Source: Candidatus Hopanoidivoransaceae bacterium | Lineage (GTDB): Bacteria > Actinomycetota > Acidimicrobiia > Acidimicrobiales > Hopanoidiivorantaceae | DNA length: 64,000 bases | Assembly (NCBI GenBank): GCA_965204495.1 | Contig: OZ241989.1 | Span: 1,184,312-1,248,311, forward strand | Direction: 5' to 3' | Shown here: positions 1-64,000 of the stretch, piece by piece | Position numbering within the stretch: the stretch's first letter is position 1 | Layout: the number at the start of each line of letters is the position of its first letter | The notes under the pieces: model-generated | What the model was told of the DNA's origin: nothing | Seen by the model: only the letters and a program-made list of their open reading frames with translations | Databases searched by the model: none | Made by a program: the position numbers and the translations under genes

Positions 1-3000
1 GGCACAACAAAGCTAGTGCTGCCTTGATTAGCGGCGGCGGTCACTTCAAAGCTGCAGCTAGAACCCGTGTGGGTAACAGAAGCAAGCCTGCTGGCGTTGA
101 TGCCGGTGGCGTCGCCGCACGAGATCGTGTAGCTGCCGTCTGTGGCGTAGCTGCTTACATCTACAGTCCTAGCCGTGCTTACGGGGATGACTATGCCCGA
201 AGGCGCGCTGTAGGTGATAGTAGAAGCAGCCCCGATGGTAACAGACACCTGCCCGTCCAATGTGTGCCCGCCTGCGGAGCTATACGGGATCGTGAAGGTG
301 GCAGCGCCCGTCATGCCAGCCACAGGCGTAATGGTGAAGTCGCAGCCATGCCGGACTATGTGCCGGATTATGTGGTCTATGCTGGCGTGAATGCTTCTGG
401 CGTCAGCGCAGGCGATCGTGTAGCTGCCGTCTGCGACATAGCTGGAAGCGTCTATAGTCAAAGTGCGGTTGTGGCCCACCGTCAAAGCGTTCGCCCCCAC
501 GGGAGCGGTGTAGACGATAGTGGAAGCCGGCCCGACCGTGATATCGAAGACTTGGTTCAGCACATGCCCGCCAGCAGAGCGATAAGGCACAGTGAAGGTC
601 GCATGGCCCTGCTGCGACTGCGTCAGAGTGCTGATCGGGTTGATGGTGTAGCCGCAGCCGTTGCCGGCAGAACTCCTCGTCACCGATGTCAGCTTCGTGC
701 TGTCCACGCCGGTAGCGTCTAGGCAAGAAATCGTGTAGTTCCCGTCCCTCACATAATCCGAAGCGTCAATCACACGGGTGCGGTTGATGCCGACCTGCAA
801 GGCGGGATCAGGGGCGGTGAAGACGATGGCAGAAGGCTGGCCTATGGTCACAGAAACTGTGCCCGTGGATGCGGCTCCGCCGTCTGAAGTAAACGGCACT
901 ATGAAAGTGGCCGTTCCCAAGCTGGCTGTGGTGAGGGGCGCAGCGGCGAACACACAGGGCATGTTCGCAGCGTCCGGGCGGGTAACCGATGAGAACCTGG
1001 AATGGATGTTGGTCGCATCGCCGCAAGTCACGGTGTAGCTCCCGTCAGTAGCCGCGCTGGAGAGATCCACGCTCAAAGTCCTGTTCCGCCCCACTGTCAG
1101 ACCAGCAGGAGCAGTGTAAGCAATGGTGCTGTCGGGGCCGATATTCACCGTGAAAGTCCCAGAAGCCGTAGCACCGCCGGTAGAGGTGAATGCCACAGCA
1201 AAAGTAGCGTCGCCCTGCGAGCCCACAGCCAGAGTATCAACAGGATCGACAGTGAAAGAACACCGGCTGCCAACGGAGGATCGGGTGACCGTCATCTTGT
1301 TCGCATCCACCCCCGTAGCATCCGCGCAAGACACCGTATAAGCAGCGTTCTCGCCGCTCACAGCAGCCAGAGCGTCAATCGCCAGCGTGCGGTTGCGGCC
1401 TATCTTCAACCCTGTGGGCGGCGTGAAGGTCAAAGCAGAGTCGGGGCCGATATTGACAGTGATGGTGCGGGTTATGATGTGTCCGCCGGTGGAAGTAAAC
1501 ACCACAGAGAAAGTCGTGGTGCCTTGGTCGGCCGGGGCGAGGGCATCGACGGGGTCTATGGTGTAGGTGCAGGTATTGGCAGTGCGGGTAACCGAGGTCA
1601 GTTTGGTGTTGTCCACGCCTGTGGCGTCAGCGCAGGAAATGGTGTAGCTGCCGTCAGATGCATAGCTGGAAGCGTCAATCTCCAAAGTCAAGTTCCGCCC
1701 TATCCTCAAAGTTCCAGGAGAGCTGTAGCTGATAGTAGAAGCCGCCCCCACCGTGATGGAGATATTGCCGTTGGCCGTGTCGCCGCCGTCTGAAGTGTAG
1801 GGGATGGTGAAGGTGGCTGTGCCCTGCGTGGAAGTAGGCGTGATGGTGTAGCCGCAGCCGTTCCCGCTGGTATCGCGAACCACAGAAGTCAGAGCCACAG
1901 TGCCCGTTGTCGGCACATCGGCTGCGGTGTTGGTGGCTGTGCCGCAAGAGATGGTGTAGCCGCCGTCAGCCGCGTAGTCCAAAGCATCTATGGCCAGGGT
2001 GCGGTTCGTGCCTACTGTCAGACCTGTGGGAGCGTTGAAGACGATGCTGGAGGCTGCGCCCACATCCAAAGTCAAAGTGCTAGTAAGAGTTGCGCCGCCG
2101 GATGAGCTATACGGAATAGAAATGTCGGCGGTCTGCCCAGGGGTGGCCCCGGCGGTTACCGGAATGCGACAGCCGTCCTGGGTGCCCAGGGTGATGTCGG
2201 GATCGCTCTCGGTGATTGCGCCGCAAGAAATCGTGTAGCTGCCGTCTGTGGCGTAAGAACTCACATCTATGGTGCGGGTTCTGCTGGCAGCTATAGCAGG
2301 ATGAGAAGCCGGCGCCATGAAAGTTATTTCAGAGTCGGGGCCGATATTGACCGTGATAGTGCGGGTTATGGTATGACTGCCTGTGGAAGTGAAGGTGATA
2401 GCAAAGGTAGTGTTGCCTTGGTTGGCCGGCGTTAAGGCGTCGACGGGGTCTATCGTGAAGGTGCAGGTATTAGCCGTGCGGGACACAGCCGTCTTGGAAG
2501 TGTCCACTCCAGCGGCATCCGAGCAGGAAATCGTGTAGCTGCTGCCAGATGTCTCTGCTACATAGCCGGAAGCGTCAATCTCCAAAGTCCGGTTCCGCCC
2601 CACTGTCAAAGTTCCAGGGCTGCTATATGTGATAGTGCTGTCGGGGCCGATATTGACAGTGAATGTGCCAGAAGCGGTAGCTCCGCCTGTGGAGGTGAAA
2701 GCCACAGCAAAGGTAGTGTCGCCCTGTGAGCCGGCAGCCAGAGTATCCACAGGATCAACAGTGAAAGAACAGCTGCTGCCAGTATGCGAAACAGTCATCT
2801 TGGTGGCATCCACGCCCGTGGCGTCAGCGCAATTTATAGAATACTCGCTGTTCTCGCCGCTGATGGCCGCCGCAGCGTCAATCACCAGCGTGCGGTTGCG
2901 CCCCAGGGTGAAAGTGCTGGGAGCGGTGAAAGTCACACTGCTGTCGGGGCCGACCTTCACAGAAATCGTCCCAGTAGCTGTGGCACCGCCGCTGGATGTA

Positions 3001-6000
3001 TAAGGCACGGTGAAAGTAGCGTTTGTAGCCTGCAGCGTAGAACTCAGGCTGCTTACCGGCGTAACAGTAAATGAGCAGCTGCTGCGGGTAACCGATGCGA
3101 GCCTGGTGCTGTCTATGCTGGTGGCGTCCCCGCAGGTGATCGTATAGCCGCTGCCGCTGGTCTCGCTCGCATAGCTAGCAGCATCAACCACCAGAGTCTG
3201 GTTGCGGCCCACCAGCAGCCTGCCCGCGCCAGTCGTGGGCGGGGCGTTGAAAGTGATCGCCGAGTTCAGCCCCACATTGACTGTTATCGTCCTGTCTATG
3301 CTGTGGCCGCCGGTGGAAGTGAAAGTCACGACAAAGGTGGCAGTACCTGTTGATGCTGAATTGAGCGGGTCTATGTTATAGGTGCAGGTGTTAGCCGTGC
3401 GACCGACCGAAGAAAGCCTTGAATGGATATTGCGGGCATCGGAGCACGAAATCGTCCAGGTATTGCTGGCTTCCGTTACATAACCCGAAGCGTCAATCTC
3501 CAAAGTCAAGTTCCGGCCTATGAGCAGACTGCCCGCCCCGGTAGCAGGCGGAATGTTAGCGGTGATAGTGGAATCCGGCCCGATGTTGATGGTGTAAGTC
3601 CCAGAAGCGGTGGCTCCGCCTGTGGAGGTGTATGCCACCGTGAAAGTAGTGTCGCCCTGCGAGCCCACAGCCAGAGTATCCACAGGATCAACAGTGAAAG
3701 AGCACCCATCGCCAGAAGAGCTGCGAGTGACCGTCATCCTGTTGGCATCCACGCCGGTAGCGTCAGCGCAAGTCACCGTGTAGGCAGCATTCTCGCCGCT
3801 CACAGCAGCCAGAGCGTCAATCACCAATGTCCGGTTGCGCCCCAGTGTGAAAGTGCTGGGAGCAGTGAAAGTCAAAGCAGAATCAGGGCCGATACTCACC
3901 GTGACGATGCCGTTCCTGCTATGGCCGCCCTCAGAGGTGAAGGGGACAGTGAAAGTAGTGTCGCCTTGGTTGCCCGGCGTCAAAGCATCAACGGGATCAA
4001 TCGTGAAAGTGCAGCTATTGGCCGTGCGAGTAACCGCCATCTTGTTGGCATCCACGCCCGTAGCGTCGCCGCAAGAGATCGTGTAGCTGCCGTCAGATGC
4101 ATAGCTGGAAGCGTCAATCTCCAAAGTCAGATTCCGCCCCACCCGCAGCCTGCCGGCTCCCGTAGTAGGCGGAGCGTTGTAGCTAATAGTAGAAGCCGCT
4201 CCCACTTCTATGGAGATATTCGCGTTCGTGGAGTCGCCGCCGTCCGATGTGAGCGGGACAGTAAAGGTAGCAGTGCCCTGCGTGGATGTAGGCGTAATGG
4301 TGTAGCCGCAGCCGTTCCCGCTGGAGTCGCGCACCACCGAAGCCAAAGCGACGGTGCCCGTGGTGGGCGCATCGGCTGCGGTGTTGGTGGCTGTGCCGCA
4401 GGTGATGGTGTAGCCGCTGTCCGAGGCGTAGTCCAGCACATTGATGGTCTGGGTGCGGTTGGTGCCGACTTTGAGATTCGTTGGGGCTGTGAAAGTGATG
4501 CTGGAGGCTGCGCCCACATCCAGGGTCAAGGTGCCTGTGGTGGTGTGCCCGCCTGACGAGCGATAGGGGATGGAGATGTCGGCGGTCTGCCCAGAGACCG
4601 ACCCGGCGATTATCGGAATGCGGCAGCCGTCTTGGGTGCCCAAAGAGATGTCGGGGTCGCTCTCGGTGATAGTGCCGCAAGAGATCGTGTAGCTGCCGTC
4701 TGTGGCGTAAGAACTCACATCTATAGTGCGGGTTCTGCTGGCAGCCACAGCAGGATTAGAAGCTGGAGCTGCGAAGACGATGGTGCTGTCGGGGCCGACA
4801 TTGACGGTGAGGGTGCGGGTTATTTCGTGTCCGCCGTCAGAAGTAAAAGTAATGGTAAAGGTGGCGTTGCCTTGCTGGGCCGGTGTCAAGGTGGTGATAG
4901 GCGTGATGGTGTAGGAACAGGTGTTGGCAGTGCGAGCAACGGAAGTGAGCTTGGTGCTGTCAATAGCTGTAGCGTCAGAGCAGGTGATGGTGTGGCCGCT
5001 GCCCGATACTTCAGACACATAATCCGAAGCGTCAATAGCCCGAGTGCGGTTCCGCCCCACAGTCAGGGTTCCGGGGCTGTTCCAGGTGATGGTGCTGTCG
5101 GGGCCGATGTTGACGGTGAATGTGCCAGTAGCCGTAGCACCGCCCGATGAAGTGAGAGGCACAGAAAAGGTAGTGTCGCCCTGGTTGGCCGGGGAGAGCG
5201 AATTCACAGGGTCAACGGTGAAGACGCAGCCTGTGCCAGTGGAGGATCGGGTGACCGCCATCTTGCTGGCATCTACTCCAGTGGCGTCGCCGCAAGTGAT
5301 GGTGTTGTTGCTGTCGGCTTCTGTGGCATGGGTCAGAGCGTTTATCTCCAAAGTGCGGTTCCGGCCGACCTTCAGCCCGGTGGGAGCGGTGAAGGTGAGG
5401 GTGCTGTCGGGGCCGATGTTGACGGTCACGACTCCGTTCGCGGTGGCTCTGCCGTCAGAGGAGAACGGAACAGTAAAGGTAGCGTTGCCCTGCAGGGATG
5501 AACTCAGGGTGCTGATCGGGGTGATAGTAAAAGAACAGGTGTTGGCTGTGCGGGAAACAGAAGTCAGCCTCGTGCTGTCAATGCTGGTGGCGTCCCCGCA
5601 GGTGATCGTGTAGCCGCCGTCTGAGGCATAGTCCGAGGCGTTTATGGTCAAAGTCTGGTTCCGCCCGACCGTAAGATCTGTAGGAGCATTGTAGGTTATG
5701 GAGCTGTCGGGGCCGATATTGACAGTGAAAACCCCAGTAGCCGTAGCACCGCCCGATGAAGTAAACGCCACAGAAAAAGTAGTGTCGCCCTGCGAGCCTG
5801 TGGCCAGGGTGTTCTCCGGATCCACCGTGAAGGTGCAGCTGTTAGCCGCGCGGGTAACAGTCATCTTCGTGGCATCCACCCCGGTAGCGTCGCTGCAAGT
5901 AATGGTGTAGCTGCCGTCTGAGGCATAGCTGGAAGCGTCAATCTCCAAAGTCTGGTTCCGCCCCACTTTCAACGCCGACGGCGCGTTGAAGCTAATGGAA

Positions 6001-7895
6001 GAAGCCGCTCCGACCGTCAAAGTCACCGCCCCCGACTCTGAATGGCCGCCCGAAGAGACATAAGGAACAGTGAAACCGCTAGCACCCGCAGTGCCCGTGA
6101 GAGTAATGGTGTAACTGCAGCTCCCGGCAGAAGCCTGCTCTACGGTGCTGATTTCAGTGGTGTCAATGCTGGTAGCGGCCCCGCAGGTAACCGTGTAAGC
6201 CATGTTCTCGGTTATATAGTCCAGCGCATTGATAGTCAGCGTCAGCAAGTTGCTGCCCTGCGTCAGCTGAGGATCGTTAAAGGTGATAGTAGAAGCAGGC
6301 CCCACCGTGATATTGACAACGCCGTCAACGCTGTGGCCGCCTTCGGAGGTGTAAGGCACCGTGAAGCTAGCCGCGCCCTCCACAGCCGTAGGCGTGATAG
6401 TAAACATACAGCCGCTGCGCGACACCGACATGAGCTCAGTAGTGTCAATGCTGGTAGCCTCCCCGCAAGAAATCGCATAGCCGCTGTGAGACTCGCTCAC
6501 ATAATCCGAAGCGTCAATCACACGGGTGCGGTTCGTGCCCAGCTGCAAGCCAGTAGGCCCCTCGTAGGTGATAGTGGAAGGCGGGCCCACCTCAATGCTG
6601 ATAGTGCCGTTCTCCGTGTCGCCGCCGCTGGAAGTGTAAGGCACAACGAAACTGGCAGAACCCTCCGTGCTCGTAGGCGTGATAGTAAACTCGCACCCGC
6701 TGCGCGACACCGACATGATCTCAGTGGTGTCAATACTGGTAGCCTCCCCGCAAGTGATCGTATAGCTAGCATCTGTCTCGGTTACATAGTCCAAGGCATC
6801 GATCACCTGTGTGCGGTTCGTGCCCACCTTCAACCCCGAAGGCGCATTGAAAGTGATGTTGGACGCAGGGATGACTTGAACGGACACGCTCTGGGTAGAA
6901 GTAGCACCCCCAGAAGAGATATAAGGCACCGAAATGGTGGCGGTTCCTGAGGTAGAGCCAGCGGTGATAGGGATGCTGCAGCCGTTCTGAGTGCCTAGGC
7001 TTATCAGAGCAGACGACTCGGTGATTGTCCCGCAAGTAATCGTGTAGGTGCCGTCAGAAGCATAAGCGCCCACATCAAGCGTGAGAGTGCCGCTAGGTAA
7101 GACAGTCGGGGTAGGCGAAGGCGCGTTAAAAACAATTGTAGAAGCCGGGCCCACCTGCAAACCGATGCGGCCGTTCACCGTGCCGCCGCCCGTGGAAGTA
7201 TAGGGCACAGTGAAGCCGGATGCCCCCTGAACATTCTTAGGCGTTACAGTAAACACGCAGCCGTTGCGCGTTACCGTAGAAATCTCAGTGGTGTCAATGC
7301 TGGTAGCGTTCCCGCAAGAAATCCTAAAATGAGAATGAGTCTCACTCGCATAGAGCGCAGCATTGATATCAAGAGTCCGGTTCGTGGCCACCGACAAACC
7401 AGAAGGCGCAGTGAAAGTAAGATTAGGAGCTGGCCTGACATTGATCACCAACCTACCGCTATAGGTACATTGAAATGTGCCCTGATTGCAGATTTGGAGA
7501 CCTGTATAGCTTTCGCGTCCTGCAGTTGCGGTAGCTCTAGCTGTGACTGTGTAAGCACAGCCATTGCGAGAAATAGAAGAAAACTTGCTTGTAGAGCTAA
7601 GTGTAATATTAGGGCAAGCGGGCGTGCCGGTAGAAGTTATGTATCGGTTTAGATCAAAAGTCGCAGATGTCCCTGCTGTGATCCAAAAGTCATTCAGGTT
7701 GGTATTTGATCCACCAGTTCTGTAAAACCATCGAAAGGTTTGAGCTTCTGCCGGGCTGGATGTGGCCACCGAAACGGCGAACAATGATGCTCCGATCAGA
7801 GCCACCGAGACGAGTGCTACGACAATTTTGCGAAGAGCACGAGGGAGCCAGCCGTGCGTCGCACGGGGGGGGGTGGTCTTAGGCAGCGACTTCAT
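1..7895 (-). CDS. Giant secreted/cell-surface repeat protein, N-terminal >2,600 aa (C-terminus lies beyond position 1)
   Basis: Absent from the ORF track, presumably because it has no stop in the window. None of the listed minus-strand ORFs between 1 and 7895 uses this frame. ATG at 7895 has GAGG 8-11 nt upstream. Hand translation gives MKSLPKTTPPRATHGWLPRALRKIVVALVSVALIGASLFAVSVATSSPAEA (signal-peptide-like), then ~100-aa modules of the type VGRNRTL.IDAS.YASDGSYTI.CGDATG.D....C.FT..P....QG.ATF.V.[FY]TS.GG. The plus-strand ORFs listed here are Arg/Gly/Ala-rich antisense shadows. Confidence 0.8.
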   Translation of the reverse strand, partial: MKSLPKTTPPRATHGWLPRALRKIVVALVSVALIGASLFAVSVATSSPAEAQTFRWFYRTGGSNTNLNDFWITAGTSATFDLNRYITSTGTPACPNITLSSTSKFSSISRNGCAYTVTARATATAGRESYTGLQICNQGTFQCTYSGRLVINVRPAPNLTFTAPSGLSVATNRTLDINAALYASETHSHFRISCGNATSIDTTEISTVTRNGCVFTVTPKNVQGASGFTVPYTSTGGGTVNGRIGLQVGPASTIVFNAPSPTPTVLPSGTLTLDVGAYASDGTYTITCGTITESSALISLGTQNGCSIPITAGSTSGTATISVPYISSGGATSTQSVSVQVIPASNITFNAPSGLKVGTNRTQVIDALDYVTETDASYTITCGEATSIDTTEIMSVSRSGCEFTITPTSTEGSASFVVPYTSSGGDTENGTISIEVGPPSTITYEGPTGLQLGTNRTRVIDASDYVSESHSGYAISCGEATSIDTTELMSVSRSGCMFTITPTAVEGAASFTVPYTSEGGHSVDGVVNITVGPASTITFNDPQLTQGSNLLTLTINALDYITENMAYTVTCGAATSIDTTEISTVEQASAGSCSYTITLTGTAGASGFTVPYVSSGGHSESGAVTLTVGAASSISFNAPSALKVGRNQTLEIDASSYASDGSYTITCSDATGVDATKMTVTRAANSCTFTVDPENTLATGSQGDTTFSVAFTSSGGATATGVFTVNIGPDSSITYNAPTDLTVGRNQTLTINASDYASDGGYTITCGDATSIDSTRLTSVSRTANTCSFTITPISTLSSSLQGNATFTVPFSSDGRATANGVVTVNIGPDSTLTFTAPTGLKVGRNRTLEINALTHATEADSNNTITCGDATGVDASKMAVTRSSTGTGCVFTVDPVNSLSPANQGDTTFSVPLTSSGGATATGTFTVNIGPDSTITWNSPGTLTVGRNRTRAIDASDYVSEVSGSGHTITCSDATAIDSTKLTSVARTANTCSYTITPITTLTPAQQGNATFTITFTSDGGHEITRTLTVNVGPDSTIVFAAPASNPAVAASRTRTIDVSSYATDGSYTISCGTITESDPDISLGTQDGCRIPIIAGSVSGQTADISIPYRSSGGHTTTGTLTLDVGAASSITFTAPTNLKVGTNRTQTINVLDYASDSGYTITCGTATNTAADAPTTGTVALASVVRDSSGNGCGYTITPTSTQGTATFTVPLTSDGGDSTNANISIEVGAASTISYNAPPTTGAGRLRVGRNLTLEIDASSYASDGSYTISCGDATGVDANKMAVTRTANSCTFTIDPVDALTPGNQGDTTFTVPFTSEGGHSRNGIVTVSIGPDSALTFTAPSTFTLGRNRTLVIDALAAVSGENAAYTVTCADATGVDANRMTVTRSSSGDGCSFTVDPVDTLAVGSQGDTTFTVAYTSTGGATASGTYTINIGPDSTITANIPPATGAGSLLIGRNLTLEIDASGYVTEASNTWTISCSDARNIHSRLSSVGRTANTCTYNIDPLNSASTGTATFVVTFTSTGGHSIDRTITVNVGLNSAITFNAPPTTGAGRLLVGRNQTLVVDAASYASETSGSGYTITCGDATSIDSTRLASVTRSSCSFTVTPVSSLSSTLQATNATFTVPYTSSGGATATGTISVKVGPDSSVTFTAPSTFTLGRNRTLVIDAAAAISGENSEYSINCADATGVDATKMTVSHTGSSCSFTVDPVDTLAAGSQGDTTFAVAFTSTGGATASGTFTVNIGPDSTITYSSPGTLTVGRNRTLEIDASGYVAETSGSSYTISCSDAAGVDTSKTAVSRTANTCTFTIDPVDALTPANQGNTTFAITFTSTGSHTITRTITVNIGPDSEITFMAPASHPAIAASRTRTIDVSSYATDGSYTISCGAITESDPDITLGTQDGCRIPVTAGATPGQTADISIPYSSSGGATLTSTLTLDVGAASSIVFNAPTGLTVGTNRTLAIDALDYAADGGYTISCGTATNTAADVPTTGTVALTSVVRDTSGNGCGYTITPTSTQGTATFTIPYTSDGGDTANGNISITVGAASTISYSSPGTLRIGRNLTLEIDASSYASDGSYTISCADATGVDNTKLTSVTRTANTCTYTIDPVDALAPADQGTTTFSVVFTSTGGHIITRTITVNIGPDSALTFTPPTGLKIGRNRTLAIDALAAVSGENAAYTVSCADATGVDANKMTVTRSSVGSRCSFTVDPVDTLAVGSQGDATFAVAFTSTGGATASGTFTVNIGPDSTIAYTAPAGLTVGRNRTLSVDLSSAATDGSYTVTCGDATNIHSRFSSVTRPDAANMPCVFAAAPLTTASLGTATFIVPFTSDGGAASTGTVSVTIGQPSAIVFTAPDPALQVGINRTRVIDASDYVRDGNYTISCLDATGVDSTKLTSVTRSSAGNGCGYTINPISTLTQSQQGHATFTVPYRSAGGHVLNQVFDITVGPASTIVYTAPVGANALTVGHNRTLTIDASSYVADGSYTIACADARSIHASIDHIIRHIVRHGCDFTITPVAGMTGAATFTIPYSSAGGHTLDGQVSVTIGAASTITYSAPSGIVIPVSTARTVDVSSYATDGSYTISCGDATGINASRLASVTHTGSSCSFEVTAAANQGSTSFVV
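100..7330 (-). repeat. Tandem ~300-nt coding modules with a ~2.45-kb higher-order repeat
   Basis: The plus-strand motif GTGTAGCTGCCGTC recurs about every 290-310 nt (for example at ~125, 420, 1035, 1640, 2230, 4085, 4685). The stretch 1633-1960 is nearly identical to 4081-4440, and 2225-2300 to 4677-4750 (offset ~2450 nt). Confidence 0.85.
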
Positions 7896-7955
7896 TTTGG
7901 CCTCACGCAGAGAGAGCTGTGCATAGCACGGGGGGGGGTGTCGTAGACGACTTTT
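7861..7955. repeat. Pair of ~30-33-nt G9-containing direct repeats (period 65)
   Basis: 7861-7893 GCACGGGGGGGGGTGGTCTTAGGCAGCGACTTC versus 7926-7955 GCACGGGGGGGGGTGTCGTAGACGACTTT. The first copy encodes codons 2-12 of the giant gene and the second lies in its 5' UTR. Confidence 0.75.
7865..7873 (-). repeat. Homopolymeric C9 tract (coding strand) in codons 8-11 of the giant gene
   Basis: Plus strand reads GCAC-G9-TGG. On the coding strand this is ACC ACC CCC CCC CGT, in frame with ATG 7895. Confidence 0.9.
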
Positions 7956-7984
7956 TCCTATAGGGGTTTAATTTCATATAAGGT

Positions 7985-7993
7985 ATTGTAGCA
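7985..7993 (-). promoter_or_regulatory. Candidate extended -10 (TGCTACAAT) for the giant gene
   Basis: The reverse complement of 7985-7993 is TGCTACAAT, ~90 nt upstream of ATG 7895. The same 9-mer occurs in the CRISPR leader. Confidence 0.4.
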
Positions 7994-8031
7994 AGCAAGT
8001 GGATTATTGCAAGTCATGTGTCTGATTTGGT

Positions 8032-8817
8032 TCATGTGTCTGATTTGGTTGCTTTGATGATTTCCAAGAACGCTTTGCCTTCCAGCAACAGGGCATTGCT
8101 GATTTCTGCGTGTCGCCAAGCCATAGCAGTTCGTTTCACTGCTACGGCAGAGTGCATGTTCTTCTCAGCGATGGCTGTTGCGGCTGCGATGGCATCTTCC
8201 AGAAATGTCTCGGACACTTTGAACACCAGACCCATCTCTCTGGCTTCCTGAGCCCCTACCCATTCGGAGCTCAGCAGCAGCCACATGGCGTTCTGCCATC
8301 CGAGCAGCTGCGGCAGCAGCCAAGTGGATGCCGCCTCCGCCCCCACTCCCAGAGAGGTGAAGGGACATTTGAAGCGCGCCTGAGGCGAAGCGAATGCGAG
8401 GTCGGCGAACCCCAGCATGGTAGTTCCCAGCCCCACGGCTGCCCCGTTCACCGCCATCACCAGCGGTTTAGGGAAGCACTGCAGGGCTTGCAGCAGCTTC
8501 CAAGAATCGCCAGCTTCAGCATTGCCGGTTGCCTCGTCGCTTGCCTCGCTGCCTGCTTTATCGCTTGCCTCGCTGCTTGATGCCTCGTCTGGCAGCCCGC
8601 CCGTCAATGATGCCAGTTCTTTGAGGTCTATCCCCGCGCTGAAAGCTTTGCCCTCTCCTGTCAGCACCACTGCGCCTACGCTGCTGTCCTCGGCGGCGTC
8701 GCCAAGAGCGGCGTTCACCTCGTTGCGCAAGGCGTGATTAAAAGCGTTGCTGGCTTCGGGGCGACAAAATATCAGCACCTTCACCCGCCCTTTGGTCTGT
8801 GTCTTCAGCAAGCTCAT
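8032..8817 (-). CDS. Enoyl-CoA hydratase/isomerase (crotonase) family protein
   Basis: The track ORF is 8032..8835. The internal ATG at 8817 is preferred because AGGAG lies 6 nt upstream. Crotonase-type sequence VKVLIFCRPEASNAFN...VVLTGEGKAFSAGIDLKEL. It contains an acidic Ser/Ala-rich insert. Confidence 0.8.
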   Translation of the reverse strand: MSLLKTQTKGRVKVLIFCRPEASNAFNHALRNEVNAALGDAAEDSSVGAVVLTGEGKAFSAGIDLKELASLTGGLPDEASSSEASDKAGSEASDEATGNAEAGDSWKLLQALQCFPKPLVMAVNGAAVGLGTTMLGFADLAFASPQARFKCPFTSLGVGAEAASTWLLPQLLGWQNAMWLLLSSEWVGAQEAREMGLVFKVSETFLEDAIAAATAIAEKNMHSAVAVKRTAMAWRHAEISNALLLEGKAFLEIIKATKSDT

Positions 8818-8876
8818 GGGTTCTCCTGTCTGCATCGTTTCTGCTGGGATGTGCGCCGCGCACCGTTCTGCCTAAT

Positions 8877-8985
8877 CGCAAGTTTAACTCGGGAGTGTGA
8901 GAGCATCAGCACAGCCAGGCAGAACCGAACTCTCACCGCCCGAACTAGCGCAAGTTTAACTCGGGAGTGTGAGAGCATCAGCACA
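8877..8985. repeat. Perfect 37-nt direct repeat flanking a 35-nt unrelated segment (72-nt period)
   Basis: CGCAAGTTTAACTCGGGAGTGTGAGAGCATCAGCACA occurs at 8877-8913 and 8949-8985. The intervening 8914-8948 is GCCAGGCAGAACCGAACTCTCACCGCCCGAACTAG. Confidence 0.9.
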
Positions 8986-9017
8986 AGCACTGCTTCGGGT
9001 GGCTAGTATCGCAAGGA

Positions 9018-9953
9018 ATGGAGACTTCCAGCACCGCCGCTCTCGCTTCGCAGAATTCTGGCTCGCTAGCTCTGGAAGTTGAAGACATCTCGGTTGTGTA
9101 TCAACGCTCCATCAAAGCCCTGCAGGGCGTGAGCCTCAAGGTGCCGGAGGGCGAGGTCGTGGCGATTTTGGGCGCCAACGGCGCAGGCAAGACTACCTTG
9201 CTCCGCACCATCAGCGGACTGCTGGGCTTTCACGGCGGGGCTGTTGCTTCGGGGTCGTATCGCCTGTGGGGGCGACCAGCCGAAAAGCTAGCCCCGCAGA
9301 CGATAGTGAGGCGGGGCTTGGCACAGGTAATGGAAGGCAGGCGCATCTTGGCGCAGCTTACAGTGGAAGAAAACCTTGACTTGGGCGCCATCTCGGTGAC
9401 TAAGAAAGAAGTCCGAGAGGCTAAGCCTCCAATCGTGGAAGAAAACCTTGACCCAGGCGCCATCTCGGTGCGCAGCCGCCGCGATACTGCCGACCGCAAG
9501 CACCCTCGGCTGTGGCCGATCAATTTGCTGCGTGAGAGCGTGCGCAGCCGCCGCGACACTGCCGCCCGCAAGCACAGCTTGTTCGAGCAGTTTCCACAGC
9601 TGAGCGACCGCCGGCATTCGGTGGCGGGCTATCTCTCTGGCGGGGAGCAGCAGATGCTCGCTATCGCCAGAGCGTTGATGAGCGATCCGCGCTTCATCAT
9701 TTTGGACGAGCCTTCGCTCGGCTTGGCCCCGATAATCGCCCATCAGATCGCCGACATCATCTCTGAGATAGCCGCCGGCGGCACGACGGTGCTGCTGGTG
9801 GAGCAGAACGCGGCTATGGCCCTTGCGCTGTGCCGCTATGCCTATGTGTTCCAGACGGGCAAGGTTGCGAAGGAGGGCACGGCTGAAGAGCTGCTGGACG
9901 ACCCATACATGCAAGAGCTTTATCTGGGGCTTGCCGGGGCAGACGCAGCATGA
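9018..9953 (+). CDS. livF: Branched-chain amino acid ABC transporter ATP-binding protein (LivF type) with two 24-aa insertions
   Basis: Walker A GANGAGKTTLL, signature LSGGEQQMLAIARAL, Walker B FIILDEPSLGLAP. Its stop overlaps the next gene's start (ATGA). Confidence 0.85.
   Translation: METSSTAALASQNSGSLALEVEDISVVYQRSIKALQGVSLKVPEGEVVAILGANGAGKTTLLRTISGLLGFHGGAVASGSYRLWGRPAEKLAPQTIVRRGLAQVMEGRRILAQLTVEENLDLGAISVTKKEVREAKPPIVEENLDPGAISVRSRRDTADRKHPRLWPINLLRESVRSRRDTAARKHSLFEQFPQLSDRRHSVAGYLSGGEQQMLAIARALMSDPRFIILDEPSLGLAPIIAHQIADIISEIAAGGTTVLLVEQNAAMALALCRYAYVFQTGKVAKEGTAEELLDDPYMQELYLGLAGADAA
9363..9575 (+). repeat. Two adjacent units of 36-nt duplication plus 36-nt insert inside livF
   Basis: A1 9363-9398 and A2 9435-9470 are 33/36 identical. 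B1 9468-9503 and B2 9540-9575 are 34/36 identical. The inserts 9399-9434 and 9504-9539 are unrelated to the flanks. Confidence 0.9.
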
Positions 9954-10834
9954 CTGAAGCAACTGCTGTCAAAGATTCGGCGTCTGCTGCGGGCCAATCG
10001 CAATCTGCTGCCAGCAGATCTGATGCTGAACTTCGCGGGGCAGAACTCAGCGAGGCAGAACCGCGCGGAGCAGAACTTCGCATAGAAAATGTGAGCTTCG
10101 GAGTGGGCGGCATCTCTATCTTGGAAGATGTCAGCCTCACGGTGCGGCCCGGCGAGCTGATGGGAATCATCGGGCCGAACGGAGCGGGCAAGTCTTCGCT
10201 GTTCAACTGCATCAGCGGCATATATGTGCCGACCGTCGGGCGCATCGCGTTGGATGGGCAGCCGCTCACAGGGCTGCGACCTGTGGCAGTCGCTCGCCGA
10301 GGCGTTGCCCGCACATTCCAAAATCTCGCGCTTTTTGACAACCTGAATGTCGCCGACAATCTCATGCTGGGCCGCCACCGTCTTATGCGCACGGGTTTCG
10401 CAACGGGTGCAGTGTGGTTCGGGCGGGCACGGCGGGAGGAAGCGATCCATCGCCAGGCTTGTGCTGAGCTTGTGGAACTGCTCGGCTTGGGAGCATCAGC
10501 GCATCTGCCTGTGGGGCTGCTGCCGTACGGGGCGCAGAAGCGAGTGGAGCTAGGGCGAGCTTTGGCGTCTTCTCCCGATGTGCTGCTGCTGGACGAGCCA
10601 GTGGCGGGGATGAACACGGAAGAGACCGAGCAGATGTCGGCGATCCTGCGAAACATCCACCAGCAGCTGGACATCACGATAGTGCTAGTGGAACACGATG
10701 TGCACATGGTGGTGGGCCTGGCCGAGCGCATCTGCGCGATCAACTTCGGCCAAGTGGTGACAGTGGACGAGCCGCAAGCCGTGGTGTCGCACCCGACGGT
10801 CGTGGAAGCCTATTTAGGGTCGGAGTGGTCGTAA
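9950..10834 (+). CDS. livG: Branched-chain amino acid ABC transporter ATP-binding protein (LivG type)
   Basis: Walker A GPNGAGKSSLFN, Walker B LLLDEPVAGMN. LivG-like C-terminus HPTVVEAYLG. Confidence 0.85.
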   Translation: MTEATAVKDSASAAGQSQSAASRSDAELRGAELSEAEPRGAELRIENVSFGVGGISILEDVSLTVRPGELMGIIGPNGAGKSSLFNCISGIYVPTVGRIALDGQPLTGLRPVAVARRGVARTFQNLALFDNLNVADNLMLGRHRLMRTGFATGAVWFGRARREEAIHRQACAELVELLGLGASAHLPVGLLPYGAQKRVELGRALASSPDVLLLDEPVAGMNTEETEQMSAILRNIHQQLDITIVLVEHDVHMVVGLAERICAINFGQVVTVDEPQAVVSHPTVVEAYLGSEWS

Positions 10835-11838
10835 TGAAAGACACCAGATCGCCACTCCACGACACTCTCGTCTATACCGCATGGACGCTCGGCGCGCTCG
10901 CAGCGGTCTTGCTCATCGTGTCTTTGGCCGACGGCGGCGACGGGCGGGAGAAGTTCCTGCAGCTGCTGGTTGGCGGCATCGCCTTGGGGAGCATCTATGC
11001 GCTCTTGTCGTTCGGCTTCGTTATCGTCTATAAAGCCACAGGCGTGTTCAACTTGGCGCAAGGCGGTTTCGTGCTGCTCGGCACATATCTGGCGTATCAG
11101 TTCTACACCGACTGGGGCTGGATGTTCGGGCTGGCTCTGGCGGCTGCCGTGCTCGCGATGGCAGCTATCGGGGCAGGCATAGAGCGGGCCGTGATGCGCA
11201 AAATGCTCACCAAGCCCACCTTCACAGCCATAATGGTGACGCTCGCCATCCTCATCGTGATAGAGCAGATCACTCGCAGCATCTGGAATTCGCCGGGTCT
11301 GGTGCTTGCCGCTCCCTGGGGCACAGGGCGCATTCAGCCCGGCGGCGTGACCATCCGATATCTGGATTTCTGGACGGTCGGCTTCACCTTCGTGCTGCTC
11401 GGGGCTTTCTTCTTGTTTTTCCGCTACACCCGCATCGGCTTGGGGATGCGAGCCACGGCTTTTGACAGAGAGGTAGCCTCGGCGCAAGGCGTGCGGGTGG
11501 GCTTGTCGTTCGCGCTTTCTTGGGCGATTGCCGCTGCCGTGGCGACCGTGGCCGGCGTTCTGCTCACGAGCCGCAGCGGGGGCGCGCTCACCCCTGCCAT
11601 CAGCTTTGTGGCCCTGCGGGCTTTCCCGGCGATGATCCTAGGCGGGCTGGATTCCGCAGGCGGAGCTGTGGCAGGCGGCGTGATAATAGGCGTGGCCGAA
11701 GTGATGGTGCAAGGCTATGTGGATGTGGACTGGCTTGGGGAGAGCTTTGAGACGGTGGTGCCGTATCTAGTAATGCTGCCGATCCTGCTATGGCGCCCCT
11801 CCGGTCTTTTCGGCACAAGAGCAGTGGAGCGGGTTTAG
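10834..11838 (+). CDS. livH: Branched-chain amino acid ABC transporter permease (LivH type)
   Basis: The track ORF starts at GTG 10825. ATG 10834 shares one base (A 10834) with the livG TAA stop (10832-10834) and has GGAG ~8 nt upstream. Multi-pass membrane protein in operon context. Confidence 0.8.
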   Translation: MKDTRSPLHDTLVYTAWTLGALAAVLLIVSLADGGDGREKFLQLLVGGIALGSIYALLSFGFVIVYKATGVFNLAQGGFVLLGTYLAYQFYTDWGWMFGLALAAAVLAMAAIGAGIERAVMRKMLTKPTFTAIMVTLAILIVIEQITRSIWNSPGLVLAAPWGTGRIQPGGVTIRYLDFWTVGFTFVLLGAFFLFFRYTRIGLGMRATAFDREVASAQGVRVGLSFALSWAIAAAVATVAGVLLTSRSGGALTPAISFVALRAFPAMILGGLDSAGGAVAGGVIIGVAEVMVQGYVDVDWLGESFETVVPYLVMLPILLWRPSGLFGTRAVERV

Positions 11839-11855
11839 GGGATTGGAAGATTGAG

Positions 11856-13079
11856 ATGAATACAATAACCCGACTTTTGAGACGAGGGTTCGGAGGCAAC
11901 AGCGTGCCCAGCCAACCTCGCTCAAGCTCAGCCAACTCCCCAGAAAAGCCGCCTGCTGGCTCTTCAAGTCTGTCTTCTGCTGCATCCCCACCGCGATTCC
12001 TCCCAGGCTGGGATGCCAGGGCCGCTGTCTTCGCAATCGTGGTTTTGATCGCGCTGCTGCCAGTGCTCTTGGACAGCCCGTTCTGGATGAATGTGCTGGT
12101 CACCGCCGGTGCTTATTCTGCCGCAGCCATCGGTTTGAATATCCTCACGGGCTACACAGGGCAAGTCTCGCTCGGACACGCAGCGTTCTTGACCATCGGC
12201 GGCTACGCAGCAGGATACTTCGGCGCATCGCAAGGCTGGACGCTGATTCTATGGCTGGGAATGGCTGCAGTGTGCGGAGCGATAGTCGGCGGGGTGGTCG
12301 GCCCGTTCGCCCTGCGGGTGAAAGGCGACTATCTGGTGGTGGTGAGCTTGGCTTTGCTGTTCATCACCTCCCATGTGGTGGAAAACTGGGATAGCGTCAC
12401 CGGCGGGCACGACGGCATTTCAGTGAGCAAAGCTTCACTGGCTTTCGGCCCCATCAACTTCGGCGACCTGCGTCTGTTCGGCAGGGAATTCAGCCGAGAG
12501 GAGGGCTTGTTCTATCTCGCTTGGCTGCTCGTGGGCATTTTTGCCGTGATCGCACGCAACATCATGCGGTCTCGCCCCGGACGAGCCCTGCAAGCCGTAC
12601 GCGACCGCGACACCGCCGCCGAAGTCTTAGGCGTAAGCAGCGCCCGCTACAAGATCGCCGCTTTCGTGCTCTCCAGCGCCATGGCAGCCACCGCAGGCGG
12701 AGTGATAGCCGTAGCGCAAAGATTCCTAACCCCGAACGAGCCGCTAGCCGAGCTTTTCATCTCCATCCAGTTCGTAGCCATAATAGTGGTAGGAGGCGTG
12801 GCGACCATCTACGGCTCCGTGCTAGGAGCAGTGCTGCTGGTAGCCCTCCCAGAAGTCATCAAAGAATACACCCACTGGTTTGACTTCACAGTCCCGCTTT
12901 TTGACCGACCCCTAGTGTCGTCCTCAGGCTTGGATCAAGGCTTGTTCAACCCCGGTTCATTCAGCAACCTGCTCTTCGGATTGCTGCTAGTAGGCTTCCT
13001 GCTGCTCTGGCCCAGGGGTATCGCAGGCTGGCTACAATCGCTCCGCGCCCTCCTGCGCACACTATCGCTTCGCCGCTAA
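11856..13079 (+). CDS. livM: Branched-chain amino acid ABC transporter permease (LivM type)
   Basis: The track ORF is 11790..13079. ATG 11856 (MNTITRLL) avoids a long overlap with livH. Polytopic; LivM-like motif GQVSLGHAAF. Confidence 0.75.
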   Translation: MNTITRLLRRGFGGNSVPSQPRSSSANSPEKPPAGSSSLSSAASPPRFLPGWDARAAVFAIVVLIALLPVLLDSPFWMNVLVTAGAYSAAAIGLNILTGYTGQVSLGHAAFLTIGGYAAGYFGASQGWTLILWLGMAAVCGAIVGGVVGPFALRVKGDYLVVVSLALLFITSHVVENWDSVTGGHDGISVSKASLAFGPINFGDLRLFGREFSREEGLFYLAWLLVGIFAVIARNIMRSRPGRALQAVRDRDTAAEVLGVSSARYKIAAFVLSSAMAATAGGVIAVAQRFLTPNEPLAELFISIQFVAIIVVGGVATIYGSVLGAVLLVALPEVIKEYTHWFDFTVPLFDRPLVSSSGLDQGLFNPGSFSNLLFGLLLVGFLLLWPRGIAGWLQSLRALLRTLSLRR

Positions 13080-13080
13080 T

Positions 13081-13911
13081 TCAATTTGTGGCTGTCTCTG
13101 AAATTTGTACTGCTGATGGCCTGCCCAGTGTGCCATCCCAGATGTAAGCGATGAAACGACCTGAAGCGGAAAGTGTGTATTGCGTGTTTTCTTCTCTAGT
13201 TATGGTGATATTTATTGGATTGCAGATAACCGCAATGGCTGAAAAGTCTCCATGCACTAGTACATTTTCAGGCAAGTGTTGGTTTAGAATGGGCAAACCG
13301 ACATAATCCAGCTTTTCTCGCAATTTTGCGGCAGTTTTCGGATGGCACATCAAAAGCATATTGCTTGAAGTTGTGTTGTCTGTTGCTAGGTGTTCAAGAT
13401 TCAGTACTCTTTCATAGGAAGCATATTGGTTCCAAAATTTTTCAGTCAGTTCTTTGTTGCATCTTCTGGCATACAGTGGCAGCAGTCTGTTGAAAACCGT
13501 GTGTTCCGTCATAGTAGCCATTGTGTGGTCAGAGAACGGAACGCTGTCGGGTCGTTTCCAAGGTGTGGCCTGTAACCCTATACTTAGTTCAGCGGCTACT
13601 GTTGCTTCTCTGAATTGAATATCTGGAATGGGCAGTCCATGATAAAGATGCTCGCGAGCATCAGATATGACGGGCTGGCGGAACCCTGGCTGCTTCAATT
13701 CGCCTTCTAAATCTTTGACGCAGAAAGCTGATACTCTCGCCCAGAGAGGAGCCTCTTTCCTCATTCGATGCCGCACGCGAGACAGTGTTTTTGGATTGCA
13801 ATCCAAAGACATGAATGTTTTTGTAGACGGCTGACTGTCTTTTGGAGCAAACAGGTGTCGTCCTGTCCACTCTAGGGTATAAGACACAAAGGGGATCTCC
13901 GTTGATGTCAT
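13081..13911 (-). CDS. Hypothetical protein (276 aa), translationally coupled partner of the upstream AAA+ ATPase
   Basis: Its ATG overlaps the ATPase stop (ATGA at 13908-13911), with AAGGAG just upstream. AT-richer than the flanks. I recognise no motif. Confidence 0.6.
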   Translation of the reverse strand: MTSTEIPFVSYTLEWTGRHLFAPKDSQPSTKTFMSLDCNPKTLSRVRHRMRKEAPLWARVSAFCVKDLEGELKQPGFRQPVISDAREHLYHGLPIPDIQFREATVAAELSIGLQATPWKRPDSVPFSDHTMATMTEHTVFNRLLPLYARRCNKELTEKFWNQYASYERVLNLEHLATDNTTSSNMLLMCHPKTAAKLREKLDYVGLPILNQHLPENVLVHGDFSAIAVICNPINITITREENTQYTLSASGRFIAYIWDGTLGRPSAVQISETATN

Positions 13912-15395
13912 GTGCTTACTCCTTGTTGCAGCAGATAATTTTGCCTGACTTCCATTGCCAGCATAAAATGGCTTAAGGGCACGGACTTGATTTCGCTATG
14001 GTGATCAACGGGCGCATCGGGAGTTACCACATAAGTATTCCCCGCCAACTGGTTGTATCCGCTTTTTGACAGCAGTTTTTTTACTCCCTGCAGTTTGCGC
14101 ATTTTATTTGTATAGCTGCTGCCGACCTCTATTGCCAAAGGGGTGCCGCCCCGTTCTTCTTCCAAAACGAAATCTATCTCGCAGCCTTTGTCACGCAGAT
14201 GGGAAAGCTTAGCTCTGCCGAGCGTAAGTTTCACAAGTCCGTTCAAAGAAGCGGCGACCATGTTCTCAGCAGACCATCCTCGTTCGCTGTCGCGCATCTG
14301 TTCTGGAGTTCTAAAGCTCAAAGCTGCCGGAACAGAGTTGTCATAGAAAAAAACTTTTTTCTTTCGCTTCGGGCCTGAATAATTTGGCAGTAAGAACAGC
14401 AGCATTGCATCATCAAGTGCAGCAAAATATCTGTCTAGCGTGGTTTCTGCCATGCTGATATCTGGGTTTTTCGCCCATTCTTTTCTGACAACTTCCCGTC
14501 CAGGATGCTCTGCTGCTAGACGCAATATAGCAGAAGCTTTAATCGGGTTGGATATTTTAGAGTACTCTTCGATGTCCCGTTGAAGTATTTGGGTGATAAT
14601 CTGTCTGATGTGTCCGTGCCTTTCAACCATGAACTCTGCCTTTTCTCCATCATTCATCATTGGGCGAGGATACAAATTTTCTGGACACCCTCCTGTAGAT
14701 GCTAGATCCCAAAAATATTCCTGCAGAAGTTTGTCATTAAAGTCTGGAGCAATATGCTTAATTATTTCCCTCAACGGCTTGTCAGCAATTTGAAAAAAAT
14801 CTGGAAACGGCAGCGAACTGCGCACAAGATTTGCGGCTTCTTGCATCTGAGATGGAAGCAAATAATATTCAGATGCTCTGCCAGCCCAGCTTTCTATCAT
14901 TCCCCTGTTCAGTGCTGATGAAGAGCCTGATGTGCATACTATTCTGAACGGATACAGGGCTGGTTCATCATATGCCCGTTTCAGCGTTTTGTTCCACCCT
15001 CCTGAATACACTATTTCGTCCAGCAGAAGAAAACAAGGTTCTTTTTCTGAGGCGCCAGTGATAGATTTGATTCCCTCCAGAAGTTCGTGCAGTCTAATGC
15101 CTGTAAAAACATCGTCATCCAGAGACAAAAAGACTAGTTTTTCAGGTTGGCACCTTTGTTCTGTGACTGCTCGTTTGGCTAGATGCTTAAGGACTGTGGT
15201 CTTGCCTACCCTTCTGGGCCCCAGAATGACTTTGTGGCAGGCTCTTTGAGATATTGGCGTGGTGGTGATTTCTCGCCACAGCATCTGCGCTAGGGTCCGT
15301 TCTTCGCATGTATTCGCTTGGCTGTGAAAGCGGCCTGCGTCTGCCATCCAAGGGCTGTTCGCTTGGATGATGCGTCTAAGAAGTTCGATGTCCAT
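13908..15395 (-). CDS. AAA+ ATPase of the COG1373 type (AAA_14 plus DUF4143-like C-terminal region)
   Basis: Walker A GPRRVGKTT and Walker B LLLDEIVY. The track start 15413 is TTG. ATG 15395 (MDIELLRR) is preferred because TGCTATAAT ends 6 nt upstream, implying a leaderless transcript. Confidence 0.75.
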   Translation of the reverse strand: MDIELLRRIIQANSPWMADAGRFHSQANTCEERTLAQMLWREITTTPISQRACHKVILGPRRVGKTTVLKHLAKRAVTEQRCQPEKLVFLSLDDDVFTGIRLHELLEGIKSITGASEKEPCFLLLDEIVYSGGWNKTLKRAYDEPALYPFRIVCTSGSSSALNRGMIESWAGRASEYYLLPSQMQEAANLVRSSLPFPDFFQIADKPLREIIKHIAPDFNDKLLQEYFWDLASTGGCPENLYPRPMMNDGEKAEFMVERHGHIRQIITQILQRDIEEYSKISNPIKASAILRLAAEHPGREVVRKEWAKNPDISMAETTLDRYFAALDDAMLLFLLPNYSGPKRKKKVFFYDNSVPAALSFRTPEQMRDSERGWSAENMVAASLNGLVKLTLGRAKLSHLRDKGCEIDFVLEEERGGTPLAIEVGSSYTNKMRKLQGVKKLLSKSGYNQLAGNTYVVTPDAPVDHHSEIKSVPLSHFMLAMEVRQNYLLQQGVST

Positions 15396-15401
15396 GTGTC
15401 T

Positions 15402-15410
15402 ATTATAGCA
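15402..15410 (-). promoter_or_regulatory. Extended -10 TGCTATAAT of the ATPase cassette (leaderless start)
   Basis: The reverse complement of 15402-15410 is TGCTATAAT, 6 nt before ATG 15395. The palindrome CTATATCTT-N4-AAGATATAG lies at ~15432-15453 upstream. Confidence 0.55.
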
Positions 15411-15551
15411 CAAATTGGCAAAATGTGGTATTTAAATGCTATATCTTCTGCAAAGATATAGTATCAAGGGTGATATTTTGACAAAAGCTAGTCTTCATCC
15501 TCATGGCGAAGCCGAATTATGCGTTGCTTGGGCTTAGGCCGTTCTGGGATT

Positions 15552-16709
15552 TTAGAGCCTCTCCAAGATTGTCACATTGGCTTGGCCGCCGCCTTCGCAC
15601 ATGGTTTGTAGGCCGTAGCGGCCGCCTGCGCGTTCTAGTTCGTGGAGGAGGGTGGTCATCAGGCGGGCTCCGGTGCAGCCTAGGGGGTGGCCTAGCGATA
15701 CTGCGCCGCCGTTCACATTTACTTTTTCGTGGGGCACATCGCATTCTTTCATCCATGCCAGCACTACCGAAGCGAAAGCCTCGTTGCATTCAAAGAGGTC
15801 TATGTCGTCTATCGCCATGCCGCTTTTTTCCAGAGCGTATTTGGTGGCGGGGATCGGGCCGGTCAGCATGATCACAGGGTCTGTGCCGCGCACCGACATG
15901 TGCTGAATGCGGGCCATCGGCTTGAGGCTGTGATCTTTGACTGCTTTCTCCGAGGCGATCAGCAGGGCGGCCGCGCCGTCTGAAATCTGGCTTGACACGG
16001 CTGCGGTGAGGCGGCCGCCTTCTATGAGGGGCTGCAGCTGCGACATTTTTTCCAGCGATGTGTCGCGGCGGGGGCCTTCGTCGGCAGCTAGGCCGTTGAT
16101 GGGGATGATTTGGGTTTCAAAGCGGCCTTCGTCTGTGGCGCGGATGGCTCGCTGATGGCTGGCGAACGCGAACTCTTCCATGTCTTCGCGGGTGATTTCC
16201 CAGCGGCGGGCGATCTCTTCGGCGCCCCAGAACTGCGACACTTCGGCGGTGCCGTAGCGCGCCACCCAGCCTTTTGAGCCGTGAAACGGGCTTTCGTCTT
16301 CCACGCCTATATGTTCGGCGACCGTCATAGCCGAGCCGATGGGAATCATAGACATGTTCTGCACGCCGCCTGCCACCACGAGGTCGTTCACTTCTGCCAT
16401 CACGGCCTGGGCTGCGAAATGCACGGCCTGCTGACCCGAACCGCACTGGCGATCTATGGTGGTGCCCGGTATCTCTTCTGGCAGCCCGGCCACCAGCCAG
16501 CAGGTGCGCCCGATGTCGCCCGCTTGGGGGCCGATGGCGTCCACGCAGCCCCACATCACATCGTCAATGGCTGTTGGGTCTACATCGGTGCGGTCTAGGA
16601 GTTCCTTGATGGGGATGGCACCTAGGTCGGCTGGGTGCATGTGCGATAAGCCGCCGCCTCGTCTTCCGACCGGCGTGCGGACAGCGTCTATGATGTATGC
16701 TTCGTTCAT
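15552..16709 (-). CDS. Acetyl-CoA C-acyltransferase (thiolase)
   Basis: Active-site region QCGSGQQAV and C-terminal NVNGGAVSLGHPLGCTGARL...CEGGGQANV. Confidence 0.9.
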   Translation of the reverse strand: MNEAYIIDAVRTPVGRRGGGLSHMHPADLGAIPIKELLDRTDVDPTAIDDVMWGCVDAIGPQAGDIGRTCWLVAGLPEEIPGTTIDRQCGSGQQAVHFAAQAVMAEVNDLVVAGGVQNMSMIPIGSAMTVAEHIGVEDESPFHGSKGWVARYGTAEVSQFWGAEEIARRWEITREDMEEFAFASHQRAIRATDEGRFETQIIPINGLAADEGPRRDTSLEKMSQLQPLIEGGRLTAAVSSQISDGAAALLIASEKAVKDHSLKPMARIQHMSVRGTDPVIMLTGPIPATKYALEKSGMAIDDIDLFECNEAFASVVLAWMKECDVPHEKVNVNGGAVSLGHPLGCTGARLMTTLLHELERAGGRYGLQTMCEGGGQANVTILERL

Positions 16710-16751
16710 AAATTCATTATGCCTTGAAATAACCGCTAAGTTCAGAAGCAG

Positions 16752-18209
16752 ATGGGCGAAAGAATTGGCTCAGTGGAATACAGCCATGTTGACGCTGAGT
16801 ATTTCCAGAGACGCAGGCTGAAGCGGCACGCCGGCATTTGGTCGCTCTGGGCTCTTGGGGTGGGGGCGGTCATCTCCGGGGATTTCTTCGGGTGGAACTT
16901 CGGGCTTTCAGTCGGCGGGTTCGGCGGACTCTTGGTGGCTACAGGCATTGTCGCTCTAATGTATCTGGGAATTTGCTATTCCATAGCCGAGATGTCGCCA
17001 GCCATGCCGCACACGGGCGGGGCGTATTCTTTTGCCAGAACCTCAATGGGGCCTTGGGGCGGATATGTGACGGGGCTGGCTGAGAGCATTGAATACATAC
17101 TCACCCCTGCGGTCATAGTGGTGGGCATCGGCAGCTATGTCGGCCTTGCGATAGACGACATTTTCGGCGTGGATGTGCCTGCCCCTATATGGTGGCTGGT
17201 GTTCTACGGCATCTTCGTGGGCATAAACATCGCCGGCGTGGTTGCGACTTTCAGATTCACGATTTTCATCACATTTCTGGCTCTGGGCATCTTGCTCGTC
17301 TTCTGGATCGGGGCAATCCCGAATTTCAGCTGGAGCTTGGCCACCGACATTCAGCCAGAAGGCGGCAACTCGCGATTTTTGCCGTTCGGGTGGATAGGCG
17401 TGGCCGAGGCTATGCCCTTTGCCATCTGGTTTTATCTGGCCATAGAGCAGATTCCGCTGGCTGCGGAAGAGTCGCGCAATCCCAGCCGAGACATGCCCAA
17501 AGCTTTGCGCTGGGGGATTTTGACGCTGATTCTGGCTTCGGTTCTGACGCTGTTTTTGAATTCGGGCATTGAGCCTGGGGCTGGCGAGGTCGGCGAGAGC
17601 GAAGAGCCGTTGTTTCTGGCTTTCAGAGCTATTTTCGGAAGCGGCGTGGGCACTTCGGTTTTGGCTTTGGCGGCTGTTGCTGGCTTGGTTGCCAGTTTCC
17701 ATACGATTATCTATGCCTACGGGCGCAAGATATATTCGCTTGCGAGGGCTGGCTACTATCCTCGCCGTCTTTCTGAAACTCATCCCAAAACGCAGACTCC
17801 GCACTGGGCGCTGATAGCGGGGGCTGTTATCGGGTATTTGGTGGCGCTTTTGATTGAGTTCAGCGATGACTGGTTCGGAGAAGATGTGCGAGTGGGGGCT
17901 GTGCTGCTGAACATGGCGGTTTTCGGCGCGGTGATCTCCTATGCGATGCAGATGGCTTCTTTTGTGATTCTGCGGCGCAGGTTCGCAGCGATTGAACGCC
18001 CTTATGTGAGCCCTGTGGGCAGTGCTGGCGCGATCGTGGCTGGCGTGATCGCCTTGGCCACTCTTGTGTTCTTGTTTTTGAACTCCGATTATCGCTTGGG
18101 GGTTTACGGCTGCGCCATCTGGTTCGCTGTGGGGCTGGCGGTTTTTGCTGTGAGCGGGCGCAAGCGTCTGGTTCGGTCGCCTGAAGAGGAGTTTGCTTTA
18201 TCTCAGTGA
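16752..18209 (+). CDS. APC-family amino acid/ethanolamine-type permease
   Basis: 485 aa, ~12 hydrophobic segments. The N-terminus LKRHAGIWSLWALGVGAVISGDFFGWNFG resembles ethanolamine/amino-acid permeases. Confidence 0.75.
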   Translation: MGERIGSVEYSHVDAEYFQRRRLKRHAGIWSLWALGVGAVISGDFFGWNFGLSVGGFGGLLVATGIVALMYLGICYSIAEMSPAMPHTGGAYSFARTSMGPWGGYVTGLAESIEYILTPAVIVVGIGSYVGLAIDDIFGVDVPAPIWWLVFYGIFVGINIAGVVATFRFTIFITFLALGILLVFWIGAIPNFSWSLATDIQPEGGNSRFLPFGWIGVAEAMPFAIWFYLAIEQIPLAAEESRNPSRDMPKALRWGILTLILASVLTLFLNSGIEPGAGEVGESEEPLFLAFRAIFGSGVGTSVLALAAVAGLVASFHTIIYAYGRKIYSLARAGYYPRRLSETHPKTQTPHWALIAGAVIGYLVALLIEFSDDWFGEDVRVGAVLLNMAVFGAVISYAMQMASFVILRRRFAAIERPYVSPVGSAGAIVAGVIALATLVFLFLNSDYRLGVYGCAIWFAVGLAVFAVSGRKRLVRSPEEEFALSQ

Positions 18210-18288
18210 CATTTGCTGTGACATTTGCAGGGGCACTCGCAGTGACACTCGCATTGACATTTGCAGGGGCACTTGCAGCGACACAATT
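18205..18288 (+). repeat. 12-nt tandem repeat (AGTGACATTTGC-like, 6-7 copies; 36-nt super-period) starting on the permease stop codon
   Basis: AGTGACATTTGC TGTGACATTTGC AGGGGCACTCGC AGTGACACTCGC ATTGACATTTGC AGGGGCACTTGC AGCGACAC... The TGA at 18207-18209 is inside the first unit. Confidence 0.85.
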
Positions 18289-18399
18289 CGCCGCCGCATA
18301 ATGGCTAGACTTTGTTGCTAAGCTATTGCCAAGCAAAAATTGTCTGGCAGATAAACCGCTATTCAGAAATCTCAGAAAAGTTCACCTGAAAGGACACCC

Positions 18400-19806
18400 A
18401 TGAAACGCACACGCACTTTCGGCATTCTTGTCGCAGCAGTTATCAGCAGTTTGGCTTTGTTCGCCGCAGCTTGCGGCAACGATGACGATGATGCCGATAC
18501 TACCACAACCACTGCGCCGTCTGACACTGCCGCTCCTATGACTTCCGCAGCCCCAGAAACCACTGATGCGCCTTCTGGCACCGATGCTCCCGAGCCGACA
18601 GCGGCACCGCAGGCCACTACCGCAGCTCCGCCTACCACTGCCGGGCCGCCTGAGTCGACCATCGGCTTCGACGGCAGCACCATCACGCTCGGCTATCTCA
18701 CCGATGAGAGCGGAAGTCTCGCCATCGTAGGCACCCCGCTCAAAGAAGGCGCCGAAGTTTATTGGGAGTGGGTGAATCAGAACGAAGGCGGCGTGGCAGG
18801 CCAATACCCGGTCGAGCTGCTCGTGGCGGACACAAACGATAGTCCATCGCAGACCATCACCGAATATCAGCGCATCAAGGACGATGTGGTGATGTTCGCC
18901 GAGGTGCTTTCCACTCCGCCCACGCAAGCTCTGCTTGAGTTCCTTCAGGAAGACAACATCGTGGCCGTGCCCGGCTCGCTGGCCGGAGCATGGGCCGGCG
19001 AAGCCGTCTTGCTGCCGAACGGCGCAGCTTACGAATACGAGATGATCAACCTCGTGCAATGGTATTTGGAAGAGTCGGATCTGGCATCGGATAGCGATGT
19101 GCACTGCGCCGTGTATGTGGATGACAAATACGGCAATGACTCTATGCGCGGCGTGAACTACGCAACCGAGCAGTTGGGAATTGATTTGGCAGAAACCCAG
19201 ACCATCAACCGGGGCGACACCGACTTCACTGCGCAAGTCTCGGCCATGAACGATGCTGGCTGCACCGTCGTGTATGCGGTTACCGTGCCGACCGAGCAGA
19301 ACGGCATGTTGGCCCAAGCTGACGCCATAGACTTCAACCCCGTTTGGCTGGGCGCGCTGCCTTCATACCTCAACTTGTTCGCAGCCGGTCGTCCCGAGCT
19401 TTACACCAACTTCTATGTGGCTTTGGACTCTCCGAACCTCAACGACACTTCAGTGCCCGCCATGGCGGATTTCATAAACAGGTTTGAAGATATCAACGGC
19501 GGCTCGCCCAACACCTTCCACCTGTCGGGCTATTTCCAATCGGTAGCCGTTCATGCTCTGCTGGATAAGGCAGTGGAACTGGGCGATCTGAGCCGTGACG
19601 GAATAGCCGCAGCAATGGCGCAACTAGGCGAAGTAGACAACGCCGGGCTTGCCGCCGAGAACTATGTGTATGGACTGCCCGCAGACCGCGTGCCCACCAG
19701 CGCGACTCGCATCTTCAAATTTGACCGCGATCAGCCCCCCAACTTCCTAAACGAAGTCCAAATCTACGATTCGCCCCTGAACGAGAGCTTTGACTTAGTG
19801 GGCTAG
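18400..19806 (+). CDS. ABC transporter substrate-binding lipoprotein (Liv/PBP1 type)
   Basis: Lipobox LFAAAC, Thr/Pro/Ala-rich linker, and a size and sequence style typical of branched-chain amino acid binding proteins. Confidence 0.7.
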   Translation: MKRTRTFGILVAAVISSLALFAAACGNDDDDADTTTTTAPSDTAAPMTSAAPETTDAPSGTDAPEPTAAPQATTAAPPTTAGPPESTIGFDGSTITLGYLTDESGSLAIVGTPLKEGAEVYWEWVNQNEGGVAGQYPVELLVADTNDSPSQTITEYQRIKDDVVMFAEVLSTPPTQALLEFLQEDNIVAVPGSLAGAWAGEAVLLPNGAAYEYEMINLVQWYLEESDLASDSDVHCAVYVDDKYGNDSMRGVNYATEQLGIDLAETQTINRGDTDFTAQVSAMNDAGCTVVYAVTVPTEQNGMLAQADAIDFNPVWLGALPSYLNLFAAGRPELYTNFYVALDSPNLNDTSVPAMADFINRFEDINGGSPNTFHLSGYFQSVAVHALLDKAVELGDLSRDGIAAAMAQLGEVDNAGLAAENYVYGLPADRVPTSATRIFKFDRDQPPNFLNEVQIYDSPLNESFDLVG

Positions 19807-19854
19807 CGGGCTAGCGAGGCTGGCGAGATTGCCTAGCCCTAGTCTCCGAGCGCC

Positions 19855-20640
19855 CTAATCTCCGAGCGAAGTCAGGATGTTTGCGAACTCCTGCCGTTCG
19901 GCATCTGTGAGGGCGGCGTAGTCGTTGGCGGTTAGGCGGTTCGTTTCTGCTTCTATTTGCTGACGCCTTTCCTTTAGGTGCGAGACATCGGGGAAGGGCG
20001 GCTGCCATTGGAACATCTGAGCTATGCCTTCGCCTCCCGGGCTCGACAGGATGGCTTCTAGCGGGGTCATGCCGTCTGAGAGGATGGCTACGGAGTGGCG
20101 GGCGAAGCGCAGCTCTCGCAGCAGATGCAGCATGTGCGCTGCTCGGGCGGGGGTGTCGGAGGGGCGATCGACCGAACGCCAGCCGCAGAAGAGCGGGGCC
20201 GCAGTAGGGGATGCGGCATCTGCGATTTTGGCTGCCAGCTCGCAGAAGCGGGCAAGCTCTGGGGTGTCTTCCAGGTTGGCGCGACCCCAGTCGTGGCAGG
20301 CGGGAGCGTAGTAGTGGTGAGCGGTGGGTATTGGATTGACATGTTTGACAGTCTCGTTCCACATGGTGCTCAGCGGCTCTGGGGCGACGACCACAGCGGC
20401 AGCTGCAACCTGTTCTCCATCCGTATTGCCCATCACGCCGAAGCGTCCTGCTATATAGCTGGCCATTCCGTCTAGGGGAGCTTGGCCTTCGGGGGGCGGT
20501 TCGCATCCTTCGGTGAAGACATCGCCTTGGGTGGCTCCTACTTCGGCTGCTTTGGCGAAAGTGGCCATGTCCAACATGAACTTTCCGCCCCAGTTGCGTA
20601 TCGGGTCGCCTGTGGCTTCTGCGCATTGAAGTGGGGTCAT
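19855..20640 (-). CDS. Conserved hypothetical protein (261 aa)
   Basis: Clean ORF with AAGGAG upstream of ATG 20640. No motif I can name with confidence. Confidence 0.55.
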   Translation of the reverse strand: MTPLQCAEATGDPIRNWGGKFMLDMATFAKAAEVGATQGDVFTEGCEPPPEGQAPLDGMASYIAGRFGVMGNTDGEQVAAAAVVVAPEPLSTMWNETVKHVNPIPTAHHYYAPACHDWGRANLEDTPELARFCELAAKIADAASPTAAPLFCGWRSVDRPSDTPARAAHMLHLLRELRFARHSVAILSDGMTPLEAILSSPGGEGIAQMFQWQPPFPDVSHLKERRQQIEAETNRLTANDYAALTDAERQEFANILTSLGD

Positions 20641-20682
20641 CTTTTGCTCCTTTGAGTTGAGTGTTTATGCGATTTTTGGGGT

Positions 20683-20845
20683 GTTTTCTATTGATTTATT
20701 GCTGCTGATAGGTGTTTCTAGTGACTTTCTGCTGCTGATAGCTGTTTCTAGCGATCTTCTGAGGCTAGTGATTTTCTGGTGCTAGTGATCTTCTCGGGCT
20801 AGATAGGTGTTGCTAGTGATTTTCTGGGGCTAGTGATCTTCTGGG
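20683..20845. repeat. Tandem array of 16-30-nt units derived from the 3' end plus stop codon of the SDR gene
   Basis: Read on the minus strand: CCAGAAGATCACTAG (the last codons PEDH plus stop of the SDR gene), followed by CCAGAAAATCACTAGC, CGAGAAGATCACTAGC, CCAGAAAATCACTAGC, TCAGAAGATCGCTAG and more. Confidence 0.85.
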
Positions 20846-21696
20846 ACGAAGCGAACTTCGTCTGAAGAAAGAAATCCCAGATCTTTGGCGATTTCTTGGG
20901 CTAGCACTATTTTCAAGGGGTCGTGCGCTTGGAGGCCGTCTTCTGCGATCCACGCGATTGCTTTGCCCACTGGGTCAGGCGGCGCGCCGCCCATCTCGTG
21001 CACCAAACGCAGCCTTGAACCAGCTGCACTCACCCGCTCGGTGAAGACCACACCGGGATCGACGCTCAGCACTTGAATGCCTTGCCCCTCGTGTTCTTGA
21101 GCCAAGCAGGGGGCTAGTCGGTTGAGCCCCGCCTTGGTAGCGGAGTAAATCAAGCCGGATGCGCCGTCTTCTGAGAGGCGTAATGCTCTGCTGTGGCTGG
21201 CCTGCGAAGAAAGGTTGATGATGACTCCGCCCTTGGGCTGGCCGTTTTCGCCAGGCTCAGACATTATCTGCAGAGCCCGCTGGGTGATAAGAAGCTGGGC
21301 GGTGAGGTTGCACCAGATGCGCTTTATGATGTGTTCTGGGTCGACGGTTGTGAAGAGGTCGGTGTTGCTCGGCCCCACATAGATGGCGTTGTTCACCAGC
21401 ACATCCAGCCTGCCCCAGCGTTCGTATACCGTGTCTACAGCCGGCGCCAGAGTTTCTTCTTCCAGCAAGTCCAAGCGCACTCCCAAGCTCTGCTGCCCGC
21501 AGGCGCGAATGGCTTCTTCGGTTTCGCTCAAGCTGCCGGGCAGCACGGCTCCGGTTTCGGGTGCAATGGCAGACGGGTCTCCGGGGTTTATGGTGCGGGC
21601 TGTGACCGCCACATCAAAGCCTCGCTCCGCCAGAGCGACTGCAGTCGCCTTGCCGATGCCTCGGCTAGCCCCCGTAACGAGTGCGACTTTCGGCAC
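20830..21696 (-). CDS. SDR-family oxidoreductase
   Basis: N-terminal VALVTGASRGIGKATAVALAERGFDV; YxxxK-type region SATKAGL. Confidence 0.85.
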   Translation of the reverse strand: MPKVALVTGASRGIGKATAVALAERGFDVAVTARTINPGDPSAIAPETGAVLPGSLSETEEAIRACGQQSLGVRLDLLEEETLAPAVDTVYERWGRLDVLVNNAIYVGPSNTDLFTTVDPEHIIKRIWCNLTAQLLITQRALQIMSEPGENGQPKGGVIINLSSQASHSRALRLSEDGASGLIYSATKAGLNRLAPCLAQEHEGQGIQVLSVDPGVVFTERVSAAGSRLRLVHEMGGAPPDPVGKAIAWIAEDGLQAHDPLKIVLAQEIAKDLGFLSSDEVRFVPEDH

Positions 21697-23490
21697 TTAT
21701 CGCCTGCCTCTGATGAGACCGCCGGGGCGTGCGCCTGTGTCGATTCCGTTGCGCCGCACCACTTCTCCGCCGGCGACAGTCGCCACATAGCCTTCTGTGT
21801 CTTGCAGCAGGCGGCGGCCGTTGGCGGGCAGGTCGTAGGCCATGCGGGGCGCACGAAGGGTGAGACGGTCGTGGTCTATCACATTGATGTCGGCTCGCTT
21901 GCCGACTTCCAGAGTGCCTCGGTCGCCCAAGCCGAACAACTCGGCCGTGTCGTGGGTCTGCTTGCGCACCACCCATTCCAGCGGAAGCTGTTCGCCACGG
22001 GTGCGGTCTCTCGTCCAGTGGGTGATCATGTAGGTGGGGATGGAGGCGTCGCAGATCATTCCGCAGTGCGCTCCGCCGTCGCTCAGCCCCGACACCGACT
22101 GCGGATGCGTGAGCTGCTCGCGGATCACATCGTGATTGCCGTGGAAGTAGTTGAAGAGCGGTAGCAGCAGCAAGGCGTGCCCGTCTTGTTCGCAGAACAG
22201 GTCGTATGCCATTTCAACTGGCGAAACCCCGGCGGCTTCGGCTATGGCTGCTACCGTCTGGCTGGTGTCCGGCTCGTAGTTGGGCGGGTCGCCGAGCACA
22301 TAGATTTTGCCGAGCTGCTCCATGATCATTGAGCCCATGGAGTCGAACAGCTGAGCGGGATCGGCCGGGAGGTCTTCCTCGCCGAGGATTTGCGCTTTGA
22401 CTTTGGGGTCGAGCATTCTCGCCACTCGCTCCTCCACAGGCAGGTCGGCCAGCGAGATATATGTGGGCCGCTTGGCGAAAATATGATGCGTCTGCAGCCC
22501 CACGAGCAAGCCGAACGGACGGGCGGCCACCTGCGGAAAGACCTGCGCCCCTTCGTCCAAAGCCCGAAGCGACTCTTCCATCATGTCTCGCCACAGGTCT
22601 GGCTGGGCTTGGACTTCCAAGAGAGCGAAAGTTACAGGGCAGCCGACTTCTGCCGAGAGCCGCCTCATCCAGCTCATCTCTTTGGGGGGAGCGATCAAGT
22701 CCAGCCCTGCGGCACCTGCTGGAGCAAGCTCAAACACGCCGCCTCCGCCTGCCGCAAGCCCCCGCCCGAGACCGAAAAGCTCGTCTTCGGCGGCGAAAGT
22801 GCCGGGCACGGGTTCGCCGTCTATGGCTCTGTGGCCGATGGTGCGGCTGGTTGAGACGCCGAGCGCGCCCGCTTCTATTGCTTCGCGCACGATGTCGGAC
22901 ATTTCTCTGATGTCGTCTGAGTTGGCAGGCTCGTTCTTGGCGCCTCGGTCGCCCATCACATAGCCCCGCACCGACCCGTGAGCAATCTGCGTGCCCACAT
23001 CTATGGCGAGCTTGCGGTCGTCCAGCACATCCAGATACTCGGGAAATGTCTCCCACCCCCAAGTGATGCCTTCCGAGAGGGCTGCGCCGGGGATGTCTTC
23101 CACGCCTTCCATGAGACCGATGAGCCAGTCTTCCTTGCCGGGCCGCACGGGGGCGAAGCCGACCCCGCAGTTGCCCATCACGACCGTAGTCACGCCGTGC
23201 TGCGAGGAAGGCTCCAAGAGATCGTCCCAAGTGACTTGCCCGTCGTAATGCGTATGGACATCCACGAAGCCGGGGGTCACGACCATGCCGCGTGCGTCCA
23301 TAACCTCACGAGCCGCCGCCGAGCCGTTCACGCTGGCATCCGGCCCAGCAGCAGCCTCAGATAGGGCTGCGCCAGGTTCGCGCCGAGCGACATCCACGAT
23401 CTTCCCGTTCTTCACAGCAATATCGCCGAAAAAGCGATCTCCGCCCGTCCCGTCCACCACCGTCCCGTTGGCAATCAGCAAGTCATACAT
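21697..23490 (-). CDS. N-acyl-D-amino-acid deacylase (D-aminoacylase) family amidohydrolase
   Basis: YDLLIANGTVVDGTG...GFVDVHTHYDGQ metal-binding motif; ~600 aa. Confidence 0.8.
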   Translation of the reverse strand: MYDLLIANGTVVDGTGGDRFFGDIAVKNGKIVDVARREPGAALSEAAAGPDASVNGSAAAREVMDARGMVVTPGFVDVHTHYDGQVTWDDLLEPSSQHGVTTVVMGNCGVGFAPVRPGKEDWLIGLMEGVEDIPGAALSEGITWGWETFPEYLDVLDDRKLAIDVGTQIAHGSVRGYVMGDRGAKNEPANSDDIREMSDIVREAIEAGALGVSTSRTIGHRAIDGEPVPGTFAAEDELFGLGRGLAAGGGGVFELAPAGAAGLDLIAPPKEMSWMRRLSAEVGCPVTFALLEVQAQPDLWRDMMEESLRALDEGAQVFPQVAARPFGLLVGLQTHHIFAKRPTYISLADLPVEERVARMLDPKVKAQILGEEDLPADPAQLFDSMGSMIMEQLGKIYVLGDPPNYEPDTSQTVAAIAEAAGVSPVEMAYDLFCEQDGHALLLLPLFNYFHGNHDVIREQLTHPQSVSGLSDGGAHCGMICDASIPTYMITHWTRDRTRGEQLPLEWVVRKQTHDTAELFGLGDRGTLEVGKRADINVIDHDRLTLRAPRMAYDLPANGRRLLQDTEGYVATVAGGEVVRRNGIDTGARPGGLIRGRR

Positions 23491-23753
23491 GGTTGTGCTC
23501 CTTCATTTGGCTGGAATGCTAGATTTTGGCTGTCTTGGGCGCCGGGCTGGCCTCTGGTTTGCTTGTGCGTCTAGCTTGGTTGTCGTCTAGCTGGCTTGTG
23601 CGCCCTGTGCCTATGCTATCAGAGCCTACGACAGGCATTGCCTGTTCTCACCGCCTGTTCTGCCGCAAGGCCAACTTCTAGCCGACTGCGACTGGCATAG
23701 CAAGATATGGCAATCGCAGTCGGGGCGGGGGGCTGTGATATCTGCCGAAGCGT

Positions 23754-23761
23754 TGTATAAT
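23754..23761 (+). promoter_or_regulatory. Candidate extended -10 (TGTATAAT) for the DUF433 cassette
   Basis: TGTATAAT lies ~25 nt upstream of ATG 23787. A 10-bp inverted repeat CCGACTGCGA/TCGCAGTCGG lies at 23682-23691 and 23714-23723. Confidence 0.45.
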
Positions 23762-23786
23762 AATTGCAAGCGTGAAAGGAGTTTTT

Positions 23787-24005
23787 ATGTTGGCAACATC
23801 TGGTCTGGTGCGTCGCGATCCTTCAGTTTTGGGCGGGTTGGCTACCTTCCCTGAAGTGCGTGTGCATGCGGACGCTCTATTCATTGAATTATCGGCTGGA
23901 GGCACGATCGCCAGTTTCTGTGACCACTACCCTTCCGTATCAGAACGAGAGGCTGTGGCTTTGCTGCGCGCTAGAGCAGAAGAGGTAGTTGGGCTAGAAA
24001 TGTGA
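23787..24005 (+). CDS. DUF433-like small protein (putative antitoxin)
   Basis: The track ORF starts at GTG 23772. ATG 23787 has AAAGGAG 6 nt upstream. RRDPSVLGGLATFPEVRVHADALFIELSAGGTIASFCDHYPSVSEREAVALL matches my memory of the DUF433 pattern. Confidence 0.6.
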   Translation: MLATSGLVRRDPSVLGGLATFPEVRVHADALFIELSAGGTIASFCDHYPSVSEREAVALLRARAEEVVGLEM

Positions 24006-24436
24006 CTGCCGATCTGATACCAGTTCTCTTGGATAACTGCATGTCGTTTTACCTGTCTGACATGTTCGAGCATCCGATGCGCGCTTACCACCCGAAACTG
24101 CTTGACAAGGAACACCCCGGCCGCTGGGATTTCAAGTGGGCGAAATTGTTAAACGGAGACCTTGCTGAAAAAGCGCGTTCCGAATTGAAAGTCAAGGTTA
24201 TTCTCACGGTGGACGGAGGCTTCCATCAGCAAATGAAGGAAGACCCTTACAGAGTTGCCATTATCCGTTTAGAACGAGCAAAACCTGGCTACAGCGAAAC
24301 TGAATTGCATAGGGAGTTGCTGGCCAGATGGATTTTGCCTGCTTTGCACCACGAAATTGCTCCAGGTGTGTACGATTGCGATTCAGAGTATGGTCTTAGA
24401 ATGCTTTTTGATCAAGACGGGGGTACCGTGAGATGA
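24002..24436 (+). CDS. PIN-like/DUF5615-like protein (putative toxin), 144 aa
   Basis: Its GTG start overlaps the upstream stop. VLLDNCMS... and VILTVDGGF resemble the acidic motifs of DUF5615-type partners of DUF433. The assignment is tentative. Confidence 0.45.
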   Translation: MTADLIPVLLDNCMSFYLSDMFEHPMRAYHPKLLDKEHPGRWDFKWAKLLNGDLAEKARSELKVKVILTVDGGFHQQMKEDPYRVAIIRLERAKPGYSETELHRELLARWILPALHHEIAPGVYDCDSEYGLRMLFDQDGGTVR

Positions 24437-24612
24437 GCGAGCATCCTGTTCTCGACGAGAACGGCTATTTTTTCGGCACTTCAGCGTCCATGCACGAACT
24501 GATAGAGACATGGGCGAACGGCGGCACAACGGAAGATTTTTTGAGCCAGCATCAAGATGTATCCATGGAGCATATTCTGTCGTTTGTGGCTGAATTGATG
24601 TACGACCGATAG
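24433..24612 (+). CDS. Second small DUF433-like protein (59 aa; below the ORF-track size cut-off)
   Basis: Its ATG overlaps the upstream stop (ATGA). Hand translation: MSEHPVLDENGYFFGTSASMHELIETWANGGTTEDFLSQHQDVSMEHILSFVAELMYDR. Confidence 0.45.
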   Translation: MSEHPVLDENGYFFGTSASMHELIETWANGGTTEDFLSQHQDVSMEHILSFVAELMYDR

Positions 24613-24702
24613 AGCAGTCTGCTTGGCAGGCGCACAGACAGGTCGCTGACGGTAAAATCCCCGAAGCAGCCCAGATACATTGATATAAAGCCACTATCCG
24701 AA

Positions 24703-26424
24703 ATGATAGATTTCTTTGTTGTGAGACACGCAAAATTGGTTTTGACGGCTGCTTTTGCGGCTGTTTTGGGGCTGGTCGGTTCGGCTTGTTCGTTGGGCGG
24801 CGACGACAGCGGCCCTGGGTCGACAACGGCTGCGGCTGCTAACGCTGTCACGACCACAGAGGTTGCTTCTTCTGTGCCGCCCGTGACCGCCACGACATCT
24901 ACTGCCGCTCCGGGCACTGAGAAGGTAGAGCCTGTGCCGAGTGTTGCTCCGTCTGCGACTTCGGGTTCTGCTGAGGTTGCGCCTTCGGCATCGTCTTCTG
25001 ATTCTGCGCCGCAGGGAACTTCCGAAACACCGGGCAGCACAACGACAACTACCGCGACCGTTTCTGCAACCACAACCACCGTTACTACGACAACTTCTGC
25101 TGCGCCGCCGACAACCACTACCTCTACGACCACCACAACAACAACGACTACCACGACCATTCCTTCCGCAGACGATTTGCGTGTTCAGGTTCTGAACAGC
25201 TCTGGGATTAGCGGTGCTGCTGGGAGGCTGACCGCAAGGCTGGAAGAAGCCGGCTGGGATATGCTGCCTGCGGGTAATGCGCCTCGCCGGTATGCTGCGT
25301 CGGCTGTGTATTACAGCCACGATGTGCTGGAAGACCGGGCGGCTGAGATCGCTGTGGACACCGGCGTGAGCGGGATTGTTTCTCTGGCGATGCCGTCTCC
25401 TGCGCCGTTTGTTGTAGAGGGCGCGGATGTGTATGTGGTGGTGCTGATAGGCGCAGACGATTTGGGGGGTTCTCTGCGTCCGCCTGCGCAGGCTTCTAGT
25501 TTGCGGCCCCAGCAGCGCAACGACATTCAACTCCCTCTGCCCGACAGCACCCCACGTGACAGGTATGTGCCGGGGCTCGCTGACATCAACATCTACTCCC
25601 AGATAAACGATCAGGGGTCGCGTGATTTGCAAGCGAAGCTAGAGGAGGTTTCCATATATCTCCGCTACATCGGCAACTACCAGCCCTATGTCGGCGCGAC
25701 AGCCGAGCTAAGAGACACGCAAGGAACATTCCGCGAAACAGCCAAGCTGTTAGAAGACGCCCTCGCGTGGCTAGGTTTCACACCCCAGAACGTCTGCGGA
25801 GCGCCAGCAGGCTATTCTTTCACGGATTTGTTGCAGCCGACACGGGAATGGTCGGACGAATTCAAAGTCCACAGAGGCGACGCCATCTTCACAACAGACA
25901 GGCTTTTGGAACTCCACGGTGGCGAACGCATAAACCCCGAAGAGAACCTCGGCTTCTACATCCGTGAAGCCGTGCAGACTTCCTATGACGCTTTGCGGCT
26001 ATACGAACTCCTAGACGAGACAGAAGCCCCGCAAATGATACTCTGCCGCGCATGGAAACTCCCAGAAGGAGAAATCCCGGAAGGAGCCAACGCCTACTGG
26101 TACGCCCTGCTGACACCAGGCATACAACCCCGCGAATCCCTCCTCTCGCAGGGAACATACCATGTGAAAGAAATCTCCAGGAACGGGAACATGGCTTATG
26201 TTCTAATCTGCCACCCGACACTCGGATCCAGATATGTTGACCTGGCTTGGCGGGACGCAGGCTATAGAGCAGAAACCGTAGGGGGATTGCGGAACAATGG
26301 ATGCCAAGCCAATTTTGAAAGAAGAGGATACATCGCAGACTACGAACCCGAAGAAACAATAACCTTCACCTTCGGCGAGAGATTGTTTTCCGCGGCAGAC
26401 CTTCAAAGTTTCCCCAGAAGCTAA
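24703..26424 (+). CDS. Secreted lipoprotein with Thr-rich linker, LytR_C-like domain and an uncharacterised ~300-aa C-terminal domain
   Basis: Lipobox LVGSAC and a poly-Thr tract. LRVQVLNSSGISGAAGRLTARLEEAGW resembles LytR_C. The C-terminal domain is shared with 27156..28601. Confidence 0.7.
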   Translation: MIDFFVVRHAKLVLTAAFAAVLGLVGSACSLGGDDSGPGSTTAAAANAVTTTEVASSVPPVTATTSTAAPGTEKVEPVPSVAPSATSGSAEVAPSASSSDSAPQGTSETPGSTTTTTATVSATTTTVTTTTSAAPPTTTTSTTTTTTTTTTTIPSADDLRVQVLNSSGISGAAGRLTARLEEAGWDMLPAGNAPRRYAASAVYYSHDVLEDRAAEIAVDTGVSGIVSLAMPSPAPFVVEGADVYVVVLIGADDLGGSLRPPAQASSLRPQQRNDIQLPLPDSTPRDRYVPGLADINIYSQINDQGSRDLQAKLEEVSIYLRYIGNYQPYVGATAELRDTQGTFRETAKLLEDALAWLGFTPQNVCGAPAGYSFTDLLQPTREWSDEFKVHRGDAIFTTDRLLELHGGERINPEENLGFYIREAVQTSYDALRLYELLDETEAPQMILCRAWKLPEGEIPEGANAYWYALLTPGIQPRESLLSQGTYHVKEISRNGNMAYVLICHPTLGSRYVDLAWRDAGYRAETVGGLRNNGCQANFERRGYIADYEPEETITFTFGERLFSAADLQSFPRS

Positions 26425-26429
26425 CTGAA

Positions 26430-26740
26430 ATGTTCAGTTAACCCACTCAACCATGTCGAACTCGCGATCTGCGATCACATTGTCGTGAGCTTCGCTCAGT
26501 TCGTCAAACTTGGTAAGCACCCAGTGCTCTATTTTTCCTGACAAACCTTTCGTCTTCCCCCTCAACAGTAACGAACCTTCCAGTTATTTTGTTCGTTCCC
26601 CATTCCACCCGATACAAACGCCTGCCTCGCCTACCGATGTGCATGTGGCGGTTGCTTTTCTCCGGCGGATCCGGATGGCTTATCTCTTTTGTCACATAGG
26701 CCTTGTAGGCTCTGGGGATACTGTCGCAGATGCACGCCAC
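26430..26740 (-). pseudogene. Possible frameshifted small gene downstream of the DUF2442-like gene
   Basis: ORF 26504..26740 ends at ..RKNRALGAYQV. Shifting frame at the A-run (GGAAAAATAGAG, ~26520) continues as GKIEHWVLTKFDELSEAHDNVIADREFDMVEWVN up to the stop at ~26430. Confidence 0.25.
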
Positions 26741-26743
26741 GGT

Positions 26744-27073
26744 TCAGATAATGCTGGGGCGGCTCGCGAAAATAGATTCTGAAACGCTGGAAACCCACTT
26801 CTCGTAGGGCATCTCTACGAGTTCTTCTGCGCACAGGTCGGGTGAGATGTGGCTGTTTTCTCCCCAGCATGGGATCCCGTCATCCACCCTCCAATGGTTG
26901 AAGCCTTGTGTGTCCCATTTGTCGCAGGGATGGCCTGTCCAGTCGGACATGTCTACCACGCCTGAGCGCTCGTCGTCGAACCACACATAAAGCTGTCTGC
27001 CCGTGGGTGCTGCCTCCACCGCGGTCACGGAAGGCAGGCGGACTGATCGGGCTGCGTTTGTTTTCGTTTTCAT
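26744..27073 (-). CDS. DUF2442-like small protein
   Basis: VTAVEAAPTGRQLYVWFDDERSGVVDMSDW...WRVDDGIPCWGENSHISPDLCAEEL fits my memory of the DUF2442 pattern. Confidence 0.5.
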   Translation of the reverse strand: MKTKTNAARSVRLPSVTAVEAAPTGRQLYVWFDDERSGVVDMSDWTGHPCDKWDTQGFNHWRVDDGIPCWGENSHISPDLCAEELVEMPYEKWVSSVSESIFASRPSII

Positions 27074-27155
27074 GGTTTATAGCATAGCGCAAGCTGGCTG
27101 TTTCCATGTTTTCCCGATGTTCCCCTCTGGGCAGGGGCAGTAAAATAGAGTCTCT

Positions 27156-28601
27156 ATGGGCAATTTCAGCTTGTTCAGGCTTTTACGGTGCGCTCTGCTG
27201 TCGGCAGTCGGTCTGGCGGCTGCTTTTGCGGCTGTTTTGGGGCTGGTCGGTGCTGGCTGTTCTTCGGGTGGCGACAGCGGCCCTGAGACGGCTACGACTG
27301 AGGCTGCGGTTGGGGGTATTGCGACCGCCGAGACCGTTGCGCGGCCCGATACCACTGACACGACAACGACTGCCGCACCTGCCGATCCTGGCACTGGGCA
27401 GGCAGAGCCTGTGCCGAGTGCTGGGACTGCGGGTTCCGTTGAGCCTGCTCCCCCAACTTCTGGTTCTGCTGAGGCTGTGCCTTCGGTATCGTCTTCGGGT
27501 TCTGTGCCGCCGGGGGCTTCCGAACTTCCGAGCAGCACCACCACAACAACCACCACCACTACTGCCGCGACCGCTTCTACTAGCACGACCACTACCTCTA
27601 CGACCACAACTACGACCACAACCACAACAACGACTATTCCCTCCGCAGACGACCTCGGCGGTTCTCTGCGCCCGCCCGCACGAGCTTCTAGTTTGCGACC
27701 CCGACAGGACAACAACACCCAACTTCCCCTGCCCGCCAGCACACCGAGGGACCGCTATGTTCCGGGCCTCGCGGACATCAACATCTACTCCCAAACAAAC
27801 GATCAGGGCAGCCTCGATTTGCAAGCCAAACTCGAAGAGCTGTCCATATATCTCCGCTACATCGGAAACTACCAGCCCTACACCGGAGCCACAGCCTCCC
27901 TAAGAGACACACAAGGAACCTTCCGCGAAGCAGCCAAGCTGCTCGAAGATACTTTGCTGTGGCTAGGATTCACACCCCAAAATGTTTGCGGGGCGCCAGC
28001 AGGCTATTCTTTCACGGATCTGCTGCAGCCGACACGGGAATGGTCAGACGAATTCAAAACCTATAGCGGCGACGCTATTTTCACAACGGAGAGGTTGTTG
28101 GAGTTGCATGGCGGCGAGAGGATAAACCCAGAAGCCAACCTAGAGTTCTATATTCGCCAAGCAGTACAAACAGCGCATGACGCTTTGCGTCTGCCGGAAC
28201 TTTTAGACGAAACCGAAGCTCCGCAGCTCATCTTGTGCCGCGCTTTTCTAGCGCCATCTGGCGAGGTGCCAGAATTTGCTAACGGAGCATGGTATGCGCT
28301 TCTAACACCAGGTATACAGCCGCGAGAGTCGCTGCTGTCGCAAGGCACATATCATGTCAAAGAAATATCGCGAAACGGAAATTTTGCTTATCTTGTGGTA
28401 TGTCATCCGACGATAGGCGCGCGGTTTGTCGCGTTGCATTGGCGCGAAGCAGGCTATAGAGCCGAAGTTGTGGAGGACATCAGAACTAGTGGTTGCCAAG
28501 CAGCATTCGAAGAATTTGACGCTGAACCTGAAAGCATAGAGTTCAGCTTCGGCGAACGGTCGTTCTCGGCTTCAGACCTTCAAAGCTTCCCCCGAGGCTG
28601 A
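27156..28601 (+). CDS. Paralogous secreted lipoprotein (same C-terminal domain as 24703..26424, lacks the LytR_C segment)
   Basis: Lipobox LVGAGC and a poly-Thr linker. Long near-identical stretches with the paralogue, for example RDRYVPGLADINIYSQ, GFTPQNVCGAPAGYSFTDLLQPTREWSDEFK and WYALLTPGIQPRESLLSQGTYHVKEISRNGN. Confidence 0.7.
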   Translation: MGNFSLFRLLRCALLSAVGLAAAFAAVLGLVGAGCSSGGDSGPETATTEAAVGGIATAETVARPDTTDTTTTAAPADPGTGQAEPVPSAGTAGSVEPAPPTSGSAEAVPSVSSSGSVPPGASELPSSTTTTTTTTTAATASTSTTTTSTTTTTTTTTTTTIPSADDLGGSLRPPARASSLRPRQDNNTQLPLPASTPRDRYVPGLADINIYSQTNDQGSLDLQAKLEELSIYLRYIGNYQPYTGATASLRDTQGTFREAAKLLEDTLLWLGFTPQNVCGAPAGYSFTDLLQPTREWSDEFKTYSGDAIFTTERLLELHGGERINPEANLEFYIRQAVQTAHDALRLPELLDETEAPQLILCRAFLAPSGEVPEFANGAWYALLTPGIQPRESLLSQGTYHVKEISRNGNFAYLVVCHPTIGARFVALHWREAGYRAEVVEDIRTSGCQAAFEEFDAEPESIEFSFGERSFSASDLQSFPRG

Positions 28602-28895
28602 GTTTGCGTTTTGGGTTTTGTAGTTGGGTGTAGCAGTCATGGCAAAAAAGTCTTTGCGTCCGCTGTCTCGGGTTTAGGTTTTGAAGCAGCAAAGGATTAC
28701 TTTTTGCCGTAGCATTTATTTTCTTCTGCGTTTCCTATCGCGTGCTCTTTGCTGAGATTTGGGCATGTATCGGCAGACAAACCCCGAAGGCGGCACATCA
28801 AACCGCCAGGCCGTTCCGCCGCTCGGTCAGCACCTTCTTCGCATCCTCGGCATCCAACCAAAACTCGTTTTTCCAAACGATGTCTCCCCAGGCAT

Positions 28896-30167
28896 TCAGC
28901 CGCCCTCGGGCGGGATGTTGTGGGTTGCGATGTAGTCGGCGAATAGGTTGGCGGCTTCTTCGGGGGTGTAGCCGAAGTCGGTCAGGGTGTAGGAGTGGCG
29001 GCCGTGCTTGCCTTGGGGGTTGTCGTCTAGCCAGGTTTGCATGGCTCGGCGCGTTTCGTCTGTCAATTTCCAGCCGAGCCATTCGTATATTTGCTCGGCG
29101 GTTCGCATCGGGTTTTGCATCATGTCGGCGTAGAGGATGTTTAGGAAGCGATCGGGGCGGGCGGCTTGGGCTTCTGCCATTCGGCCGACTATCATCTGCC
29201 AGACTTCCAGCCAGCGGGTGCGGATGTAGGATGCCCAGTCGTGGTCGCTGGTGTATCCGGTGAAGGTGGTGATGAGGTTGAGGACGGAACCGAATGAGGT
29301 AGCTGGGTCGCGGTGGGTGAGGATGATGCGGGCATCGGGGTAGGCGGCGAAGACTTCGGGCAGGGCGATGCTGTGGTGGGGCGACTTCAGCATCCAGCGG
29401 CCGGGGGCTTCGCTTTGGAGCACCTGCAGGGCGATTTTGTGGTAGCTGTAGCCATCGTGCTGGGGCTGGCTGGGATACCATTCGCCGTAGCTGGGGAGAT
29501 TCCAAAGTGTTTCGTAGAGCATGGATCGGCAGGCTTGGGCTAGCAGGGTGACGCATTCTGTGGGGCCGTTGGGGGCTTCCCAGTGGATGGTTTTCATCTC
29601 GGGGCGGGCTTCGGAGAGGTATTCCTGATTTTGCTCCATTGCTTGGATGCGGGGGTCGGCGTGGAAGGTTTCGGTGCGGGGTGGCGGCATCGGGTTGGCG
29701 GCTTCCCAGCCCATGAGCGAGCGAGTGGCTGGGTCTTGATCCAGCAGGTAGCTGAGCAGGGTTGTGCCCGTGCGACCGTGGCCGGTGATGAAGACTGGGG
29801 AGACGACCGGCGAGGCGAGAATGTCGGGATGGCGGCGTGCCCAGTCCAGCACTAAAAGGCGGTTGCGGAGGTAGCTGACTAGCTGCATCTCCAGCATGAA
29901 TTCGCCTGTCGGATTGAGACGCGATTCTGTTGTGGCGGAGTGGAGGAGGGTGTCTAGGGCTTCTTGCCAGGGGGCGTGGGATGGGGGCGGTTTGGGCGCG
30001 CTGGTTGGGGGAGTGCTGTCGGGGGGCGGGCTGGTTGGTTGGGTGTTGGTTGGGGGCGGGCTGTCTGGAAGCGCGTTGGCTGGAAGCGAGCTGTCTGGCA
30101 GGTCAAAGTCGGTTAGACCTGCTTGTTCGGTGGCTTGCGAAATGAGTGATTCGGCTGTTAATGGCAT
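28896..30167 (-). CDS. Sulfotransferase-family protein
   Basis: PAPS-binding-type loop FITGHGRTGTTLLSYLL. The N-terminus carries Pro/Ser/Thr-rich micro-repeats. Confidence 0.7.
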   Translation of the reverse strand: MPLTAESLISQATEQAGLTDFDLPDSSLPANALPDSPPPTNTQPTSPPPDSTPPTSAPKPPPSHAPWQEALDTLLHSATTESRLNPTGEFMLEMQLVSYLRNRLLVLDWARRHPDILASPVVSPVFITGHGRTGTTLLSYLLDQDPATRSLMGWEAANPMPPPRTETFHADPRIQAMEQNQEYLSEARPEMKTIHWEAPNGPTECVTLLAQACRSMLYETLWNLPSYGEWYPSQPQHDGYSYHKIALQVLQSEAPGRWMLKSPHHSIALPEVFAAYPDARIILTHRDPATSFGSVLNLITTFTGYTSDHDWASYIRTRWLEVWQMIVGRMAEAQAARPDRFLNILYADMMQNPMRTAEQIYEWLGWKLTDETRRAMQTWLDDNPQGKHGRHSYTLTDFGYTPEEAANLFADYIATHNIPPEGG

Positions 30168-30223
30168 GAGTTTTACTTTAGGTTTATGCGATGCTTGTCG
30201 TAGGGCTTGCTAATCTCAAATTT

Positions 30224-30838
30224 ATGGAACAGCAAAACACAGCCACAGACGAGACATCAGCAAGCCAAACTCCCGCGAGCGAAATGCCCGCCAGCGAAAC
30301 GCCCGCGAGCCAAACGCACAACCGCAATGGCGAGGCGATGAAGGGGCGGTTAGAAGCCATCTGGATCAAGCGAGCGCACAAGGGGTCGATGGACGCAGTG
30401 TCGGAGGCAGAGCTTGTAGAAGGGCAGGGCTTGAAAAACAACGCCGACCAAGGCGGCAGGCGACAGGTGACGATTTTGTCCAAGGAGCGGTGGGAGGAGG
30501 CTGTTGCTGGGCTTGGAGATGGCAAGTCGGGCGAAGAATCGCACGGGGAGTCGGATGCCTCTGGCTTTGCCGTCGATCCCAAAGATCGCCGTGCCAACCT
30601 GTTCGTTTCAGGCTTGAATCTGCAAGAGACCAGAGGCTGGACGCTCGCAGTCGGCGGGCATCGCATGGTCATCGCAGGCGAAACCAGGCCTTGCGCCTTC
30701 ATGGACGACATCTGCGATGGCCTGCAAGACGCCCTGCGACCCAACTGGGGCGGCGGCGCCTACGCCCAAGTGCTAGAAGGCGGTGCTATCTCTATTGGCG
30801 ACGAGGTAACCCTCATTCCGCCTTCTGAAGGCAACTGA
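30224..30838 (+). CDS. MOSC domain protein
   Basis: The track ORF is 30191..30838; ATG 30224 (MEQQNT) is chosen. RLEAIWIKRAHKGSMD...ETRPCAFMDD...GDEVTLIP is typical of MOSC. The N-terminus has 18-nt repeats (ASQTPASEMPASETPASQT). Confidence 0.7.
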   Translation: MEQQNTATDETSASQTPASEMPASETPASQTHNRNGEAMKGRLEAIWIKRAHKGSMDAVSEAELVEGQGLKNNADQGGRRQVTILSKERWEEAVAGLGDGKSGEESHGESDASGFAVDPKDRRANLFVSGLNLQETRGWTLAVGGHRMVIAGETRPCAFMDDICDGLQDALRPNWGGGAYAQVLEGGAISIGDEVTLIPPSEGN

Positions 30839-30906
30839 ATTTGCGATTTGCCGATTTCCGCTATTCGAAAATCAAGAAAGAAGACAATCCGAGTTAGGAG
30901 AAAGAG

Positions 30907-31887
30907 ATGCCAAACTTTGAAATTCGCTATGACTTTCGGTGTCCGCCGGGCATTTGCCCTGTGGAGCCTGCCGATCTTTACGAGGCTGCATTGGAGCAGT
31001 GCGAGTGGGCTGAGTCGCTGGGCTTCAGCAGGGTTACCATTTCCGAGCATCACGGGGCAGACGACGGCTATCTTCCTTCGATGGTGGCTATGGGGTCGGC
31101 TATCGCGGCTCGCACTTCAAAGATGCGCATTCGGTTAGGGGCTATCATCGTTTCGCTTCACGATCCGTTGCGCCTTGCCGAAGACTTGGCGGTGCTGGAC
31201 AACATCAGCCGTGGGCGGCTGGAGGTCGTCATCGCTAACGGCTATGTGCCTTCGGAGTTCGCCATGTTTGATGTGAAGCTCTCGGATCGGGTAAAACTCG
31301 TGACCGAGGCGGTTGAAGCCATCAAAAGCGCTTGGACGGGCGAGCCGTTTGATTACAGAGGTCGCACGGTGCGGGTCACGCCCAGGCCTTGTCAAGAACC
31401 TCGCCCGCCCATAGTTCTGGGCGGCGCTTCAGAAGGGGCTGCCCGGCGAGCCGCCCGCATCGCTGACGATTTCATGCCCACGATGCCGAAATTCTGGGAT
31501 TTCTATCGCGACGAGCTTCAAAAACAAGGCAAGCCCGATCCGGGGCCGATGATGCAGGGGGCCAACATGTATCTGCATGTAACGGAAGATGCGGAGCGCA
31601 CTTGGGAGCAAATCGCCCCTCACGCCCTTCACGAGATGAACTCCTACGGGCAATGGGCTGCCGAAGCCGAGTCGGCAACGGGCTATCAACCAGTGGATGA
31701 CATAGAAATGCTGAAAGGCATAGGAATGCACAAGATTTTGACGCCTGCAGAGACGGTGGAGCTTGTGAACTCTACGCCAGATGACGGGGCCGTGCTGTTC
31801 CACCCGCTTATGGGAGGGCTAGACCCTGAGATCGCCTGGGAGAATTTGCGTTTGTTCGAGTCGGAGGTTCTGCCTCGTGTGAGGTAG
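30907..31887 (+). CDS. LLM-class (luciferase-like) flavin-dependent oxidoreductase
   Basis: 326 aa. VTISEHHGADDGYLPS...LGGASEGAARRAARIADDF is typical of this family. Confidence 0.7.
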   Translation: MPNFEIRYDFRCPPGICPVEPADLYEAALEQCEWAESLGFSRVTISEHHGADDGYLPSMVAMGSAIAARTSKMRIRLGAIIVSLHDPLRLAEDLAVLDNISRGRLEVVIANGYVPSEFAMFDVKLSDRVKLVTEAVEAIKSAWTGEPFDYRGRTVRVTPRPCQEPRPPIVLGGASEGAARRAARIADDFMPTMPKFWDFYRDELQKQGKPDPGPMMQGANMYLHVTEDAERTWEQIAPHALHEMNSYGQWAAEAESATGYQPVDDIEMLKGIGMHKILTPAETVELVNSTPDDGAVLFHPLMGGLDPEIAWENLRLFESEVLPRVR

Positions 31888-32006
31888 AGATCGCGGATTG
31901 GTTGGCGAGGGTTTGAGAGCTTTCTAGCGCAGACCTGGGTTCGCTTGGGTGCTCTGATTCAAGGGGGTAGGCTTTGAAGGAATTAGAAATTAGCAGCGGA
32001 GATTGT

Positions 32007-33242
32007 TTATTCCACCACCCCGCGCTCTGCCAAGTCGTCATAGTCGTCTCTGCCGATTTCGGCTAGGAGGGCTTTTGTGTCGCGGCCGTGATGGGGGGCA
32101 TCGGTTGCCGGGGTTGTAGGGGTGTTTTCAAATGTCGCAGGGTGGCGAGCTTGGACTACTCGCCCTGCCACAGGATGGTCGGCCTCCACGAAAAATCCTG
32201 TGGCAGCCAGCTGCTCTAGAGAAGGCACATCGCCGGGGGCCACTGCAGGGCCGGCGGGAACATCGTGGGCGTCCAGCCGGGCGCAAGCTTCGGCCACAGT
32301 TAGTTTCCTGAGAGCTTCATAGCACCGCTGCCAAGTTTCAGGAGTGATGCCCATTCGGGTTTCGGCCTCGGCTGTTTCGGCTTCGGAGGTGCCAGCCTCT
32401 CGGGCACCCGCCTCATCAGTGTCTTCGTTATTCTCTTGGGCTACTTCCAAAGCTGTGCACATTCCTGTGAACTGATCCGGCATGGCAGCCACGATATAAA
32501 TCCAGCCGTCCGAGCATTCCAAGGGTTTCACATGCGCCCCAGGGTTTGACACCTGAAATCCGTCATAGTCCGCCAAGGCTTCTCGCCCCGTTCCGTCCAC
32601 CCACAAAAAAGCCACGGACGACTGCAGCAGCGGCACATGCACAAGCTGCCCGCCGGCTCCTCTGTCTCTGGCTGCCAAGGCTGCGAGCGCGGCTTGGCTG
32701 GCGAAAAGTGCGGTGAGTTTGTCGGAGGCGGTGTGACGAAGGTTGTGGGGTTTGCCGGTTTCTTCATCGGCTTCAATCATCGCCAATCCCGAAAGTCCTT
32801 GGATTACTCCGTCATAGGCTGGTCGGTCGCTCCAAGGGCCTGCTGGCCCGTAACCCGAGATGGCTACCAAGATGATGTCTTCCTTTTGCGCTTTCAGGTC
32901 TTCGTAGCCGATGCCTAGGCGGTCGGCCACGCCGGGGCGGAAGTTTTGGAAAACGATGTCGGCGGAGCGCACGAACTCCAAAGCAATTGCCAGGCCTTCA
33001 GTGTCTTTCAAATTGACGGCAGCCGCCCGCTTGGTTCGGTTCGCAGCCAGATACGGCCCCGAAACCGAAGCAATAGACGGCCCGATGTAGCGGAGCACAT
33101 CGCCGAAGCCGAGCGGTTCGAGCTTGACCACATCGGCGCCCAAGTCGCCCAGCATTCCTGCGGCTAGCGGCCCGGCCAGAGCGGTGGAGAAATCCACCAC
33201 CCGCACACCGCTGAGCGGGCCGCCTCTGCTGGTTTGAGACAT
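32007..33242 (-). CDS. CoA-transferase family III (CaiB/BaiF type)
   Basis: GPLSGVRVVDFSTALAGPLAAGMLGDLGADVVKLEP. It contains an acidic Glu/Ala/Thr micro-repeat insert. Confidence 0.85.
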   Translation of the reverse strand: MSQTSRGGPLSGVRVVDFSTALAGPLAAGMLGDLGADVVKLEPLGFGDVLRYIGPSIASVSGPYLAANRTKRAAAVNLKDTEGLAIALEFVRSADIVFQNFRPGVADRLGIGYEDLKAQKEDIILVAISGYGPAGPWSDRPAYDGVIQGLSGLAMIEADEETGKPHNLRHTASDKLTALFASQAALAALAARDRGAGGQLVHVPLLQSSVAFLWVDGTGREALADYDGFQVSNPGAHVKPLECSDGWIYIVAAMPDQFTGMCTALEVAQENNEDTDEAGAREAGTSEAETAEAETRMGITPETWQRCYEALRKLTVAEACARLDAHDVPAGPAVAPGDVPSLEQLAATGFFVEADHPVAGRVVQARHPATFENTPTTPATDAPHHGRDTKALLAEIGRDDYDDLAERGVVE

Positions 33243-33249
33243 TTGCGGT

Positions 33250-33675
33250 CTATCTGAAACCTTGGGCGATGTGCTCGTGCCACCAGGCGGGAGCGTTGTC
33301 GGTGAGGTTGGGCAGGTGGGAATAGTCGTGCCAGCGGGTGATCATGCCGTCATGCACTTCCATGACCGAGGTGAAGGGGTGGTCTATGACTTCGCCCGTG
33401 TGGAACACCCATGTCTCGGTGTGCTCGGTCACGACGATGTCGCCCTCGGCGATGAAGTGCTTGGGGAAGTGCCAATAGTTCTCCAGAGGTTCAATGCCCA
33501 GCTTGAGGCGGGCTATTATCTCGCCCGGGCCGGTTGCGCCTAGGGCGTCTAGCCCCACATCGGTGTAGTGGGAATCTTCGGTGAAGAAAGTCGCCATTTT
33601 CTCCCAGTCGCGGCGAAAATGCGCATCCCAGTAGCGTTCCACGACTTGCTTGTTGCGAGCTTCGTGCGTTCCCAT
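33250..33675 (-). CDS. SnoaL-like/NTF2-fold protein (limonene-epoxide-hydrolase-like)
   Basis: 141 aa. The N-terminus NKQVVERYWDAHFRRDWEKMATFF is typical of SnoaL-like proteins. Confidence 0.6.
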   Translation of the reverse strand: MGTHEARNKQVVERYWDAHFRRDWEKMATFFTEDSHYTDVGLDALGATGPGEIIARLKLGIEPLENYWHFPKHFIAEGDIVVTEHTETWVFHTGEVIDHPFTSVMEVHDGMITRWHDYSHLPNLTDNAPAWWHEHIAQGFR

Positions 33676-33807
33676 CTTGGTCTCCTTTAGTTTTGTCTGC
33701 GCTGCTTGGTTTTGCCTTGGTGTCTAGCTTTGGCAGTGTCTAGCTCTGGGATTGATTTTCAAGTTATCCACCTGTATTTTGCGCGCTTAATTTGTGCGCG
33801 TTTCAGC

Positions 33808-35928
33808 TTAGTTGATGCGCCGCCGTGCCAGCCGCAGGGAATTTCCTACCACGCAAAGAGACGACAAGCTCATCGCTCCCGCAGCTGCCACGGGAGGCAT
33901 CACGCCGGCTGCTGCCAGCGGAAGCAGAGCCGCGTTGTAGATGCAAGCCCAAACCAGATTGGCCAAGATGGTGGAAGAAGTCTTGCGGGCGATCTGTATG
34001 GCTTTGACCGATTTGCGAAAATCGCCGCCGATAACGGTGATGTCGCTGGCTTCGGCGGCCACATCTGCTCCGTCCGACAGGGCTATTCCCACATCGGCTT
34101 TGGCTAATGCCGCAGCATCGTTCACACCGTCGCCGATCATGGCGACTGTGCTGCCTGCTTCTTGCAGGCGGTTCACTTCGGCGAGTTTGTCTTGGGGGAG
34201 GCATTCGGCGATAACTCTGTCGGGCTTTACCTGTTCGGCCACATGCTGTGCACTTGCTTCCGAATCGCCGGTCGCCATTATCACCGAGATGCCGAGCGAC
34301 TGCATGTCTGCGACCGATTGGTTCGCCTCGTCGCGCAGCTCGTCGGCGCAGATGATGAGACCTTTGGCTTGGGGGAGTTGGGCAACGCTGCCCCAGCCCA
34401 CGAAGACGCTCGCAAAACCTTTGGCGGCAGCGGAACTCGCGGCCTCGTCTAGGCGGTCGGGAATTTCCGAAAATAAACTGCGAGCTCCCAAAGCTGCTTT
34501 GCTGCCGTCTTTGAATTCGGCTAGAACGCCTGCTCCAGGAGTTTCCTTTAAGTCGCGGAACTCTATGGAAGATTCGCGTTCTCTGGCGATTGCCTGCGAA
34601 AGAGGATGAAGCGATTGCTGAGCAAGGGCTGATGCTATTTCGAGCAGTTCAGTTTGAGTTGCATCTCTTTTTTGCGCTGTATTTCTTGTTTGTTCTGTGT
34701 CTCCTTCTTGCGCTGTGTCTGCCTCGTGCGCTGTGCCTGCTTCGTTGTTAAGGCCTGCTTCTTGGGTCAGATTTTTTCCTCGCAGCAGCCCGTCCGTGAA
34801 ATCGTCTACCACGATCTGCCGAACGGACGGGCGGCCGTGGGTGAGCGTGCCAGTCTTGTCTATGACGGCGGTGTCGAGACGGCGAACCGCTTCCCACACA
34901 TTGCCGCTTCTGATGATGATGCCTTCTCTGGCAGCCCGCCCGACACCCGCCACGATAGCTGTGGGGGTTGCCAAGCCCAGAGCGCACGGGCAGGCCACCA
35001 CCAGCACGGCAACTCCAGCGGCGATGCCTGTGGCGGCGCTTTCGCCAGCCAGCATCCAGCCGATGAAAGCGATAGCGGCGGCAGCTATTACCGCCGGAAC
35101 GAAGACCGCACTGGCACGATCCACCAGCCGTTGCACGGGGGCGCGAGACTGCTCGGCTTCTTCCAGCAGCCGCATGATTTGGGCGTGGGCTGTTTCGGCA
35201 CCCACCCGCCGGGCTTCCACCGTAAGGAGACCGGTGGTGTTCAGCGTGGCTCCTGTGACTTCATCGCCGGGCTGCACCGCTTCTGGGATCGGCTCGCCGG
35301 TGAGGAACGACTTGTCTATGGCGGAGTGCCCTGATAACACCACTCCGTCTGCGGCTATGCGTTCGCCCGGTCGCACCACGAAGCGCATTCCTACGGCGAG
35401 GTCTTCAATCGGAATGTCGGTGCCGTGTTCTAGGCGTGCTGTGGTGACGCTGAGCTTGGCGAGCGAGGCGACCGCATCTTGCGATCTGGCTTGGGCGCGG
35501 CTTTCCAGCCATCCCCCCAGCCGCACGAAGACGATGATCGTGGAAGCCATCGTGAAGTGGATGTCGCCGCTGGTGTCTGTTGTCGTCACCGACATCGACC
35601 AGATCCAGGCCACCAGCACACCCAGCGATATGAGCGTGTTCATATTGGGGGAGCGGGCCAGGGTGCTCGTCCAGCCGTCTCGCAGGATCGGCCATCCCAC
35701 TCCCCACACCACTATTGTTGAGAGCGCGCTCAAAAGCCATTCTTGATTGAGCGGAGAAGAGTCGGGCAGCAGCCAGACGACCCAGCCGAAAGCTGCCGCC
35801 AACGCCCCGAACAGCAGGATCAGCCCGTCTAGACGGGTAGAGGCGGCTGGGGTGTGGCAAGAGGGGGTAGGAGAGTGGCAGGATACCCTCTCTGTGGCTA
35901 AAGCCCGTTCATCGTATGTCAAAGACAT
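33808..35928 (-). CDS. copA: Heavy-metal (Cu+-type) translocating P1B-type ATPase without an obvious N-terminal metal-binding domain
   Basis: CPC (VVACPCALGLATP), DKTGTLT, GDGVNDAAAL, and the YN and MSLSS transmembrane motifs. A low-complexity insert follows DKTGTLT. Confidence 0.85.
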   Translation of the reverse strand: MSLTYDERALATERVSCHSPTPSCHTPAASTRLDGLILLFGALAAAFGWVVWLLPDSSPLNQEWLLSALSTIVVWGVGWPILRDGWTSTLARSPNMNTLISLGVLVAWIWSMSVTTTDTSGDIHFTMASTIIVFVRLGGWLESRAQARSQDAVASLAKLSVTTARLEHGTDIPIEDLAVGMRFVVRPGERIAADGVVLSGHSAIDKSFLTGEPIPEAVQPGDEVTGATLNTTGLLTVEARRVGAETAHAQIMRLLEEAEQSRAPVQRLVDRASAVFVPAVIAAAAIAFIGWMLAGESAATGIAAGVAVLVVACPCALGLATPTAIVAGVGRAAREGIIIRSGNVWEAVRRLDTAVIDKTGTLTHGRPSVRQIVVDDFTDGLLRGKNLTQEAGLNNEAGTAHEADTAQEGDTEQTRNTAQKRDATQTELLEIASALAQQSLHPLSQAIARERESSIEFRDLKETPGAGVLAEFKDGSKAALGARSLFSEIPDRLDEAASSAAAKGFASVFVGWGSVAQLPQAKGLIICADELRDEANQSVADMQSLGISVIMATGDSEASAQHVAEQVKPDRVIAECLPQDKLAEVNRLQEAGSTVAMIGDGVNDAAALAKADVGIALSDGADVAAEASDITVIGGDFRKSVKAIQIARKTSSTILANLVWACIYNAALLPLAAAGVMPPVAAAGAMSLSSLCVVGNSLRLARRRIN

Positions 35929-36004
35929 GAGATAACAAAATTCTACTTCGGATGCTGAGCTTCTCTGGCACGCAAGCCTGTGGAAAACTAAGCTCTATTG
36001 TCAT

Positions 36005-37819
36005 ATGACATCAAATGCAGCAGATTCAATGTCTGAGCCGGCAGTGTCTGAGCCGGCTGTGCCGGATTCACTGGCAGTGTCGGACTCACTGTCAGTAGTG
36101 GCGTCGGAGACCGCAATGTCGCCGTCGGAAACCGCTGTCTCATTCGCAGACGAGCTCGACCCGCCCGAACTGGTGCCGGCCAGAATGCTCACGCAGTTTC
36201 TCTACTGCTCAAGGCTGTTCTATCTGGAGTGGGTGAATCAGCAATGGGACGACAATGCCCACACCGCTCAAGGCGAATATGTCCATCGGGCTGTGGACAG
36301 GATAGGCGGTGCCGCGCCGGCAGCAGACGATGACAATCCGTTTTTGGAGGCGAGGTCTCTGAAGCTGTCGTCTGAGAAGCTCGGTCTGGTGGCTGTGGTC
36401 GACTTGGTGGAAGGCAAAGGCGGCGAAGTTCATCCTGTGGATTACAAGAAAGCCAAACTGCCCGGCGATTTGGCATTGCAAACCTGGGAGTCGCACAGGG
36501 CGCAGCTTTGCGTGGCAGGGTTGCTGCTGCGAGAGGCAGGCTATGTGTGCACCAGCGGCAGCATCTACTATGCCGGCAGCAAGCGCAGGGTGGAGGTGCA
36601 TTTTGACGACGAGCTGGTAGACCAGACGATGTCGGCTCTGGAGGAACTGCGCGAAACGGCCACTCTGCCCGAAGCCCCGCCTCCGTTGGTGGACAGCCCC
36701 AAATGCCCCGACTGCTCGCTGGTGGGGATATGCCTGCCTGATGAAGTCAATCTTTTGGCAGAGATTTCCAAGCATCCGCCTCGCCGCTTGGTGCCTCGCG
36801 ATCCTCAGTCTCGCCCTGTTTATGTGGCTGAGCAGGGGGCGAGAGTGGGCAAGGCCAAAGGTCGGCTGCAAATCAAAAAAGACAGGGAAGTCATCCAAGA
36901 GGTGCGCTTGCTGGATGTCTCGCAGCTTTGTCTCTATGGCAATGTGCAGGTGTCTTCGCAGTGCGTTCGCGAGCTTTTGGGCAGGGATGTGCCGATCTGC
37001 TGGTTCAGCTTCGGCGGATGGTTCGCTGGCATGGCAACGGGTTTGCCTGCCAAGCATGTGGAGCTGCGGCGGCGACAGGTTGGCCGTTCTAGCGTGGGCA
37101 GAATGGACATCTCCAAAGCCATCGTGCGCTCCAAGATTTTGAACTCCCGCACTTTGCTGCGCAGAAATTTCAAAGGGGGCGATGAAGCTGTGCACCAGCG
37201 GACGCTGGCATCGCTCAAATATCTTGGGAAGGTGGCGGGCAGGGCTTCTACGGTCGCTGAGCTCATGGGCGTTGAGGGCGCGGCCGCACGGGATTATTTC
37301 CAAGCTTTCAACTCTATGCTCCGTGAAGAGCACGGCTTGCCCGGGCGTCCGTTTTCGTTTGAGGGGCGCAATCGCCGTCCGCCGTTGGATCCGATCAACT
37401 GTCTTTTGTCTTATTGCTATTCGCTGCTGACTAAGGAGTTGACGGTCGTGGCTCATGCTGTGGGGTTTGACCCTTACATCGGCTTTTTCCATAAGCCTCG
37501 GTTCGGGCGGCCTGCTCTGGCTTTGGATTTGGCCGAGGAGTTTCGCCCGTTGGTGGCGGATTCTGTTGTGATCACTTTGATCAACAATGACGAAATCAGA
37601 GCTTCGGATTTCGTGGTTCGCTCGGAAGGGGTTGCGCTCACCGATGCAGGCAAGAAGAAAGTCTTGGGGGCTTACGAGCGGCGTTTGGATGTGGAAATCA
37701 CCCATCCCGTGTTTGACTACAAGATCACATATCGCCGTGTTTTCGAGCTTCAAGCCCGTCTGCTGGCTGCCACGCTTTTGGACGAAGTGGCGGAATACAC
37801 GCCGTTTGCGACTCGGTGA
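36005..37819 (+). CDS. cas1: Cas4-Cas1 fusion protein (type I-G adaptation)
   Basis: N-terminal Cas4 features: LYCSRLFYLEW, DYKK, CPDCSLVGIC. The C-terminal ~330 aa is Cas1-like: VYVAEQGARVGKAKGRLQIKK...EGAAARDYF...NCLLSYCYSLL. Confidence 0.85.
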   Translation: MTSNAADSMSEPAVSEPAVPDSLAVSDSLSVVASETAMSPSETAVSFADELDPPELVPARMLTQFLYCSRLFYLEWVNQQWDDNAHTAQGEYVHRAVDRIGGAAPAADDDNPFLEARSLKLSSEKLGLVAVVDLVEGKGGEVHPVDYKKAKLPGDLALQTWESHRAQLCVAGLLLREAGYVCTSGSIYYAGSKRRVEVHFDDELVDQTMSALEELRETATLPEAPPPLVDSPKCPDCSLVGICLPDEVNLLAEISKHPPRRLVPRDPQSRPVYVAEQGARVGKAKGRLQIKKDREVIQEVRLLDVSQLCLYGNVQVSSQCVRELLGRDVPICWFSFGGWFAGMATGLPAKHVELRRRQVGRSSVGRMDISKAIVRSKILNSRTLLRRNFKGGDEAVHQRTLASLKYLGKVAGRASTVAELMGVEGAAARDYFQAFNSMLREEHGLPGRPFSFEGRNRRPPLDPINCLLSYCYSLLTKELTVVAHAVGFDPYIGFFHKPRFGRPALALDLAEEFRPLVADSVVITLINNDEIRASDFVVRSEGVALTDAGKKKVLGAYERRLDVEITHPVFDYKITYRRVFELQARLLAATLLDEVAEYTPFATR

Positions 37820-37942
37820 GACTGTCAATGAAACCCAGCTACTGCTTTAAAAGTCTGAACCGAGAACACGCGTCATTTTCAACTAGTGAAACTGTCAACT
37901 AGGTAAAACTGCCAACCCGATGAAATTCTCAATCCGCTAGCA
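37820..37942 (+). repeat. Five copies of a ~17-nt CTGTCAAC...GAAA-type unit between cas4/cas1 and the binding-protein gene
   Basis: GACTGTCAATGAAA (right after the cas4/1 stop), TTTTCAACTAGTGAAA, CTGTCAACTAGGTAAAA, CTGCCAACCCGATGAAA and TTCTCAATCCGCTAGCA. Confidence 0.6.
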
Positions 37943-37944
37943 TT

Positions 37945-39204
37945 ATGTTGATGAAATTCGTTATTTGTAAATCACTTGCTGCAGGCATAGCAATCCTGTC
38001 TGCTCTGTCGCTTTTTGCGGCTGCTTGCGGAGGCGATGATGGCAATGGCGGAGACGCGGATGCCGTGTCTGGCAGTGTCTTGAAGCTCGGCTACATCCTG
38101 CCTCAAACCGGCAGCTTGGCTTATTTGACAGATGCTATGGAAAACGGTGCGGCATTGGCAGTGGAGGAAGTCAATCGGGAGGGTATTCAAGAGATAGAGA
38201 TGGTAGCCGGCGACTCTGGCACCAATGCCGATGTAGCCAACAACACGGCCGACAGCCATATTGCCGAGGGCGTGCAGGGCATTGTCGGTGCGGGGGCATC
38301 GGCTGTTTCATTGGCAATCATCGACAAAATCACCGGCGTGGGGCTTCCGATGATCTCGCCGTCTAACACCTCTCCAGCTTTCACCGCCTATGACGACAGC
38401 GAGCTTTATTTCCGCACAATCGCTTCGGATGTGCTGCAAAGCAGGGTGATCGCCGACCTTATCGCCGAGGACGGCGCACGCCGAGTGGCCATCATGTATC
38501 GTGCCGATGCCTACGGAAAGGCTTTGGCTGACGCTTCCGAGCAAGGTCTTATCGCCAACGGCGTGGAATCCGCAGGCAAGTTCGCTTTGGATCCCGAAGG
38601 CAGCACCTTCACATCTGAGGTGCAGGAGGTTGCGGCATCGGGGGCCGATGCTGTGATTTTGATTGCGTTTCGCGAAGGCGGGCGGATCATCGCCGAGATG
38701 ATTGAGGCTGAAATCGGGCCAGGCGACATCGCTCTGTATGTGACGGCTGGTTTGGCTGTAGCCGATCTATGGGAGTTGGTCAATCCAGAAGATCGTTCGG
38801 CGGTGCAGGGAATACGAGGGACGCGCACCGGCGAGAGCGAGTCGGCTGAGCGGACTTTCAGAGATCGCTTTGCGGAATTCGCGCCTGGCGTGGATGATGC
38901 TTATGCTCCCGAAGCCTACGATGCGGTGGTGATCTATGCCTTGGCTGCTTTGGCGGCGGGAAGCAATCAGGCATCGGATTTTGCGTCTGAAATCAATGGC
39001 GTGACTCGTGGGGGCACAAAGTGCTCGCTGTATGCAGATTGCGCCGAGCTGGTGATGGCGGGTGAAGACATTGATTACGAAGGCGCGGCTGGTTCGCTGG
39101 ATTTCGTGGATGCCGGCGAGCCGAGCGTAGCGACTTTTGACATTTTGGAGTTTGATGCCGAGGGTGAAATCGTGGTGCTTTCGTCTAGGACGCTTCGGGG
39201 TTAG
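37945..39204 (+). CDS. ABC transporter substrate-binding lipoprotein (Liv/PBP1 type) located between cas4/cas1 and cas2
   Basis: Lipobox LFAAAC. LKLGYILPQTGSLAYL...GIVGAGASAVSLAI resembles branched-chain amino acid binding proteins. Confidence 0.75.
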   Translation: MLMKFVICKSLAAGIAILSALSLFAAACGGDDGNGGDADAVSGSVLKLGYILPQTGSLAYLTDAMENGAALAVEEVNREGIQEIEMVAGDSGTNADVANNTADSHIAEGVQGIVGAGASAVSLAIIDKITGVGLPMISPSNTSPAFTAYDDSELYFRTIASDVLQSRVIADLIAEDGARRVAIMYRADAYGKALADASEQGLIANGVESAGKFALDPEGSTFTSEVQEVAASGADAVILIAFREGGRIIAEMIEAEIGPGDIALYVTAGLAVADLWELVNPEDRSAVQGIRGTRTGESESAERTFRDRFAEFAPGVDDAYAPEAYDAVVIYALAALAAGSNQASDFASEINGVTRGGTKCSLYADCAELVMAGEDIDYEGAAGSLDFVDAGEPSVATFDILEFDAEGEIVVLSSRTLRG

Positions 39205-39226
39205 GATGCTTCGGGGTTAGGACGCG
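39186..39226 (+). repeat. 16-nt unit TAGGAYGCTTCGGGGT x2.5 spanning the stop codon of the binding-protein gene
   Basis: TAGGACGCTTCGGGGT (coding) TAGGATGCTTCGGGGT TAGGACGCG. The true stop TAG is at 39202-39204. Confidence 0.85.
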
Positions 39227-39389
39227 CGGCTGATTCCTGTGTTTCGTGTTTCTGTGGCATGGTCTTGGCAGCTGGTTGGGAAATTCAGTCTTGATGAACT
39301 TCACGCTTGTTCGCAGCACTCTTTCTGGTGTCTCGCCGGGTTTGAAAGTCTGATTGGCAAGCCTGTGCGGTTCTGAGTGAGGGAGATAT

Positions 39390-39686
39390 ATGAGTCGGAA
39401 TACCTATCTGGTCGCCTACGACATTTGCGGCGATGAAAAGCGTTTGCGGAAAATCCACCAATGCATGTGCGGGTATGGCTACTCTCTGCAATACTCGGTG
39501 TTCTTGTGCTCGCTGGATCAGGTTGAGCTGATCGACCTGAAGATGGATGTGAGCGAAATCATGAACCACAGAGACGACAGCGTAATGATCGTGTCACTAG
39601 GCCCCTCAGAAACGGCGGTGGAAAGTCATTTTGAATTCATGGGAGTCACCCCACCGAAATTTGACGAGGGAGCGGTCATCGTCTAG
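39390..39686 (+). CDS. cas2: Cas2
   Basis: 98 aa, YLVAYDICGDEKRLRKIHQCMCGYGYSLQYSVFLC. GAGGGA RBS. Immediately upstream of the leader and array. Confidence 0.85.
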   Translation: MSRNTYLVAYDICGDEKRLRKIHQCMCGYGYSLQYSVFLCSLDQVELIDLKMDVSEIMNHRDDSVMIVSLGPSETAVESHFEFMGVTPPKFDEGAVIV

Positions 39687-39968
39687 TTGGTTGCGCTGGT
39701 GGCGGTTGTCCGAGCATCTACAGCAGACAAAAAGATTCGCAGTCGATTCTGAAATAGCAAAGATATTTCTTGAGGGGGATGGGGGGTTCGAGGGGTTCCT
39801 GCGAGAGGTCGTGTGGCAACACCATCCCCAGCCACCTCTCGTGCCCTGCTACAATAACCCCAAAGAGGGGCATCCGAACCTTGGCAATCTATTCCCCAAA
39901 CAAAAAATCCCCACCCACTCGCAATCGGCCAATTCTCCCCAAGCCAATTGCGCCCAACAAAGTGAGTG
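39687..39968 (+). promoter_or_regulatory. CRISPR leader with candidate extended -10 TGCTACAAT at 39847-39855
   Basis: Non-coding stretch between cas2 and the first repeat. TGCTACAAT lies ~113 nt before repeat 1. The ORFs listed here are repeat or leader artefacts. Confidence 0.55.
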
Positions 39969-42363
39969 CTATCGGGGGGCAGTCCGCCCCCCCTTCATTG
40001 AAGCTGAGAAACTACATGATGAGCTTCGGGGAGGCTTATCTATCGGGGGGCAGTCCGCCCCCCCTTCATTGAAGCAGACCGCCTGATTACTTGCATCGTC
40101 ATTCTGAACCCCCTATCGGGGGGCAGTCCGCCCCCCCTTCATTGAAGCTCGCCGTGGTCTGTCGTCTCTACATGGACTGGCACTCTATCGGGGGGCAGTC
40201 CGCCCCCCCTTCATTGAAGCGCTTGACAATATGCGAACGCTGGAGGCGCACATCCTATCGGGGGGCAGTCCGCCCCCCCTTCATTGAAGCCACTCGGTTG
40301 AGAGATGAGACTGGTGCGGAGGCTTTCTATCGGGGGGCAGTCCGCCCCCCCTTCATTGAAGCTCAGCCATACAAACAGCCTAGCAGATAAGTTCCCTCTA
40401 TCGGGGGGCAGTCCGCCCCCCCTTCATTGAAGCCGCATGTCTTGGGCTGGTCGTTGATGACCCTGATTGCTATCGGGGGGCAGTCCGCCCCCCCTTCATT
40501 GAAGCAGGAACACGCCGAGCGCAGTAGCAGCGATGAAGCCCCTATCGGGGGGCAGTCCGCCCCCCCTTCATTGAAGCGAAGAATATGAGATGAGGTCTCT
40601 GCTGGATGGCTCCCTATCGGGGGGCAGTCCGCCCCCCCTTCATTGAAGCCGCTCTTGCGCTGTGCGCATCAGCGAGTTGAGCGTGCTATCGGGGGGCAGT
40701 CCGCCCCCCCTTCATTGAAGCAGCGGCATCTACACCACCAGCCAAGCCAAACCCTGCTATCGGGGGGCAGTCCGCCCCCCCTTCATTGAAGCTAGCTGGC
40801 AGCTATCAGCCTGCCCGCAACCTTCTGCTATCGGGGGGCAGTCCGCCCCCCCTTCATTGAAGCCTGGCAGAGCAAGGAGTTGCCAGACATGCATGCTGCT
40901 ATCGGGGGGCAGTCCGCCCCCCCTTCATTGAAGCGGCAGCGATGGCTGACGGCATCGCCTGCCTCGGCAGCTATCGGGGGGCAGTCCGCCCCCCCTTCAT
41001 TGAAGCTCGTGGATTGCTGATCCTATTGTTGCTAGCACGAGCTATCGGGGGGCAGTCCGCCCCCCCTTCATTGAAGCATTCAGTGTCGGCACAGAAAAAG
41101 TCGCAAGTTCGGCTATCGGGGGGCAGTCCGCCCCCCCTTCATTGAAGCTCTGGTGAAGAAGCCAGCGATACCACCATCTTCAACTATCGGGGGGCAGTCC
41201 GCCCCCCCTTCATTGAAGCCGCAGCGTCTTCTTCACTTGAGCGTCCGATAGGTATCTATCGGGGGGCAGTCCGCCCCCCCTTCATTGAAGCGGCTGGGGA
41301 CACCTCCACAGCGCAACAGCCTCTATCTATCGGGGGGCAGTCCGCCCCCCCTTCATTGAAGCATCAGGACACCTTTGCCATTGCCTCCATCGCCGTCTAT
41401 CGGGGGGCAGTCCGCCCCCCCTTCATTGAAGCAAGACCCTGAGAGTTTTGAATCTGAGAGGTTTTTACTATCGGGGGGCAGTCCGCCCCCCCTTCATTGA
41501 AGCTTATCAGGCAGGCTTCACGGGGCAGCTAGCCCCGTCTATCGGGGGGCAGTCCGCCCCCCCTTCATTGAAGCAGAGTGAAACAAGCTAGTTCCATTTT
41601 GGCACGAAAACTATCGGGGGGCAGTCCGCCCCCCCTTCATTGAAGCGGACTTGTTAAATGCGGATGATGAGCTTGTGGCGGCCTATCGGGGGGCAGTCCG
41701 CCCCCCCTTCATTGAAGCTGGCGGTCTCTCATCCCGCCGCAAGCCATAAACGAACTATCGGGGGGCAGTCCGCCCCCCCTTCATTGAAGTCTGCGCCTTT
41801 GTAGCCTGTGCCTGCCACGACAGACCTATCGGGGGGCAGTCCGCCCCCCCTTCATTGAAGTGATATTGTGTCATTCTCAGTCTCGTGTTTGTGGTGGCTA
41901 TCGGGGGGCAGTCCGCCCCCCCTTCATTGAAGTTCTACCAGTTCTGAGGTTATTTTGGTGACGGCTGACTATCGGGGGGCAGTCCGCCCCCCCTTCATTG
42001 AAGTTTGGCAATACTTTGAGGCTCTGCCCGCTCAGGTGGACTATCGGGGGGCAGTCCGCCCCCCCTTCATTGAAGTGCCTATCTGGGTAGCGTTCGTATG
42101 AGTCACCTGCGCCTATCGGGGGGCAGTCCGCCCCCCCTTCATTGAAGTGCAGTCCACGCGATCACTCCAATAGTGATTCCTATGCTATCGGGGGGCAGTC
42201 CGCCCCCCCTTCATTGAAGTGCTTCACACGCACTAGCAGCCTACGCCCGACTCACCTATCGGGGGGCAGTCCGCCCCCCCTTCATTGAAGTTATTCCATC
42301 TCCACCTGATACAAAAGCCCAGAGCGCCTATCGGGGGGCAGTCCGCCCCCCCTTCATTGAAGC
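39969..42363 (+). CRISPR. CRISPR array: 34 repeats of 36 nt and 33 spacers of 34-37 nt
   Basis: The repeat is CTATCGGGGGGCAGTCCGCCCCCCCTTCATTGAAGC. It contains a 7-bp stem GGGGGGC/GCCCCCC with a 5-nt loop, followed by an 11-nt tail ending ATTGAAGC. I located every repeat start by hand from 39969 to 42328. Repeats 26-33 end in T instead of C. Confidence 0.97.
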
Positions 42364-42391
42364 GGGGGGTAGGCGATTTTTGGCTGGTGTT

Positions 42392-44062
42392 TTAGAAATC
42401 TAGGTCTGGGGCGGGTTCTAGTTGTCCTGCTGACAGGGGGGTTTCTGCTTCGCTTTCTGTGAGGAACACCACGTCGCCGTCTATGAATTGTGGTCGTAGG
42501 GGGTCTTTTCTGTGATACAAATTGCAGGGCTCTAGCACTCTGTAATTTTTGCCCTTGGTCACACCGCCTCTCAAAATCATCTCTTGGACTGATTGAGCGT
42601 TCACAGCCAGCAAGAAAACAGCCAATGGCAATTCACCGATGCCTAGAGGGTGATGTTCGGGGCGAACCACAGGGCTGCGTGGTGTCACCATGTATGAGTT
42701 TCCCCTGAATTTTTCTTTCTCTTCTACAAGTTTTTTTAATCCCTTCAGATGATGATCCTTTGAGTTTCCTACTTCAAACGCCAAGGGATCCTCTGTCTCT
42801 CCGCCGAAAATGAAATCTACCTCATATGTTTCTCTTAGGCGCCAATATTCCAGAGTCATCCAACTGTTCTCTGCCAGCTCTTTTAATGCCGCTCCCGCCG
42901 CATTTTCCAGCACATGGCCTTTCTTTGGGAGATCTTCCAGCCCTGATGTCCCCATTCTCCTAACGGCCGAAGGAACGGCTGGGTCAAAGAAGCAGTATTT
43001 CTGGTTGCCAGCCTTCCGCATCGGTGCGTCGGAATAGGCGTCTAGTCGGAAGAGAATGTTCGCATTCTCCAAATGGGAGAGATATGTGCTTGTTGTTTTT
43101 CCCTGAGCTTCGCCCAGCTGTTTGCCAATCTTGGCAACTGTGGTCTGCTTGCCGAGCAGACCCGCGACAGAATGCATTACGGCCTCAAGAGTTTTCCGAT
43201 CTCTGACATCATGGAAGGCAACTATGTCTTTGTCAACCGCCCTGCCTACTACCTCTTTGAGGTATCCATGATCCCGTCTGACCGCTGCTCTGAGGCTCGG
43301 GTTATGCGTGGAATGGTCATATCCAGTGATGCACACGGGGTATCCGCCTGTGATGAGGTATCTGTCCAGAGCAGTCGCTACCTGCTCGGGAACGGGCGAG
43401 ACCTGCGGGATTGATTGAAGCCGTGCTCGCAAAGATGGATATCCTGTTCTGCACCATTTTGGAATGATGCTGGCATCGCCGAAAACAAATTCGCACCATT
43501 CCATGAAATTGCAAGCCATCAAGCGATATTCTGCCCAGCGGTCTGGGCCGCTTTCTGGTTTGCGCTTGTCGTTATTGGCAAGGATCATCCCAGAACTGGA
43601 AGACGCTAAAACTCTGATGGGTCTGTTTTGAGCGAGAAGATTTTTTAGCCACAGGTCCCAGTCGTCGCTTGCTCCTATCTCGTCCAAGAACAGAAAAATC
43701 GGCTCATCGATGCTGGCATCGGGGCACAGCAGCAACAAGGCATCTGCTATCGCCCCTAGATTTTCCATCTGAAGCTCCGGGTGATCCAGTTCCACGAAAA
43801 AGATGCGCTCTCTGGGTATTCCCTTGTCTAGCAAGCTGTCAATAGACTGCCAAAGCAGCGTGGTTTTGCCAGACCTGCGGGGGCCCAGCACAAGATGGTA
43901 GCATCGCGGGTCGTCTCGGATGAGGGTGTCGGGCAGAACTCGCATCATGTGCCTGTGCTTGGGCAGGGATTTCTCCGTCAGCTCGGACGAGTCTGTTTTC
44001 CACCCGTTCTGATCCTCGAGTATTTCTTGGAAGCGGGGTATGTCTATGTATTGAAATGCCAT
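42392..44062 (-). CDS. AAA+ ATPase of the COG1373 type (AAA_14 plus DUF4143-like), second copy
   Basis: Walker A GPRRSGKTT and Walker B FLFLDEIGASDDW. The track start is 44098; ATG 44062 (MAFQYIDI) has GGAGG 7 nt upstream. AT-richer than the array and the cas4/1 region. Confidence 0.75.
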   Translation of the reverse strand: MAFQYIDIPRFQEILEDQNGWKTDSSELTEKSLPKHRHMMRVLPDTLIRDDPRCYHLVLGPRRSGKTTLLWQSIDSLLDKGIPRERIFFVELDHPELQMENLGAIADALLLLCPDASIDEPIFLFLDEIGASDDWDLWLKNLLAQNRPIRVLASSSSGMILANNDKRKPESGPDRWAEYRLMACNFMEWCEFVFGDASIIPKWCRTGYPSLRARLQSIPQVSPVPEQVATALDRYLITGGYPVCITGYDHSTHNPSLRAAVRRDHGYLKEVVGRAVDKDIVAFHDVRDRKTLEAVMHSVAGLLGKQTTVAKIGKQLGEAQGKTTSTYLSHLENANILFRLDAYSDAPMRKAGNQKYCFFDPAVPSAVRRMGTSGLEDLPKKGHVLENAAGAALKELAENSWMTLEYWRLRETYEVDFIFGGETEDPLAFEVGNSKDHHLKGLKKLVEEKEKFRGNSYMVTPRSPVVRPEHHPLGIGELPLAVFLLAVNAQSVQEMILRGGVTKGKNYRVLEPCNLYHRKDPLRPQFIDGDVVFLTESEAETPLSAGQLEPAPDLDF

Positions 44063-44411
44063 CGTTCTACCTCCGTTATCTGAATTATGTATCTGCATTA
44101 TACATGTTTTTCAGTTATATGACAACCTATTTTGTTGATGATTTTGCCATATATTGGAGATTGATAGCATTTTCTAGGATTTTAAGGCTTATAGAACTGG
44201 AAATCTTGGAATATCTAGAATATAGATATCCAAATTCCAAGAAGCTAGATTTGTCCATCACAGACGGAATTAGCTTGCCTAATTCGCTTCTGCTATGTTT
44301 GTGCCGGCGCAGGCGAGTGAAGTGGTCGGCGTGTCAGTGATTGTGCCGTATGTGACCTGCCGAGAGCACGGCATCGATTATCTCTGCGGTTAGTGCTTTC
44401 ACCGCGCCGGC

Positions 44412-44447
44412 TTTCGGGGGGCGGTCCGCCTACCTTAATTTGAAGCT
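44412..44447 (+). repeat. Degenerate CRISPR repeat (28/36 identical to the array repeat)
   Basis: CTTTCGGGGGGCGGTCCGCCTACCTTAATTTGAAGC versus CTATCGGGGGGCAGTCCGCCCCCCCTTCATTGAAGC. A weaker repeat-like stretch begins 72 nt later (~44484-44523). Confidence 0.75.
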
Positions 44448-44495
44448 GGTTTGGCTGCTACTACCGCAGGGCTACTGGATCTGTTTCTGGGGTAG

Positions 44496-44729
44496 TCAAC
44501 TGCTCCCTTCCCCAATTTGGCCTTCCACTTGGTCATTGAGCAGATCCATTTTGGATTTGACTTCGTGGTTCCAGCAAGAGTAGCGCCTCATTCTGAGCGT
44601 GATTGTCTCTTCGGAGCGATCAGGGTCTGGTTTAACGCAATCAATTTCCGACGTGACAAACATGATGCTCAAGATGACGATGAGTAGGAAAAGGATGGTG
44701 GATGAAATGCTTACAACGAGTTTGAACAT
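44496..44729 (-). CDS. Small membrane protein (77 aa), hypothetical
   Basis: N-terminal hydrophobic helix MFKLVVSISSTILFLLIVILSIMFV, with AAGAAAGG upstream. Its 3' end overlaps repeat-like sequence, so it is uncertain. Confidence 0.35.
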   Translation of the reverse strand: MFKLVVSISSTILFLLIVILSIMFVTSEIDCVKPDPDRSEETITLRMRRYSCWNHEVKSKMDLLNDQVEGQIGEGSS

Positions 44730-44863
44730 GATAGTGCCTTTCTTGTGATGGTTGGATTAGGGGATCTTGGTGTTTGTCGAAGTGTTGTCGCACCCGCTGC
44801 GGTCAATCCGCTAATTGCGGTGCGACTTCTTTGCCCATGAACAATGGCTGCCAACATGTCGGG

Positions 44864-44991
44864 GCGGTGATGGTGATGTGTCGCAACCCACCTTGTTTCT
44901 CGAGCGGGCCGCAGGTGCAGTCGGCTACTGGTGCTGCGCGGTGATGGCGATGTGTCGCTACCTACCCTTCGGGGGGGGGGGCGATTTGAAG
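44864..44991 (+). repeat. ~32-nt direct repeat pair (period 74) ending in a G11 tract plus GATTTGAAGT (CRISPR-repeat-like 3' end)
   Basis: GCGGTGATGGTGATGTGTCGCAACCCACCTT at 44864 and GCGGTGATGGCGATGTGTCGCTACCTACCCTT at 44938, followed by C-G11-CGATTTGAAGT. CTTAAATTGAAGC occurs at ~45058-45070. Confidence 0.6.
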
Positions 44992-45090
44992 TGACAAGGC
45001 GGGATTAGTTTGGATTAATTCATTCTAGTTAATTTTGGGAGGGTTCGTCAAGCTTGTCTTAAATTGAAGCCAGATGGTTTGCGCTGAGAA

Positions 45091-45198
45091 GTTGCTATAT
45101 TCTATCAAAATCTGGTGTGGGGCAAATTACAAGTCATCGCCGTTGTCGGCCGAAATAAGATGTTGCTATATTCTATCAAAATTCGGTATGGCGCATAT
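45091..45198 (+). repeat. AT-rich 37-nt direct repeat pair with 71-nt period (two-repeat mini-array-like)
   Basis: GTTGCTATATTCTATCAAAATCTGGTGTGGGGCAAAT at 45091 and GTTGCTATATTCTATCAAAATTCGGTATGGCGCATAT at 45162. They are 32/37 identical and the first 21 nt are perfect. Confidence 0.7.
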
Positions 45199-45222
45199 AA
45201 GAGCTCCTTTGTGCCCCAGCTC

Positions 45223-46659
45223 TTAGTGGGCTGTTTCTACGGCATTGGAGATGCCAGTTCGCGGGAACGAAGGGGACCCCGTTTCGAGGGCTCTTTTTCT
45301 TCCTTTTGCTCTAGGTGTTTTAAGCTGTTTCTTGAAAAAAATGTCTGCTAGGTCGCAGTATATGGTTTCTATACTTGAATACATCTCTATCAATTCTCCA
45401 AATTCTTCATCAATTTTCGCGAGTTCTTCCATTTTTGAAATTAGAGACTTAATGCTAGAGCAGATGCTTTGAATAATTTGAAAACACTCTTCCATAAGTT
45501 CTTCATCAGTTGTTGATTGAACTAGGAACACCATGCTGTTATTTCGCATGTTGAGTTTCACAAAGCTGGGCTCATCCAAATCTTCATTTTCAAAGAGATT
45601 GATGTCTTGACAAATATCTGAGAAAGCCAAAGTTTCTATAATAAAATCTACGATGCCACTTAATATTTCAGCAGATTGACAAATAAATGTTCCAGTATTT
45701 TCTAAAGTATCCGACTCATCGAGAAATAAATCGGATCCATTGCCAACATAATTTTCTGTAAACCAAGTTGGGAAGTTGTCTAATCTAGTTTGCAAATTTG
45801 CAATTTGCAAGCAAAAATTGTCATATTCATCTACGCATTCTTCCAATGACTCAAGAACTTGATCAAATTCGCCTTGTGTCGGCCTAATATCGCTCAGACG
45901 AAAGTTTGCTTGATTCCACGAAAATTCAATAGAGAATATTCCCCCAAAATCTTCTATGTTCCAGATTTCAGAGCAGCGTTCCAAAGCTTCTTGAGCATAA
46001 TTCAAGAATTGCGATGAATCAGAAGCGAAGCACATTATTTGTCTTATATCAGACCAAAGAGAACTGAAGTACGCTACTTCTGCCTCACTAAGTTGTGTTT
46101 GCAAAATAGTGAAGTTGTCGCAGACTTTACTAAATTCTGGTGAGCACTCAGATACCACAATATTAGTTTCTATACCATCTGCACAAGTTTTTGTTGTTTC
46201 AATATACTCCAGTAGTGCCTTGTTGACCTCAGATGATAAATCAACAGGCAGAGTTTCTAACTCATCAGACAACTGGGTGATTTGCTGTTGGGTCAGCCAT
46301 TCGGGAGCAGGCGAATTGCGGGCCTCTGGCGAGAGCAGAGATAGCAAAAATTTGATGAGCTGGGTGTCTGGATCATCTGGTGCTGATTCATCTCCTGATA
46401 ATTGGGATGCCCTTTCTGCGAGGATATCTTCTGCTGTAGGTGTCTCGCTAGGAAGTGTCGGAGTGTTAGAAGTCGAAGTTGCTGGGGACGTGGTGGTGCT
46501 TGAAACGGCAGAGGTGCTTGGTTGCGTGGTAGGCGAAGAAGGAGCAGATTGGTTTTCGGTTGCTACAGGCTTGGAGGCATCCGCGCATCCAGCCAAGAGC
46601 AGACAGACTGCCAGCACACCCAAGACAGAACGACTCAGCGATGGAAGGGTGGAAGGCAC
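45223..46659 (-). CDS. Acidic Cys-rich lipoprotein (478 aa), function unknown
   Basis: Lipobox LLLAGC and a Ser/Thr/Pro linker, then repeated E.C-x7-10-C helical-looking segments (ECSPEFSKVC, ERCSEIW, EECVDEYDNFC, EECFQIIQSIC). Markedly AT-rich. Confidence 0.65.
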   Translation of the reverse strand: MPSTLPSLSRSVLGVLAVCLLLAGCADASKPVATENQSAPSSPTTQPSTSAVSSTTTSPATSTSNTPTLPSETPTAEDILAERASQLSGDESAPDDPDTQLIKFLLSLLSPEARNSPAPEWLTQQQITQLSDELETLPVDLSSEVNKALLEYIETTKTCADGIETNIVVSECSPEFSKVCDNFTILQTQLSEAEVAYFSSLWSDIRQIMCFASDSSQFLNYAQEALERCSEIWNIEDFGGIFSIEFSWNQANFRLSDIRPTQGEFDQVLESLEECVDEYDNFCLQIANLQTRLDNFPTWFTENYVGNGSDLFLDESDTLENTGTFICQSAEILSGIVDFIIETLAFSDICQDINLFENEDLDEPSFVKLNMRNNSMVFLVQSTTDEELMEECFQIIQSICSSIKSLISKMEELAKIDEEFGELIEMYSSIETIYCDLADIFFKKQLKTPRAKGRKRALETGSPSFPRTGISNAVETAH

Positions 46660-46789
46660 GAATTGTCAGGTTAGTCGGAGCGCGCCATCTTTGAGCGGGA
46701 CTACTTTCTGAGCACAAAATGAAGGGGCGACACATCTGTGCAGCCCTTCATGAGCATTTGCGCAGATTTGATGGTCTGCGGGGGTGGTG

Positions 46790-47212
46790 TCAGGCTGCCA
46801 CTTTTACTTCCACTTGGCGGGGTGCTTCGGGCACTACCAGCGGGACGGTGACAGTCAGCACGCCGAATTTGCTTTCGGCTGAGGGTTGGGCTGAGTCGGC
46901 GTCTTCGGGGAGACGGATGCGGAACTCTGCGTTGTCGCTGGTTCCCCATGCTCCTACCGGGACGAAATTCTTGGGCTCTTCGTCTGCGGAGTCGTTTTCG
47001 TGCTTCTCGTCTGTGATGGCCACGAGAAGTTGGTGATCAGCGATGCTGACTGCGATCCTTGCTGGATCAACGCCTGGGAGGGCGAAACGATACTCCAGCC
47101 TGTCTGGGAAGCGGGTGGCCGATGGCCGGGGCAGCTCCCTTCGGGCTGTGAGAACCCCATTGGATGGGGACTTGAAGAAGATGTCGAAAAGGTCATCCAT
47201 TTGCCTGAGCAT
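46790..47212 (-). CDS. Hsp20/alpha-crystallin family small heat-shock protein
   Basis: The track ORF extends to 47287. ATG 47212 (MLRQMDDLFD) has AAAGGA ~9 nt upstream. ACD-like C-terminus AEFRIRLPEDAD...KFGVLTVTVP. Confidence 0.8.
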   Translation of the reverse strand: MLRQMDDLFDIFFKSPSNGVLTARRELPRPSATRFPDRLEYRFALPGVDPARIAVSIADHQLLVAITDEKHENDSADEEPKNFVPVGAWGTSDNAEFRIRLPEDADSAQPSAESKFGVLTVTVPLVVPEAPRQVEVKVAA

Positions 47213-47293
47213 TGTTCTATCCTTTCTGTTCGGTGCTTTGCTCTTAAAGCTGTACAACGCAAACAGGGAGGGATTTATTCCAAGCATTTGGAA

Positions 47294-47310
47294 GCGGAAT
47301 TCAATTCCGC
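47294..47310. promoter_or_regulatory. Perfect 17-nt palindrome GCGGAATTCAATTCCGC upstream of hsp20 (candidate operator)
   Basis: 8-bp arms around a single central base. The loop is too short for an RNA hairpin, so a dimeric DNA-binding site is more likely. It lies between the cas8u-like stop and the hsp20 start. Confidence 0.4.
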
Positions 47311-47362
47311 GAAAATGTGATGACAGTCCTGGATCACAGGGCTTCAGACAAAAAAGATAGCA

Positions 47363-48294
47363 CTAATTGCTATTGGCTGTCCGCCAGATTATTTGGGGTG
47401 GACTGAAGGTGCCATAGCCACCTTGATCTGAGCGCAGTATCTGCGATTGCAGAATTCGGGATATTCCCCATGATGGATAGAAGTGGCTACGATTTTCTGG
47501 TGTTAAGCTGGTGGCTTGTGCGAGGAGGGCAATCACGGTTCCAAATCCTGCGGGGCGAATCCAAAGAGGCCAAGTATATTTTCCCTGTTTCCAACCACCT
47601 GAGCAACCAAGTGTTAAGGTTCTCTTGCCGTCTTGCCTTGAAAATACTGGATGTCTGCTAAACCCTAAAATTGCTAGAGCTTCGGGACCAGGATTTGTGT
47701 ATTTGTCGGTAGTGGATGGGTTGGAGGCTGATAAGGCGTAAACACGGTCGTCAACTATATCCCACATTAATGATTCTTTTTTGCTTTGATATGGCCAAGG
47801 GCCAATAAGACCTTCGGTTATATCGTCTTCAGTTGCGGAAGTAAGAATTTCTTGTGCCATGCTAAGAAATTTTTGTTGGCCTGCTGTGAAGTAGAGATCG
47901 TTTGGTTTGGCTATATTATTGTTGTCATAGCTTCCTTCGGCTATCAATGCTGTGGCAAATTCGCTACCAATTTGTCCAACTGACGACATGAGGTATTCTC
48001 TAACCGTTTCATCAGAGAACTTGGCTTTTTCTTTTTCTGCTTTTGTCCCAAGCTTTGGAGCCAGAGCAGGGCTTTTTGCCCATTTGGGGAAGACTGCCAT
48101 TGCTTGATCTACTATTTTTTCCACTGGGTAAGCCTCGCTGACGATGGCATGGGGGATGACATCGTTTGACCACCAGAGCTTGGGTTGGTCGGGCTCGTCG
48201 GCGAAGAGGACTTGGACACCTAGGGCGGCAAAGAAGCCTAGGGGGTTGGTGCCGTCTAGTCCGGTCAGGTGAATGCCTTCGTATGCTTGGGTCA

Positions 48295-48295
<1 letters not shown>
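47363..48295 (-). CDS. Short Cas8u-family (Csb3/Csx17-like) putative large subunit
   Basis: The ATG at 48295 overlaps the cas3 TGA. The N-terminal LTGLDGTNPLGFFAALGVQVLFADE resembles the PLG..LKALGV..L motif I recall at Csx17/Cas8u N-termini. Last gene of the effector operon. Confidence 0.5.
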
Positions 48296-52777
<4,482 letters not shown>

Positions 52778-52780
52778 GGC

Positions 52781-54013
52781 TTACTCCGCTTCTGGCTTTT
52801 CGGTTTTGGCTGCTTTTCGGCTTTTCGCCAATAGCTCAATCAGCTTCGGGGAGGGTTCTAGCCGTATCTCGGATGTCTCCCAGCCGATGCCAGCCTTTTC
52901 CGCCTCCTCAGCAGCCCGCTTCAGAATGTCGGATGCGACCGATCTGTTGATGTCCACAACAGTGGGGGCTGAGCCATCCCGTGCTACAAGTTCCAAAGTT
53001 TGGGTTTCAGTCGGAATCAGAAGACATCTGGAGCGAAGGTCGTAGTCGTGCTCATATAGATAAGCGGCGGCTGCTACGCCGAGTGCTGCGATGGCGGTCT
53101 GAGCCGCCGCTTCTTTGGCGCGGTCGCGTCCTCCGAAACGAAGCTTCCTCAAGGCTGCTAGCGAAATCACAGTAGTTTGGACTGCCCCTGAGATGGTCAC
53201 GCCGCCCGACAGAGAATCTATAGAGGGTGCGATGTTGCCGTGGTTGATTTCTGAGGGTCTGCCTATGACTTTGGGCTTGCCTTTTTCTTTGGCAGCTTCG
53301 TCTTCGTTGACGGTCCAGACTTGGGCAGGGTCTGCATGCTCGTAGATGAGATCTTCGGCTGACAATTTTTCAATCGCGAGAGGATCCAGCCGGCTGCCTA
53401 CTTTCTTGCCGACCTGCACATCCAAGCCGATGATCTCTGAGACATAGGCTCGCTGGAATTTCGACCCCAACCCGCCCTTCGGCCCTGTGCTGTCCCAAAC
53501 TCCGAACAGCAGGGCTGTGGGCGAATACCGATATAGGGCGGTGGCGTCTCGTGGGGTGGCGTTGGTTATCTGCTGTCCGACATCAGACAGGCGGAACAGA
53601 GTGCCGTCCAGCAGGCTGTCGCGGAAGATGGCATCGGCTATCCTGTGCGGAGCTTCAAGGGCTGTGAGCTTGCCGATTTCGCTCAAGTCTTCCTCGTCGC
53701 TCTTGGCATCTGAAAAATCCACATATGGAACGGGAAACGCTAGATCGCCGTCCAGCCAGCCTTCCAGCAGGGCTTCTTCGGCTCGGTTGGCCTGAGACGC
53801 TACCGAGTCCAACAGCACGGTTTCCACTTCTTTGTCGTTGATTTGGCGCGTCTCCACAGCGTATTTGTGGTCGGCTCGGCCGTCAACGGCGTATGAGGGC
53901 GGAAACACCTTGTCTTCGGTTCCGCCAGCAGGTGCCAGCGACAGACGAGACCGCAAAGCTACGGCACCTCCCGCTGTGGCTTCTGAAAGCTGTTCAAAAG
54001 TGAGTTCGGTCAT
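52781..54013 (-). CDS. csb1: Csb1 (Cas7u, type I-G)
   Basis: The track start 54073 is TTG. ATG 54013 (MTELTFEQL) has AAGGAG 7 nt upstream. LAPAGGTEDKVFPPSYA...VLLDSVASQANRAEEAL matches my memory of Csb1. Confidence 0.8.
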   Translation of the reverse strand: MTELTFEQLSEATAGGAVALRSRLSLAPAGGTEDKVFPPSYAVDGRADHKYAVETRQINDKEVETVLLDSVASQANRAEEALLEGWLDGDLAFPVPYVDFSDAKSDEEDLSEIGKLTALEAPHRIADAIFRDSLLDGTLFRLSDVGQQITNATPRDATALYRYSPTALLFGVWDSTGPKGGLGSKFQRAYVSEIIGLDVQVGKKVGSRLDPLAIEKLSAEDLIYEHADPAQVWTVNEDEAAKEKGKPKVIGRPSEINHGNIAPSIDSLSGGVTISGAVQTTVISLAALRKLRFGGRDRAKEAAAQTAIAALGVAAAAYLYEHDYDLRSRCLLIPTETQTLELVARDGSAPTVVDINRSVASDILKRAAEEAEKAGIGWETSEIRLEPSPKLIELLAKSRKAAKTEKPEAE

Positions 54014-54084
54014 GATTTTCTCCTTGATGGCTTGTCTGTGTTTTGGGTGTTCTGCTGTTGGGTAGGGTGTCAAATCGCAATTGC

Positions 54085-54190
54085 CAATACACTAGCAGGG
54101 GGGTGTGATGAGCATCGCTGGATCGGCTTGCTAGGGGCTGAATTTCATCAACGACAAGACTAGCGGGGGGGTGTGATGGGTATCGTGGCG
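54085..54190 (+). repeat. Pair of ~36-nt G-run direct repeats (period ~68-70) upstream of csb1
   Basis: CAATACACTAGCAGGGGGGTGTGATGAGCATCGCTGG and CAAGACTAGCGGGGGGGTGTGATGGGTATCGTGGCG. Each reads on the minus strand as CATCACACCCC..GCTAGT, a -10-like element. Confidence 0.7.
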
Positions 54191-54270
54191 ACAGGCAATC
54201 CCGTGTCCCAAGCTCACCCCGAAAAAAGCGCAAGGCTGTTTTGCAGCACCTGCGTGTTATATCTCTGGGT

Positions 54271-54738
54271 ATGGCAACCACAGCAGATTCACAGAAGTTC
54301 GCCTCCTTGCGGGAGCACGAGGAGCGGCGGGTAAACGAGACGGGTGTTTTGCGGGCGGCTAATGACCGCATGATTGCCTATTTGATGAACATCAGCATCG
54401 CCATGTGCTTGGGCTATGCCTTCAGGGGCGATCTCTCTCTGCTCTCGGGGCTGGAGATCGCTGCGCTGCTGGTGGTGCTGCTGGCTGGGGCGGCGCCAAG
54501 TGCTGTTTTCTTCTTCACGGAGAGGCCGAGGGAGGATGTGGGCTTGACAAAGAGGCACTTGATGATGGAGCAGCATAAGATTGAGATAGCAAGGTATTTT
54601 GCGGTGGGTGCACAGCGAGAGAATGCTGAAAATAATTTGAAGCTGGCTAGACGCTGGAGGAGAATATGTCTTTTGCTATGGGGCGCAGCAATGATTGCGG
54701 CTATACTGCTAGTAGCCGTCAATGCAGCAGTCAACTAG
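54271..54738 (+). CDS. Small three-TM membrane protein, hypothetical
   Basis: The track ORF starts at 54241; ATG 54271 (MATTADSQKF) is equally possible. Three hydrophobic segments separated by a charged helix. Confidence 0.5.
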   Translation: MATTADSQKFASLREHEERRVNETGVLRAANDRMIAYLMNISIAMCLGYAFRGDLSLLSGLEIAALLVVLLAGAAPSAVFFFTERPREDVGLTKRHLMMEQHKIEIARYFAVGAQRENAENNLKLARRWRRICLLLWGAAMIAAILLVAVNAAVN

Positions 54739-54753
54739 GAAGGAGCGAACATC

Positions 54754-54954
54754 ATGGGCAGATTCATCGACAGAATCTTGATCAGAATCATGGACAGAAC
54801 CGCTCCTGAAGAGCCTGAGGAGGAGCAAGACATAGAAGCTCTGCGTGAGCGCAAGCTCGAAATTCTGAAATCCGCAGGATTGGACACCTCTTATGCCACT
54901 GACGATATCCTTGACGCTTTTGATATCATCAAGCGGCCATTCCATCTCAGGTAG
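54754..54954 (+). CDS. Small acidic protein (66 aa), hypothetical
   Basis: ATG with GGAAGGAG upstream, 15 nt after the preceding gene. No recognisable motif. Confidence 0.4.
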   Translation: MGRFIDRILIRIMDRTAPEEPEEEQDIEALRERKLEILKSAGLDTSYATDDILDAFDIIKRPFHLR

Positions 54955-55009
54955 ACCTCACGGTACATAGTAGGGTGTGCCTGTGATACCGCAGAATGCC
55001 CATCACGCC

Positions 55010-55036
55010 ATGCTCATCACACCCCTTGGCTACAAT
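55010..55036 (+). promoter_or_regulatory. arsC promoter: ATGCTCATCACACCCC core plus TACAAT -10, leaderless start
   Basis: TACAAT at 55031-55036 ends 7 nt before ATG 55044. The 16-nt core is the exact reverse complement of 54100-54115 upstream of csb1. Confidence 0.5.
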
Positions 55037-55043
55037 CTGGGTT

Positions 55044-55409
55044 ATGACTGACAAGACCGACATCACCGTTTATCACAATCCGAAGTGCGGGACTTCTCGC
55101 AGCGTGCTGGCTTTGCTGGAAAACCACGGCGTGGAGCATGAGACCGTCCTGTATATGGACGACAAGCTCAGCCATGACAACTTTGAGAGCATCCTCGCCA
55201 TGCTCACCGACCCGCCTACCATGCTCATTCGCCGTGACCCCCGGTTCAAGGAGCTGGGCATCTCAGAAGGCGAGGTGCAGACACGGGCGCAGGTGCTGCG
55301 AATGCTCGGCAAGCATCCTGAGCTCATGCAGCGGCCGATCGTCGTGACGGGCGGCAAGGCGTGCATCTCCCGCCCGGCAGAAAAAGCTGCCGAGTTTCTG
55401 GGGATCTAG
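55044..55409 (+). CDS. arsC: Arsenate reductase (glutaredoxin-coupled ArsC family)
   Basis: ITVYHNPKCGTSRSVLALLE...LMQRPIV is the typical ArsC/Spx-fold pattern. The start is chosen at MTDKTD. Confidence 0.8.
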   Translation: MTDKTDITVYHNPKCGTSRSVLALLENHGVEHETVLYMDDKLSHDNFESILAMLTDPPTMLIRRDPRFKELGISEGEVQTRAQVLRMLGKHPELMQRPIVVTGGKACISRPAEKAAEFLGI

Positions 55410-56026
55410 CAATTCAGTCTTACCAACTCGCCTCGCCTTGGGGCGACATTGCTCCGCTTTGGCGGCGGGTTGTGGCGCGGGCCACAGACCTATTGGTTGT
55501 GTTCTTTATTGAGTTTGTGCTGGTGGTGGTGCAGGTGTTTTGGTTTATGGACGATGTGTCGGACAGCGTGCAGCCTGAACCTTGGGGGAGGTCGTTCATG
55601 GCGACTGTCATCTTCGTCGGGATTTATGCCATCTACGAAGTGCTCTTCCACACCAGAGCCAATGGGCAGACGCCGGGGAAGCTCTTGCTTAAGGTGAAGG
55701 TGGTGCGGGCGGCTGACGGCGAGGCGCCTCGGTGGTGGCAGTCGGCAGTCAGGTGGCCGCTGGTCGGCGTGGCTTTTCCGCTGCTGTTCGCCCCCAACTT
55801 GGGATTTCCGAATTTCTTGTGGCTTGTCGGGATAGCTCTGGCTCCAGGCATCACAGCCATCTTCAGCAAAAATCGCAGAGGCATCCACGACCTGCTCGCC
55901 GCCACGATAGCCGTCTCGCACGAGCCGACCGAAGAAGAAAAACGCCAAGATCAACAAATCCGAGACAGGGCACGGGAGCGGCGAGAGAAATACAGCATCT
56001 GGCGATTGTGGAGCGACAGAAGTTAA
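55361..56026 (+). CDS. RDD-family membrane protein (start uncertain)
   Basis: WRRVVARATDLLVV...RRGIHDLLAATIAV is the RDD pattern. The track ORF overlaps the arsC 3' end, so the true start is probably an internal GTG. Confidence 0.6.
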   Translation: MHLPPGRKSCRVSGDLAIQSYQLASPWGDIAPLWRRVVARATDLLVVFFIEFVLVVVQVFWFMDDVSDSVQPEPWGRSFMATVIFVGIYAIYEVLFHTRANGQTPGKLLLKVKVVRAADGEAPRWWQSAVRWPLVGVAFPLLFAPNLGFPNFLWLVGIALAPGITAIFSKNRRGIHDLLAATIAVSHEPTEEEKRQDQQIRDRARERREKYSIWRLWSDRS

Positions 56027-56061
56027 ACAAACCGCCTCTTGCATCCACTACCATCTATCCA

Positions 56062-57399
56062 ATGACTATGACAGCCTCGCCTGATGCAGCCCAGATGACT
56101 GGCAACGCTGCGACGGGCAACGCTATGACTGACTACGCCACGCCAGACTTCTCAGCACCCGGCTCAGCAGGCTCGGCGACCGCAGACCTCTTAACTCCGT
56201 CCCGCAACTCCACCCTGCTGGATGTCCGCGACCTCCGCACTCATTTCACCACCGACCGAGGCGAGCTCAGAGCCGTGGACGGCGTGTCTTTCTCGCTAGA
56301 ACACGGGCGCACTATCGGCATCGTGGGGGAATCCGGCTCTGGCAAGTCGGTCACCGTCCGCTCCATCATGAACATCCTGCCTCGCAATGTGGGGCTGCAG
56401 GCGGGCGAAGTCTCGTTTGAAGGCGAAGACATCCAAAATCTCACCGGCCCCGAAGCCAAGCACTTCTGGGGCGTCAAGATGTCGATGATTTTCCAAGACC
56501 CGATGACCTCGCTCAACCCTGTGGTGAAGGTCGGAAGACAGATCACCGAATCGCTCCGCTATCACCTCAAGATGTCGCGCCCCGAAGCCACCGCCCGTGC
56601 CCTTGAACTGCTTGACCTCGTCGGCATTCCCGAAGCTCGCCGCCGCCTCTCCGAATATCCGCATCAGCTTTCGGGCGGGATGTGCCAGCGGATCACCATC
56701 GCCATCGCCCTCGCCTGCCATCCGAAGCTGCTCATCGCCGACGAGCCGACCACCGCCTTGGATGTGACCGTCCAAAAGCAGATACTAGACCTGCTCGACC
56801 GCCTTCAGACAGACCAGCAGATGGCGATGATCCTCATCACTCACGACCTCGGCGTGGTCGCGGGCCGAGCCGACGAAATCGCCGTGATGTATGCCGGGCG
56901 CATCGTGGAAAAGGCAGCCACCACCGACCTCTTCGCCAGTATGCGCCACCCCTACACCCAAGCCCTGTTTGAATCCATCCCCAAGATTGAGCACCGCAGC
57001 CACACCCGCCTGCGAGCCATCAGCGGCCAGCCGCCCGACATGACCGACCTCCCCGAAGGCTGCAGCTTCTCGCCCCGATGCCGCTACGCCCAAGAACGCT
57101 GCCTCACCGAAAAGCCCCCGCTGGAAACCGACCCCATCAACACCAACCGCAGCTATGCCTGCTTCTACCCCGTCAACACCCCAGCAGGCGAGGAAGCCTT
57201 GGCGATAAACATCAAAAGCGGCAAAAGCGCGGCTGGGTTGGACATGAGCAAAGAAGGACTGGAGGGCAATGGGGTTGCTGAAGGCGGATTGGGGAGCGTA
57301 AGCGGGTTGGGGAGTGGATATGGAAAGATGGCTGGAATGGAGAGTGAAGGTGGTATGGAAAAGAAGGGCGAAGAGGGACTGGAAGGAAGAGAAAACTAA
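56062..57399 (+). CDS. Peptide/nickel-type ABC transporter ATP-binding protein (OppD/DppD type) with Gly/Glu-rich C-terminal tail
   Basis: The track ORF starts at 55732, which is an upstream extension. ATG 56062. [23 protein letters not shown], and the C-terminal CxxC oligopeptide-ATPase motif region. Confidence 0.8.
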
Positions 57400-58439
57400 T
57401 GGCAGGCACAGGCAAAGCGCATCTGGCTAACGGCTTGGCTAACGGCGCTATGGGCGGCAACACCGCGCCCCCAGACGACATAATTCTCACAGTAGAAGAC
57501 CTCGTCGTAGAGTTCCCTGCCGCAGGCGGGCAGAAAGTCCATGCCGTCTCTGGCATCAGCTTTGATGTGCGAGAAGGCGAAACCCTCGGCCTGGTCGGCG
57601 AATCGGGCTGCGGCAAATCCACCACAGGCCGAGCCGTCATGCAGCTAGAACAAGCCGCCGCTGGCAAAGTCGTCTTTGACGGCACCGACCTCACGAACCT
57701 CTCAGGCGAAGAGATGCGGCGAATGCGCACCCGCATGCAGATGATCTTCCAAGACCCGATCTCCTCCCTCAACCCCCGCCGCAAAGTCAAAGACATCGTG
57801 CGCGAAGGTCTCTCAATCTGGCACCAAAATCAAAAAGGCCTCTCCTCCGAGCGGGTAGACGACATCCTCCGCAGCGTCGGCCTCAGCCCCGAGATGGTCG
57901 GCAATCGCCGTTCGCACGAATTCTCAGGCGGGCAGTGCCAGCGCATCTGCGTGGCCCGTGCGCTCGTCTTAGACCCGAAGATCATCATCTGCGACGAACC
58001 GGTCTCGGCTCTGGATGTCTCCGTCCAAGCGCAGATACTCAACCTGCTGGAAGACATGAAAGCTCGCTACGGCCTCACCCTCATTTTCATCGCGCACGAC
58101 CTCGCCGTTGTCAAGAACATCAGCGACCGAGTGTGCGTGATGTATCTGGGCAAGATGTGCGAAATCGGCCCGTCCGATGACCTCTACGAGCAGCCCCTCC
58201 ACCCCTACACCGAAGCCCTGCTCCAATCCATCCCGCATCCCGACCCCACGCACGCCGTCTCAGACGATGCCTTGGAAGGCGACCTGCCATCGCCCATCAA
58301 CCCCCCGTCGGGCTGTCGCTTCCGCACCCGCTGCCCCCAAGCCGCCGACATCTGCGCCGAAGAAGAGCCGGAAATCCGCGAGATGGCCCCCCAGCACTAT
58401 GTCGCTTGCCACTTCCCGCTCGCGGCTGTGGCGGAGTGA
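57399..58439 (+). CDS. Peptide/nickel-type ABC transporter ATP-binding protein (OppF/DppF type)
   Basis: GESGCGKST, FSGGQCQRICVARAL, IICDEPVSALD. Confidence 0.85.
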   Translation: MAGTGKAHLANGLANGAMGGNTAPPDDIILTVEDLVVEFPAAGGQKVHAVSGISFDVREGETLGLVGESGCGKSTTGRAVMQLEQAAAGKVVFDGTDLTNLSGEEMRRMRTRMQMIFQDPISSLNPRRKVKDIVREGLSIWHQNQKGLSSERVDDILRSVGLSPEMVGNRRSHEFSGGQCQRICVARALVLDPKIIICDEPVSALDVSVQAQILNLLEDMKARYGLTLIFIAHDLAVVKNISDRVCVMYLGKMCEIGPSDDLYEQPLHPYTEALLQSIPHPDPTHAVSDDALEGDLPSPINPPSGCRFRTRCPQAADICAEEEPEIREMAPQHYVACHFPLAAVAE

Positions 58440-58562
58440 AGACGCAGTTTCTCAGCACGCCTTTAGAAAACCGACTAATATATTAGGAATACCAAATAAC
58501 GAGAAGAGCAACAACAAGCAAGACCCCAAGACAAATTCCCAACAAGAGTAAAGGAAGCCATC

Positions 58563-60353
58563 ATGCCAACAAGCAAGAAATCCATTCGCAGGAAGATAAT
58601 GGCAATCGTTGCTATCGTCTTCGCCCTAGCCCTAGTTGCATCAGCCTGCGGCAGCGACGACGATGACGATGCCGAAGACACAGGCCAGGTTGAGGTAACC
58701 ACGCCGACAACACAAGCCCCAGAGCCTCCAGCCGAGCCCGGCGAAGACCCCGAGCCCGGCGAAACGCAACCCCCGGCTACGCCTCCGCCCACCACCACGA
58801 CCGAAGCTCCTGAAGTGGCTACCGGCGGAGAGTGCACCGAAGACCTCAAGGGAGGCGAAATCACTTTCGGCGTGTTCTCTGAGACGGCAGGTCTTGACCC
58901 GACCGTTTCCACCGGCTCAGGCGTAACCGGCATGAACGAGCTGATGGCGATCTACGACATCCTGATCCGTTTGGACAGAAACACAGGCGAGTACATCCCC
59001 CATCTGGCTGAATCCTTGGAGCCAAACGATGATGCCACAGTCTGGACTCTTGGACTGCGTGAAGGCATAACCTTCGGCAACGGCGACCCGCTAAATGCCG
59101 ATGCTGTGATTGCCAGCATTGACCGGTTCAACAACACCGATCGCGCGCTCGGTCAGGGCAACCAGTCTGGAGCGTTCGTGTCGTACATTACCGAAATGGT
59201 CGCTGTAGACGACCTCACAGTCCGATTCACTCTGGATGAACCCTGGGGCACCTTCCCCTACACCCTTGCTGACGAGCCAGGCATGATCGTGAATGTGAAT
59301 GTTCTCAACAGCTTCTCAGACGAGGAAAATCCCATAGCTGCTTTCAGCAGAAATCCAGTGGGAGCAGGAGCTGGCCCATATGAGGTAGAGCGCTACGCCC
59401 CCGGTGAAGAAATAGTGCTTCGCGCCAAAGACGACTACTGGGGCGGCCCGGTCTGCATTGAGAAGATCACTTTCGTGCGCTTCGCCGGAGCGTCGGCCAC
59501 ATATGACGCCTTCCAGAATGACGATGTCCAGGTGGCCTTTTTGCGTGAGCCGAGGGCTATCTCTGAAGCCCGTGAAAACGGCGACGAAAATGCTCTGGTG
59601 TTCTTGCAGAACACCGGCGGGGTGATTCTGATCAACAACGGCGTACGGGGATCAACCCCGCCGACTGCCGATGTGCGCCTCCGCAGAGCTATTTTCTTAG
59701 CCACCGACACTGATGTCATGGATCAGCGAGCCAACGACGGCACTGGCTTGCCGGGCAAAACTCTGCTGTCTGAGAGGTCTTTCTACTATGATGCCGATCT
59801 TTTCCCAGAATTCCCGACGGATGCCGATGAAGCTCGCGCACTTGTGGAAGAAGTCAAAGCAGAAGGCAACTGGGACGGCACCATCCGCTTGCATTGCCAC
59901 AACGCTCCTAGCCGCGTAGACTGGGCGATCGCAGCAGAAGCCCTGCTTGAAAATGCGGGCTTTGATGTGGAAGTCATCAACGACGGCACCATTCAAGACC
60001 TGATCGGAGCGGTAATAATACAGGCCGACTACGACCTTGCCTGCTGGGGTTTCAACTTGGCAGACGACACTCCGTACATACCAGTTCTGCAGCACACCTG
60101 CACCTCGCGGTCTAATCGCACGGGATACTGCAGCGAAGACATGGATGCCGCCATCGCCAGCTTGCGCGCTGCCGGCACATACGCAGAGACACAGCGAGCA
60201 TTGGCCGACATCTGGGAGGAATGGCAAGAGACAGTGCCGAGCGTGTCTTATGAGACTATTGAAGAGTACATCCTCTTCAAGGACAACATAAGGGGAGTCA
60301 TCGGAACTCAGGCATCTGGCGTGCTGTTCCACGACGCATACATAGAGCAGTAG
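58563..60353 (+). CDS. ABC transporter substrate-binding lipoprotein (family 5, peptide/nickel type)
   Basis: Lipobox LVASAC and an acidic/Pro-rich linker. ~600 aa, inside a peptide-type ABC operon. Confidence 0.75.
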   Translation: MPTSKKSIRRKIMAIVAIVFALALVASACGSDDDDDAEDTGQVEVTTPTTQAPEPPAEPGEDPEPGETQPPATPPPTTTTEAPEVATGGECTEDLKGGEITFGVFSETAGLDPTVSTGSGVTGMNELMAIYDILIRLDRNTGEYIPHLAESLEPNDDATVWTLGLREGITFGNGDPLNADAVIASIDRFNNTDRALGQGNQSGAFVSYITEMVAVDDLTVRFTLDEPWGTFPYTLADEPGMIVNVNVLNSFSDEENPIAAFSRNPVGAGAGPYEVERYAPGEEIVLRAKDDYWGGPVCIEKITFVRFAGASATYDAFQNDDVQVAFLREPRAISEARENGDENALVFLQNTGGVILINNGVRGSTPPTADVRLRRAIFLATDTDVMDQRANDGTGLPGKTLLSERSFYYDADLFPEFPTDADEARALVEEVKAEGNWDGTIRLHCHNAPSRVDWAIAAEALLENAGFDVEVINDGTIQDLIGAVIIQADYDLACWGFNLADDTPYIPVLQHTCTSRSNRTGYCSEDMDAAIASLRAAGTYAETQRALADIWEEWQETVPSVSYETIEEYILFKDNIRGVIGTQASGVLFHDAYIEQ

Positions 60354-60372
60354 CTCACTGCCAGAGGATTAT

Positions 60373-60413
60373 CAGGTACCCGCCGCCGTAAAAGTGGCGG
60401 GTACCTGTCTTTT
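60373..60413 (+). terminator. Intrinsic terminator/attenuator hairpin after the binding-protein gene
   Basis: CAGGTACCCGCC-N11-GGCGGGTACCTG forms a perfect 12-bp stem, followed by TCTTTT. Confidence 0.7.
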
Positions 60414-60426
60414 GGGCAGGTAAATC

Positions 60427-61569
60427 ATGGCTCGGCTAGTCGCGCTGAAACTTCTCCGGCTAGTGCTGCTGATGTTCATCGTGACGGCAGCAGTTTTCGT
60501 GCTCATCAGCGTGGTGCCGGGCGACCCAGCGGTAGCTGTTCTCGGCTCGGAAGCCACACTTGCCGAATACGAGCGGGTCAGAGCAGAACTCAATCTGGAT
60601 GATCCCATTTGGGAGCGTTACGCGTCTTGGCTGGGCGATGCTGTTACAGGCGACCTTGGCAATCAGTTGACCAACCAAGCGTTCACTGTGGTCGAGCGCA
60701 TTCAGCAGACATTCCCCGTCACACTGGAAATAGCCTTGCTTTCCATGGTGATCGCCTTGCTGGTGTCAATACCGCTGGGCATATTCGCTGCGCTATATCA
60801 GGGCAGGATTTTTGACAGGTTTTCAAGCGGGACGGCTTTCGCAGCCATCGCCCTCCCCAGTTTTCTTTTAGGTTTGCTGTTGAAATTTTTTTTCGTGGAC
60901 AACGACCGGCAGGAAATCTCTAAAAACTTAGTGCTGGTGCTGATCCTGTTCGTTGCTGCCTGGCTGCTTTGGCGAGCTTTAGCGCAGCTGGTTGCAAGGG
61001 GCAGCCGAAAACAGAATTCTTCAACCGATTTTTCTTTGGCTGTCGTGGTTGTAGCAGTGGCTTTGGCATTTTATCTTTGGTGGCCTGACGACTTCAAGAG
61101 CGGAGGATTTGCTCGCCTCACTAGCGATGAAGGCCTTTTGGCCAACCTGAGAGACGCTCTTTTGCCAGCTCTGACGATAGCCATCACTGAAATAGCGGTG
61201 TTCATGCGCCTGCTGCGTTCCGACATTGCCTCAACGCTGCAGGAAGATTTCATTTTGGCGGCCAGAACCAGGGGATTGTCCCGCCAGCGCATCCTCTTTC
61301 GCCACGCTCTGCGCCCCTCGTCTTTTTCGCTTATCACGCTTGCGGGCGTGTCGTTCGGCCGTGCCATCGGCGGCACAGTCATCGTGGAGACTGTTTTCAA
61401 ACTGCCGGGAATGGGCACATTTATCGTAAATCAGGGGGTCAATTTGTCGGATTACAATGTGGTGCTAGGCGGGGTGGTCGTATTCACCACAGCCTTCATG
61501 CTGCTCAATACCGGCGTGGACATCGCCTATAACTACCTTGACCCGAGGATTCGCCGTGGCAGACGCTAA
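60427..61569 (+). CDS. ABC transporter permease (DppB/OppB type)
   Basis: N-terminal LLRLVLLMFIVTAAVFVLISVVPGDPA; polytopic. It has an extra hydrophobic insertion relative to typical length. Confidence 0.8.
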   Translation: MARLVALKLLRLVLLMFIVTAAVFVLISVVPGDPAVAVLGSEATLAEYERVRAELNLDDPIWERYASWLGDAVTGDLGNQLTNQAFTVVERIQQTFPVTLEIALLSMVIALLVSIPLGIFAALYQGRIFDRFSSGTAFAAIALPSFLLGLLLKFFFVDNDRQEISKNLVLVLILFVAAWLLWRALAQLVARGSRKQNSSTDFSLAVVVVAVALAFYLWWPDDFKSGGFARLTSDEGLLANLRDALLPALTIAITEIAVFMRLLRSDIASTLQEDFILAARTRGLSRQRILFRHALRPSSFSLITLAGVSFGRAIGGTVIVETVFKLPGMGTFIVNQGVNLSDYNVVLGGVVVFTTAFMLLNTGVDIAYNYLDPRIRRGRR

Positions 61570-62575
61570 ACCAGCGATGTTGTTTGTCGGCATTGCCGCC
61601 TTTCTGGCTGGCATTGCCTTGGTCGTGGTCGGCACAGCCGTCTTGACGGGCAGCGATGCGCTGATCAGAGGCATCTTGGCGATTCTGGGAATTGTGGTCG
61701 GCTACTTGGGGCTGAATGAGCTTGCCAAATCAATTTTCGGAGAGAAGTTTGACACAGGGCTGTGGCTGGCCATCTTCTGGTTCGCGATAGTCGTTCTGGC
61801 TGCTATTTTTGCCGACCTTTTGCCCCTGTCGGAATCACGAGACGCTTCCAAAACCATACTTTCTGGCACTCCCACTCTCAAGCGGCCCGACATTTTCTCA
61901 GCCAACCCTCTCGGCACGGATCGCCAAGCTCTGGACATTTTAGGCGGAGTGATCTATGGAGCCAGAGTGTCCCTTCAGGTGAGTCTCGGAGCGCTTGCGA
62001 TAGGCATAGCTGCGGGCGGCATCATCGGCGTCATTGCCGGCTATTTCAGCAGAAAGCTGGACACAGTCATCGGAGTCATCACCGACTCTATTCTTTCTGT
62101 ACCTCCGCTTATTCTGCTGTTGGTGCTGGTGACAGTCTTGGAACCGAGCCCCCTCAATATGTCGCTCACTTTGGCGGCGGTTGGCGTTCCGACTTATATC
62201 CGCCTGGCCAGGGCCAATACTTTGGTGTTCGCTCAGCGCGAGTTTGTGCTGGCGGCCCGAGCTATGGGGGCGAGCCGCAAGCGGATCGTGTTCCGAGAAC
62301 TGGTGCCCAATGTGGCTTTGCCGCTGCTCAGCTACGCTTTCATCATCGTGGCTGTGCTGATTGTGGCTGAGGCGTCTTTGAGCTTTTTGGGCATCGGCAT
62401 TCAGCGGCCCGAGCCTACTTGGGGCAACATGATCGCAGCAGGCCAAGACGATTTTGACAGGCACCCCCATTTGGTGTTCATACCCGGGATTGTGATGTTC
62501 TTGACGGTGTTCGCTCTCAATCGCATAGGCGAGAAAGCTCGCGAGCTGTGGGATCCGAGAGAGTCTAAGGTGTAG
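61538..62575 (+). CDS. ABC transporter permease (DppC/OppC type; start uncertain: 61538, 61556 or 61577)
   Basis: LAARAMGASRKRIVFRELVPNV permease signature. GTG 61556 has AGGA 6 nt upstream. Confidence 0.75.
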   Translation: MTRGFAVADAKPAMLFVGIAAFLAGIALVVVGTAVLTGSDALIRGILAILGIVVGYLGLNELAKSIFGEKFDTGLWLAIFWFAIVVLAAIFADLLPLSESRDASKTILSGTPTLKRPDIFSANPLGTDRQALDILGGVIYGARVSLQVSLGALAIGIAAGGIIGVIAGYFSRKLDTVIGVITDSILSVPPLILLLVLVTVLEPSPLNMSLTLAAVGVPTYIRLARANTLVFAQREFVLAARAMGASRKRIVFRELVPNVALPLLSYAFIIVAVLIVAEASLSFLGIGIQRPEPTWGNMIAAGQDDFDRHPHLVFIPGIVMFLTVFALNRIGEKARELWDPRESKV

Positions 62576-62633
62576 TTGCCAGCAGATAAATGCGAATATG
62601 CACCAGTGCTGAGAAGCGCAGGAAGGAGCGAAC

Positions 62634-63854
62634 ATGACAGCAGCGGCTGAAGCCACAGGCCCGATGGCGGGGGTGCGGGTGGTGGAACTAGGGGTGTGGG
62701 TGGCAGGGCCGGCGGCAGGGGGGATCTTGGCCGACTGGGGTGCTGATGTGATCAAGATAGAGCCGCCAGGGGGCGACCCTGCTCGGATTTTCGGGCAGAT
62801 GCTAGGGGGCGATTTGCCCACTAATCCGCCTTTTGAAATGGATAATCGGTCTAAGCGGTCTATCGTTTTGGACTTGGCTCAGGCTGAAGCGCGGGAGGTG
62901 GCTAAAGAGCTGATAGCTGGGGCCGATGTGTTCTTGACCAACTTGCGGCTGAGCGCGCTGGAACGCTTGGGCTTGGATTACGAGACTCTGAGCCGAGACC
63001 ATCCCGAGCTCATCTATTGCAGCATCACCGGCTACGGCACCGAAGGCCCCGATGCCGACCGCCCTGCCTATGACATCGCAGCTTTCTGGGCACGCTCGGG
63101 GATCGCCTCGGTGCTCACGCCCCCCGGCGGCAATCCGCCGTTTCAGCGGGGCGGGATGGGGGATCACTCTGTGGGATTGGCGGGCGCATCGGCTGTGTCG
63201 GCCGCGCTGTTTCATCGGGAGCGCACGGGCGAAGGTCAGTTCGTCTCCACTTCGCTCTTGCGCCAAGGCATCTACACCATCAGCTTTGATCTCAACTGCA
63301 AGCTGATGTGGGGCAACGAAATCCAAGTCGGCACCCGTGAAGGCATGGGCAACCCTTGCATCAACAACTATGTGGCAGGCGACGGCAAGCGGTTCTGGAT
63401 CGTAGGGCTGGAAGGCGAACGGCACTGGCCTCCCCTGGCCAGAGCTGTCGGCTACCCCGAATGGCTAGAAGACGACCGCTTCAGCAGCCCGTTGGGTCGC
63501 TTCCAGAACGCCCGCGAGCTTATCTCGCTCCTAGACGAGGTGTTCGCCACCAAAACCCTAGAAGAATGGTCTCAAATCTTCGCCACCGAAGAAGACTTCT
63601 TCTGGGCGCCAGTCAACACCCCCGACGACCTCCTAGCCGACCCGCAGTTCGGCCCATCAGGAGCAATGGTCGAAGTCCCCGACGGCGCCGGCGGCACCAA
63701 CATGATAGCCTCCCCCTGCGACTTCCACGGCTCCCCTTGGGCACCCCGCTCTGTAGCCCCAGAGTTAGGAGCCAACACCGAAGAAATCCTCAAAGAACTA
63801 GGCAAACCCCCCGCCGCCATCGCCGCCCTCCGAAAAGCTAGCGCAATCGGATAG
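62634..63854 (+). CDS. CoA-transferase family III (CaiB/BaiF type)
   Basis: GVRVVELGVWVAGPAAGGILADWGADVIKIEPPGGDP. Confidence 0.85.
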   Translation: MTAAAEATGPMAGVRVVELGVWVAGPAAGGILADWGADVIKIEPPGGDPARIFGQMLGGDLPTNPPFEMDNRSKRSIVLDLAQAEAREVAKELIAGADVFLTNLRLSALERLGLDYETLSRDHPELIYCSITGYGTEGPDADRPAYDIAAFWARSGIASVLTPPGGNPPFQRGGMGDHSVGLAGASAVSAALFHRERTGEGQFVSTSLLRQGIYTISFDLNCKLMWGNEIQVGTREGMGNPCINNYVAGDGKRFWIVGLEGERHWPPLARAVGYPEWLEDDRFSSPLGRFQNARELISLLDEVFATKTLEEWSQIFATEEDFFWAPVNTPDDLLADPQFGPSGAMVEVPDGAGGTNMIASPCDFHGSPWAPRSVAPELGANTEEILKELGKPPAAIAALRKASAIG

Positions 63855-63917
63855 AAAAGAAGGTTGTTCTGCTATTATGGGTGATGGTAATCCAACCGTA
63901 TGCGGAGAAAATGATAT

Positions 63918-64000
63918 ATGAACTTGACACTCATCGCTGTGGTGCACGAAGCAGAAGAAGGCGGTTTTTGGGCTGAGATTCCCAGTCTTCCCGGCTGCTA
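63918..64000 (+). CDS. HicB-like antitoxin family protein, N-terminal fragment (runs off the window)
   Basis: Hand translation MNLTLIAVVHEAEEGGFWAEIPSLPGC matches the UPF0150/HicB N-terminal pattern. Confidence 0.45.
   Translation, partial: MNLTLIAVVHEAEEGGFWAEIPSLPGC

Follow-up and report, generated by a model that had tools for sequence, protein, structure and literature searches.

The window, a 64-kb stretch of DNA from an uncultured Acidimicrobiales bacterium, carries between the conserved livM and thiolase genes a cassette of two genes, both on the minus strand, in which an AAA+ ATPase is followed by a partner protein of 276 residues. The features of this cassette, together with those of a paralogous ATPase gene elsewhere in the window, are as follows:

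13058..15539, no strand: variable AT-rich segment comprising the cassette and its promoter region, between conserved livM and thiolase (blastn against the relative L008; GC content)
13081..13911, minus: partner gene, 276 aa, fast-evolving orphan family (no match to a known family; dN/dS 0.22-0.35)
13222..13371, minus: variable segment 2 of the partner, codons 181-230 (pN/pS 0.49-0.57 in clade A, 0.8-1.27 in clade B)
13582..13671, minus: variable segment 1 of the partner, codons 81-110 (pN/pS 0.67 in clade A, the highest there; peak of 0.72-0.74 in clade B)
13908..13924, minus: coupling element, with AAGGAG at 13919-13924, a 7-nt spacer and an ATGA stop/start overlap at 13908-13911 (sequence)
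13908..15395, minus: AAA+ ATPase gene of the COG1373 type (AAA_14 plus DUF4143), 495 aa, PADLOC class PDC-S01 (Pfam, PADLOC; dN/dS 0.07-0.11)
14118..14582, minus: DUF4143 domain, aa 272-426, PD-(D/E)xK superfamily (PF13635; motif residues at 14127-14180)
14838..15233, minus: AAA_14 P-loop domain, aa 55-186 (PF13173)
15402..15410, minus: extended -10 box, TGCTATAAT, ending 6 nt before the ATG and conserved in orthologues
15436..15464, no strand: inverted repeat with 12-nt arms and a 5-nt spacer, over the -35 region; candidate operator
42392..44098, minus: paralogous solo AAA_14 plus DUF4143 ATPase, 26% identical to the cassette ATPase and not part of the cassette

The limits of the variable segment were obtained by blastn against L008, a close relative with the same flanks and a different cargo: homology of the window stops at 15540 and picks up again at 13057, which places the segment at 13058-15539. 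An earlier, sequence-only reading of this DNA had described the cassette as wedged between the stops of livM (13079) and thiolase (15552) and as AT-richer than both neighbours; both descriptions hold, with a GC fraction of 0.463 for the module against 0.568 for the remaining window, and of 0.42-0.49 within 13000-15600 compared with 0.58-0.64 on either side. Searches returned neither Rfam families nor tRNAs at the junction, and no mobility genes at the cassette. A weak, imperfect inverted pair of 19 nt is all that was seen at the cassette borders.

The junction is variable among relatives. L008 bears an unrelated 3.5-kb AT-rich cargo, including a weak HEPN-like overlapping gene pair, and no remnant of the cassette; L001 has an extra 3.2-kb insert with a GC content of 43%, bordered by a 156-bp repeat that matches the 3' end of livM at 90% identity, and no repeats of this kind were seen around the window cassette. 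The presence/absence polymorphism for which the sequence-only reading had proposed to look is thus found in part, in one close relative with different cargo. In four lineages the cassette and the housekeeping genes on its flanks have equal dS and the cassette is, hence, not a recent arrival; this vertical residence goes partway towards a set of core genes, the outcome that the same reading had named as contrary to its proposal. Taken together, these sequence comparisons mark the thiolase-livM junction as a hot spot of recombination and integration, in which the module appears to have long been inherited vertically.

The ATPase gene and its expression signals

The ORF of the ATPase extends from a TTG (13908..15413), with the conserved start being the ATG at 15395: all orthologues begin with MDIELLRR, and L003 has a stop three codons upstream of this ATG. 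Profile searches uphold the initial assignment of the product as an AAA+/DUF4143-type ATPase, with AAA_14 (PF13173) matched above its gathering score (E 5.4e-21) and DUF4143 (PF13635) matched at E 2.8e-18, scoring 66.6 bits where the cut-off is 28.1 and covering profile positions 1-159 of 160. The Walker A (GPRRVGKTT, 15195-15221) and Walker B (LLLDEIVY, 15006-15029) motifs are as originally read, and G59-K65 and D126/E127 are unchanged in 11 homologues. DUF4143 is classed in the PD-(D/E)xK superfamily (PMC3424549). In the motif E406-I-D408 ... E423-V-G the residues E406, D408 and E423 are invariant among the 11 aligned homologues, and the position of the canonical (D/E)xK lysine is occupied by Gly or Ala in 11 of 11, with a basic residue a few positions on. 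This replacement in the subfamily makes nuclease activity of the ATPase uncertain; going by its family, the protein is probably a nucleic-acid-targeting effector.

Seven PADLOC models of the PDC-S01 class match the cassette ATPase (best E 1.2e-32), and the clade-B ATPase is matched at 1.1e-30; the PADLOC search that had been advised therefore places one gene of the pair, and the partner has no PADLOC match at all. PDC-S01, an ATPase fused to a PD-(D/E)xK domain, was found by guilt-by-embedding (PMC12988326; bioRxiv 10.1101/2024.01.29.577857) and is reported, along with COG1373, as the fourth commonest 'defence system' across prokaryotes, with experimental validation of a defence role lacking for it as for any COG1373 protein (PMC12988326). 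The cassette ATPase shares the AAA_14 plus DUF4143 architecture of this class (HMM E 1e-32). That the family recurs beside the CRISPR array of the window, there in solo form, had been noticed from the outset and stands: the paralogue (44062 being its start if counted from Met13; PDC-S01 match 1e-32) directly abuts the array (39968-42362), has the cas genes on its other side and lacks the partner. Such embedding in CRISPR-Cas is the kind of setting behind the nomination of the class (bioRxiv 10.1101/2024.01.29.577857). SLFN_AlbA_2, DUF433 and DUF6036 genes surround P0009, the nearest solo homologue, and the cassette itself sits between metabolic genes in a variable hot spot. A defence function is a plausible candidate label for the cassette.

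Leaderless mRNAs are common in Actinobacteria, and the spacing upstream of the ATPase suggests one here. The perfect promoter box first seen 6 nt before the ATPase start is confirmed as TGCTATAAT, and the leaderless layout deduced from it is upheld; the box is conserved in orthologues, and the arrangement of TATAAT, 6 nt and start codon is kept across clade A, clade B and P0009. TGNTATAAT occurs once in the 64 kb against a chance expectation of 0.62, a count that is not significant by itself. The promoter was confirmed by a direct pattern search; having no -35 match, it is missed by the standard two-hexamer scan for sigma-70 promoters. The palindrome that had been placed upstream of the promoter is also present, with a spacer of 5 nt rather than the 4 nt first given; its arms (15436-15447 and 15453-15464) are 92% complementary, and the outer CTATAT/ATATAG is kept in three of four orthologous lineages. 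Different palindromes occupy this position in clade B and are also seen upstream of L096, a solo homologue. At the other end of the gene, the translational coupling proposed for the pair is corroborated by both of its elements, the AAGGAG 7 nt before the partner ATG and the ATGA overlap (on the plus strand, cat at 13909-13911 and tca at 13908-13910), and the ATPase-partner junction is identical in L001, L003 and L007.

Linkage and divergence of the two genes

The partner follows the ATPase with the same ATGA junction in all five of its close clusters. We further found a distant partner subfamily of 24 clusters, at about 24% identity, which lies 2 nt behind an ATPase sharing 41% identity, the two occupying a different chromosomal locus. 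With hhalign the two partner subfamilies align over 197 columns at E 7.8e-4, where unrelated controls reached E 0.3-0.8, and in reciprocal HMM searches with 6,612 decoy ORFs each ranked first or nearly so among the non-self matches of the other; all 29 cluster representatives are full length. Further ORFs next to related ATPases (the 173-aa and 145-aa ORFs of L088 and the 596-aa ORF of L089), the cargo ORFs of L008 and the 336-aa ORF of L001 proved unrelated to the partner. Each partner homologue found, at the other locus too, directly follows a related ATPase or its remnant, in agreement with the co-occurrence on which the sequence-only reading had staked its case. Since the distant subfamily also stands after a related ATPase at another site, the pair is an old, linked module. 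Thus, the cassette departs from PDC-S01, which is defined as a single gene: a coupled orphan gene is added to the ATPase here and is conserved in two subfamilies.

The association is nevertheless separable. P0009, sister to clade A with 100% bootstrap support, lacks the partner, as do the ATPases of P0011, P0019 and P0016; in L092 the partner is intact and the ATPase has shrunk to a fragment. With partnerless ATPases on one side and an intact partner beside a decayed ATPase on the other, the two genes are not strictly interdependent. These observations bear on a selfish addiction module of the toxin-antitoxin kind, in which the ATPase-nuclease would be potentially toxic, the partner would neutralize it and the palindrome would serve autoregulation. 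The cassette does resemble type II toxin-antitoxin systems in being a compact two-gene operon with a stop/start overlap, a palindrome over its promoter and residence in a hot spot, where other small overlapping pairs such as the HEPN-like one of L008 are found, and the decay of the putative toxin with retention of the partner in L092 is the tolerated direction of loss. It differs from them in that its genes, of 495 and 276 codons, are much larger, the partner in particular being large for an antitoxin and matching no DNA-binding domain; in that neither gene has a toxin or antitoxin domain, with no match among the toxin-antitoxin models of PADLOC and Pfam; and in that an ATPase of the cassette type persists by itself in P0009. 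As this sister lineage retains an intact ATPase with no partner, the ATPase is not intrinsically lethal, and we consider an addiction module quite improbable.

The two genes evolve at strikingly different rates. For the partner, dN/dS comes to 0.22-0.35 within clade A (35 + 9 + 1 + 2 + 7 members) and to 0.34-0.57 within clade B (about 50 members), whose compared strains were drawn for the most part from a single metagenome assembly; the ATPases are at 0.03-0.11 and thiolase at 0.05-0.11, the rate of the partner being 3-10 times that of its ATPase. L091 and L095 do not differ at all in their ATPase DNA and are 96-98% identical in the flanks, whereas the partner has a dS of 0.34 and 70-85% nucleotide identity. 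Two variable segments, codons 81-110 and 181-230, are common to clades A and B, and lie within a protein whose conserved core segments have pN/pS of 0.15-0.2. Partner dN/dS is raised and stays below 1, and relaxed constraint can equally account for it.

The two genes may, alternatively, have no joint function, the ATPase working by itself and the ORF behind it being a lineage-specific hitch-hiker on which constraint is relaxed. This view accords with solo ATPases being the rule (P0009, P0011, P0019, P0016 and the window paralogue), with the accelerated but sub-unity dN/dS, with the lack of any domain found in the partner and with the uncoupling seen to be possible in L092. A mere passenger is harder to reconcile with a pair that outlasted divergence to 41% (ATPase) and about 24% (partner) identity as well as relocation, retaining tight coupling both times, or with the full length of 29 of 29 cluster representatives and the low pN/pS of the partner core. 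We regard it as unlikely.

A further alternative is a role outside defence, in which an ORC/Cdc6-like DNA-binding AAA+ ATPase, with the partner as its accessory factor, would serve regulation, repair or the maintenance of the chromosome. ORC4 is the sole PDB sequence similarity of the ATPase, in the P-loop region alone and at E 0.003; the long vertical residence, a purifying selection that is as strong on the ATPase as on housekeeping genes and the lack of mobility genes would suit such a role. Several features run counter to it: (i) the module is missing from the close relative L008, with unrelated cargo instead; (ii) its composition is atypical of the genome; (iii) there are multiple divergent paralogues, one of them within a CRISPR-Cas locus; and (iv) the partner alleles are mosaic and hypervariable. 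Hence, we deem a housekeeping function of this kind rather unlikely.

Searches for the family and fold of the partner

The partner had been described as devoid of any assignable motif, and it has indeed turned out to be an orphan across Pfam, NCBIfam, PADLOC, PHROG and PDB searches. Its close relatives amount to five clusters among 5.8 billion proteins, and an exhaustive phmmer search of 1.84 billion representatives returned one cluster, its own, at 50% identity; two weak hits (4e-5 and 3e-4) to Ig-like repeats of 35-40 residues in giant surface proteins were judged to reflect a short beta-strand pattern rather than homology. Against Pfam, NCBIfam, PADLOC and PHROGs, whether as a single sequence or with all 30 members, it gave sub-threshold noise alone (DUF6138 0.099, SagC 0.024), and the matches to phrog_17017, a family of unknown function (at best 0.002, in 11 of 30 members), proved to cover just short stretches of 27 residues. 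PDB sequence and profile searches yielded nothing meaningful (EssC 0.15, SarA 0.36), no recognizable catalytic motif was detected, and searches found no relatives on IMG/VR viral contigs, in JGI metagenomes or, by tblastn, in GenBank phages.

AlphaFold2 models built on alignments of 6 and 30 sequences had pLDDT of 29.3 and 36.8, both unusable. With the second, about 29 of the best 50 Foldseek matches in the PDB were HK97-fold entries, among them the encapsulins 7bcv, 7lis and 7kq5 and the capsids of T5, phi29, GTA, T7 and T4, and hhalign set the GDF segment of the partner (219-248) on that of the Thermotoga maritima encapsulin (219-245), the sequence of which was checked against 3DKT. The length of the partner is likewise similar to that of such proteins (about 265-280 aa). 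It could, then, be a very divergent HK97-fold protein, a domesticated capsid- or encapsulin-like shell or decoy coupled to the ATPase. Yet none of these fold or motif resemblances is significant: the best Foldseek match has E 0.74 with TM no higher than 0.23 at a model pLDDT of 36.8, and the hhalign alignment scored no better than unrelated controls did (E 0.3, probability 0.2%). Nor was the resemblance reproduced between the two models, the one with pLDDT 29 giving MHC and Ig matches and no capsids; a BFVD search gave mixed matches, none significant; PHROG and Pfam returned no capsid HMM match; and viral contigs and phage genomes hold no relatives. An HK97 fold is accordingly extremely improbable, and as the fold matches are both non-significant and mutually contradictory we give the partner no fold.

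A possible two-component variant of the COG1373 ATPases

Several established defence systems, such as Septu (PtuA/PtuB), PARIS (AriA/AriB) and Gabija (GajA/GajB), join a P-loop ATPase to a second protein, often through overlapping genes and in variable islands. The cassette, too, is an operon that encodes a P-loop ATPase together with another protein, but no model of these systems matches it, PtuA reaching only E 0.05 over 26 P-loop residues and the partner hitting none of the families. A recognizable nuclease or helicase domain belongs, in those systems, to either the ATPase or its partner; in the cassette the partner is unassignable and the nuclease-type domain sits in the ATPase. From PDC-S01 the cassette subfamily further differs in its Gly or Ala in place of the nuclease-motif lysine and in its apparently leaderless layout.

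The sequence-only reading had likened the pair to an NTPase with an effector of undefined nature, and this division of labour is not borne out. Given that the ATPase already has the nuclease-type domain and that the partner is motif-less and fast-evolving, the latter looks more like a recognition or regulatory subunit than like an effector. Hence, we tentatively propose, as possible rather than probable, that the cassette is a lineage-restricted two-component variant of the COG1373/PDC-S01 ATPases with the partner as its variable recognition or regulatory subunit. More doubtful is the bolder version, wherein the COG1373/PDC-S01 ATPase would form the base of a novel immune system of two components, with the partner sensing invaders or conferring specificity, its two hypervariable segments being under diversifying selection and its alleles recombining among co-existing strains.

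Briefly, the two-component variant might act in the following manner. Transcription from the extended -10 promoter would begin at or next to the ATG to give a leaderless mRNA, and the AT-rich inverted repeat over the -35 region might act as an operator. The first gene would supply the conserved engine, the AAA_14 ATPase with its PD-(D/E)xK-type DUF4143 domain, as the probable nucleic-acid-targeting effector. Through AAGGAG and the ATGA overlap, the second would be translated by coupling to yield the 276-aa protein of a previously unannotated family. With no fold or motif to be detected in it, what this protein does is purely inferential; its evolutionary pattern suggests that it may bind the ATPase and that it may either sense a fast-evolving component of invaders or be itself the target of their counter-measures. 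The module would most likely act against phages or other mobile DNA.

COG1373/PDC-S01 genes, as candidates for a role in defence, exist in tens of thousands of copies. Against this backdrop, the cassette offers a natural two-gene version, a conserved ATPase coupled to a rapidly diversifying partner, as a concrete point of entry for experiments, and the partner brings in a family of proteins that had no annotation and that evolves in an unusual way. Were the partner a mere passenger, the cassette would be just a further PDC-S01 copy, placed at an AT-rich hot spot in an actinobacterium that is uncultured; were it a specificity subunit, it would provide the first mechanistic handle on a very abundant candidate defence gene.

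Organization and upstream signals of the cassette

The cassette between livM and the thiolase gene is laid out as follows:

13908-15395, minus strand: ATPase, 495 aa, conserved ATG start
15195-15221: Walker A GPRRVGKTT, invariant among homologues
15006-15029: Walker B LLLDEIVY, invariant among homologues
13081-13911, minus strand: partner, 276 aa
15436-15447 and 15453-15464: palindrome upstream of the ATPase, 12-nt arms, 92% complementary

The AT-rich, leaderless and coupled pair described in the sequence-only reading is borne out in its coordinates, ATGA junction, Walker motifs and GC dip; the spacer of the palindrome, there given as 4 nt, measures 5 nt. The ATPase frame is open from a TTG at 15413; since every orthologue starts at the conserved ATG at 15395 (MDIELLRR...), and one of them has a stop codon three codons upstream of it, we take the protein to be 495 aa. 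Its gene overlaps that of the partner in an ATGA (13908-13911), with AAGGAG (13919-13924) 7 nt upstream of the partner ATG, a junction that recurs identically in three other lineages. Further upstream, TGCTATAAT (15402-15410) is the sole TGNTATAAT within 64 kb; as about 0.6 matches are expected by chance, this uniqueness proves nothing by count alone. The element ends exactly 6 nt before the ATPase ATG and is conserved in the orthologues. The same leaderless layout, TATAAT followed by 6 nt and the start codon, is common to clade A (the window cassette and its close orthologues at loci L001, L003 and L007), clade B (a distant partner subfamily at another locus, L091-L095) and the solo ATPase P0009, with a GGAGG leader in its place in more distant solo homologues. 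Other AT-rich palindromes lie at a similar distance from the start codons of related ATPase genes (L096, 4930-4960; L093, about 4445-4465), for example GATTAGCATATTTTTAAAATATGCTAATC before the ATPase P0019 and CTTATTTtagAAATAAG in clade B. A family-wide, sequence-divergent operator for these genes is suggested.

GC content is 0.42-0.49 across 13000-15600 against about 0.60 on either side, and the module has 46.3% GC versus 56.8% for the remainder of the window. Only 1 nt separates the ends of livM and the partner gene, which converge (livM TAA 13077-13079, t 13080, partner stop tca 13081-13083), leaving no room for terminators in the window; the corresponding gap is 44-66 nt in L003 and L007.

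The ATPase class and its orphan partner

The ATPase matches AAA_14 (5e-21) and DUF4143 (3e-18) of Pfam and seven PADLOC models of PDC-S01, a single-gene phage defence candidate (best 1e-32), and is a further member of a very large known class; no related solved structure was found beyond a P-loop match to ORC4. Steczkiewicz et al. (PMC3424549) placed DUF4143 (COG1373) in the PD-(D/E)xK phosphodiesterase superfamily. PDC-S01 is reported to combine an ATPase with a fused PD-(D/E)xK domain and to rank fourth in frequency as a "defence" among prokaryotes (PMC12988326). In the subfamily of the window's ATPase, E406, D408 and E423 are invariant and the canonical Lys position holds Gly or Ala, so that nuclease activity is predicted rather than given. 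The 145 "phage defence candidates" to which PDC-S01 belongs were nominated because such genes occurred within loci of BREX, DISARM or type I RM systems (bioRxiv 10.1101/2024.01.29.577857); for most PDCs of the core set, validation is reported to be pending (PMC12988326). The cassette itself lies between metabolic genes, at a variable site, whereas the window's second AAA_14+DUF4143 ATPase is embedded in a defence locus: as had been noted from the sequence, the family recurs beside the CRISPR array, where this paralogue (26% identity to the cassette ATPase; PDC-S01 1e-32) directly abuts the array and sits between it and cas genes:

36005-37819: Cas4-Cas1 fusion, on the other side of the array from the paralogue
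37945-39204: periplasmic-binding-protein gene
39968-42362: CRISPR array, ~33 repeats of CTATCGGGGGGCAGTCCGCCCCCCCTTCATTGAAGC
42392-44098: paralogue, AAA_14+DUF4143
45223-46659: ORF without Pfam match
46790-47287: HSP20 gene
47363-48355: ORF without Pfam match
48295-51144: Cas3, C-terminal HD domain
51131-52777: GSU0054 family
52781-54073: GSU0053 family

The stretch 36005-54073 suggests a type I-G/I-U-like CRISPR-Cas system.

The partner matched no family in Pfam, NCBIfam, PADLOC or PHROG and no PDB sequence. Its close relatives number only five (73-98% identity) among 5.8 billion clustered proteins, and when 1.84 billion representatives were scanned exhaustively with HMMER, just its own cluster and two weak matches to short Ig-like repeats emerged. 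Two AlphaFold2 runs failed (pLDDT 29 and 37), and fold searches with both models gave nothing significant and contradictory lists, with many HK97-fold capsids and encapsulins in one and many MHC and Ig domains in the other. A capsid-like partner, to which the former non-significant list would point, is a long shot and highly improbable in light of the latter list and of a profile comparison with the T. maritima encapsulin (sequence verified as 3DKT) that scored no better than unrelated controls. Given the failed models, the conflicting folds and this background score, we assign no fold.

In each of the five close clusters the partner comes immediately after the ATPase, and the synteny is shared: permease, thiolase, ATPase, partner, livM. 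Starting 2 nt beyond the stop of the ATPase P0010 (41% identity) is a 303-aa ORF that aligns collinearly with the partner (pairwise E 8e-4; 162 residues at 25% identity). With this ORF and the partner as seeds, a profile search yielded the 24 further clusters (288-303 aa) that define clade B. The homology of the two partner clades follows from hhalign (E 7.8e-4 over 197 columns, against 0.3-0.8 for six unrelated neighbour proteins) and from rankings among 6,612 decoy ORFs, where the six best non-self matches of the clade-A model are the six clade-B partners and the clade-B model places 8/8 clade-A partners within its ten best non-self matches. Clade-B pairs occupy another fixed site, where a trehalose-phosphatase/glucoamylase gene precedes them and a GNAT acetyltransferase gene follows. 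The co-occurrence of the two genes across genomes, proposed as a check, is thus found in both clades, and its persistence at two unrelated loci shows the module to be an old unit that has retained its tight coupling.

The clade-B GNAT gene (213-217 aa, Acetyltransf_3 7e-22), absent from clade A, overlaps the partner stop by 4 nt, again as ATGA (L091, L093, L094 and L095, at about 6897-7560); it may be either a third part of the module or a neighbouring host gene. The clade-A partner P0114, whose identity to the window's partner exceeds 90%, is listed on a 161,393-bp contig, and the clade-B module of L093 on ERZ25070167:ctg392511, likewise 161,393 bp; hence, the two modules are probably paralogues within one genome, not orthologues of different taxa.

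The two genes need not occur as a pair. A neighbour-joining tree places P0009 (49% identity) as sister to clade A with 100% bootstrap, and P0009 lacks a partner, as do the ATPases P0011 (39%), P0019 and P0016 (both ~30%). At the clade-B locus L092 (5645-6900), the ATPase is a pseudogene fragment (aa 248-373, both ends deleted) next to an intact partner (299 aa) and downstream GNAT gene. The solo ATPases and this lone partner argue against strict toxin-antitoxin dependence; an addiction module is quite unlikely. They also keep alive the reading of the partner as a passenger gene, which we consider fairly unlikely.

Partner evolution and the variable insertion site

dN/dS ranges by gene
Clade A ATPase: 0.07-0.11
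Clade A thiolase: 0.05-0.11
Clade A permease: 0.08-0.10
Clade A partner: 0.22-0.35
Clade B ATPase: 0.03-0.08
Clade B GNAT: 0.07-0.20
Clade B partner: 0.34-0.57

In clade A, dS is comparable in all genes of the cassette and flanks; therefore, the cassette has co-diverged with its flanks, implying long residence and not recent transfer. The clade-A partner is under purifying selection, with protein-level change 3-4 times faster. The contrast is stronger in clade B: L091 and L095 have identical ATPase DNA adjacent to partners with a dS of 0.34, partner nucleotide identity being 70-85% versus 96-98% for the flanks, and between L093 and L095 divergence is confined to the first ~350 nt of the partner. 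These partner alleles are mosaics, their breakpoints falling at the partner gene or within it. Excess replacement changes fall in the same two partner segments in both clades (codons ~81-110 and ~181-230), with pN/pS peaking at 1.27 in one clade-B window, and cores 131-170 and 211-270 are conserved. A folded protein whose surface varies in two regions is expected to show this pattern, which fits diversifying selection without proving it.

The junction itself is variable. The close relative L008 (OY282367.1, an Acidimicrobiales MAG chromosome), with thiolase and livM 95% and 92% identical to the window's, carries a different 3.5-kb AT-rich segment of small ORFs at 9170-12661 (window 13058-15539), with no trace of the cassette in it. 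The proposed check for presence/absence polymorphism at this junction is thus borne out in part, by L008; clade A shows long residence. The L008 cargo holds two overlapping ORFs, one of 178 aa and one of 161 aa, and the latter has a HEPN match below threshold (E 0.008); ~600 bp of the pair are 66% DNA-identical to 11148-11760 of L088, 3.6 kb from P0009, and such islands seem to have small cassettes in common. In L001, a 3.2-kb insert of 43% GC (8823-12165), with three unannotated ORFs (336, 118 and 112 aa), separates partner and livM; 156 bp of the livM 3' end are directly repeated at its flanks (90% identity; 8834-8989, 12166-12321), a 123-bp internal thiolase fragment (8993-9115, a copy of window 16041-16163) adjoins it, and it looks like a scar of integration or recombination at the livM 3' end. 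Scans of the junction for tRNAs and Rfam families returned none. Close to either end of the variable segment, just within its borders, is one arm of a 19-nt imperfect inverted repeat (13056-13074 and 15505-15523, 14/19 bases, CGCACACTATCGCTTCGCC / GGCGAAGCCGAATTATGCG). The livM-side arm is coding and covers the last codons of livM, a gene whose final ~7 codons fall within the segment; only 4 of 500 shuffles of the border windows reached the score of the repeat, which may be due to chance.

Just upstream of the liv ABC-ATPase genes, L007 (12956-14617) and L001 (16445-16822, cut) carry a third AAA_14+DUF4143 gene of 553-554 aa, which shares 38-42% identity with the CRISPR-adjacent paralogue. It is absent in L003 and in the window (equivalent position ~8835-9018); a few kb from the cassette, this gene class thus shows a further presence/absence polymorphism.

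A putative anti-invader module

We regard as secure which family the ATPase belongs to, how the operon is built, that the partner is an orphan linked to one ATPase sub-clade, that its evolution is accelerated and mosaic, and that the insertion site varies. Our tentative reading, possible though short of even, is one in which the module would act against invading DNA, with the ATPase-nuclease as its effector and the partner, earlier proposed as an "unknown effector", instead serving as a recognition or regulatory subunit. A role of the module in DNA transactions other than defence is unlikely. What is new is the conserved two-gene architecture with a hypervariable orphan, a variant of the PDC-S01/COG1373 class; with its function predicted from sequence, this variant could make an abundant and unexplained family of genes accessible to experiments.

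Follow-up and report, generated by a model that had tools for sequence, protein, structure and literature searches.

Tandem copies of gene ends, stop codons included, in a clade of Acidimicrobiales genomes

Described repeat systems and the present locus

Variable tandem repeats are commonplace in bacteria. The mycobacterial interspersed repetitive units (MIRUs) that Supply et al. are said to have reported in 1997 form a dispersed family of 40-100-bp elements with a shared consensus. The intergenic tandem repeats of Ehrlichia ruminantium, reportedly treated by Collins in 2005 and Frutos in 2006, are said to have units of about 150 bp and to undergo active expansion and contraction. To our knowledge, anchoring on stop codons is not a feature of the Ehrlichia ruminantium repeats. 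At a smaller scale, 10-mers repeated within 50 nt (close direct repeats) are over-represented in prokaryotic intergenic regions (PMC4060949), and marine Beggiatoaceae carry direct repeats of one conserved heptamer, TAACTGA, genome-wide (PMC4679880). With regard to extra stops behind genes, a bacterial survey reports no selection for additional stops (PMC6764699).

Here we describe tandem copies of gene ends within the window, by which we mean the whole 64,000-nt stretch of DNA that was analysed. With bacterial tandem repeats of the VNTR or minisatellite type, and with close direct repeats, the arrays have in common head-to-tail copies, locus-specific units, copy-number differences between close relatives, older copies that decay, and periods that keep the frame inside genes. 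They differ in that they are anchored on stops, that the last codons of the gene itself supply the first unit and that ~11% of genes are affected clade-wide. MIRUs are likewise actinobacterial intergenic tandem repeats in operons, with frames overlapping the flanking stops or starts and with variable copy number. However, they belong to a consensus family of 40-100 bp, whereas the present units measure 7-19 nt (30-36 nt at the higher order) and are unrelated between loci. A MIRU-like family was rejected on these grounds, and ATCACTAG occurs in one array only.

The TAACTGA heptamers and the cyanobacterial STRR heptamers are also intergenic and provide stops in three frames, and some sets overlap upstream stop codons. 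Because they hold stops in all three frames, they overlap only the extreme end of the upstream ORF. They mostly point toward a nearby downstream start and have been proposed to be regulatory or mobile, whereas the present units are locus-specific; a genome-wide stop-containing oligomer of the TAACTGA or STRR type was set aside since the unit differs at every locus. In Ehrlichia ruminantium, as here, non-coding DNA is made and resized lineage-wide by tandem units, visibly so between strains, but the units there are ~150 bp long and the coding fraction is low. Fail-safe stops, like the present copies, place extra stops shortly downstream of the real one. By definition they are in frame, whereas the frame of the present copies is essentially random. 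A literature search of limited coverage returned no account of terminal codons being copied in tandem, together with the stop, throughout a lineage, and no paper dealing with tandem repeats in Acidimicrobiia.

Anatomy of the SDR array and of other duplicated gene ends

The short-chain dehydrogenase (SDR) gene (20830..21696, minus strand; Pfam adh_short, E 3e-35) terminates at 20844..20830 in CCAGAAGATCACTAG, its last four codons plus TAG. This segment is the unit from which the array was founded. Next to the stop, on the minus strand, come five units of 14-17 nt, with a TAG in each (20748..20829; TRF): unit 1, CCCAGAAAATCACTAGC (20828-20812); unit 2, AACACCTATCTAGC (20811-20798); unit 3, CCGAGAAGATCACTAGC (20797-20781); unit 4, ACCAGAAAATCACTAGC (20780-20764); and unit 5, CTCAGAAGATCGCTAG (20763-20748). 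All five match the gene-end unit at 10-16 positions, and units 1, 3, 4 and 5 do so at 14-16. Farther out lie two 30-nt higher-order units (AAACAnCTATCAGCAG + CAnnAAnTCAnTAG; 20688..20747, minus strand; TRF period 30), the first reading AAACAGCTATCAGCAG+CAGAAAGTCACTAG (20747-20718) and the second AAACACCTATCAGCAG+CAATAAATCAATAG (20717-20688), which are older, further diverged copies. The most distal unit, AAAACACCCCAAAAATCGCATAA (20665..20687, minus strand), is decayed and has TAA at its end. The distal units match the gene-end unit at 8-12 positions, so that identity drops with distance from the SDR stop. TRF reports a period of 17 with 5.9 copies at 20748-20845 (score 98) and a period of 30 with 2.1-2.4 copies at 20680-20761 (scores 96-100). 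The original prediction had described tandem copies of the SDR end at 20683-20845, and its coordinates, unit sequences and 30-nt higher-order unit are all correct.

Downstream of the array lies a gene of the HTH_67 family (19855..20640, minus strand; Pfam PF21863, E 2.6e-27), whose leader and Shine-Dalgarno sequence, ACACTCAACTCAAAGGAGCAAAAG (24 nt; 20641..20664, minus strand), fall outside the array. The distance from the SDR stop to the HTH_67 ATG is 189 nt, nearly all of it repeats up to the ribosome-binding site. On the mRNA strand the spacer is composed of 44% A, 28% C and 14% G (A+C 72%). It contains seven TAG and two TAA stops and closes all three frames within 45 nt, and the next stop in frame with the SDR gene is 15 codons off (+45 nt). 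Folding of the 210-nt spacer RNA gave an MFE of -15.5 kcal/mol with a z of +1.14, less stable than shuffles. No Rfam family matched the whole 64-kb window at the gathering threshold, and a promoter scan of 18100-21000 found no promoter-like site. A terminator scan of the same interval returned six terminator-like matches, none of them inside the SDR array. We rejected an intrinsic terminator or REP-type element on the lack of a terminator-like site in the array and its weak folding, and a riboswitch or attenuator on the stability of the spacer RNA, which is below that of shuffles.

The end of the HTH_67 gene is itself duplicated. A 16-nt duplication, GCTCGGAGATTAGGGC / GCTCGGAGACTAGGGC (19836..19868, minus strand; TRF), spans its stop, and the gene end reads CTCGGAGATTAG, then GGCG, then the copy CTCGGAGACTAG. 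On the plus strand, GGGCTAGC-type units with a period of 8-9 and ~3 copies (19796..19827; TRF) derive from the last codons plus TAG of a binding-protein gene (18400..19806). Convergent genes flank these two arrays (19796-19868); arrays between co-directional genes, as the original prediction had put it, hold for the SDR/HTH_67 spacer but not here. Behind an amino-acid permease gene (16752..18209, plus strand), 12-nt units with a 36-nt higher order, 6.7 copies in all (18204..18284; TRF), start from its CAG TGA. Another binding-protein gene (37945..39204, plus strand) has its stop enclosed in 2.5 copies of a 16-nt unit, TAGGACGCTTCGGGGT (39186..39225; TRF). The four further sites named in the original prediction (18205, 19800, 19855, 39186) are thus all real by TRF and sequence inspection. 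Absent from its list was a duplication in which five codons and TGA, 18 nt in all, are repeated exactly (ACCAAATCAGACACATGA x2; 8014..8050, minus strand; TRF, 100% identity) at the end of an enoyl-CoA hydratase gene (8032..8835; Pfam ECH_1). It is the sole exact event open to inspection, and it has 1-nt microhomology. Comparison with relatives further pointed to an old diverged copy, AATCCCAGAACGGCCTAA (15534..15551, minus strand), of the thiolase gene end (…ATCTTGGAGAGGCTCTAA), and a possible older copy, CGCACAAATTAA (33787..33807, minus strand), weakly matches the end of the gene 33808..35928 (CGCATCAACTAA) at 9 of 12 positions.

The units are unlike across loci (CCAGAAGATCACTAGC, CAGTGACATTTG, GGGCTAGC, TAGGACGCTTCGGGGT, ACCAAATCAGACACATGA) and range from 7 to 19 nt. 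The SDR array is A/C-rich and the arrays at 19796, 19836 and 39186 are G-rich, while the array of the relative L001 (see below) is G/T-rich. Rho loading, which would favour C-rich, G-poor RNA, suits the SDR array (C 28%, G 14%) but was rejected as a general account, the other arrays being G-rich or, in L001, G/T-rich. We also rejected target-site duplications left as footprints by transposon excision, since the units vary in length between 7 and 19 nt and the arrays hold multiple copies. Among the window's 24 arrays, six lie over a stop, two over a start, two are purely intergenic and 14 are within genes.

Enrichment at stop codons and turnover among relatives

Syntenic loci in relatives were found through homologues of the HTH_67 protein. 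Exact-protein look-ups with the window's SDR and amidohydrolase gave no match, and the closest genome found was the uncultured Acidimicrobiales MAG OY282367.1 (locus L001), with an SDR 77% identical. Loci L044/L045 and L046/L047 share about 97% nucleotide identity with the window. The HTH_67 protein is 89% identical in L048 and about 51% identical in L049, on a 2.25-Mb contig, and in L051. A more distant actinobacterial locus of 73% GC, L052, has nothing at its stops.

To quantify the phenomenon, we scored a stop when the 12 nt that end with it were found again in the next 45 nt downstream with no more than one mismatch. Near-exact recurrence was found at 13 of 118 stops (~11%) in seven related clade loci, against a positional background of 0.39% (all positions, five of the seven clade loci; binomial p 2e-15). 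The same test gave 1/356 stops in 42 unrelated loci run through the same pipeline (Fisher p 9e-8), and the mirror test at start codons gave 1/111 (p 0.0014). TRF arrays number 4.7 per 10 kb in the clade versus 1.4 in the 42 unrelated loci (3.3x). The excess is seen in intergenic sequence (18.3 versus 3.2 per 10 kb, 5.7x) and in coding sequence (3.25 versus 1.19 per 10 kb, 2.7x), and 26 of the 31 clade coding arrays (84%) have a period divisible by 3. The pattern is thus a signature of this Acidimicrobiales clade, and the 42 unrelated loci are almost free of it. These figures come from a total sample of ~150 kb in which window genes are self-called, orthologues are non-independent and two tests are post hoc; window statistics cover 8000-64000, a giant minus-strand gene running off the window start.

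Repeat coverage was also resolved by distance from the gene boundary, over the window from 8 to 64 kb, L001, L044 and L046 (~110 kb), orthologous spacers among these being non-independent. Intergenic tandem-repeat coverage is 25.6% at 0-19 nt and 17.0% at 20-39 nt from stops, compared with 4.7% in both bins from starts. It amounts to about 5-10% (stops) and about 10% (starts) at 40-99 nt, and to 0% and 0.8%, respectively, at 100 nt or more. In the same sequences, tandem repeats overlap 12 of 65 stops but 4 of 67 starts. Enrichment at stops relative to other intergenic positions, on which the original prediction had staked its claim, therefore holds over ~110 kb of clade sequence (25.6% versus 0-0.8% far away). 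Among six independent two-copy duplications with periods of 16-18, the right breakpoint falls 0-3 nt past the stop in five (possible range 0-15), with p about 0.006 in a post hoc test on these six events and with L048 as a counter-example. In two events, five codons and the stop were copied exactly and in frame. By a count from the locus comparisons, about 7 of 16 events place the duplicated stop in frame, where 1/3 would be expected. Genes of the clade make unusually heavy use of TAG as their stop (59/116).

Comparison of the orthologous SDR spacers, a check that the original prediction had proposed, revealed copy-number variation. Spacer length is 189 nt in the window, 182 nt in L044 and 129 nt in L046, at about 97% genome identity. 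The unit arrangement differs in L044 and L046, and the differences fall in the stop-proximal units; these five units are the most uniform segment of the array and also where relatives differ in copy number. With the spacers aligned by eye, one 30-nt unit is common to the window, L044 and L046 and is a recognisable remnant in L048. The HTH_67 leader (20641..20664) is near-identical in L044 and L046 and has a few extra substitutions in L048. In L048 the SDR has the same C-terminus, VPEDH*, without a homogeneous array and with remnants of distal units only, so that the SDR coding end is the older and the array was copied from it. By C-terminus comparison, the 12-residue C-terminal tail SSDEVRFVPEDH that includes the terminal codons is restricted to the window's sub-clade; the SDRs of L001, L049 and L051 stop twelve residues sooner, ending ...ELGYL*. 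The repeats at the SDR end of these relatives are unrelated: L001 has three copies of GCGTTGTAA and a pair of 19-22 nt, and L049 and L051 have (GCTAA)3-4.

Similar turnover is seen at the other gene ends. L044 and L046, 97% identical to the window, lack the 81-nt permease array, and their spacer measures 64 nt against 190 nt in the window. The HTH_67 duplication (19836..19868) is also missing in L044 and L046, while L001 has its own 17-nt version made from its own codons; the protein ends SLGD* in both the window and L001, and the window copies CTCGGAGATTAG where L001 copies TCCCTAGGCGACTGA. At the binding-protein (SBP) gene end, L044 carries GGCTAGC x2-3 and L048 an 18-nt duplication instead. 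The thiolase ends ILERL* everywhere, and a copy follows it at the equivalent position in the window, L044, L046 and L001. In L049 a CoA-transferase gene end, GGCGTAGTGGAATAG, is followed by two further identical 19-nt units, and in L051 a variant other than that of L049 is common to the gene and the first unit, with the L049 variant retained in the second. The thiolase, HTH_67, SBP and CoA-transferase ends are thus each followed by copies in that genome's own synonymous codons. Across 14 kb, indels of at least 4 nt lie nearly all at gene boundaries; MAFFT gap placement is arbitrary inside repeats, and only the indel positions were used.

Duplications are not confined to stops. Upstream of the amidohydrolase start, a 16-nt unit x 2.6 (23559..23602, plus strand; TRF) is present in the window only among the relatives, which shows that the duplication process extends beyond stops. 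A 17-nt unit x 2.3 (37879..37916, plus strand; TRF) sits 60 nt past one stop and 29 nt ahead of the next start. L001 has a 17-nt duplication across the SDR start codon (L001 5973-6006), and its permease carries a 30-nt in-frame duplication that adds 10 residues. Other in-frame events inside genes are a 9-nt GAGCCAGCA insertion and a 15-nt repeat in the L001 SDR.

Origin of the arrays

The observations to be explained are the anatomy of the array, the clade-wide enrichment, the locus-specific units, the copy-number turnover and the in-frame bias inside genes. We consider it probable that a high rate of short tandem duplication throughout the lineage, filtered by selection, produced the SDR array. 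Units of about 7-19 nt would arise by tandem duplication, probably through replication slippage or template switching, and some would be re-duplicated as 30-36-nt higher-order units. Where the duplicated stretch includes the stop, the protein would be left untouched and the spacer would merely become longer, so that the copy could persist. Within genes, chiefly in-frame duplications would survive, and near starts and ribosome-binding sites duplications would mostly be removed, because a duplicated start is a decoy initiation site. From two copies on, units may be gained or lost by slippage or unequal exchange while older copies decay by point mutation, and these two processes would give the identity gradient behind the SDR gene. 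The three-frame extra stops and the unstructured A/C-rich RNA may then be by-products. Duplication followed by such a sieve would account for the elevation in both coding and non-coding sequence, the locus-specific units, the asymmetry between stops and starts, the turnover and the lack of a common motif; the asymmetry (13/118 versus 1/111 and 12/65 versus 4/67) is as the sieve predicts. The slippage mechanism and the neutrality of the copies are what we infer from these patterns. A genome-specific slippage signature is accordingly the best supported of the three readings in the original prediction, by virtue of locus-specific units and copy-number turnover, yet the signature is shared by the clade rather than confined to one genome.

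The sieve leaves over the peak in repeat density at stops and the breakpoints at 0-3 nt. Coverage is highest right at stops and near nil inside long spacers, whereas a uniform process plus sieve would predict similar coverage in unconstrained spacer, unless the spacer interiors are constrained or hold unannotated genes. These features would be natural if duplication itself were targeted to where translation, or coupled transcription, ends, a reading we regard as possible though doubtful. One form it might take is R-loop or polymerase-stalling damage where ribosome cover stops, with the polymerase re-copying the preceding ~12-16 nt. Gene ends would then actively generate new intergenic DNA and remodel C-termini, the final four to five codons being copied along with the stop and the breakpoint falling at the stop codon itself, an extension that we hold just as tentatively. 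The fall of coverage from 25.6% within 20 nt of stops to near zero at least 100 nt from genes speaks for such a hotspot, as do the breakpoint bias in 5/6 independent 16-18-nt events, two of them exact and in frame, and the bunching of unit lengths at 16-19 nt. Identity to the gene end also falls with distance and the variable units are the stop-proximal ones, but any array whose youngest units resemble one another most would be expected to show such a gradient and to be unstable at its proximal end. Moreover, equally sized duplications are seen at a start codon, in the middle of spacers and, in frame, within genes, and the breakpoint test is post hoc, rests on six events and has L048 as a counter-example. 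We know of no termination-coupled duplication mechanism of such a kind.

A selected function of the copies, as three-frame stops, insulating spacers or an unstructured A/C-rich leader aiding translation of the next gene, seems to us unlikely. The SDR spacer, with 72% A+C, does shut three frames in its first 45 nt and folds less than shuffles, and the TAG-rich clade stops (59/116) might accompany unusual termination. The thiolase-end copy persists over deep divergence, and its retention in place among genomes whose SDRs are only 77% identical could reflect selection. On the other hand, array composition is wholly different elsewhere (G-rich at 19796, 19836 and 39186; G/T-rich in L001), and arrays are gained and lost among 97%-identical genomes without compensation. 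The selected back-up stops of the original prediction fare poorly, with only about 7/16 duplicated stops in frame, the first in-frame stop of the SDR array 15 codons away, and no selection for additional stops in bacteria reported in the PMC6764699 survey. Its third reading, protein- or RNA-binding arrays, we consider very improbable. Operators or iterons for the HTH_67 regulator, or sites for another DNA- or RNA-binding protein, would fit an array that immediately precedes a gene of a helix-turn-helix family and whose units have a CTAG-centred core in common. However, the HTH_67 gene is conserved in L048, L001, L049 and L051, yet their spacers do not contain the units, and units differ among genes and orthologous spacers. 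ATCACTAG is confined to the array and found nowhere else in 64 kb, and the phenomenon also occurs at gene ends without a downstream regulator and between convergent genes. An RNA-binding role is further disfavoured by the lack of any Rfam match, of any promoter or terminator match inside the array, and by the RNA z of +1.14. Non-conservation thus largely refutes the binding-site reading. Chance or an assembly artefact can be given practically no weight. The sources are metagenome assemblies, but identical arrays recur in independently assembled contigs from different pipelines (L044 = L045, L046 = L047), and arrays are also present in L049 and L051, whose contig names suggest long-read assembly; chance is opposed by p 2e-15 against the positional background and 9e-8 against the outgroup loci.

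If the preferred reading of lineage-wide duplication filtered by selection is true, intergenic DNA is made here from coding 3' ends, with spacers growing from 18-64 nt to ~190 nt at about 97% identity. This would be a concrete, datable source of spacer birth and C-terminal novelty in streamlined bacteria, and the lineage would lend itself to a search, by comparative genomics, for the genes behind an unusual tandem-duplication rate. Should duplication instead be targeted to gene ends, these would be a growth zone for intergenic spacers, and the stop-proximal excess and breakpoint bias, if genome-wide, would point to a connection between termination and DNA instability that has not been described. 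The arrays will mislead gene-end calling and intergenic alignment in such metagenome-assembled genomes.

With lineage-wide duplication and selection, protein C-termini would be edited too, since the array includes the end of the gene itself as a unit and unit exchange can alter the C-terminal residues. Candidate cases are the 10-residue repeat of the L001 permease and the young 12-residue SDR tail. A further one is the SDR of L044, which ends PENH* through the GAAAATCAC variant, identical to the second unit in the window (D to N).

Spacers and gene ends among close relatives

The SDR, whose gene in the window has its last codons tandemly re-copied after the stop, ends in an extra stretch of 12 residues, SSDEVRFVPE[D/N]H, in the window (20830-20868), in L044 and L046, two syntenic loci about 97% identical to it in nucleotide sequence, and in L048, a locus whose HTH_67 protein is 89% identical. 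The SDR of L001 (uncultured Acidimicrobiales MAG) and those of the more distant syntenic loci L049 and L051 lack this tail and end in ...ELGYL*, and the reiterated codons are therefore part of a young extension. This extension probably originated when the coding frame was prolonged into the former spacer.

Spacers themselves differ at the other end of the same gene. In the window (21694-21699), the SDR ORF begins with GTG and directly adjoins the amidohydrolase stop, whereas in L044 (4662-4823) and L046 (8927-9088) a 162-nt spacer separates the two genes and the SDR starts with ATG. Entire spacers have thus been gained or lost between close relatives. Additional sequence with copies of GAGTGGTCGTAA is likewise present in L044 and L046 where the window genes 9950..10834 and 10825..11838 overlap.

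In L048 (3140-3190), a single 18-nt duplication covers the stops of two convergent genes, the TAG of HTH_67 and the TGA of a binding protein, which originally lay only 6 nt apart; both proteins are unharmed by it.

In-frame tandem repeats inside genes

Tandem duplications in frame alter two L001 proteins. At the 3' end of the permease gene (9408-9500), the C-terminus has gained ALSQSAPPQS/ALSQSDPPQS through a 30-nt repeat, and within the SDR gene (6762-6801) a repeat of 15 nt has brought in (G/D)IEG units. Five window genes (24703-26424, 27156-28601, 28896-30167, 33808-35928 and 36005-37819) also contain in-frame tandem repeats, with periods of 6, 12, 15, 18 and 30, frequently close to the 5' end; among them are runs of ACCACA-type hexamers at 25114-25159 and 27603-27628.

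Stop-codon usage

The share of TAG among stops is unusually high in the clade loci. Over all called genes of the window, L001, L044, L046, L049 and L051, 59 of 116 end in TAG (24 of 33 in L049 and L051 combined); for unrelated loci with a comparable GC content the figure is 39 of 138. Many genes in the clade loci end in ...GCTAG followed by C.

A giant ORF and a CRISPR-Cas region

A single minus-strand ORF of more than 2,650 codons occupies window positions 1-7967 and continues past the window start. It consists of about 25 diverged repeats of about 300 nt (about 100 residues) each, with the motif ...DGSYTISCGDATG...; by its appearance, it encodes a giant surface-type protein of repetitive build. 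ORFs on the plus strand within 1-7967, which gave no Pfam matches, are its shadows.

A CRISPR array (39969-42362) comprises about 33 copies of a 36-nt repeat, CTATCGGGGGGCAGTCCGCCCCCCCTTCATTGAAGC, with a period of 71-72. Cas2 (39390..39686) flanks it on one side; on the other, past a gene for a DUF4143 ATPase (42392..44098), come cas3 (48295..51144), whose HD domain is C-terminal, Cas_GSU0054 (51131..52777) and Cas_GSU0053 (52781..54073). Together, the Cas genes of 39390-54073 look like a type I-U/I-G set; the neighbouring ORFs 45223..46659 and 47363..48355 have no Pfam match.

Follow-up and report, generated by a model that had tools for sequence, protein, structure and literature searches.

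Between the working CRISPR array and the old terminal repeat and trailer of that array, the DNA analysed here carries an ATPase block (the window denotes the whole analysed stretch of 64,000 nucleotides). The ATPase is conserved by strong purifying selection, and its divergence keeps pace with that of the neighbouring genes. The account that we consider probable is that a cassette lodged in the distal array, that the repeats beyond it decayed, and that the ATPase is a stand-alone candidate defence gene.

Neither the gene family nor the type of event is new; the setting is modestly novel, and this is no new kind of system. The locus provides a population-level example: there are alleles with and without the block, derivatives that arose by deletion, relic repeats, and an ancestral trailer that can still be identified. 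It shows that a selected, unrelated gene can reside long-term in the unused tail of an array while the working part turns over completely, and that the former extent of an array can be marked by relic repeats.

The type I-G locus and the ATPase cassette

The window locus is a type I-G CRISPR-Cas system of uncultured Acidimicrobiales from sponge metagenomes, common to about 20 contigs of one population. Relative to the A-type strains, C-type strains lack window positions 44326-46712, and B-type strains lack 44256 to about 47363. Here, the adaptation module and array (cas4/1, a binding-protein gene, cas2, leader, array) are inverted relative to the effector operon (cas7g, cas5/6g, cas3g, cas8g), so the old end of the array faces cas8g. 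Elsewhere the canonical order is cas8g-cas4/1-cas2-array, and a metagenome scan with Cas8g returned distant systems only (50-54% identity), with this canonical gene order.

The leader, as read from the sequence, occupies 39687-39968 on the plus strand, between cas2 (39390-39686) and the first repeat, and is 92-100% conserved among strains. The Cas2 product is found on 22 contigs by exact look-up, with a Pfam CRISPR_Cas2 match on record. The active array follows at 39969-42363 (plus strand) and holds 34 repeats of 36 nt each (CTATCGGGGGGCAGTCCGCCCCCCCTTCATTGAAGC). Its transcription from the plus strand is supported by the cas2-proximal position of the leader, by a 3' ATTGAAGC handle common to I-G arrays that are co-oriented with their own cas genes, and by weak plus-strand matches to Rfam CRISPR-DR16. 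The present terminal repeat (42328-42363, plus strand) is intact, matches the consensus perfectly and keeps the C at position 36. It is the terminal unit adjoining the ATPase in all A- and B-type strains, while the spacers are completely turned over. Known RNA families are not found in 42364-47500, and the window contains no tRNA genes.

A single ATPase gene of 556 aa lies on the minus strand at 42392-44062, with Pfam domains AAA_14 and DUF4143, as the preliminary description had it when it placed one minus-strand ATPase gene between the last intact repeat and a relic. A GGAGG ribosome-binding site can be read in the sequence 7 nt ahead of the ATG. A junction of 28 nt (42364-42391; GGGGGGTAGGCGATTTTTGGCTGGTGTT) separates the ATPase stop codon from the terminal repeat. 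This junction is kept in all ATPase-bearing contigs and missing after the terminal repeat of strain L038, which has no ATPase, and is therefore part of the inserted block. The possibility that the junction or the C-terminus of the ATPase is a read-through of old array sequence was rejected, since the C-terminal extension is also present in homologues far from any array.

On the other side, the 5' region of the cassette (44063-44255, minus strand, 193 nt) carries a near-consensus promoter, TTGTCA-17-TATAAT at 44125-44097, that matches 11 of 12 consensus positions. The region is 86-93% conserved in all ATPase-bearing strains, and the homology of B-type strains ends at 44255. The block had been described as visibly AT-richer than its surroundings, which is true to a moderate degree: the upstream region is clearly so, with 31% GC, but the coding sequence has 51% GC, compared with 56% for the window, 60% for the array and 58% for cas4/1.

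The junctions had also been named as the place to look for insertion signatures. Neither a terminal inverted repeat nor a target-site duplication is convincing at the cassette boundaries; the sole inverted repeat that spans the boundaries (13/17 nt) is one of 31 similar pairs in 2.2 kb. It is thus from the comparison of strains, not from the junctions, that we infer an insertion of the block.

The former extent of the array

The ATPase lies 28-31 nt from the terminal repeat in 19 of the 20 population contigs. The exception is L038, whose apparently complete I-G system has 49 contiguous repeats. The intact terminal repeat of L038 directly precedes sequence homologous to 45063-45116 and 45155-45296 of the window, the homology to 45063-45296 beginning within the last 7 nt of the repeat. 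Since the L038 array runs straight into a trailer of the window type, the window positions 45035-45070 (plus strand; TTTTGGGAGGGTTCGTCAAGCTTGTCTTAAATTGAAGC), orthologous by position to its terminal repeat, are the old terminal repeat, and the former array takes in everything from 42364 to about 45034. The preliminary description had offered, as one of two readings, an insertion of the cassette into the old end of the array, and had suggested looking for relatives with contiguous repeats and no ATPase; L038 is exactly such a relative, its array leading into the trailer.

Taken alone, 45035-45070 looks weakly repeat-like, and its probable status as a relic rests on positional orthology together with about 50% identity. 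It is also positionally orthologous to a partial relic at 18445-18480 in L009 (OY282367.1), a sister species. The ancestral trailer follows at 45071-45222 (plus strand); it is homologous to L038 14144-14296, which comes immediately after the terminal repeat of L038, and partly to L009. Within it, a 71-nt stretch is tandemly duplicated (GTTGCTATATTCTATCAAAAT..., at 45092 and 45163).

The ATPase is likewise missing from L009, which is syntenic and has an apparently complete I-G system. Beyond the end of its main array at 16860 come, in order, an ORF-bearing segment of 912 nt, a relic repeat, a second such segment of 636 nt and the partial relic, which adjoins the same trailer as the terminal relic of the window. 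The cargo between the L009 array and its two relics consists of small ORFs different from the ATPase, and an 88-aa ORF ends within the last intact repeat.

As the ATPase cassette and the unrelated small-ORF segments of the sister species each lie flush between repeats, the leader-distal repeats could be seen as a landing pad that exchanges gene-sized cargo, much like a small integron, by repeat-repeat recombination or Cas1-Cas2-type integration; we hold this to be improbable. The related idea that the cargo entered via the repeats, either by homologous recombination with repeat-bearing foreign DNA or as a "giant spacer" integrated by Cas1-Cas2, is likewise unlikely. It would account for the differing ORF-bearing segments between repeats in two sister lineages (2047 nt in the window, 912 and 636 nt in L009), for the L009 ORF that ends inside a repeat, and for the repeat at each boundary of the block absent from L038. 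However, the array repeat is found on no viral contig and the cargo is matched by no spacer, and a distant I-G relative, L013, has no comparable cargo in its array. Further, Cas1-Cas2 integration occurs at the leader end of arrays. After decay, an insertion anywhere in a distal spacer would look identical, and selection against insertions that sever active spacers explains the distal position equally well.

By its housekeeping flanks L038 nests in the population, its cas4/1 is unusually divergent, and trees of flanking gene segments disagree on its placement, which indicates recombination. L038 may represent a secondary loss of the ATPase block, and L009 could represent its loss or replacement.

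Relic repeats beyond the cassette

Beyond the cassette lies a decayed repeat, R1, at 44411-44446 on the plus strand (CTTTCGGGGGGCGGTCCGCCTACCTTAATTTGAAGC). It is identical to the array repeat at 28/36 positions and on the same strand, just as had been reported, although the coordinates first given, 44412-44447, have to be moved 1 nt to the left. Chance similarity was considered as an alternative, but the background maximum is 21/36 (122,840 positions, both strands). By gapped semi-global alignment R1 scores 44, while the best background match scores 30. It carries T3 and G13, the same states as in L009- and L019-type repeats, and it is restricted to A-type strains.

R1 is the sole relic that is statistically firm by itself, and nhmmer and gapped scans for further relic repeats returned R1 alone as significant. 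It is a dead relic that has lost the hairpin, the form that the Cas5/6 fusion would process: its folding energy is -9.3 kcal/mol (z = -0.1), whereas the canonical repeat folds into a 7-bp stem at -17.5 kcal/mol. The 3' handle of R1 is near-intact (TTTGAAGC).

A weaker repeat had been proposed 72 nt further on. This is at chance level, with a best identity of 16/36 within +/-3 nt, a value reached by 1.2% of background positions, and nhmmer gives no match at that position. Two decayed repeat-like units about 65 nt apart can be read at 44859-44993 on the plus strand (TCGGGGCGGT...TCGCAACCCACCTT... and GCGCGGT...TCGCTACCTACCCTTC...ATTTGAAGT). They are suggestive only: nhmmer finds no significant match there, and the local alignment of the unit at about 44953-44993 to R1 scores 24, the 99.9th percentile of the background being 23. 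When R1 and the terminal relic at 45035-45070 are compared directly, they have a TTAA variant in common. A repeat-like match at 20488-20518 (E = 0.06) was rejected as a chance resemblance, as it falls inside a conserved HTH_67-family gene and is itself 94% conserved in L009.

The segment between the cassette and R1 (44256-44410, 155 nt) has an ordinary GC content of 56%; in C-type strains it is retained as far as about 44325-44340, and it is missing from B-type strains. Neither these 155 nt nor the 412 nt from R1 to the next repeat-like unit are recognisably array-derived, so the history involves more than one simple insertion.

That the DNA from R1 to the terminal relic is mostly not array-like could also mean that the relics are the remains of a separate second array or of an inversion, the ATPase merely lying in the gap between two arrays; further, the region is an inversion junction when compared with the canonical cas8g-cas4/1-cas2-array order. 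We regard this as very unlikely. The relics are oriented as the active array, a second leader is absent, and the single uninterrupted array of L038 ends exactly at the trailer behind the terminal relic of the window. The states of R1 are intermediate between lineages, which is what an older repeat of this array should show.

CreTA / CreR modules, degenerate mini-arrays found beside cas operons, were reportedly described by Li et al. in 2021 and Liu et al. in 2023. The locus resembles them in having a degenerate repeat near a cas operon with a small hydrophobic ORF beside it. This ORF, orf77 (44496-44729, minus strand), is a putative small ORF with a hydrophobic N-terminus; it gave no match in family searches and is seen in near-identical A-type strains only. 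One might thus picture R1, the next 36 nt and the weak unit 72 nt on as a CreA/CreR-like mini-array that guides Cascade to repress, for instance, orf77. The layout of the preliminary description, the near-intact handle of R1 and the adjacent orf77 would fit. Here, however, there is no second credible repeat and the hairpin is lost. Elsewhere in the window the spacer-like 36 nt match nothing above chance level (the best match, of 11 nt, lies in a coding region), they have no convincing target, and the whole segment is deleted in most strains. The mini-array was rejected on these grounds, and its probability is close to negligible.

Inserted DNA, for example an insertion sequence, is known to interrupt CRISPR arrays, and arrays whose terminal repeats have degenerated are known as well. 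The present locus shares with such arrays non-spacer DNA between repeats, decay beyond the insertion and a leader-distal location. It differs in that the cargo is not a transposable element but a stably inherited, selected single gene, and in that the sister species L009 has different ORF cargo at the equivalent place.

The history that we favour, lodging of the cassette in the distal array followed by decay, can be sketched as follows. In the population ancestor, a single-gene cassette of 1.9 kb would have settled in the distal portion of the array, its oldest, bringing its own strong promoter, its GGAGG ribosome-binding site and the 556-aa ATPase. The insertion may have been tolerated because it lies beyond all spacers now in use. 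The repeats beyond the cassette would then have been cut off from renewal at the leader end and decayed, leaving as probable remnants R1 (44411), one or two units that can hardly be recognised, and the old terminal repeat (45035), with the original trailer behind them. Later, independent deletions took the relics and neighbouring genes from most strains, but never the ATPase.

Descent, selection and family of the ATPase

The ATPase is under strong purifying selection, with a dN/dS of 0.02-0.05; between the window and L003 there are 22 synonymous and 0 non-synonymous differences. Its dS is in line with that of cas7g, cas4/1 and the binding-protein gene, and this agreement with the neighbours indicates vertical descent. 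A recent horizontal transfer of the cassette was first suggested by L003, where identity is 98% in the cassette and 81% in the cas3/cas8g flank. The low identity of the flank is due to a divergent cas8g allele, and transfer was rejected because the dS of the ATPase matches the other neighbours.

The gene had been pictured as mobile and repeatedly landing in this genome. This is not borne out: the position of the cassette and the 28-nt junction are identical in every carrier, with presence/absence polymorphism in L038 and L009, the dS keeps step with the neighbours, and the cassette, having the ATPase as its single gene, contains no transposase or integrase. The second copy that had prompted this view exists at 13.1-15.4 kb, but it does not mean that one element has landed twice. 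It belongs to a two-gene operon (13081-15395, minus strand, 46% GC) of a paralogous AAA_14+DUF4143 ATPase and an overlapping 276-aa gene. The paralogue (13908-15395, 495 aa), the first gene of the operon, is 25% identical to the ATPase at 42392-44062, and this low identity, the different operon and the fixed position argue against a shared element.

The 293 unique spacers of nine arrays have no match outside arrays in the compared DNA. As no spacer matches the cassette, we rejected the idea of a CRISPR-targeted mobile element. A phage or plasmid origin was also rejected: the phage, plasmid and viral-contig collections contain no close relatives of the ATPase. Only distant ones (23-27% identity) turn up; they are carried by 18 plasmids, a single phage-labelled fragment and a single viral contig.

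Given its location, the ATPase might be a lineage-specific accessory of the type I-G system, acting at the array end or with Cascade/Cas3 and kept adjacent for its function. Several observations fit such a role. The gene adjoins the terminal repeat with the 28-nt junction kept in 19 of 20 contigs, even though the spacers have turned over completely and two deletions, which always spare it, arose independently upstream. Architecture B, the commonest, has the gene right behind cas8g in the same orientation, and cas4/1 and cas7g have a dN/dS as low as that of the gene. Nevertheless, we find this explanation unlikely. The ATPase has its own strong promoter in an AT-rich 5' region, L038 and L009 have apparently complete I-G systems without it, and the family is widespread as a solitary gene. 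Further, the closest homologues sit among suf and other housekeeping genes, with no cas genes or arrays in the five neighbourhoods examined (32-43% identity), so the enrichment of homologues near CRISPR arrays that had been envisaged is not seen there. One of them is in Ca. Hopanoidivorans, where a related I-G system is present on a contig other than that of the homologue. The association of ATPase and array is confined to one population. A functional CRISPR link for the ATPase is not supported, and genes adjacent to arrays are not necessarily CRISPR-associated.

The ATPase is not a Cas protein but a member of the abundant COG1373 / PADLOC PDC-S01 family. All seven PDC-S01 models match (best E = 9.4e-33, residues 56-431), in agreement with the earlier suggestion of a gene of the defence-island type. 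The AAA_14 domain scores 69.1 bits (Pfam cut-off 27, residues 57-189) and DUF4143 75.1 bits (cut-off 28.1, residues 278-431). In order, the protein consists of an Orc/Cdc6-like AAA+ domain (AAA_14), a winged helix, the PD-(D/E)xK-like DUF4143 and a small beta-rich extension at the C-terminus. Both the Walker A motif GPRRSGKT and the Walker B DE are invariant among 22 aligned homologues, as are E414, D416 and E430 in the alignment. Throughout the clade, Gly or Ala stands where the PD-(D/E)xK motif has its canonical lysine (FEVG or FEIG).

The AlphaFold2 model has a pLDDT of 87.6. With Foldseek it matches Orc4 and archaeal Orc1/Cdc6 (E 3e-6 to 1e-5, probability 1.0), and the predicted arrangement of AAA+ core, lid and winged helix is like that of the Orc1/Cdc6 initiators. 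However, sequence identity to these is merely 10-16% and whole-chain TM-scores are low (0.2-0.4). Orc/Cdc6 proteins do not have the PD-(D/E)xK-like C-terminal domain, and a replication role for the ATPase is not indicated. The C-terminal domain is modelled with a pLDDT of 90; its best PDB matches are PD-(D/E)xK nucleases (VC1899, Bax1, SfsA, McrC and Cap4), all weak (E >= 0.03). Owing to these weak matches and the replaced lysine, nuclease activity is uncertain. Judging from family membership and the model, the ATPase most likely works by itself: NTP would drive a DNA-binding switch coupled to a nuclease-like domain, which would make it a stand-alone candidate defence gene.

DUF4143 has been placed in the PD-(D/E)xK class (PMC3424549), and PDC-S01, an ATPase fused to a PD-(D/E)xK domain, is very common and a candidate without experimental validation (PMC12988326). 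The window protein adds a strongly constrained and well-modelled member to what is among the commonest candidate defence families still lacking a test, and it could suit a first functional test of PDC-S01. It has the same two-domain architecture as other PDC-S01 / COG1373 ATPases, intact Walker motifs and the conserved acidic residues, and like most members it is solitary, with its own promoter and in low-GC DNA. It differs from the family in two respects: Gly or Ala takes the place of the canonical Lys in its clade, and the window protein and its three closest relatives are extended at the C-terminus by some 65 aa of additional beta-rich structure.

Layout of the type I-G locus

The genes described here make up a CRISPR-Cas locus of type I-G (formerly I-U). 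Its + strand carries a cas4/cas1 fusion (36005-37819), a periplasmic-binding-protein gene (Peripla_BP_6, 37945-39204) placed between cas4/1 and cas2 within the adaptation module, cas2 (39390-39686), a leader of 282 nt between cas2 and the array, and the array itself (39969-42363), which has 34 repeats of 36 nt. The - strand carries cas7g (52781-54073), cas5/6g (51131-52777), cas3g (48295-51144), cas8g (47363-48355), an HSP20 family gene (46790-47212) between cas8g and an AT-rich lipoprotein-like gene of 466 aa (45223-46659), a 77-codon ORF (orf77) between the lipoprotein gene and the ATPase gene, and the ATPase gene (42392-44062).

The array is transcribed on the + strand: the leader adjoins cas2, the repeats end in ATTGAAGC, like related I-G arrays co-oriented with their cas genes, and there are weak + strand matches to Rfam CRISPR-DR16. 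In distant I-G systems the order is cas7-cas5/6-cas3-cas8-cas4/1-cas2-array, all on one strand, so the adaptation module and array are inverted in the window lineage, and the old array end therefore faces cas8g. The inversion is relative to the effector operon, and is seen when window 36005-54073 is compared with loci L011, L013, L022 and L023. All variable genes accumulate at this array-tail/cas8g junction.

The binding-protein gene is kept in all population contigs and in the sister species (79% nucleotide identity), with a dN/dS of 0.05-0.07. Neither Ca. Hopanoidivorans nor the more distant I-G loci have it. Further, the last base of the repeat varies in blocks along and between arrays (39969-42363 in the window; L002, L017, L018, L019 and L009). 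In the window it is C in 25 repeats, then T in eight, then C; G or A occurs in other strains. Beside the ATPase gene, the terminal repeat ends in C in every strain of types A and B, as defined below.

Strains and gene orders

The population set, about 20 contigs from ENA metagenome assemblies, was obtained by looking up identical proteins and by scanning genomes on the basis of Cas4/1. These contigs show roughly 90-100% nucleotide identity. The same scan yielded a syntenic sister species, L009 (OY282367.1, an uncultured Acidimicrobiales chromosome), at ~80% identity.

Five architectures are seen between cas8g and the array. In type A (the window, L001 and L002/L039) cas8g is followed by HSP20, the lipoprotein gene, orf77, the relic repeat R1, the ATPase gene and the array. 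Type B (11 contigs) has 226 nt, the ATPase gene and the array; type C (four contigs) has HSP20, ~365 nt, the ATPase gene and the array. Two types are without the ATPase gene: type E (strain L038), with HSP20, 237 nt and the array, and type D (L009), with a fragmented lipoprotein gene, a partial relic, 636 nt with ORFs, a relic repeat, 912 nt with ORFs and the array. Type C corresponds to A without 44326-46712, and type B to A without 44256 to ~47363; both are thus deletion derivatives, in which the ATPase gene and its promoter were spared.

The HSP20 gene occurs in architectures A, C and E, and not in B or L009. The lipoprotein gene (predicted product 466-478 aa, 42% GC, no family match) has been lost by deletion from types B, C and E, and in L009 its homologue is split into two ORFs. 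Its product is predicted to have a signal peptide with a LAGC lipobox, a Ser/Thr/Pro-rich linker and an acidic C-terminal domain. Between the array and the relic repeats of L009 (16861-18444) lie four small ORFs (88, 116, 90 and 103 aa), none with a family match and two with Cys-rich zinc-ribbon-like motifs; the 88-aa ORF terminates within the last intact repeat.

For cas8g there are two alleles (compared in L003, L019-21, L034, L035, L040 and L041) with ~73% nucleotide identity, a dS of ~1.0 and a dN/dS of 0.22, while the neighbouring cas3g and cas7g are 91-97% identical across the population. The pattern points to an exchange of alleles, or to pressure on the large subunit to diversify. In L042 the effector region (15787-18261) is rearranged: HSP20 is followed by a gene for 497 aa and by a Cas7g shortened to 324 aa; no match to cas8g or cas3g was found within that locus.

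A gene inside the former array

The degenerate repeat noted beyond the array end in the preliminary description is real. R1 is identical to the array repeat at 28/36 positions, against a background maximum of 21/36 among 122,840 positions (36-mers), and in gapped alignment it scores 44, where the best background hit scores 30. Its coordinates are 44411-44446, shifted left by one base from those first given. The second unit proposed 72 nt later matches at most 16/36, which is chance level. The 7-bp hairpin of R1 is destroyed, and R1 is therefore a dead relic.

At positions 3 and 13 R1 has T and G, and the working repeats of the window have A at both. T and G are both found in related repeats of L009, GTTTCGGGGGGCGGTCAGCC, and T3 in L019-type strains. 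By sequence, these states match what would be expected of an older unit of the same array; it is very unlikely that the relics stem from a second array, and a CreA/CreR-like mini-array is less likely still.

Strain L038 has 49 contiguous repeats. Directly after its intact terminal repeat follows homology to window 45063-45116 (83%) and 45155-45296 (76%), then the HSP20 flank. From this trailer homology, window 45035-45070, TTTTGGGAGGGTTCGTCAAGCTTGTCTTAAATTGAAGC, is the decayed counterpart of the terminal repeat and 45071-45222 the ancestral trailer, so that 42364 to ~45034 lies inside the former array. This interval contains the ATPase cassette, 155 nt, R1, orf77 and two suggestive, decayed repeat-like units (~44859-44993). 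R1 and the terminal relic have TTAA in common, where working repeats have TTCA, and a partial relic in L009 (18445-18480) adjoins the same trailer as the terminal relic.

The preliminary description had offered either an insertion into the array or decay of the trailer around the gene, and had proposed a comparison with related strains; the contiguous repeats of the ATPase-less L038 favour insertion. The housekeeping flanks of L038 nest in the population, its cas4/1 is ~10% divergent from all others, and its relationships conflict between segments. Either the ATPase block was never present there, or it was lost.

We consider it probable that, in the population's ancestor, a self-contained gene of the PDC-S01 type (a PADLOC candidate defence family) came to lie within the distal part of the array. 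The insertion would have been tolerated because the position is beyond all spacers in use, the gene would have been retained by selection on itself, and the distal repeats, once cut off, would have decayed. Both the ATPase family and this kind of event are already known; the case is of value for its comparative data, which are unusually complete, and for hinting that cargo accumulates in the array tails of the window lineage.

The trailer contains a 71-nt tandem duplication (45085-45226, + strand), in which GTTGCTATATTCTATCAAAAT... occurs twice, at 45092 and at 45163. In L038 the unit is present once, in the form ATCTATTGAAGT, which resembles a repeat's 3' end. A period of 71 nt is that of one repeat plus one spacer, so the trailer may itself be very old array sequence that has decayed. 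A repeat-like stretch at 20488-20518 (+), TTCGGGGGGCGGTTCGCATCCTTCGGTGAAG, with an nhmmer E of 0.06, was judged a chance resemblance; it lies inside a conserved HTH_67-family gene and is 94% conserved in L009.

The ATPase genes

As first described, the gene at the array tail is complete: it encodes 556 aa, has a GGAGG ribosome-binding site and matches Pfam AAA_14 and DUF4143. Its GC is 51%, and that of the 193-nt upstream region 31%; the array, by comparison, has 60% and the window 56%. Every carrier has a conserved junction, with 28-31 nt separating the stop codon from the terminal repeat. Near-identical contigs apart, strains have no spacers in common; the working array has thus fully turned over, with the terminal repeat, junction and ATPase gene unmoved. 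The dN/dS of the gene is 0.02-0.05, with 22 synonymous and no non-synonymous differences between the window and L003, and its dS matches the pace of cas7g, cas4/1 and the binding-protein gene. Judging from these substitutions, the gene is functional and vertically inherited.

The earlier idea of a mobile gene is not supported, given the same junction in all carriers, the dS in step and the lack of a transposition signature: there is no transposase or tRNA gene, no target duplication and no convincing inverted repeat, nor any sign of recent mobility. L009 carries cargo of its own in parallel, though unrelated, which hints at capture through the repeats or by Cas1-Cas2; we regard such capture as improbable. 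No spacers targeting the ATPase cassette were found; the gene has no close relatives in phages, plasmids or viral contigs, and the array repeat was not found on viral contigs.

PADLOC assigns the protein to PDC-S01, which a recent survey ranks fourth in frequency among prokaryotic defence candidates and describes as unvalidated, with an ATPase fused to a PD-(D/E)xK domain (PMC12988326); DUF4143 is classed as PD-(D/E)xK (PMC3424549). Across 22 homologues there is no variation in Walker A (GPRRSGKT), Walker B (DE) or E414/D416/E430, and the canonical PD-(D/E)xK lysine position is Gly or Ala throughout the ATPase clade. The AlphaFold2 model is confident (pLDDT 87.6, pTM 0.91), and the predicted fold matches Orc/Cdc6-type AAA+ plus winged-helix proteins. 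Modelled separately (pLDDT 90), residues 371-556 match PD-(D/E)xK nucleases best, though weakly. This second model also has a small beta-rich C-terminal extension, which the protein has in common only with its three closest homologues.

The nearest homologues beyond the population have only 43% identity. Five sampled homologue neighbourhoods contain housekeeping genes, in one case with an adjacent MNT/HEPN-like pair, and no cas genes or arrays. A true functional link of the ATPase to type I-G, to which its fixed place beside the array might point, seems unlikely.

A divergent second AAA_14+DUF4143 gene exists, as first noted, at 13908-15395 (ATG start, 495 aa). With 25% identity to the array-tail ATPase and a fixed position, it is not a second landing; it is an independent old acquisition within the same broad family. 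Its stop overlaps the start of a 276-aa gene without a family match, and this pair (46% GC) lies between thiolase and ABC-transporter genes, also in three other contigs.

Compared with L009, the window has ~5.4 kb (23503-28893) and ~1.4 kb (31887-33248) of extra DNA; a gene of CoA-transferase family III lies in the second stretch. Just upstream of the HTH_67-family gene, positions 20680-20845 hold tandem repeats (17-30 nt), among them CTAGTGATCTTCTGGGG and its relatives.

Follow-up and report, generated by a model that had tools for sequence, protein, structure and literature searches.

CRISPR arrays can be split by inserted genes or mobile elements, and genome-wide off-target spacer integration occurs in the type I-E system of E. 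coli. Degenerate terminal repeats, together with the duplication and deletion of whole units via repeat misalignment, are usual array behaviour (PMC8047081; bioRxiv 10.1101/2022.05.19.492656); ectopic spacer acquisition within arrays is treated in PMC7999890 and by McGinn & Marraffini as cited in bioRxiv 10.1101/2022.05.19.492656, and standalone repeat-like sequences are found in 46% of type I-G loci (PMC10120712).

The field discussed here, positions 44412-45198 of the whole 64-kb stretch of DNA that was analysed (the window), is probably the fossil distal (trailer) end of a type I-G array. It resembles the degenerate terminal repeats of PMC8047081 in several respects: leader-distal repeats that are substituted or truncated, above all in the hairpin and the 3' part, array orientation, resistance to recombination, and duplication and deletion at the scale of the unit. 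It differs from them in that several fossil units are spread over ~0.7 kb and interrupted by two genes; compared with known degenerate tails, the last recognisable repeats lie 2.0-2.7 kb past the live array. As in gene-split arrays, a cassette sits between array repeats and the array is active on the leader side; unlike in those arrays, one candidate defence gene (DUF4143 ATPase, PADLOC PDC-S01) makes up the insert, in which no recognisable transposase and no terminal repeats were noticed, and decayed repeats serve another, much smaller gene as its putative promoter and its 3' end.

The type I-G locus and its relatives

The window contains a complete type I-G CRISPR-Cas locus, whose cas set is the only one detected there with Pfam, NCBIfam and PADLOC. 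Its components are the following:

36005-37819, plus strand: cas4/cas1 fusion
Between cas4/cas1 and cas2, plus strand: periplasmic-binding-protein gene
39390-39686, plus strand: cas2
39687-39968, plus strand: CRISPR leader on the cas2 side, recognised by upstream conservation
39969-42363, plus strand: live type I-G array, 34 repeats CTATCGGGGGGCAGTCCGCCCCCCCTTCATTGAAGC, period 70-73 nt
42364-44411, minus strand: inserted cassette with an AAA_14/DUF4143 ATPase gene (Pfam AAA_14, DUF4143)
42392-44062 (ORF to 44098), minus strand: the ATPase gene (PADLOC PDC-S01, 1e-32)
44125->44097, minus strand: putative ATPase promoter TTGTCA-17-TATAAT, from a promoter scan
45223-46623, minus strand: 441-466-aa lipoprotein-like gene with an AT-rich C-terminal part, conserved in the I-G locus (the 445-aa gene below)
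47363-48355, minus strand: cas8g
48295-51144, minus strand: cas3g
51131-52777, minus strand: csb2
52781-54073, minus strand: cas7g
In the minus-strand cas side of the locus, minus strand: HSP20 gene

Regarding the live array, its modal period is 71-72 nt, made up of a 36-nt repeat and spacers of 34-37 nt, and the repeat folds into a hairpin of -17.5 kcal/mol (z=-2.7). The 3' end of the repeat is ATTGAAGC, the usual handle, which indicates that the array is transcribed on the plus strand. The leader, of which the 200 nt 5' of the first repeat are >90% conserved across lineages with only ~50%-identical 445-aa proteins, is on the cas2 side, so that the field, placed between the live array and the lipoprotein-like gene, is at the trailer end. 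The live array is still turning over: two more distal units are present in the related locus L011, and none of the spacers recurs in L012, whose flanks are identical.

As for the relatives, the 445-aa protein has five homologue clusters only among 5.8 billion proteins, and fourteen related loci were obtained from the contigs of the homologues and of the cluster members. Four layouts occur among them. In L009 and L020, the array adjoins the 445-aa gene directly, at a distance of ~38 nt. In L008, L013 and L014, the order is 445-aa gene, an inserted NYN gene, a conserved hairpin segment (segment S), one AT-rich element, a degenerate terminal repeat and the array. L016 and L017 have, in this order, one AT-rich core, a decayed terminal repeat, the predicted promoter TTGACG-18-TAGAAT and a gene for a 77-aa protein, then a decayed repeat that overlaps the 3' end of this gene, a 37-nt spacer, an intact repeat and the regular array, with no ATPase gene. 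Finally, the full field is present as in the window in L011 and L012, the flanks being identical, and in L005, L018 and L019, at ~95% identity.

The 445-aa gene follows cas8g, with or without the HSP20 gene, in L008-L014 and L020, and its low GC content is common to all lineages; judging from this conservation, it is part of the I-G locus rather than cargo. The preliminary description had considered that the AT-rich pair in the field could be a relic of AT-rich cargo, a view that finds no support, as the adjoining AT-rich gene is conserved, at the same low GC, in the I-G locus of every lineage.

Fossil repeats and genes in the array tail

Repeats were sought by scoring 60-nt windows against the array repeat; 5,830 background windows taken elsewhere in the analysed stretch served as the null. 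Together with the genes and segments around them, the fossil units (psiR) are arranged as follows:

44412-44447, plus strand: psiR1, fossil repeat CTTTCGGGGGGCGGTCCGCCTACCTTAATTTGAAGC, from its similarity to the array repeat and its L016 orthologue
44448-44481, plus strand: fossil spacer between psiR1 and psiR2, from position alone
44482-44523, plus strand: psiR2, fossil repeat 72 nt after psiR1, in phase; the 77-aa gene has its 3' end inside it
44496-44729, minus strand: 77-aa gene, coding for a small protein with a hydrophobic N-terminal helix; frame conserved
44766-44980, no strand assigned: 215-nt segment (~3 array periods) that holds a direct pair, specific to the window and L005 lineages
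44967-44992, plus strand: psiR3, collapsed fossil repeat CTTCGGGGGGGGGGGCGATTTGAAGT, from exact words common to psiR1
44993-45031, minus strand: AT-rich fossil spacer between psiR3 and psiR-term, holding the -10 box of the predicted 77-aa gene promoter
45032-45070, plus strand: psiR-term, decayed terminal repeat with 3' end CTTAAATTGAAGC at 45058-45070, from positional homology
45199-45306, no strand assigned: segment S, conserved hairpins, probable bidirectional terminator, from four hairpins and a T-run

Every element listed in the preliminary description was found again where it had been placed, and its main proposal, a field of decayed repeats, holds: the copies derive from the array next to them, whose orientation they keep and whose phase they roughly follow. 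The degenerate repeat at 44412, psiR1, has a score of 47.5 against a best background value of 37.5 (empirical p<2e-4), and it is the orthologue of the final intact repeat in the live L016 array. Its hairpin is reduced to -9.3 kcal/mol (z=0.13), and it contains a 10-nt indel, the L005 version being 10 nt longer than that of the window. The candidate at ~44484 in the 72-nt phase, psiR2, is likewise supported (score 29.5, p=0.008); its L016 orthologue, TTTCGGAAGGCGGTCAGCC..., is clearer (p=0.014).

The other two copies are more eroded. As regards psiR3, the reading of 44967 as a collapsed repeat is borne out in part: this copy has exact 9-mer/8-mer words in common with psiR1, TTCGGGGGG and ATTTGAAG, but its gapped alignment to the array repeat is not significant (score 22.5, p=0.19). 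Its poly-G run (44971-44981) is hypervariable, with 7, 8, 10, 11 or 13 G depending on the strain. The sequence at ~45058, noted as similar to the 3' end of the repeat, is the end of psiR-term, which reaches a score of 25.0 (p=0.076) when taken alone; its orthologues give p=0.0003 in L013 and p=0.039 in L016. Its position is that of the homologous degenerate terminal repeat in the L008, L013 and L014 arrays, and it is kept in L016/L017. Of the four, psiR1 alone is beyond doubt individually, and psiR3 and psiR-term rest on short motifs and positional homology.

All four decayed repeats (44412, ~44484, 44967 and 45032) have the array orientation. psiR1 and psiR2 are 72 nt apart, and the 3' ends of psiR3 and psiR-term are separated by 78 nt; positions 44447 and 44992 lie 545 nt apart, which makes 7.6 periods, not an integer, with the gene in between. 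Within the window, no further fossil repeat was significant at 44756, 44826, 44893 or 45128, nor among the hairpins of segment S, and the conserved trailer 19-mer and the 24-nt repeat core had zero matches in two metagenome scans. Derivation of psiR1 and its flank as a duplicate of psiR-term and its flank was rejected, the alignment being unconvincing past the repeat. Finally, the live array repeat begins with CTATCGG and the fossil copies with TTTCGG/CTTCGG, as do the repeats of L009, L013, L016 and L020: the fossil copies keep the older 5' end of the sister lineages, and the live array of the window lineage has changed to CTATCGG.

Two genes interrupt this tail. The ATPase gene is missing in L016, where the array runs on directly, and it adjoins a repeat in L006, L011, L012 and L018; the cassette was inserted, probably at a later time, into the spacer that precedes psiR1 towards the leader, and it split the 44412 copy from the live array. 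The second gene corrects the earlier view of the field as mostly non-coding: the conserved 77-aa frame at 44496-44729 is called in L005, L011, L012, L018 and L019, and its L016/L017 homologue is 86% identical. The frame is intact at ~10% divergence from L016/L017, with 9 synonymous and 13 non-synonymous codon differences, and the sequence past its stop codon cannot be aligned with those loci; the ORF appears from this comparison to be a real gene. Its product has no family match in Pfam, NCBIfam or PADLOC. The predicted promoter, TTGACG-18-TAGAAT, matches 10/12 positions in the promoter scan and is 92% conserved in L016/L017. Its -35 box TTGACG, at 45051->45046 on the minus strand, is inside psiR-term, and its -10 box TAGAAT, at 45027->45022, is in the AT-rich fossil spacer. 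No structured RNA was detected in the 5' region of the gene, with z-scores near 0 on both strands.

On the side of the 445-aa gene, the tail is closed by segment S, which is 78% identical to its counterparts in L008, L013 and L014, and has four conserved hairpins, the last of them followed by a T-run, with one compensatory pair; placed between the array tail and the convergent 445-aa gene, it is probably a bidirectional terminator. In L013, one segment-S hairpin, 146 nt away from the terminal repeat, itself looks like a repeat (p=0.003).

The closest functional alternative to a fossil tail is that the pairs of degenerate repeats are working regulatory mini-arrays; as with CreA/CreR, their crRNA-like RNAs would direct the I-G Cascade to a promoter and so repress it. 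Elements of this sort have been described in type I systems, among them 4% of I-G loci (PMC10120712). Like the repeat-like elements of Shmakov et al. 2023 (PMC10120712) and CreTA/CreR, the copies described here are degenerate repeats outside the array and inside the locus, arranged in part as repeat-spacer-repeat, adjoining cargo genes (those of the candidate defence ATPase and of the hydrophobic 77-aa protein) and conserved among close strains; both psiR1-spacer-psiR2 and psiR3-spacer-psiR-term have spacer-sized gaps and are conserved in the window and L005 lineages. They differ from those elements on three points. Matches of the pseudo-spacers to the promoters and intergenic regions of the locus extend to 9-10 nt at most, the 95th percentile of the null being 10, and the psiR1-psiR2 spacer has 0 significant matches to locus promoters or elsewhere in the window; the processing hairpin is, in silico, degraded in psiR1 and gone in psiR2 and psiR3; and the copies are, from the comparison with relatives, remains of the array and no dedicated regulatory module, that at 44412 being simply the last repeat of the live array in L016. 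Moreover, plus-strand transcription of the array now runs into the convergent ATPase gene. A regulatory role for these pairs is therefore considered unlikely.

The AT-rich pair and the 44864/44938 pair

Past the last decayed repeat, the field ends with two copies of an element of 39% GC:

45087-45127, no strand assigned: AT-rich element copy 1, core 45091-45111, a single orthologous copy in sisters
45128-45157, no strand assigned: 30-nt filler of 50% GC, unrelated to the flanks at offset 71
45158-45198, no strand assigned: AT-rich element copy 2, 35/41 identical to copy 1

The pair is located 20 nt past psiR-term and ahead of the terminator-like hairpins of segment S. As described earlier, the copies at 45091 and 45162 are 32/37 identical at an offset of 71; the identity extends over 41 nt at 85% and, like that of the 44864/44938 pair, is far above chance. 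The first 25 nt agree at 24 positions (AGAA against AGAT, then an identical 21-nt core), the next 16 nt at 11, and about half of the positions match over 10 nt more. The 21-nt core has only these two occurrences in the window with up to 3 mismatches allowed (0.00 expected).

The pair had been interpreted as a mini-array of another repeat family, and it does formally fit CRISPR spacing (23-47-nt repeats), with 37-41-nt units 71 nt apart and a unique filler of 30-34 nt, beside a CRISPR-cas locus. The orthologous sites contradict this interpretation, as they are single-copy: L016/L017 have one orthologous AT core, matching at 19/21 positions, with one A fewer in the A-run and a different last base, and L008, L013 and L014 have a single, diverged AT element in the corresponding place of the trailer. 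Nor do spacers turn over between strains: copies and filler are identical in 7 of them, bar point changes. The unit gives no significant hairpin relative to shuffled sequences (z -0.8 and -1.6), shows neither the ATTGAAGC handle nor the G/C hairpin that the resident repeat has, and has no Rfam match at the gathering threshold or at E<=10, CRISPR-DR families included, apart from chance snoRNA matches. No array with the AT core was found in 185,579 species-representative genomes, among which the source lineage is not represented and where the 20-nt core has 4 isolated matches in unrelated MAGs; the 18-nt core has zero matches in viral contigs, and blastn of 45030-45330 against plasmid and phage records returned nothing. 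Dispersed copies are likewise missing from the collections searched, and no second cas set exists within the 64-kb window. A second, low-GC CRISPR family is accordingly a most improbable reading; more probably, the pair arose when a trailer element that is conserved among the relatives was duplicated locally.

As for the role of this element, the core is almost unchanged, with its sequence TTGATAGAATATAGCA intact, only in lineages having the 77-aa gene. Its minus strand contains an extended -10, TGATAGAAT (45099-45107 in copy 1), which precedes the main promoter of that gene by ~45 nt in copy 1 and by ~115 nt in copy 2. Since the core is kept together with the gene and carries the extended -10 on its strand, it is probably a locally duplicated minus-strand promoter or regulator site upstream of the 77-aa gene. 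Both copies read GCTGC in L005, L018 and L019, against GTTGC in the window and in the single-copy lineages, a concerted change that suggests gene conversion or shared constraint.

The left flank AGAT of copy 2 is also found at copy 1 in L005, and GAT in L016, so that no fewer than 41 nt were duplicated, which leaves 30 nt at most for the filler. A plain tandem duplication of a 71-nt or 74-nt unit was rejected for the field, given that the sequences agree at those offsets over 41-53 nt and 29 nt only; the filler of the AT-rich pair matches neither flank, which again argues against plain tandem duplication. The filler itself has no match in the window, the related loci or viral contigs. The L016 right flank resembles it weakly, at a marginal p=0.07; such a resemblance, if real, would make the filler ancestral.

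These data bear on the proposal, also made earlier, that the pair is an ectopic-integration scar; in this reading, the I-G Cas4/1-Cas2 would have treated trailer sequence as a repeat and integrated a spacer off target. The likeness to ectopic spacer integration consists in a direct duplication, an unrelated filler and the array's own period: the 71-nt offset equals the modal 71-72 nt, the filler is unlike both flanks and has 50% GC inside an element of 39% GC, sister lineages have one copy and no filler, and an active adaptation module is ~5 kb off. The dimensions do not agree with it, because the duplication takes in the 4 nt AGAT, giving a unit of at least 41 nt and a filler of at most 30 nt instead of the expected 36 and 34-37 nt. 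Nor does anything at the site look like a repeat or a leader, the window, related loci and viral contigs yielded no protospacer (the event being old and the lineage sparse in databases), and an ancestral filler, as hinted at by L016, would speak against integration. The proposal is thus poorly supported, and a scar of this kind has only a slim chance of being the right explanation.

The second pair is part of the 215-nt segment, in place of which L016/L017 have 5 nt. Its copies, 44864-44892 and 44938-44966, are 26/29 identical (90%) at an offset of 74 (E=1.5e-6), in agreement with the direct repeat of period 74 first reported, and the second copy continues into C-G11-CGATTTGAAGT. The segment has no match in the other loci, no significant RNA structure and no recognisable fossil repeats inside. 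Duplication of a spacer-plus-repeat unit was tried for this pair and rejected in its simple form, as the segments 3' of the copies are unrelated. In both pairs, then, the offset is near the array period and the duplication covers part of a unit only, so that neither a simple unit duplication nor a plain tandem duplication accounts for them. Both, at offsets 71 and 74, could stem, instead of from accidents of slippage, from the adaptation machinery or from some other process that is specific to arrays and works at the unit scale, acting on non-repeat trailer DNA; this common origin is judged very unlikely. If true, it would offer a natural snapshot of new repeat-spacer-repeat units forming beside an array, with the AT-rich copies homogenised afterwards.

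Probable ageing of the array at its far end

Returning to the fossil tail, a likely course of events can be outlined. New repeats would join at the cas2-side leader, and the far end, no longer kept uniform, would decay, with indels striking the G/C runs of the repeat hairpin hardest; the fossil units would in this way have lost their crRNA output. The gene for the 77-aa membrane protein would have settled on the opposite strand within the fossil tail, its promoter arising in psiR-term and the adjoining fossil spacer, and its 3' end overlapping another decayed repeat. Later, the DUF4143 ATPase cassette would have entered the spacer upstream of the then-last good repeat, separating the 44412 repeat from the live array, and this repeat would have decayed in its turn. 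The tail would also have been reshaped by gains or losses at the scale of the unit, of 215 nt (~3 periods) and of 71 nt (1 period); the AT-rich pair would be one such local event, its 21-nt core held identical through gene conversion or constraint.

In conclusion, the feature is of an ordinary, known kind, well resolved by comparison, and it leaves the current understanding of CRISPR biology unaltered. For annotation it carries a warning: relaxed CRISPR detectors would report the AT-rich pair as a second array, which the relatives contradict. It is also a clean example of how an array ages at its far end, where decay is fastest at the G/C hairpin runs, whole units come and go and genes settle within the tail, and where a candidate defence gene is able to split the array without halting acquisition at the leader end.

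Spacer turnover and the collapsed repeat

Trailer-end spacers are usually described as the conserved "anchor" of an array, a description that does not hold for the live array of this type I-G locus (39969-42363), because L012, a near-identical strain, shares none of its spacers, and L011, another such strain, contains all 33 of them, its trailer end being longer by two units. As for the flanks, over 42364-45330 those of L012 and the window are identical except for the length of one poly-G tract. This tract (44971-44981) lies inside the collapsed repeat, in the 5' region of the gene for a 77-aa small membrane protein, and it has 7, 8, 10, 11 or 13 G among otherwise near-identical strains; such variation could act as a modulator of expression.

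In a rearranged relative (L006 and L007), the ATPase is followed by a decayed repeat, a spacer, a repeat, a truncated HSP20, the 444-aa gene, a solo decayed repeat and unrelated DNA. The contigs are short (~4 kb) and no cas genes occur on them; the arrangement looks like a remnant from recombination between repeats.

The ATPase and 445-aa genes

The DUF4143 ATPase gives a match to PDC-S01, a candidate defence family of PADLOC, and it probably starts at 44062 (556 aa) rather than at the first ATG, 44098 (ORF 42392-44098). The 44062 start has the RBS GGAGG and gives the 556-aa form called in relatives; the first ATG overlaps the gene's own -10 box. A GC-rich block of 128 nt (44284-44411), with an 8-bp inverted repeat, GCCGGCGC / GCGCCGGC, at both edges, separates the ATPase promoter region from the fossil repeat at 44412.

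At the 3' end of the 445-aa gene (45223-45330), a T-run reads GACATTTTTTTCAAG in window-type strains and GACATCTTTTTTCAAG in the ~95% identical locus L005, being 1 base shorter in the former. The resulting frameshift replaces the final few residues of the window-type protein and lengthens its ORF by ~27 codons, so that it runs on into the conserved segment with the probable terminator; in relatives, the stop is near 45303.

A second low-GC stretch

Positions 13001-15000 form a second low-GC stretch (46-47% vs about 58%), which may have been horizontally acquired, with two ORFs:

13081-13911, minus strand, ORF
13908-15413, minus strand, ORF; the only one of the two scanned against NCBIfam, with no match

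Possible accessory genes of the I-G locus

Across the window (36005-39686 and 45223-54073) and six related loci (L009, L011-L014 and L020), each lineage of the I-G locus carries a gene for a Peripla_BP_6 substrate-binding protein, placed between cas4/1 and cas2, and a 441-466-aa lipoprotein-like gene 3' of cas8g. The latter is preceded by an HSP20 gene in most lineages (none was called there in L009), and it has only 5 homologue clusters among 5.8 billion proteins. The Peripla_BP_6 and lipoprotein-like genes may be unusual conserved accessory genes.
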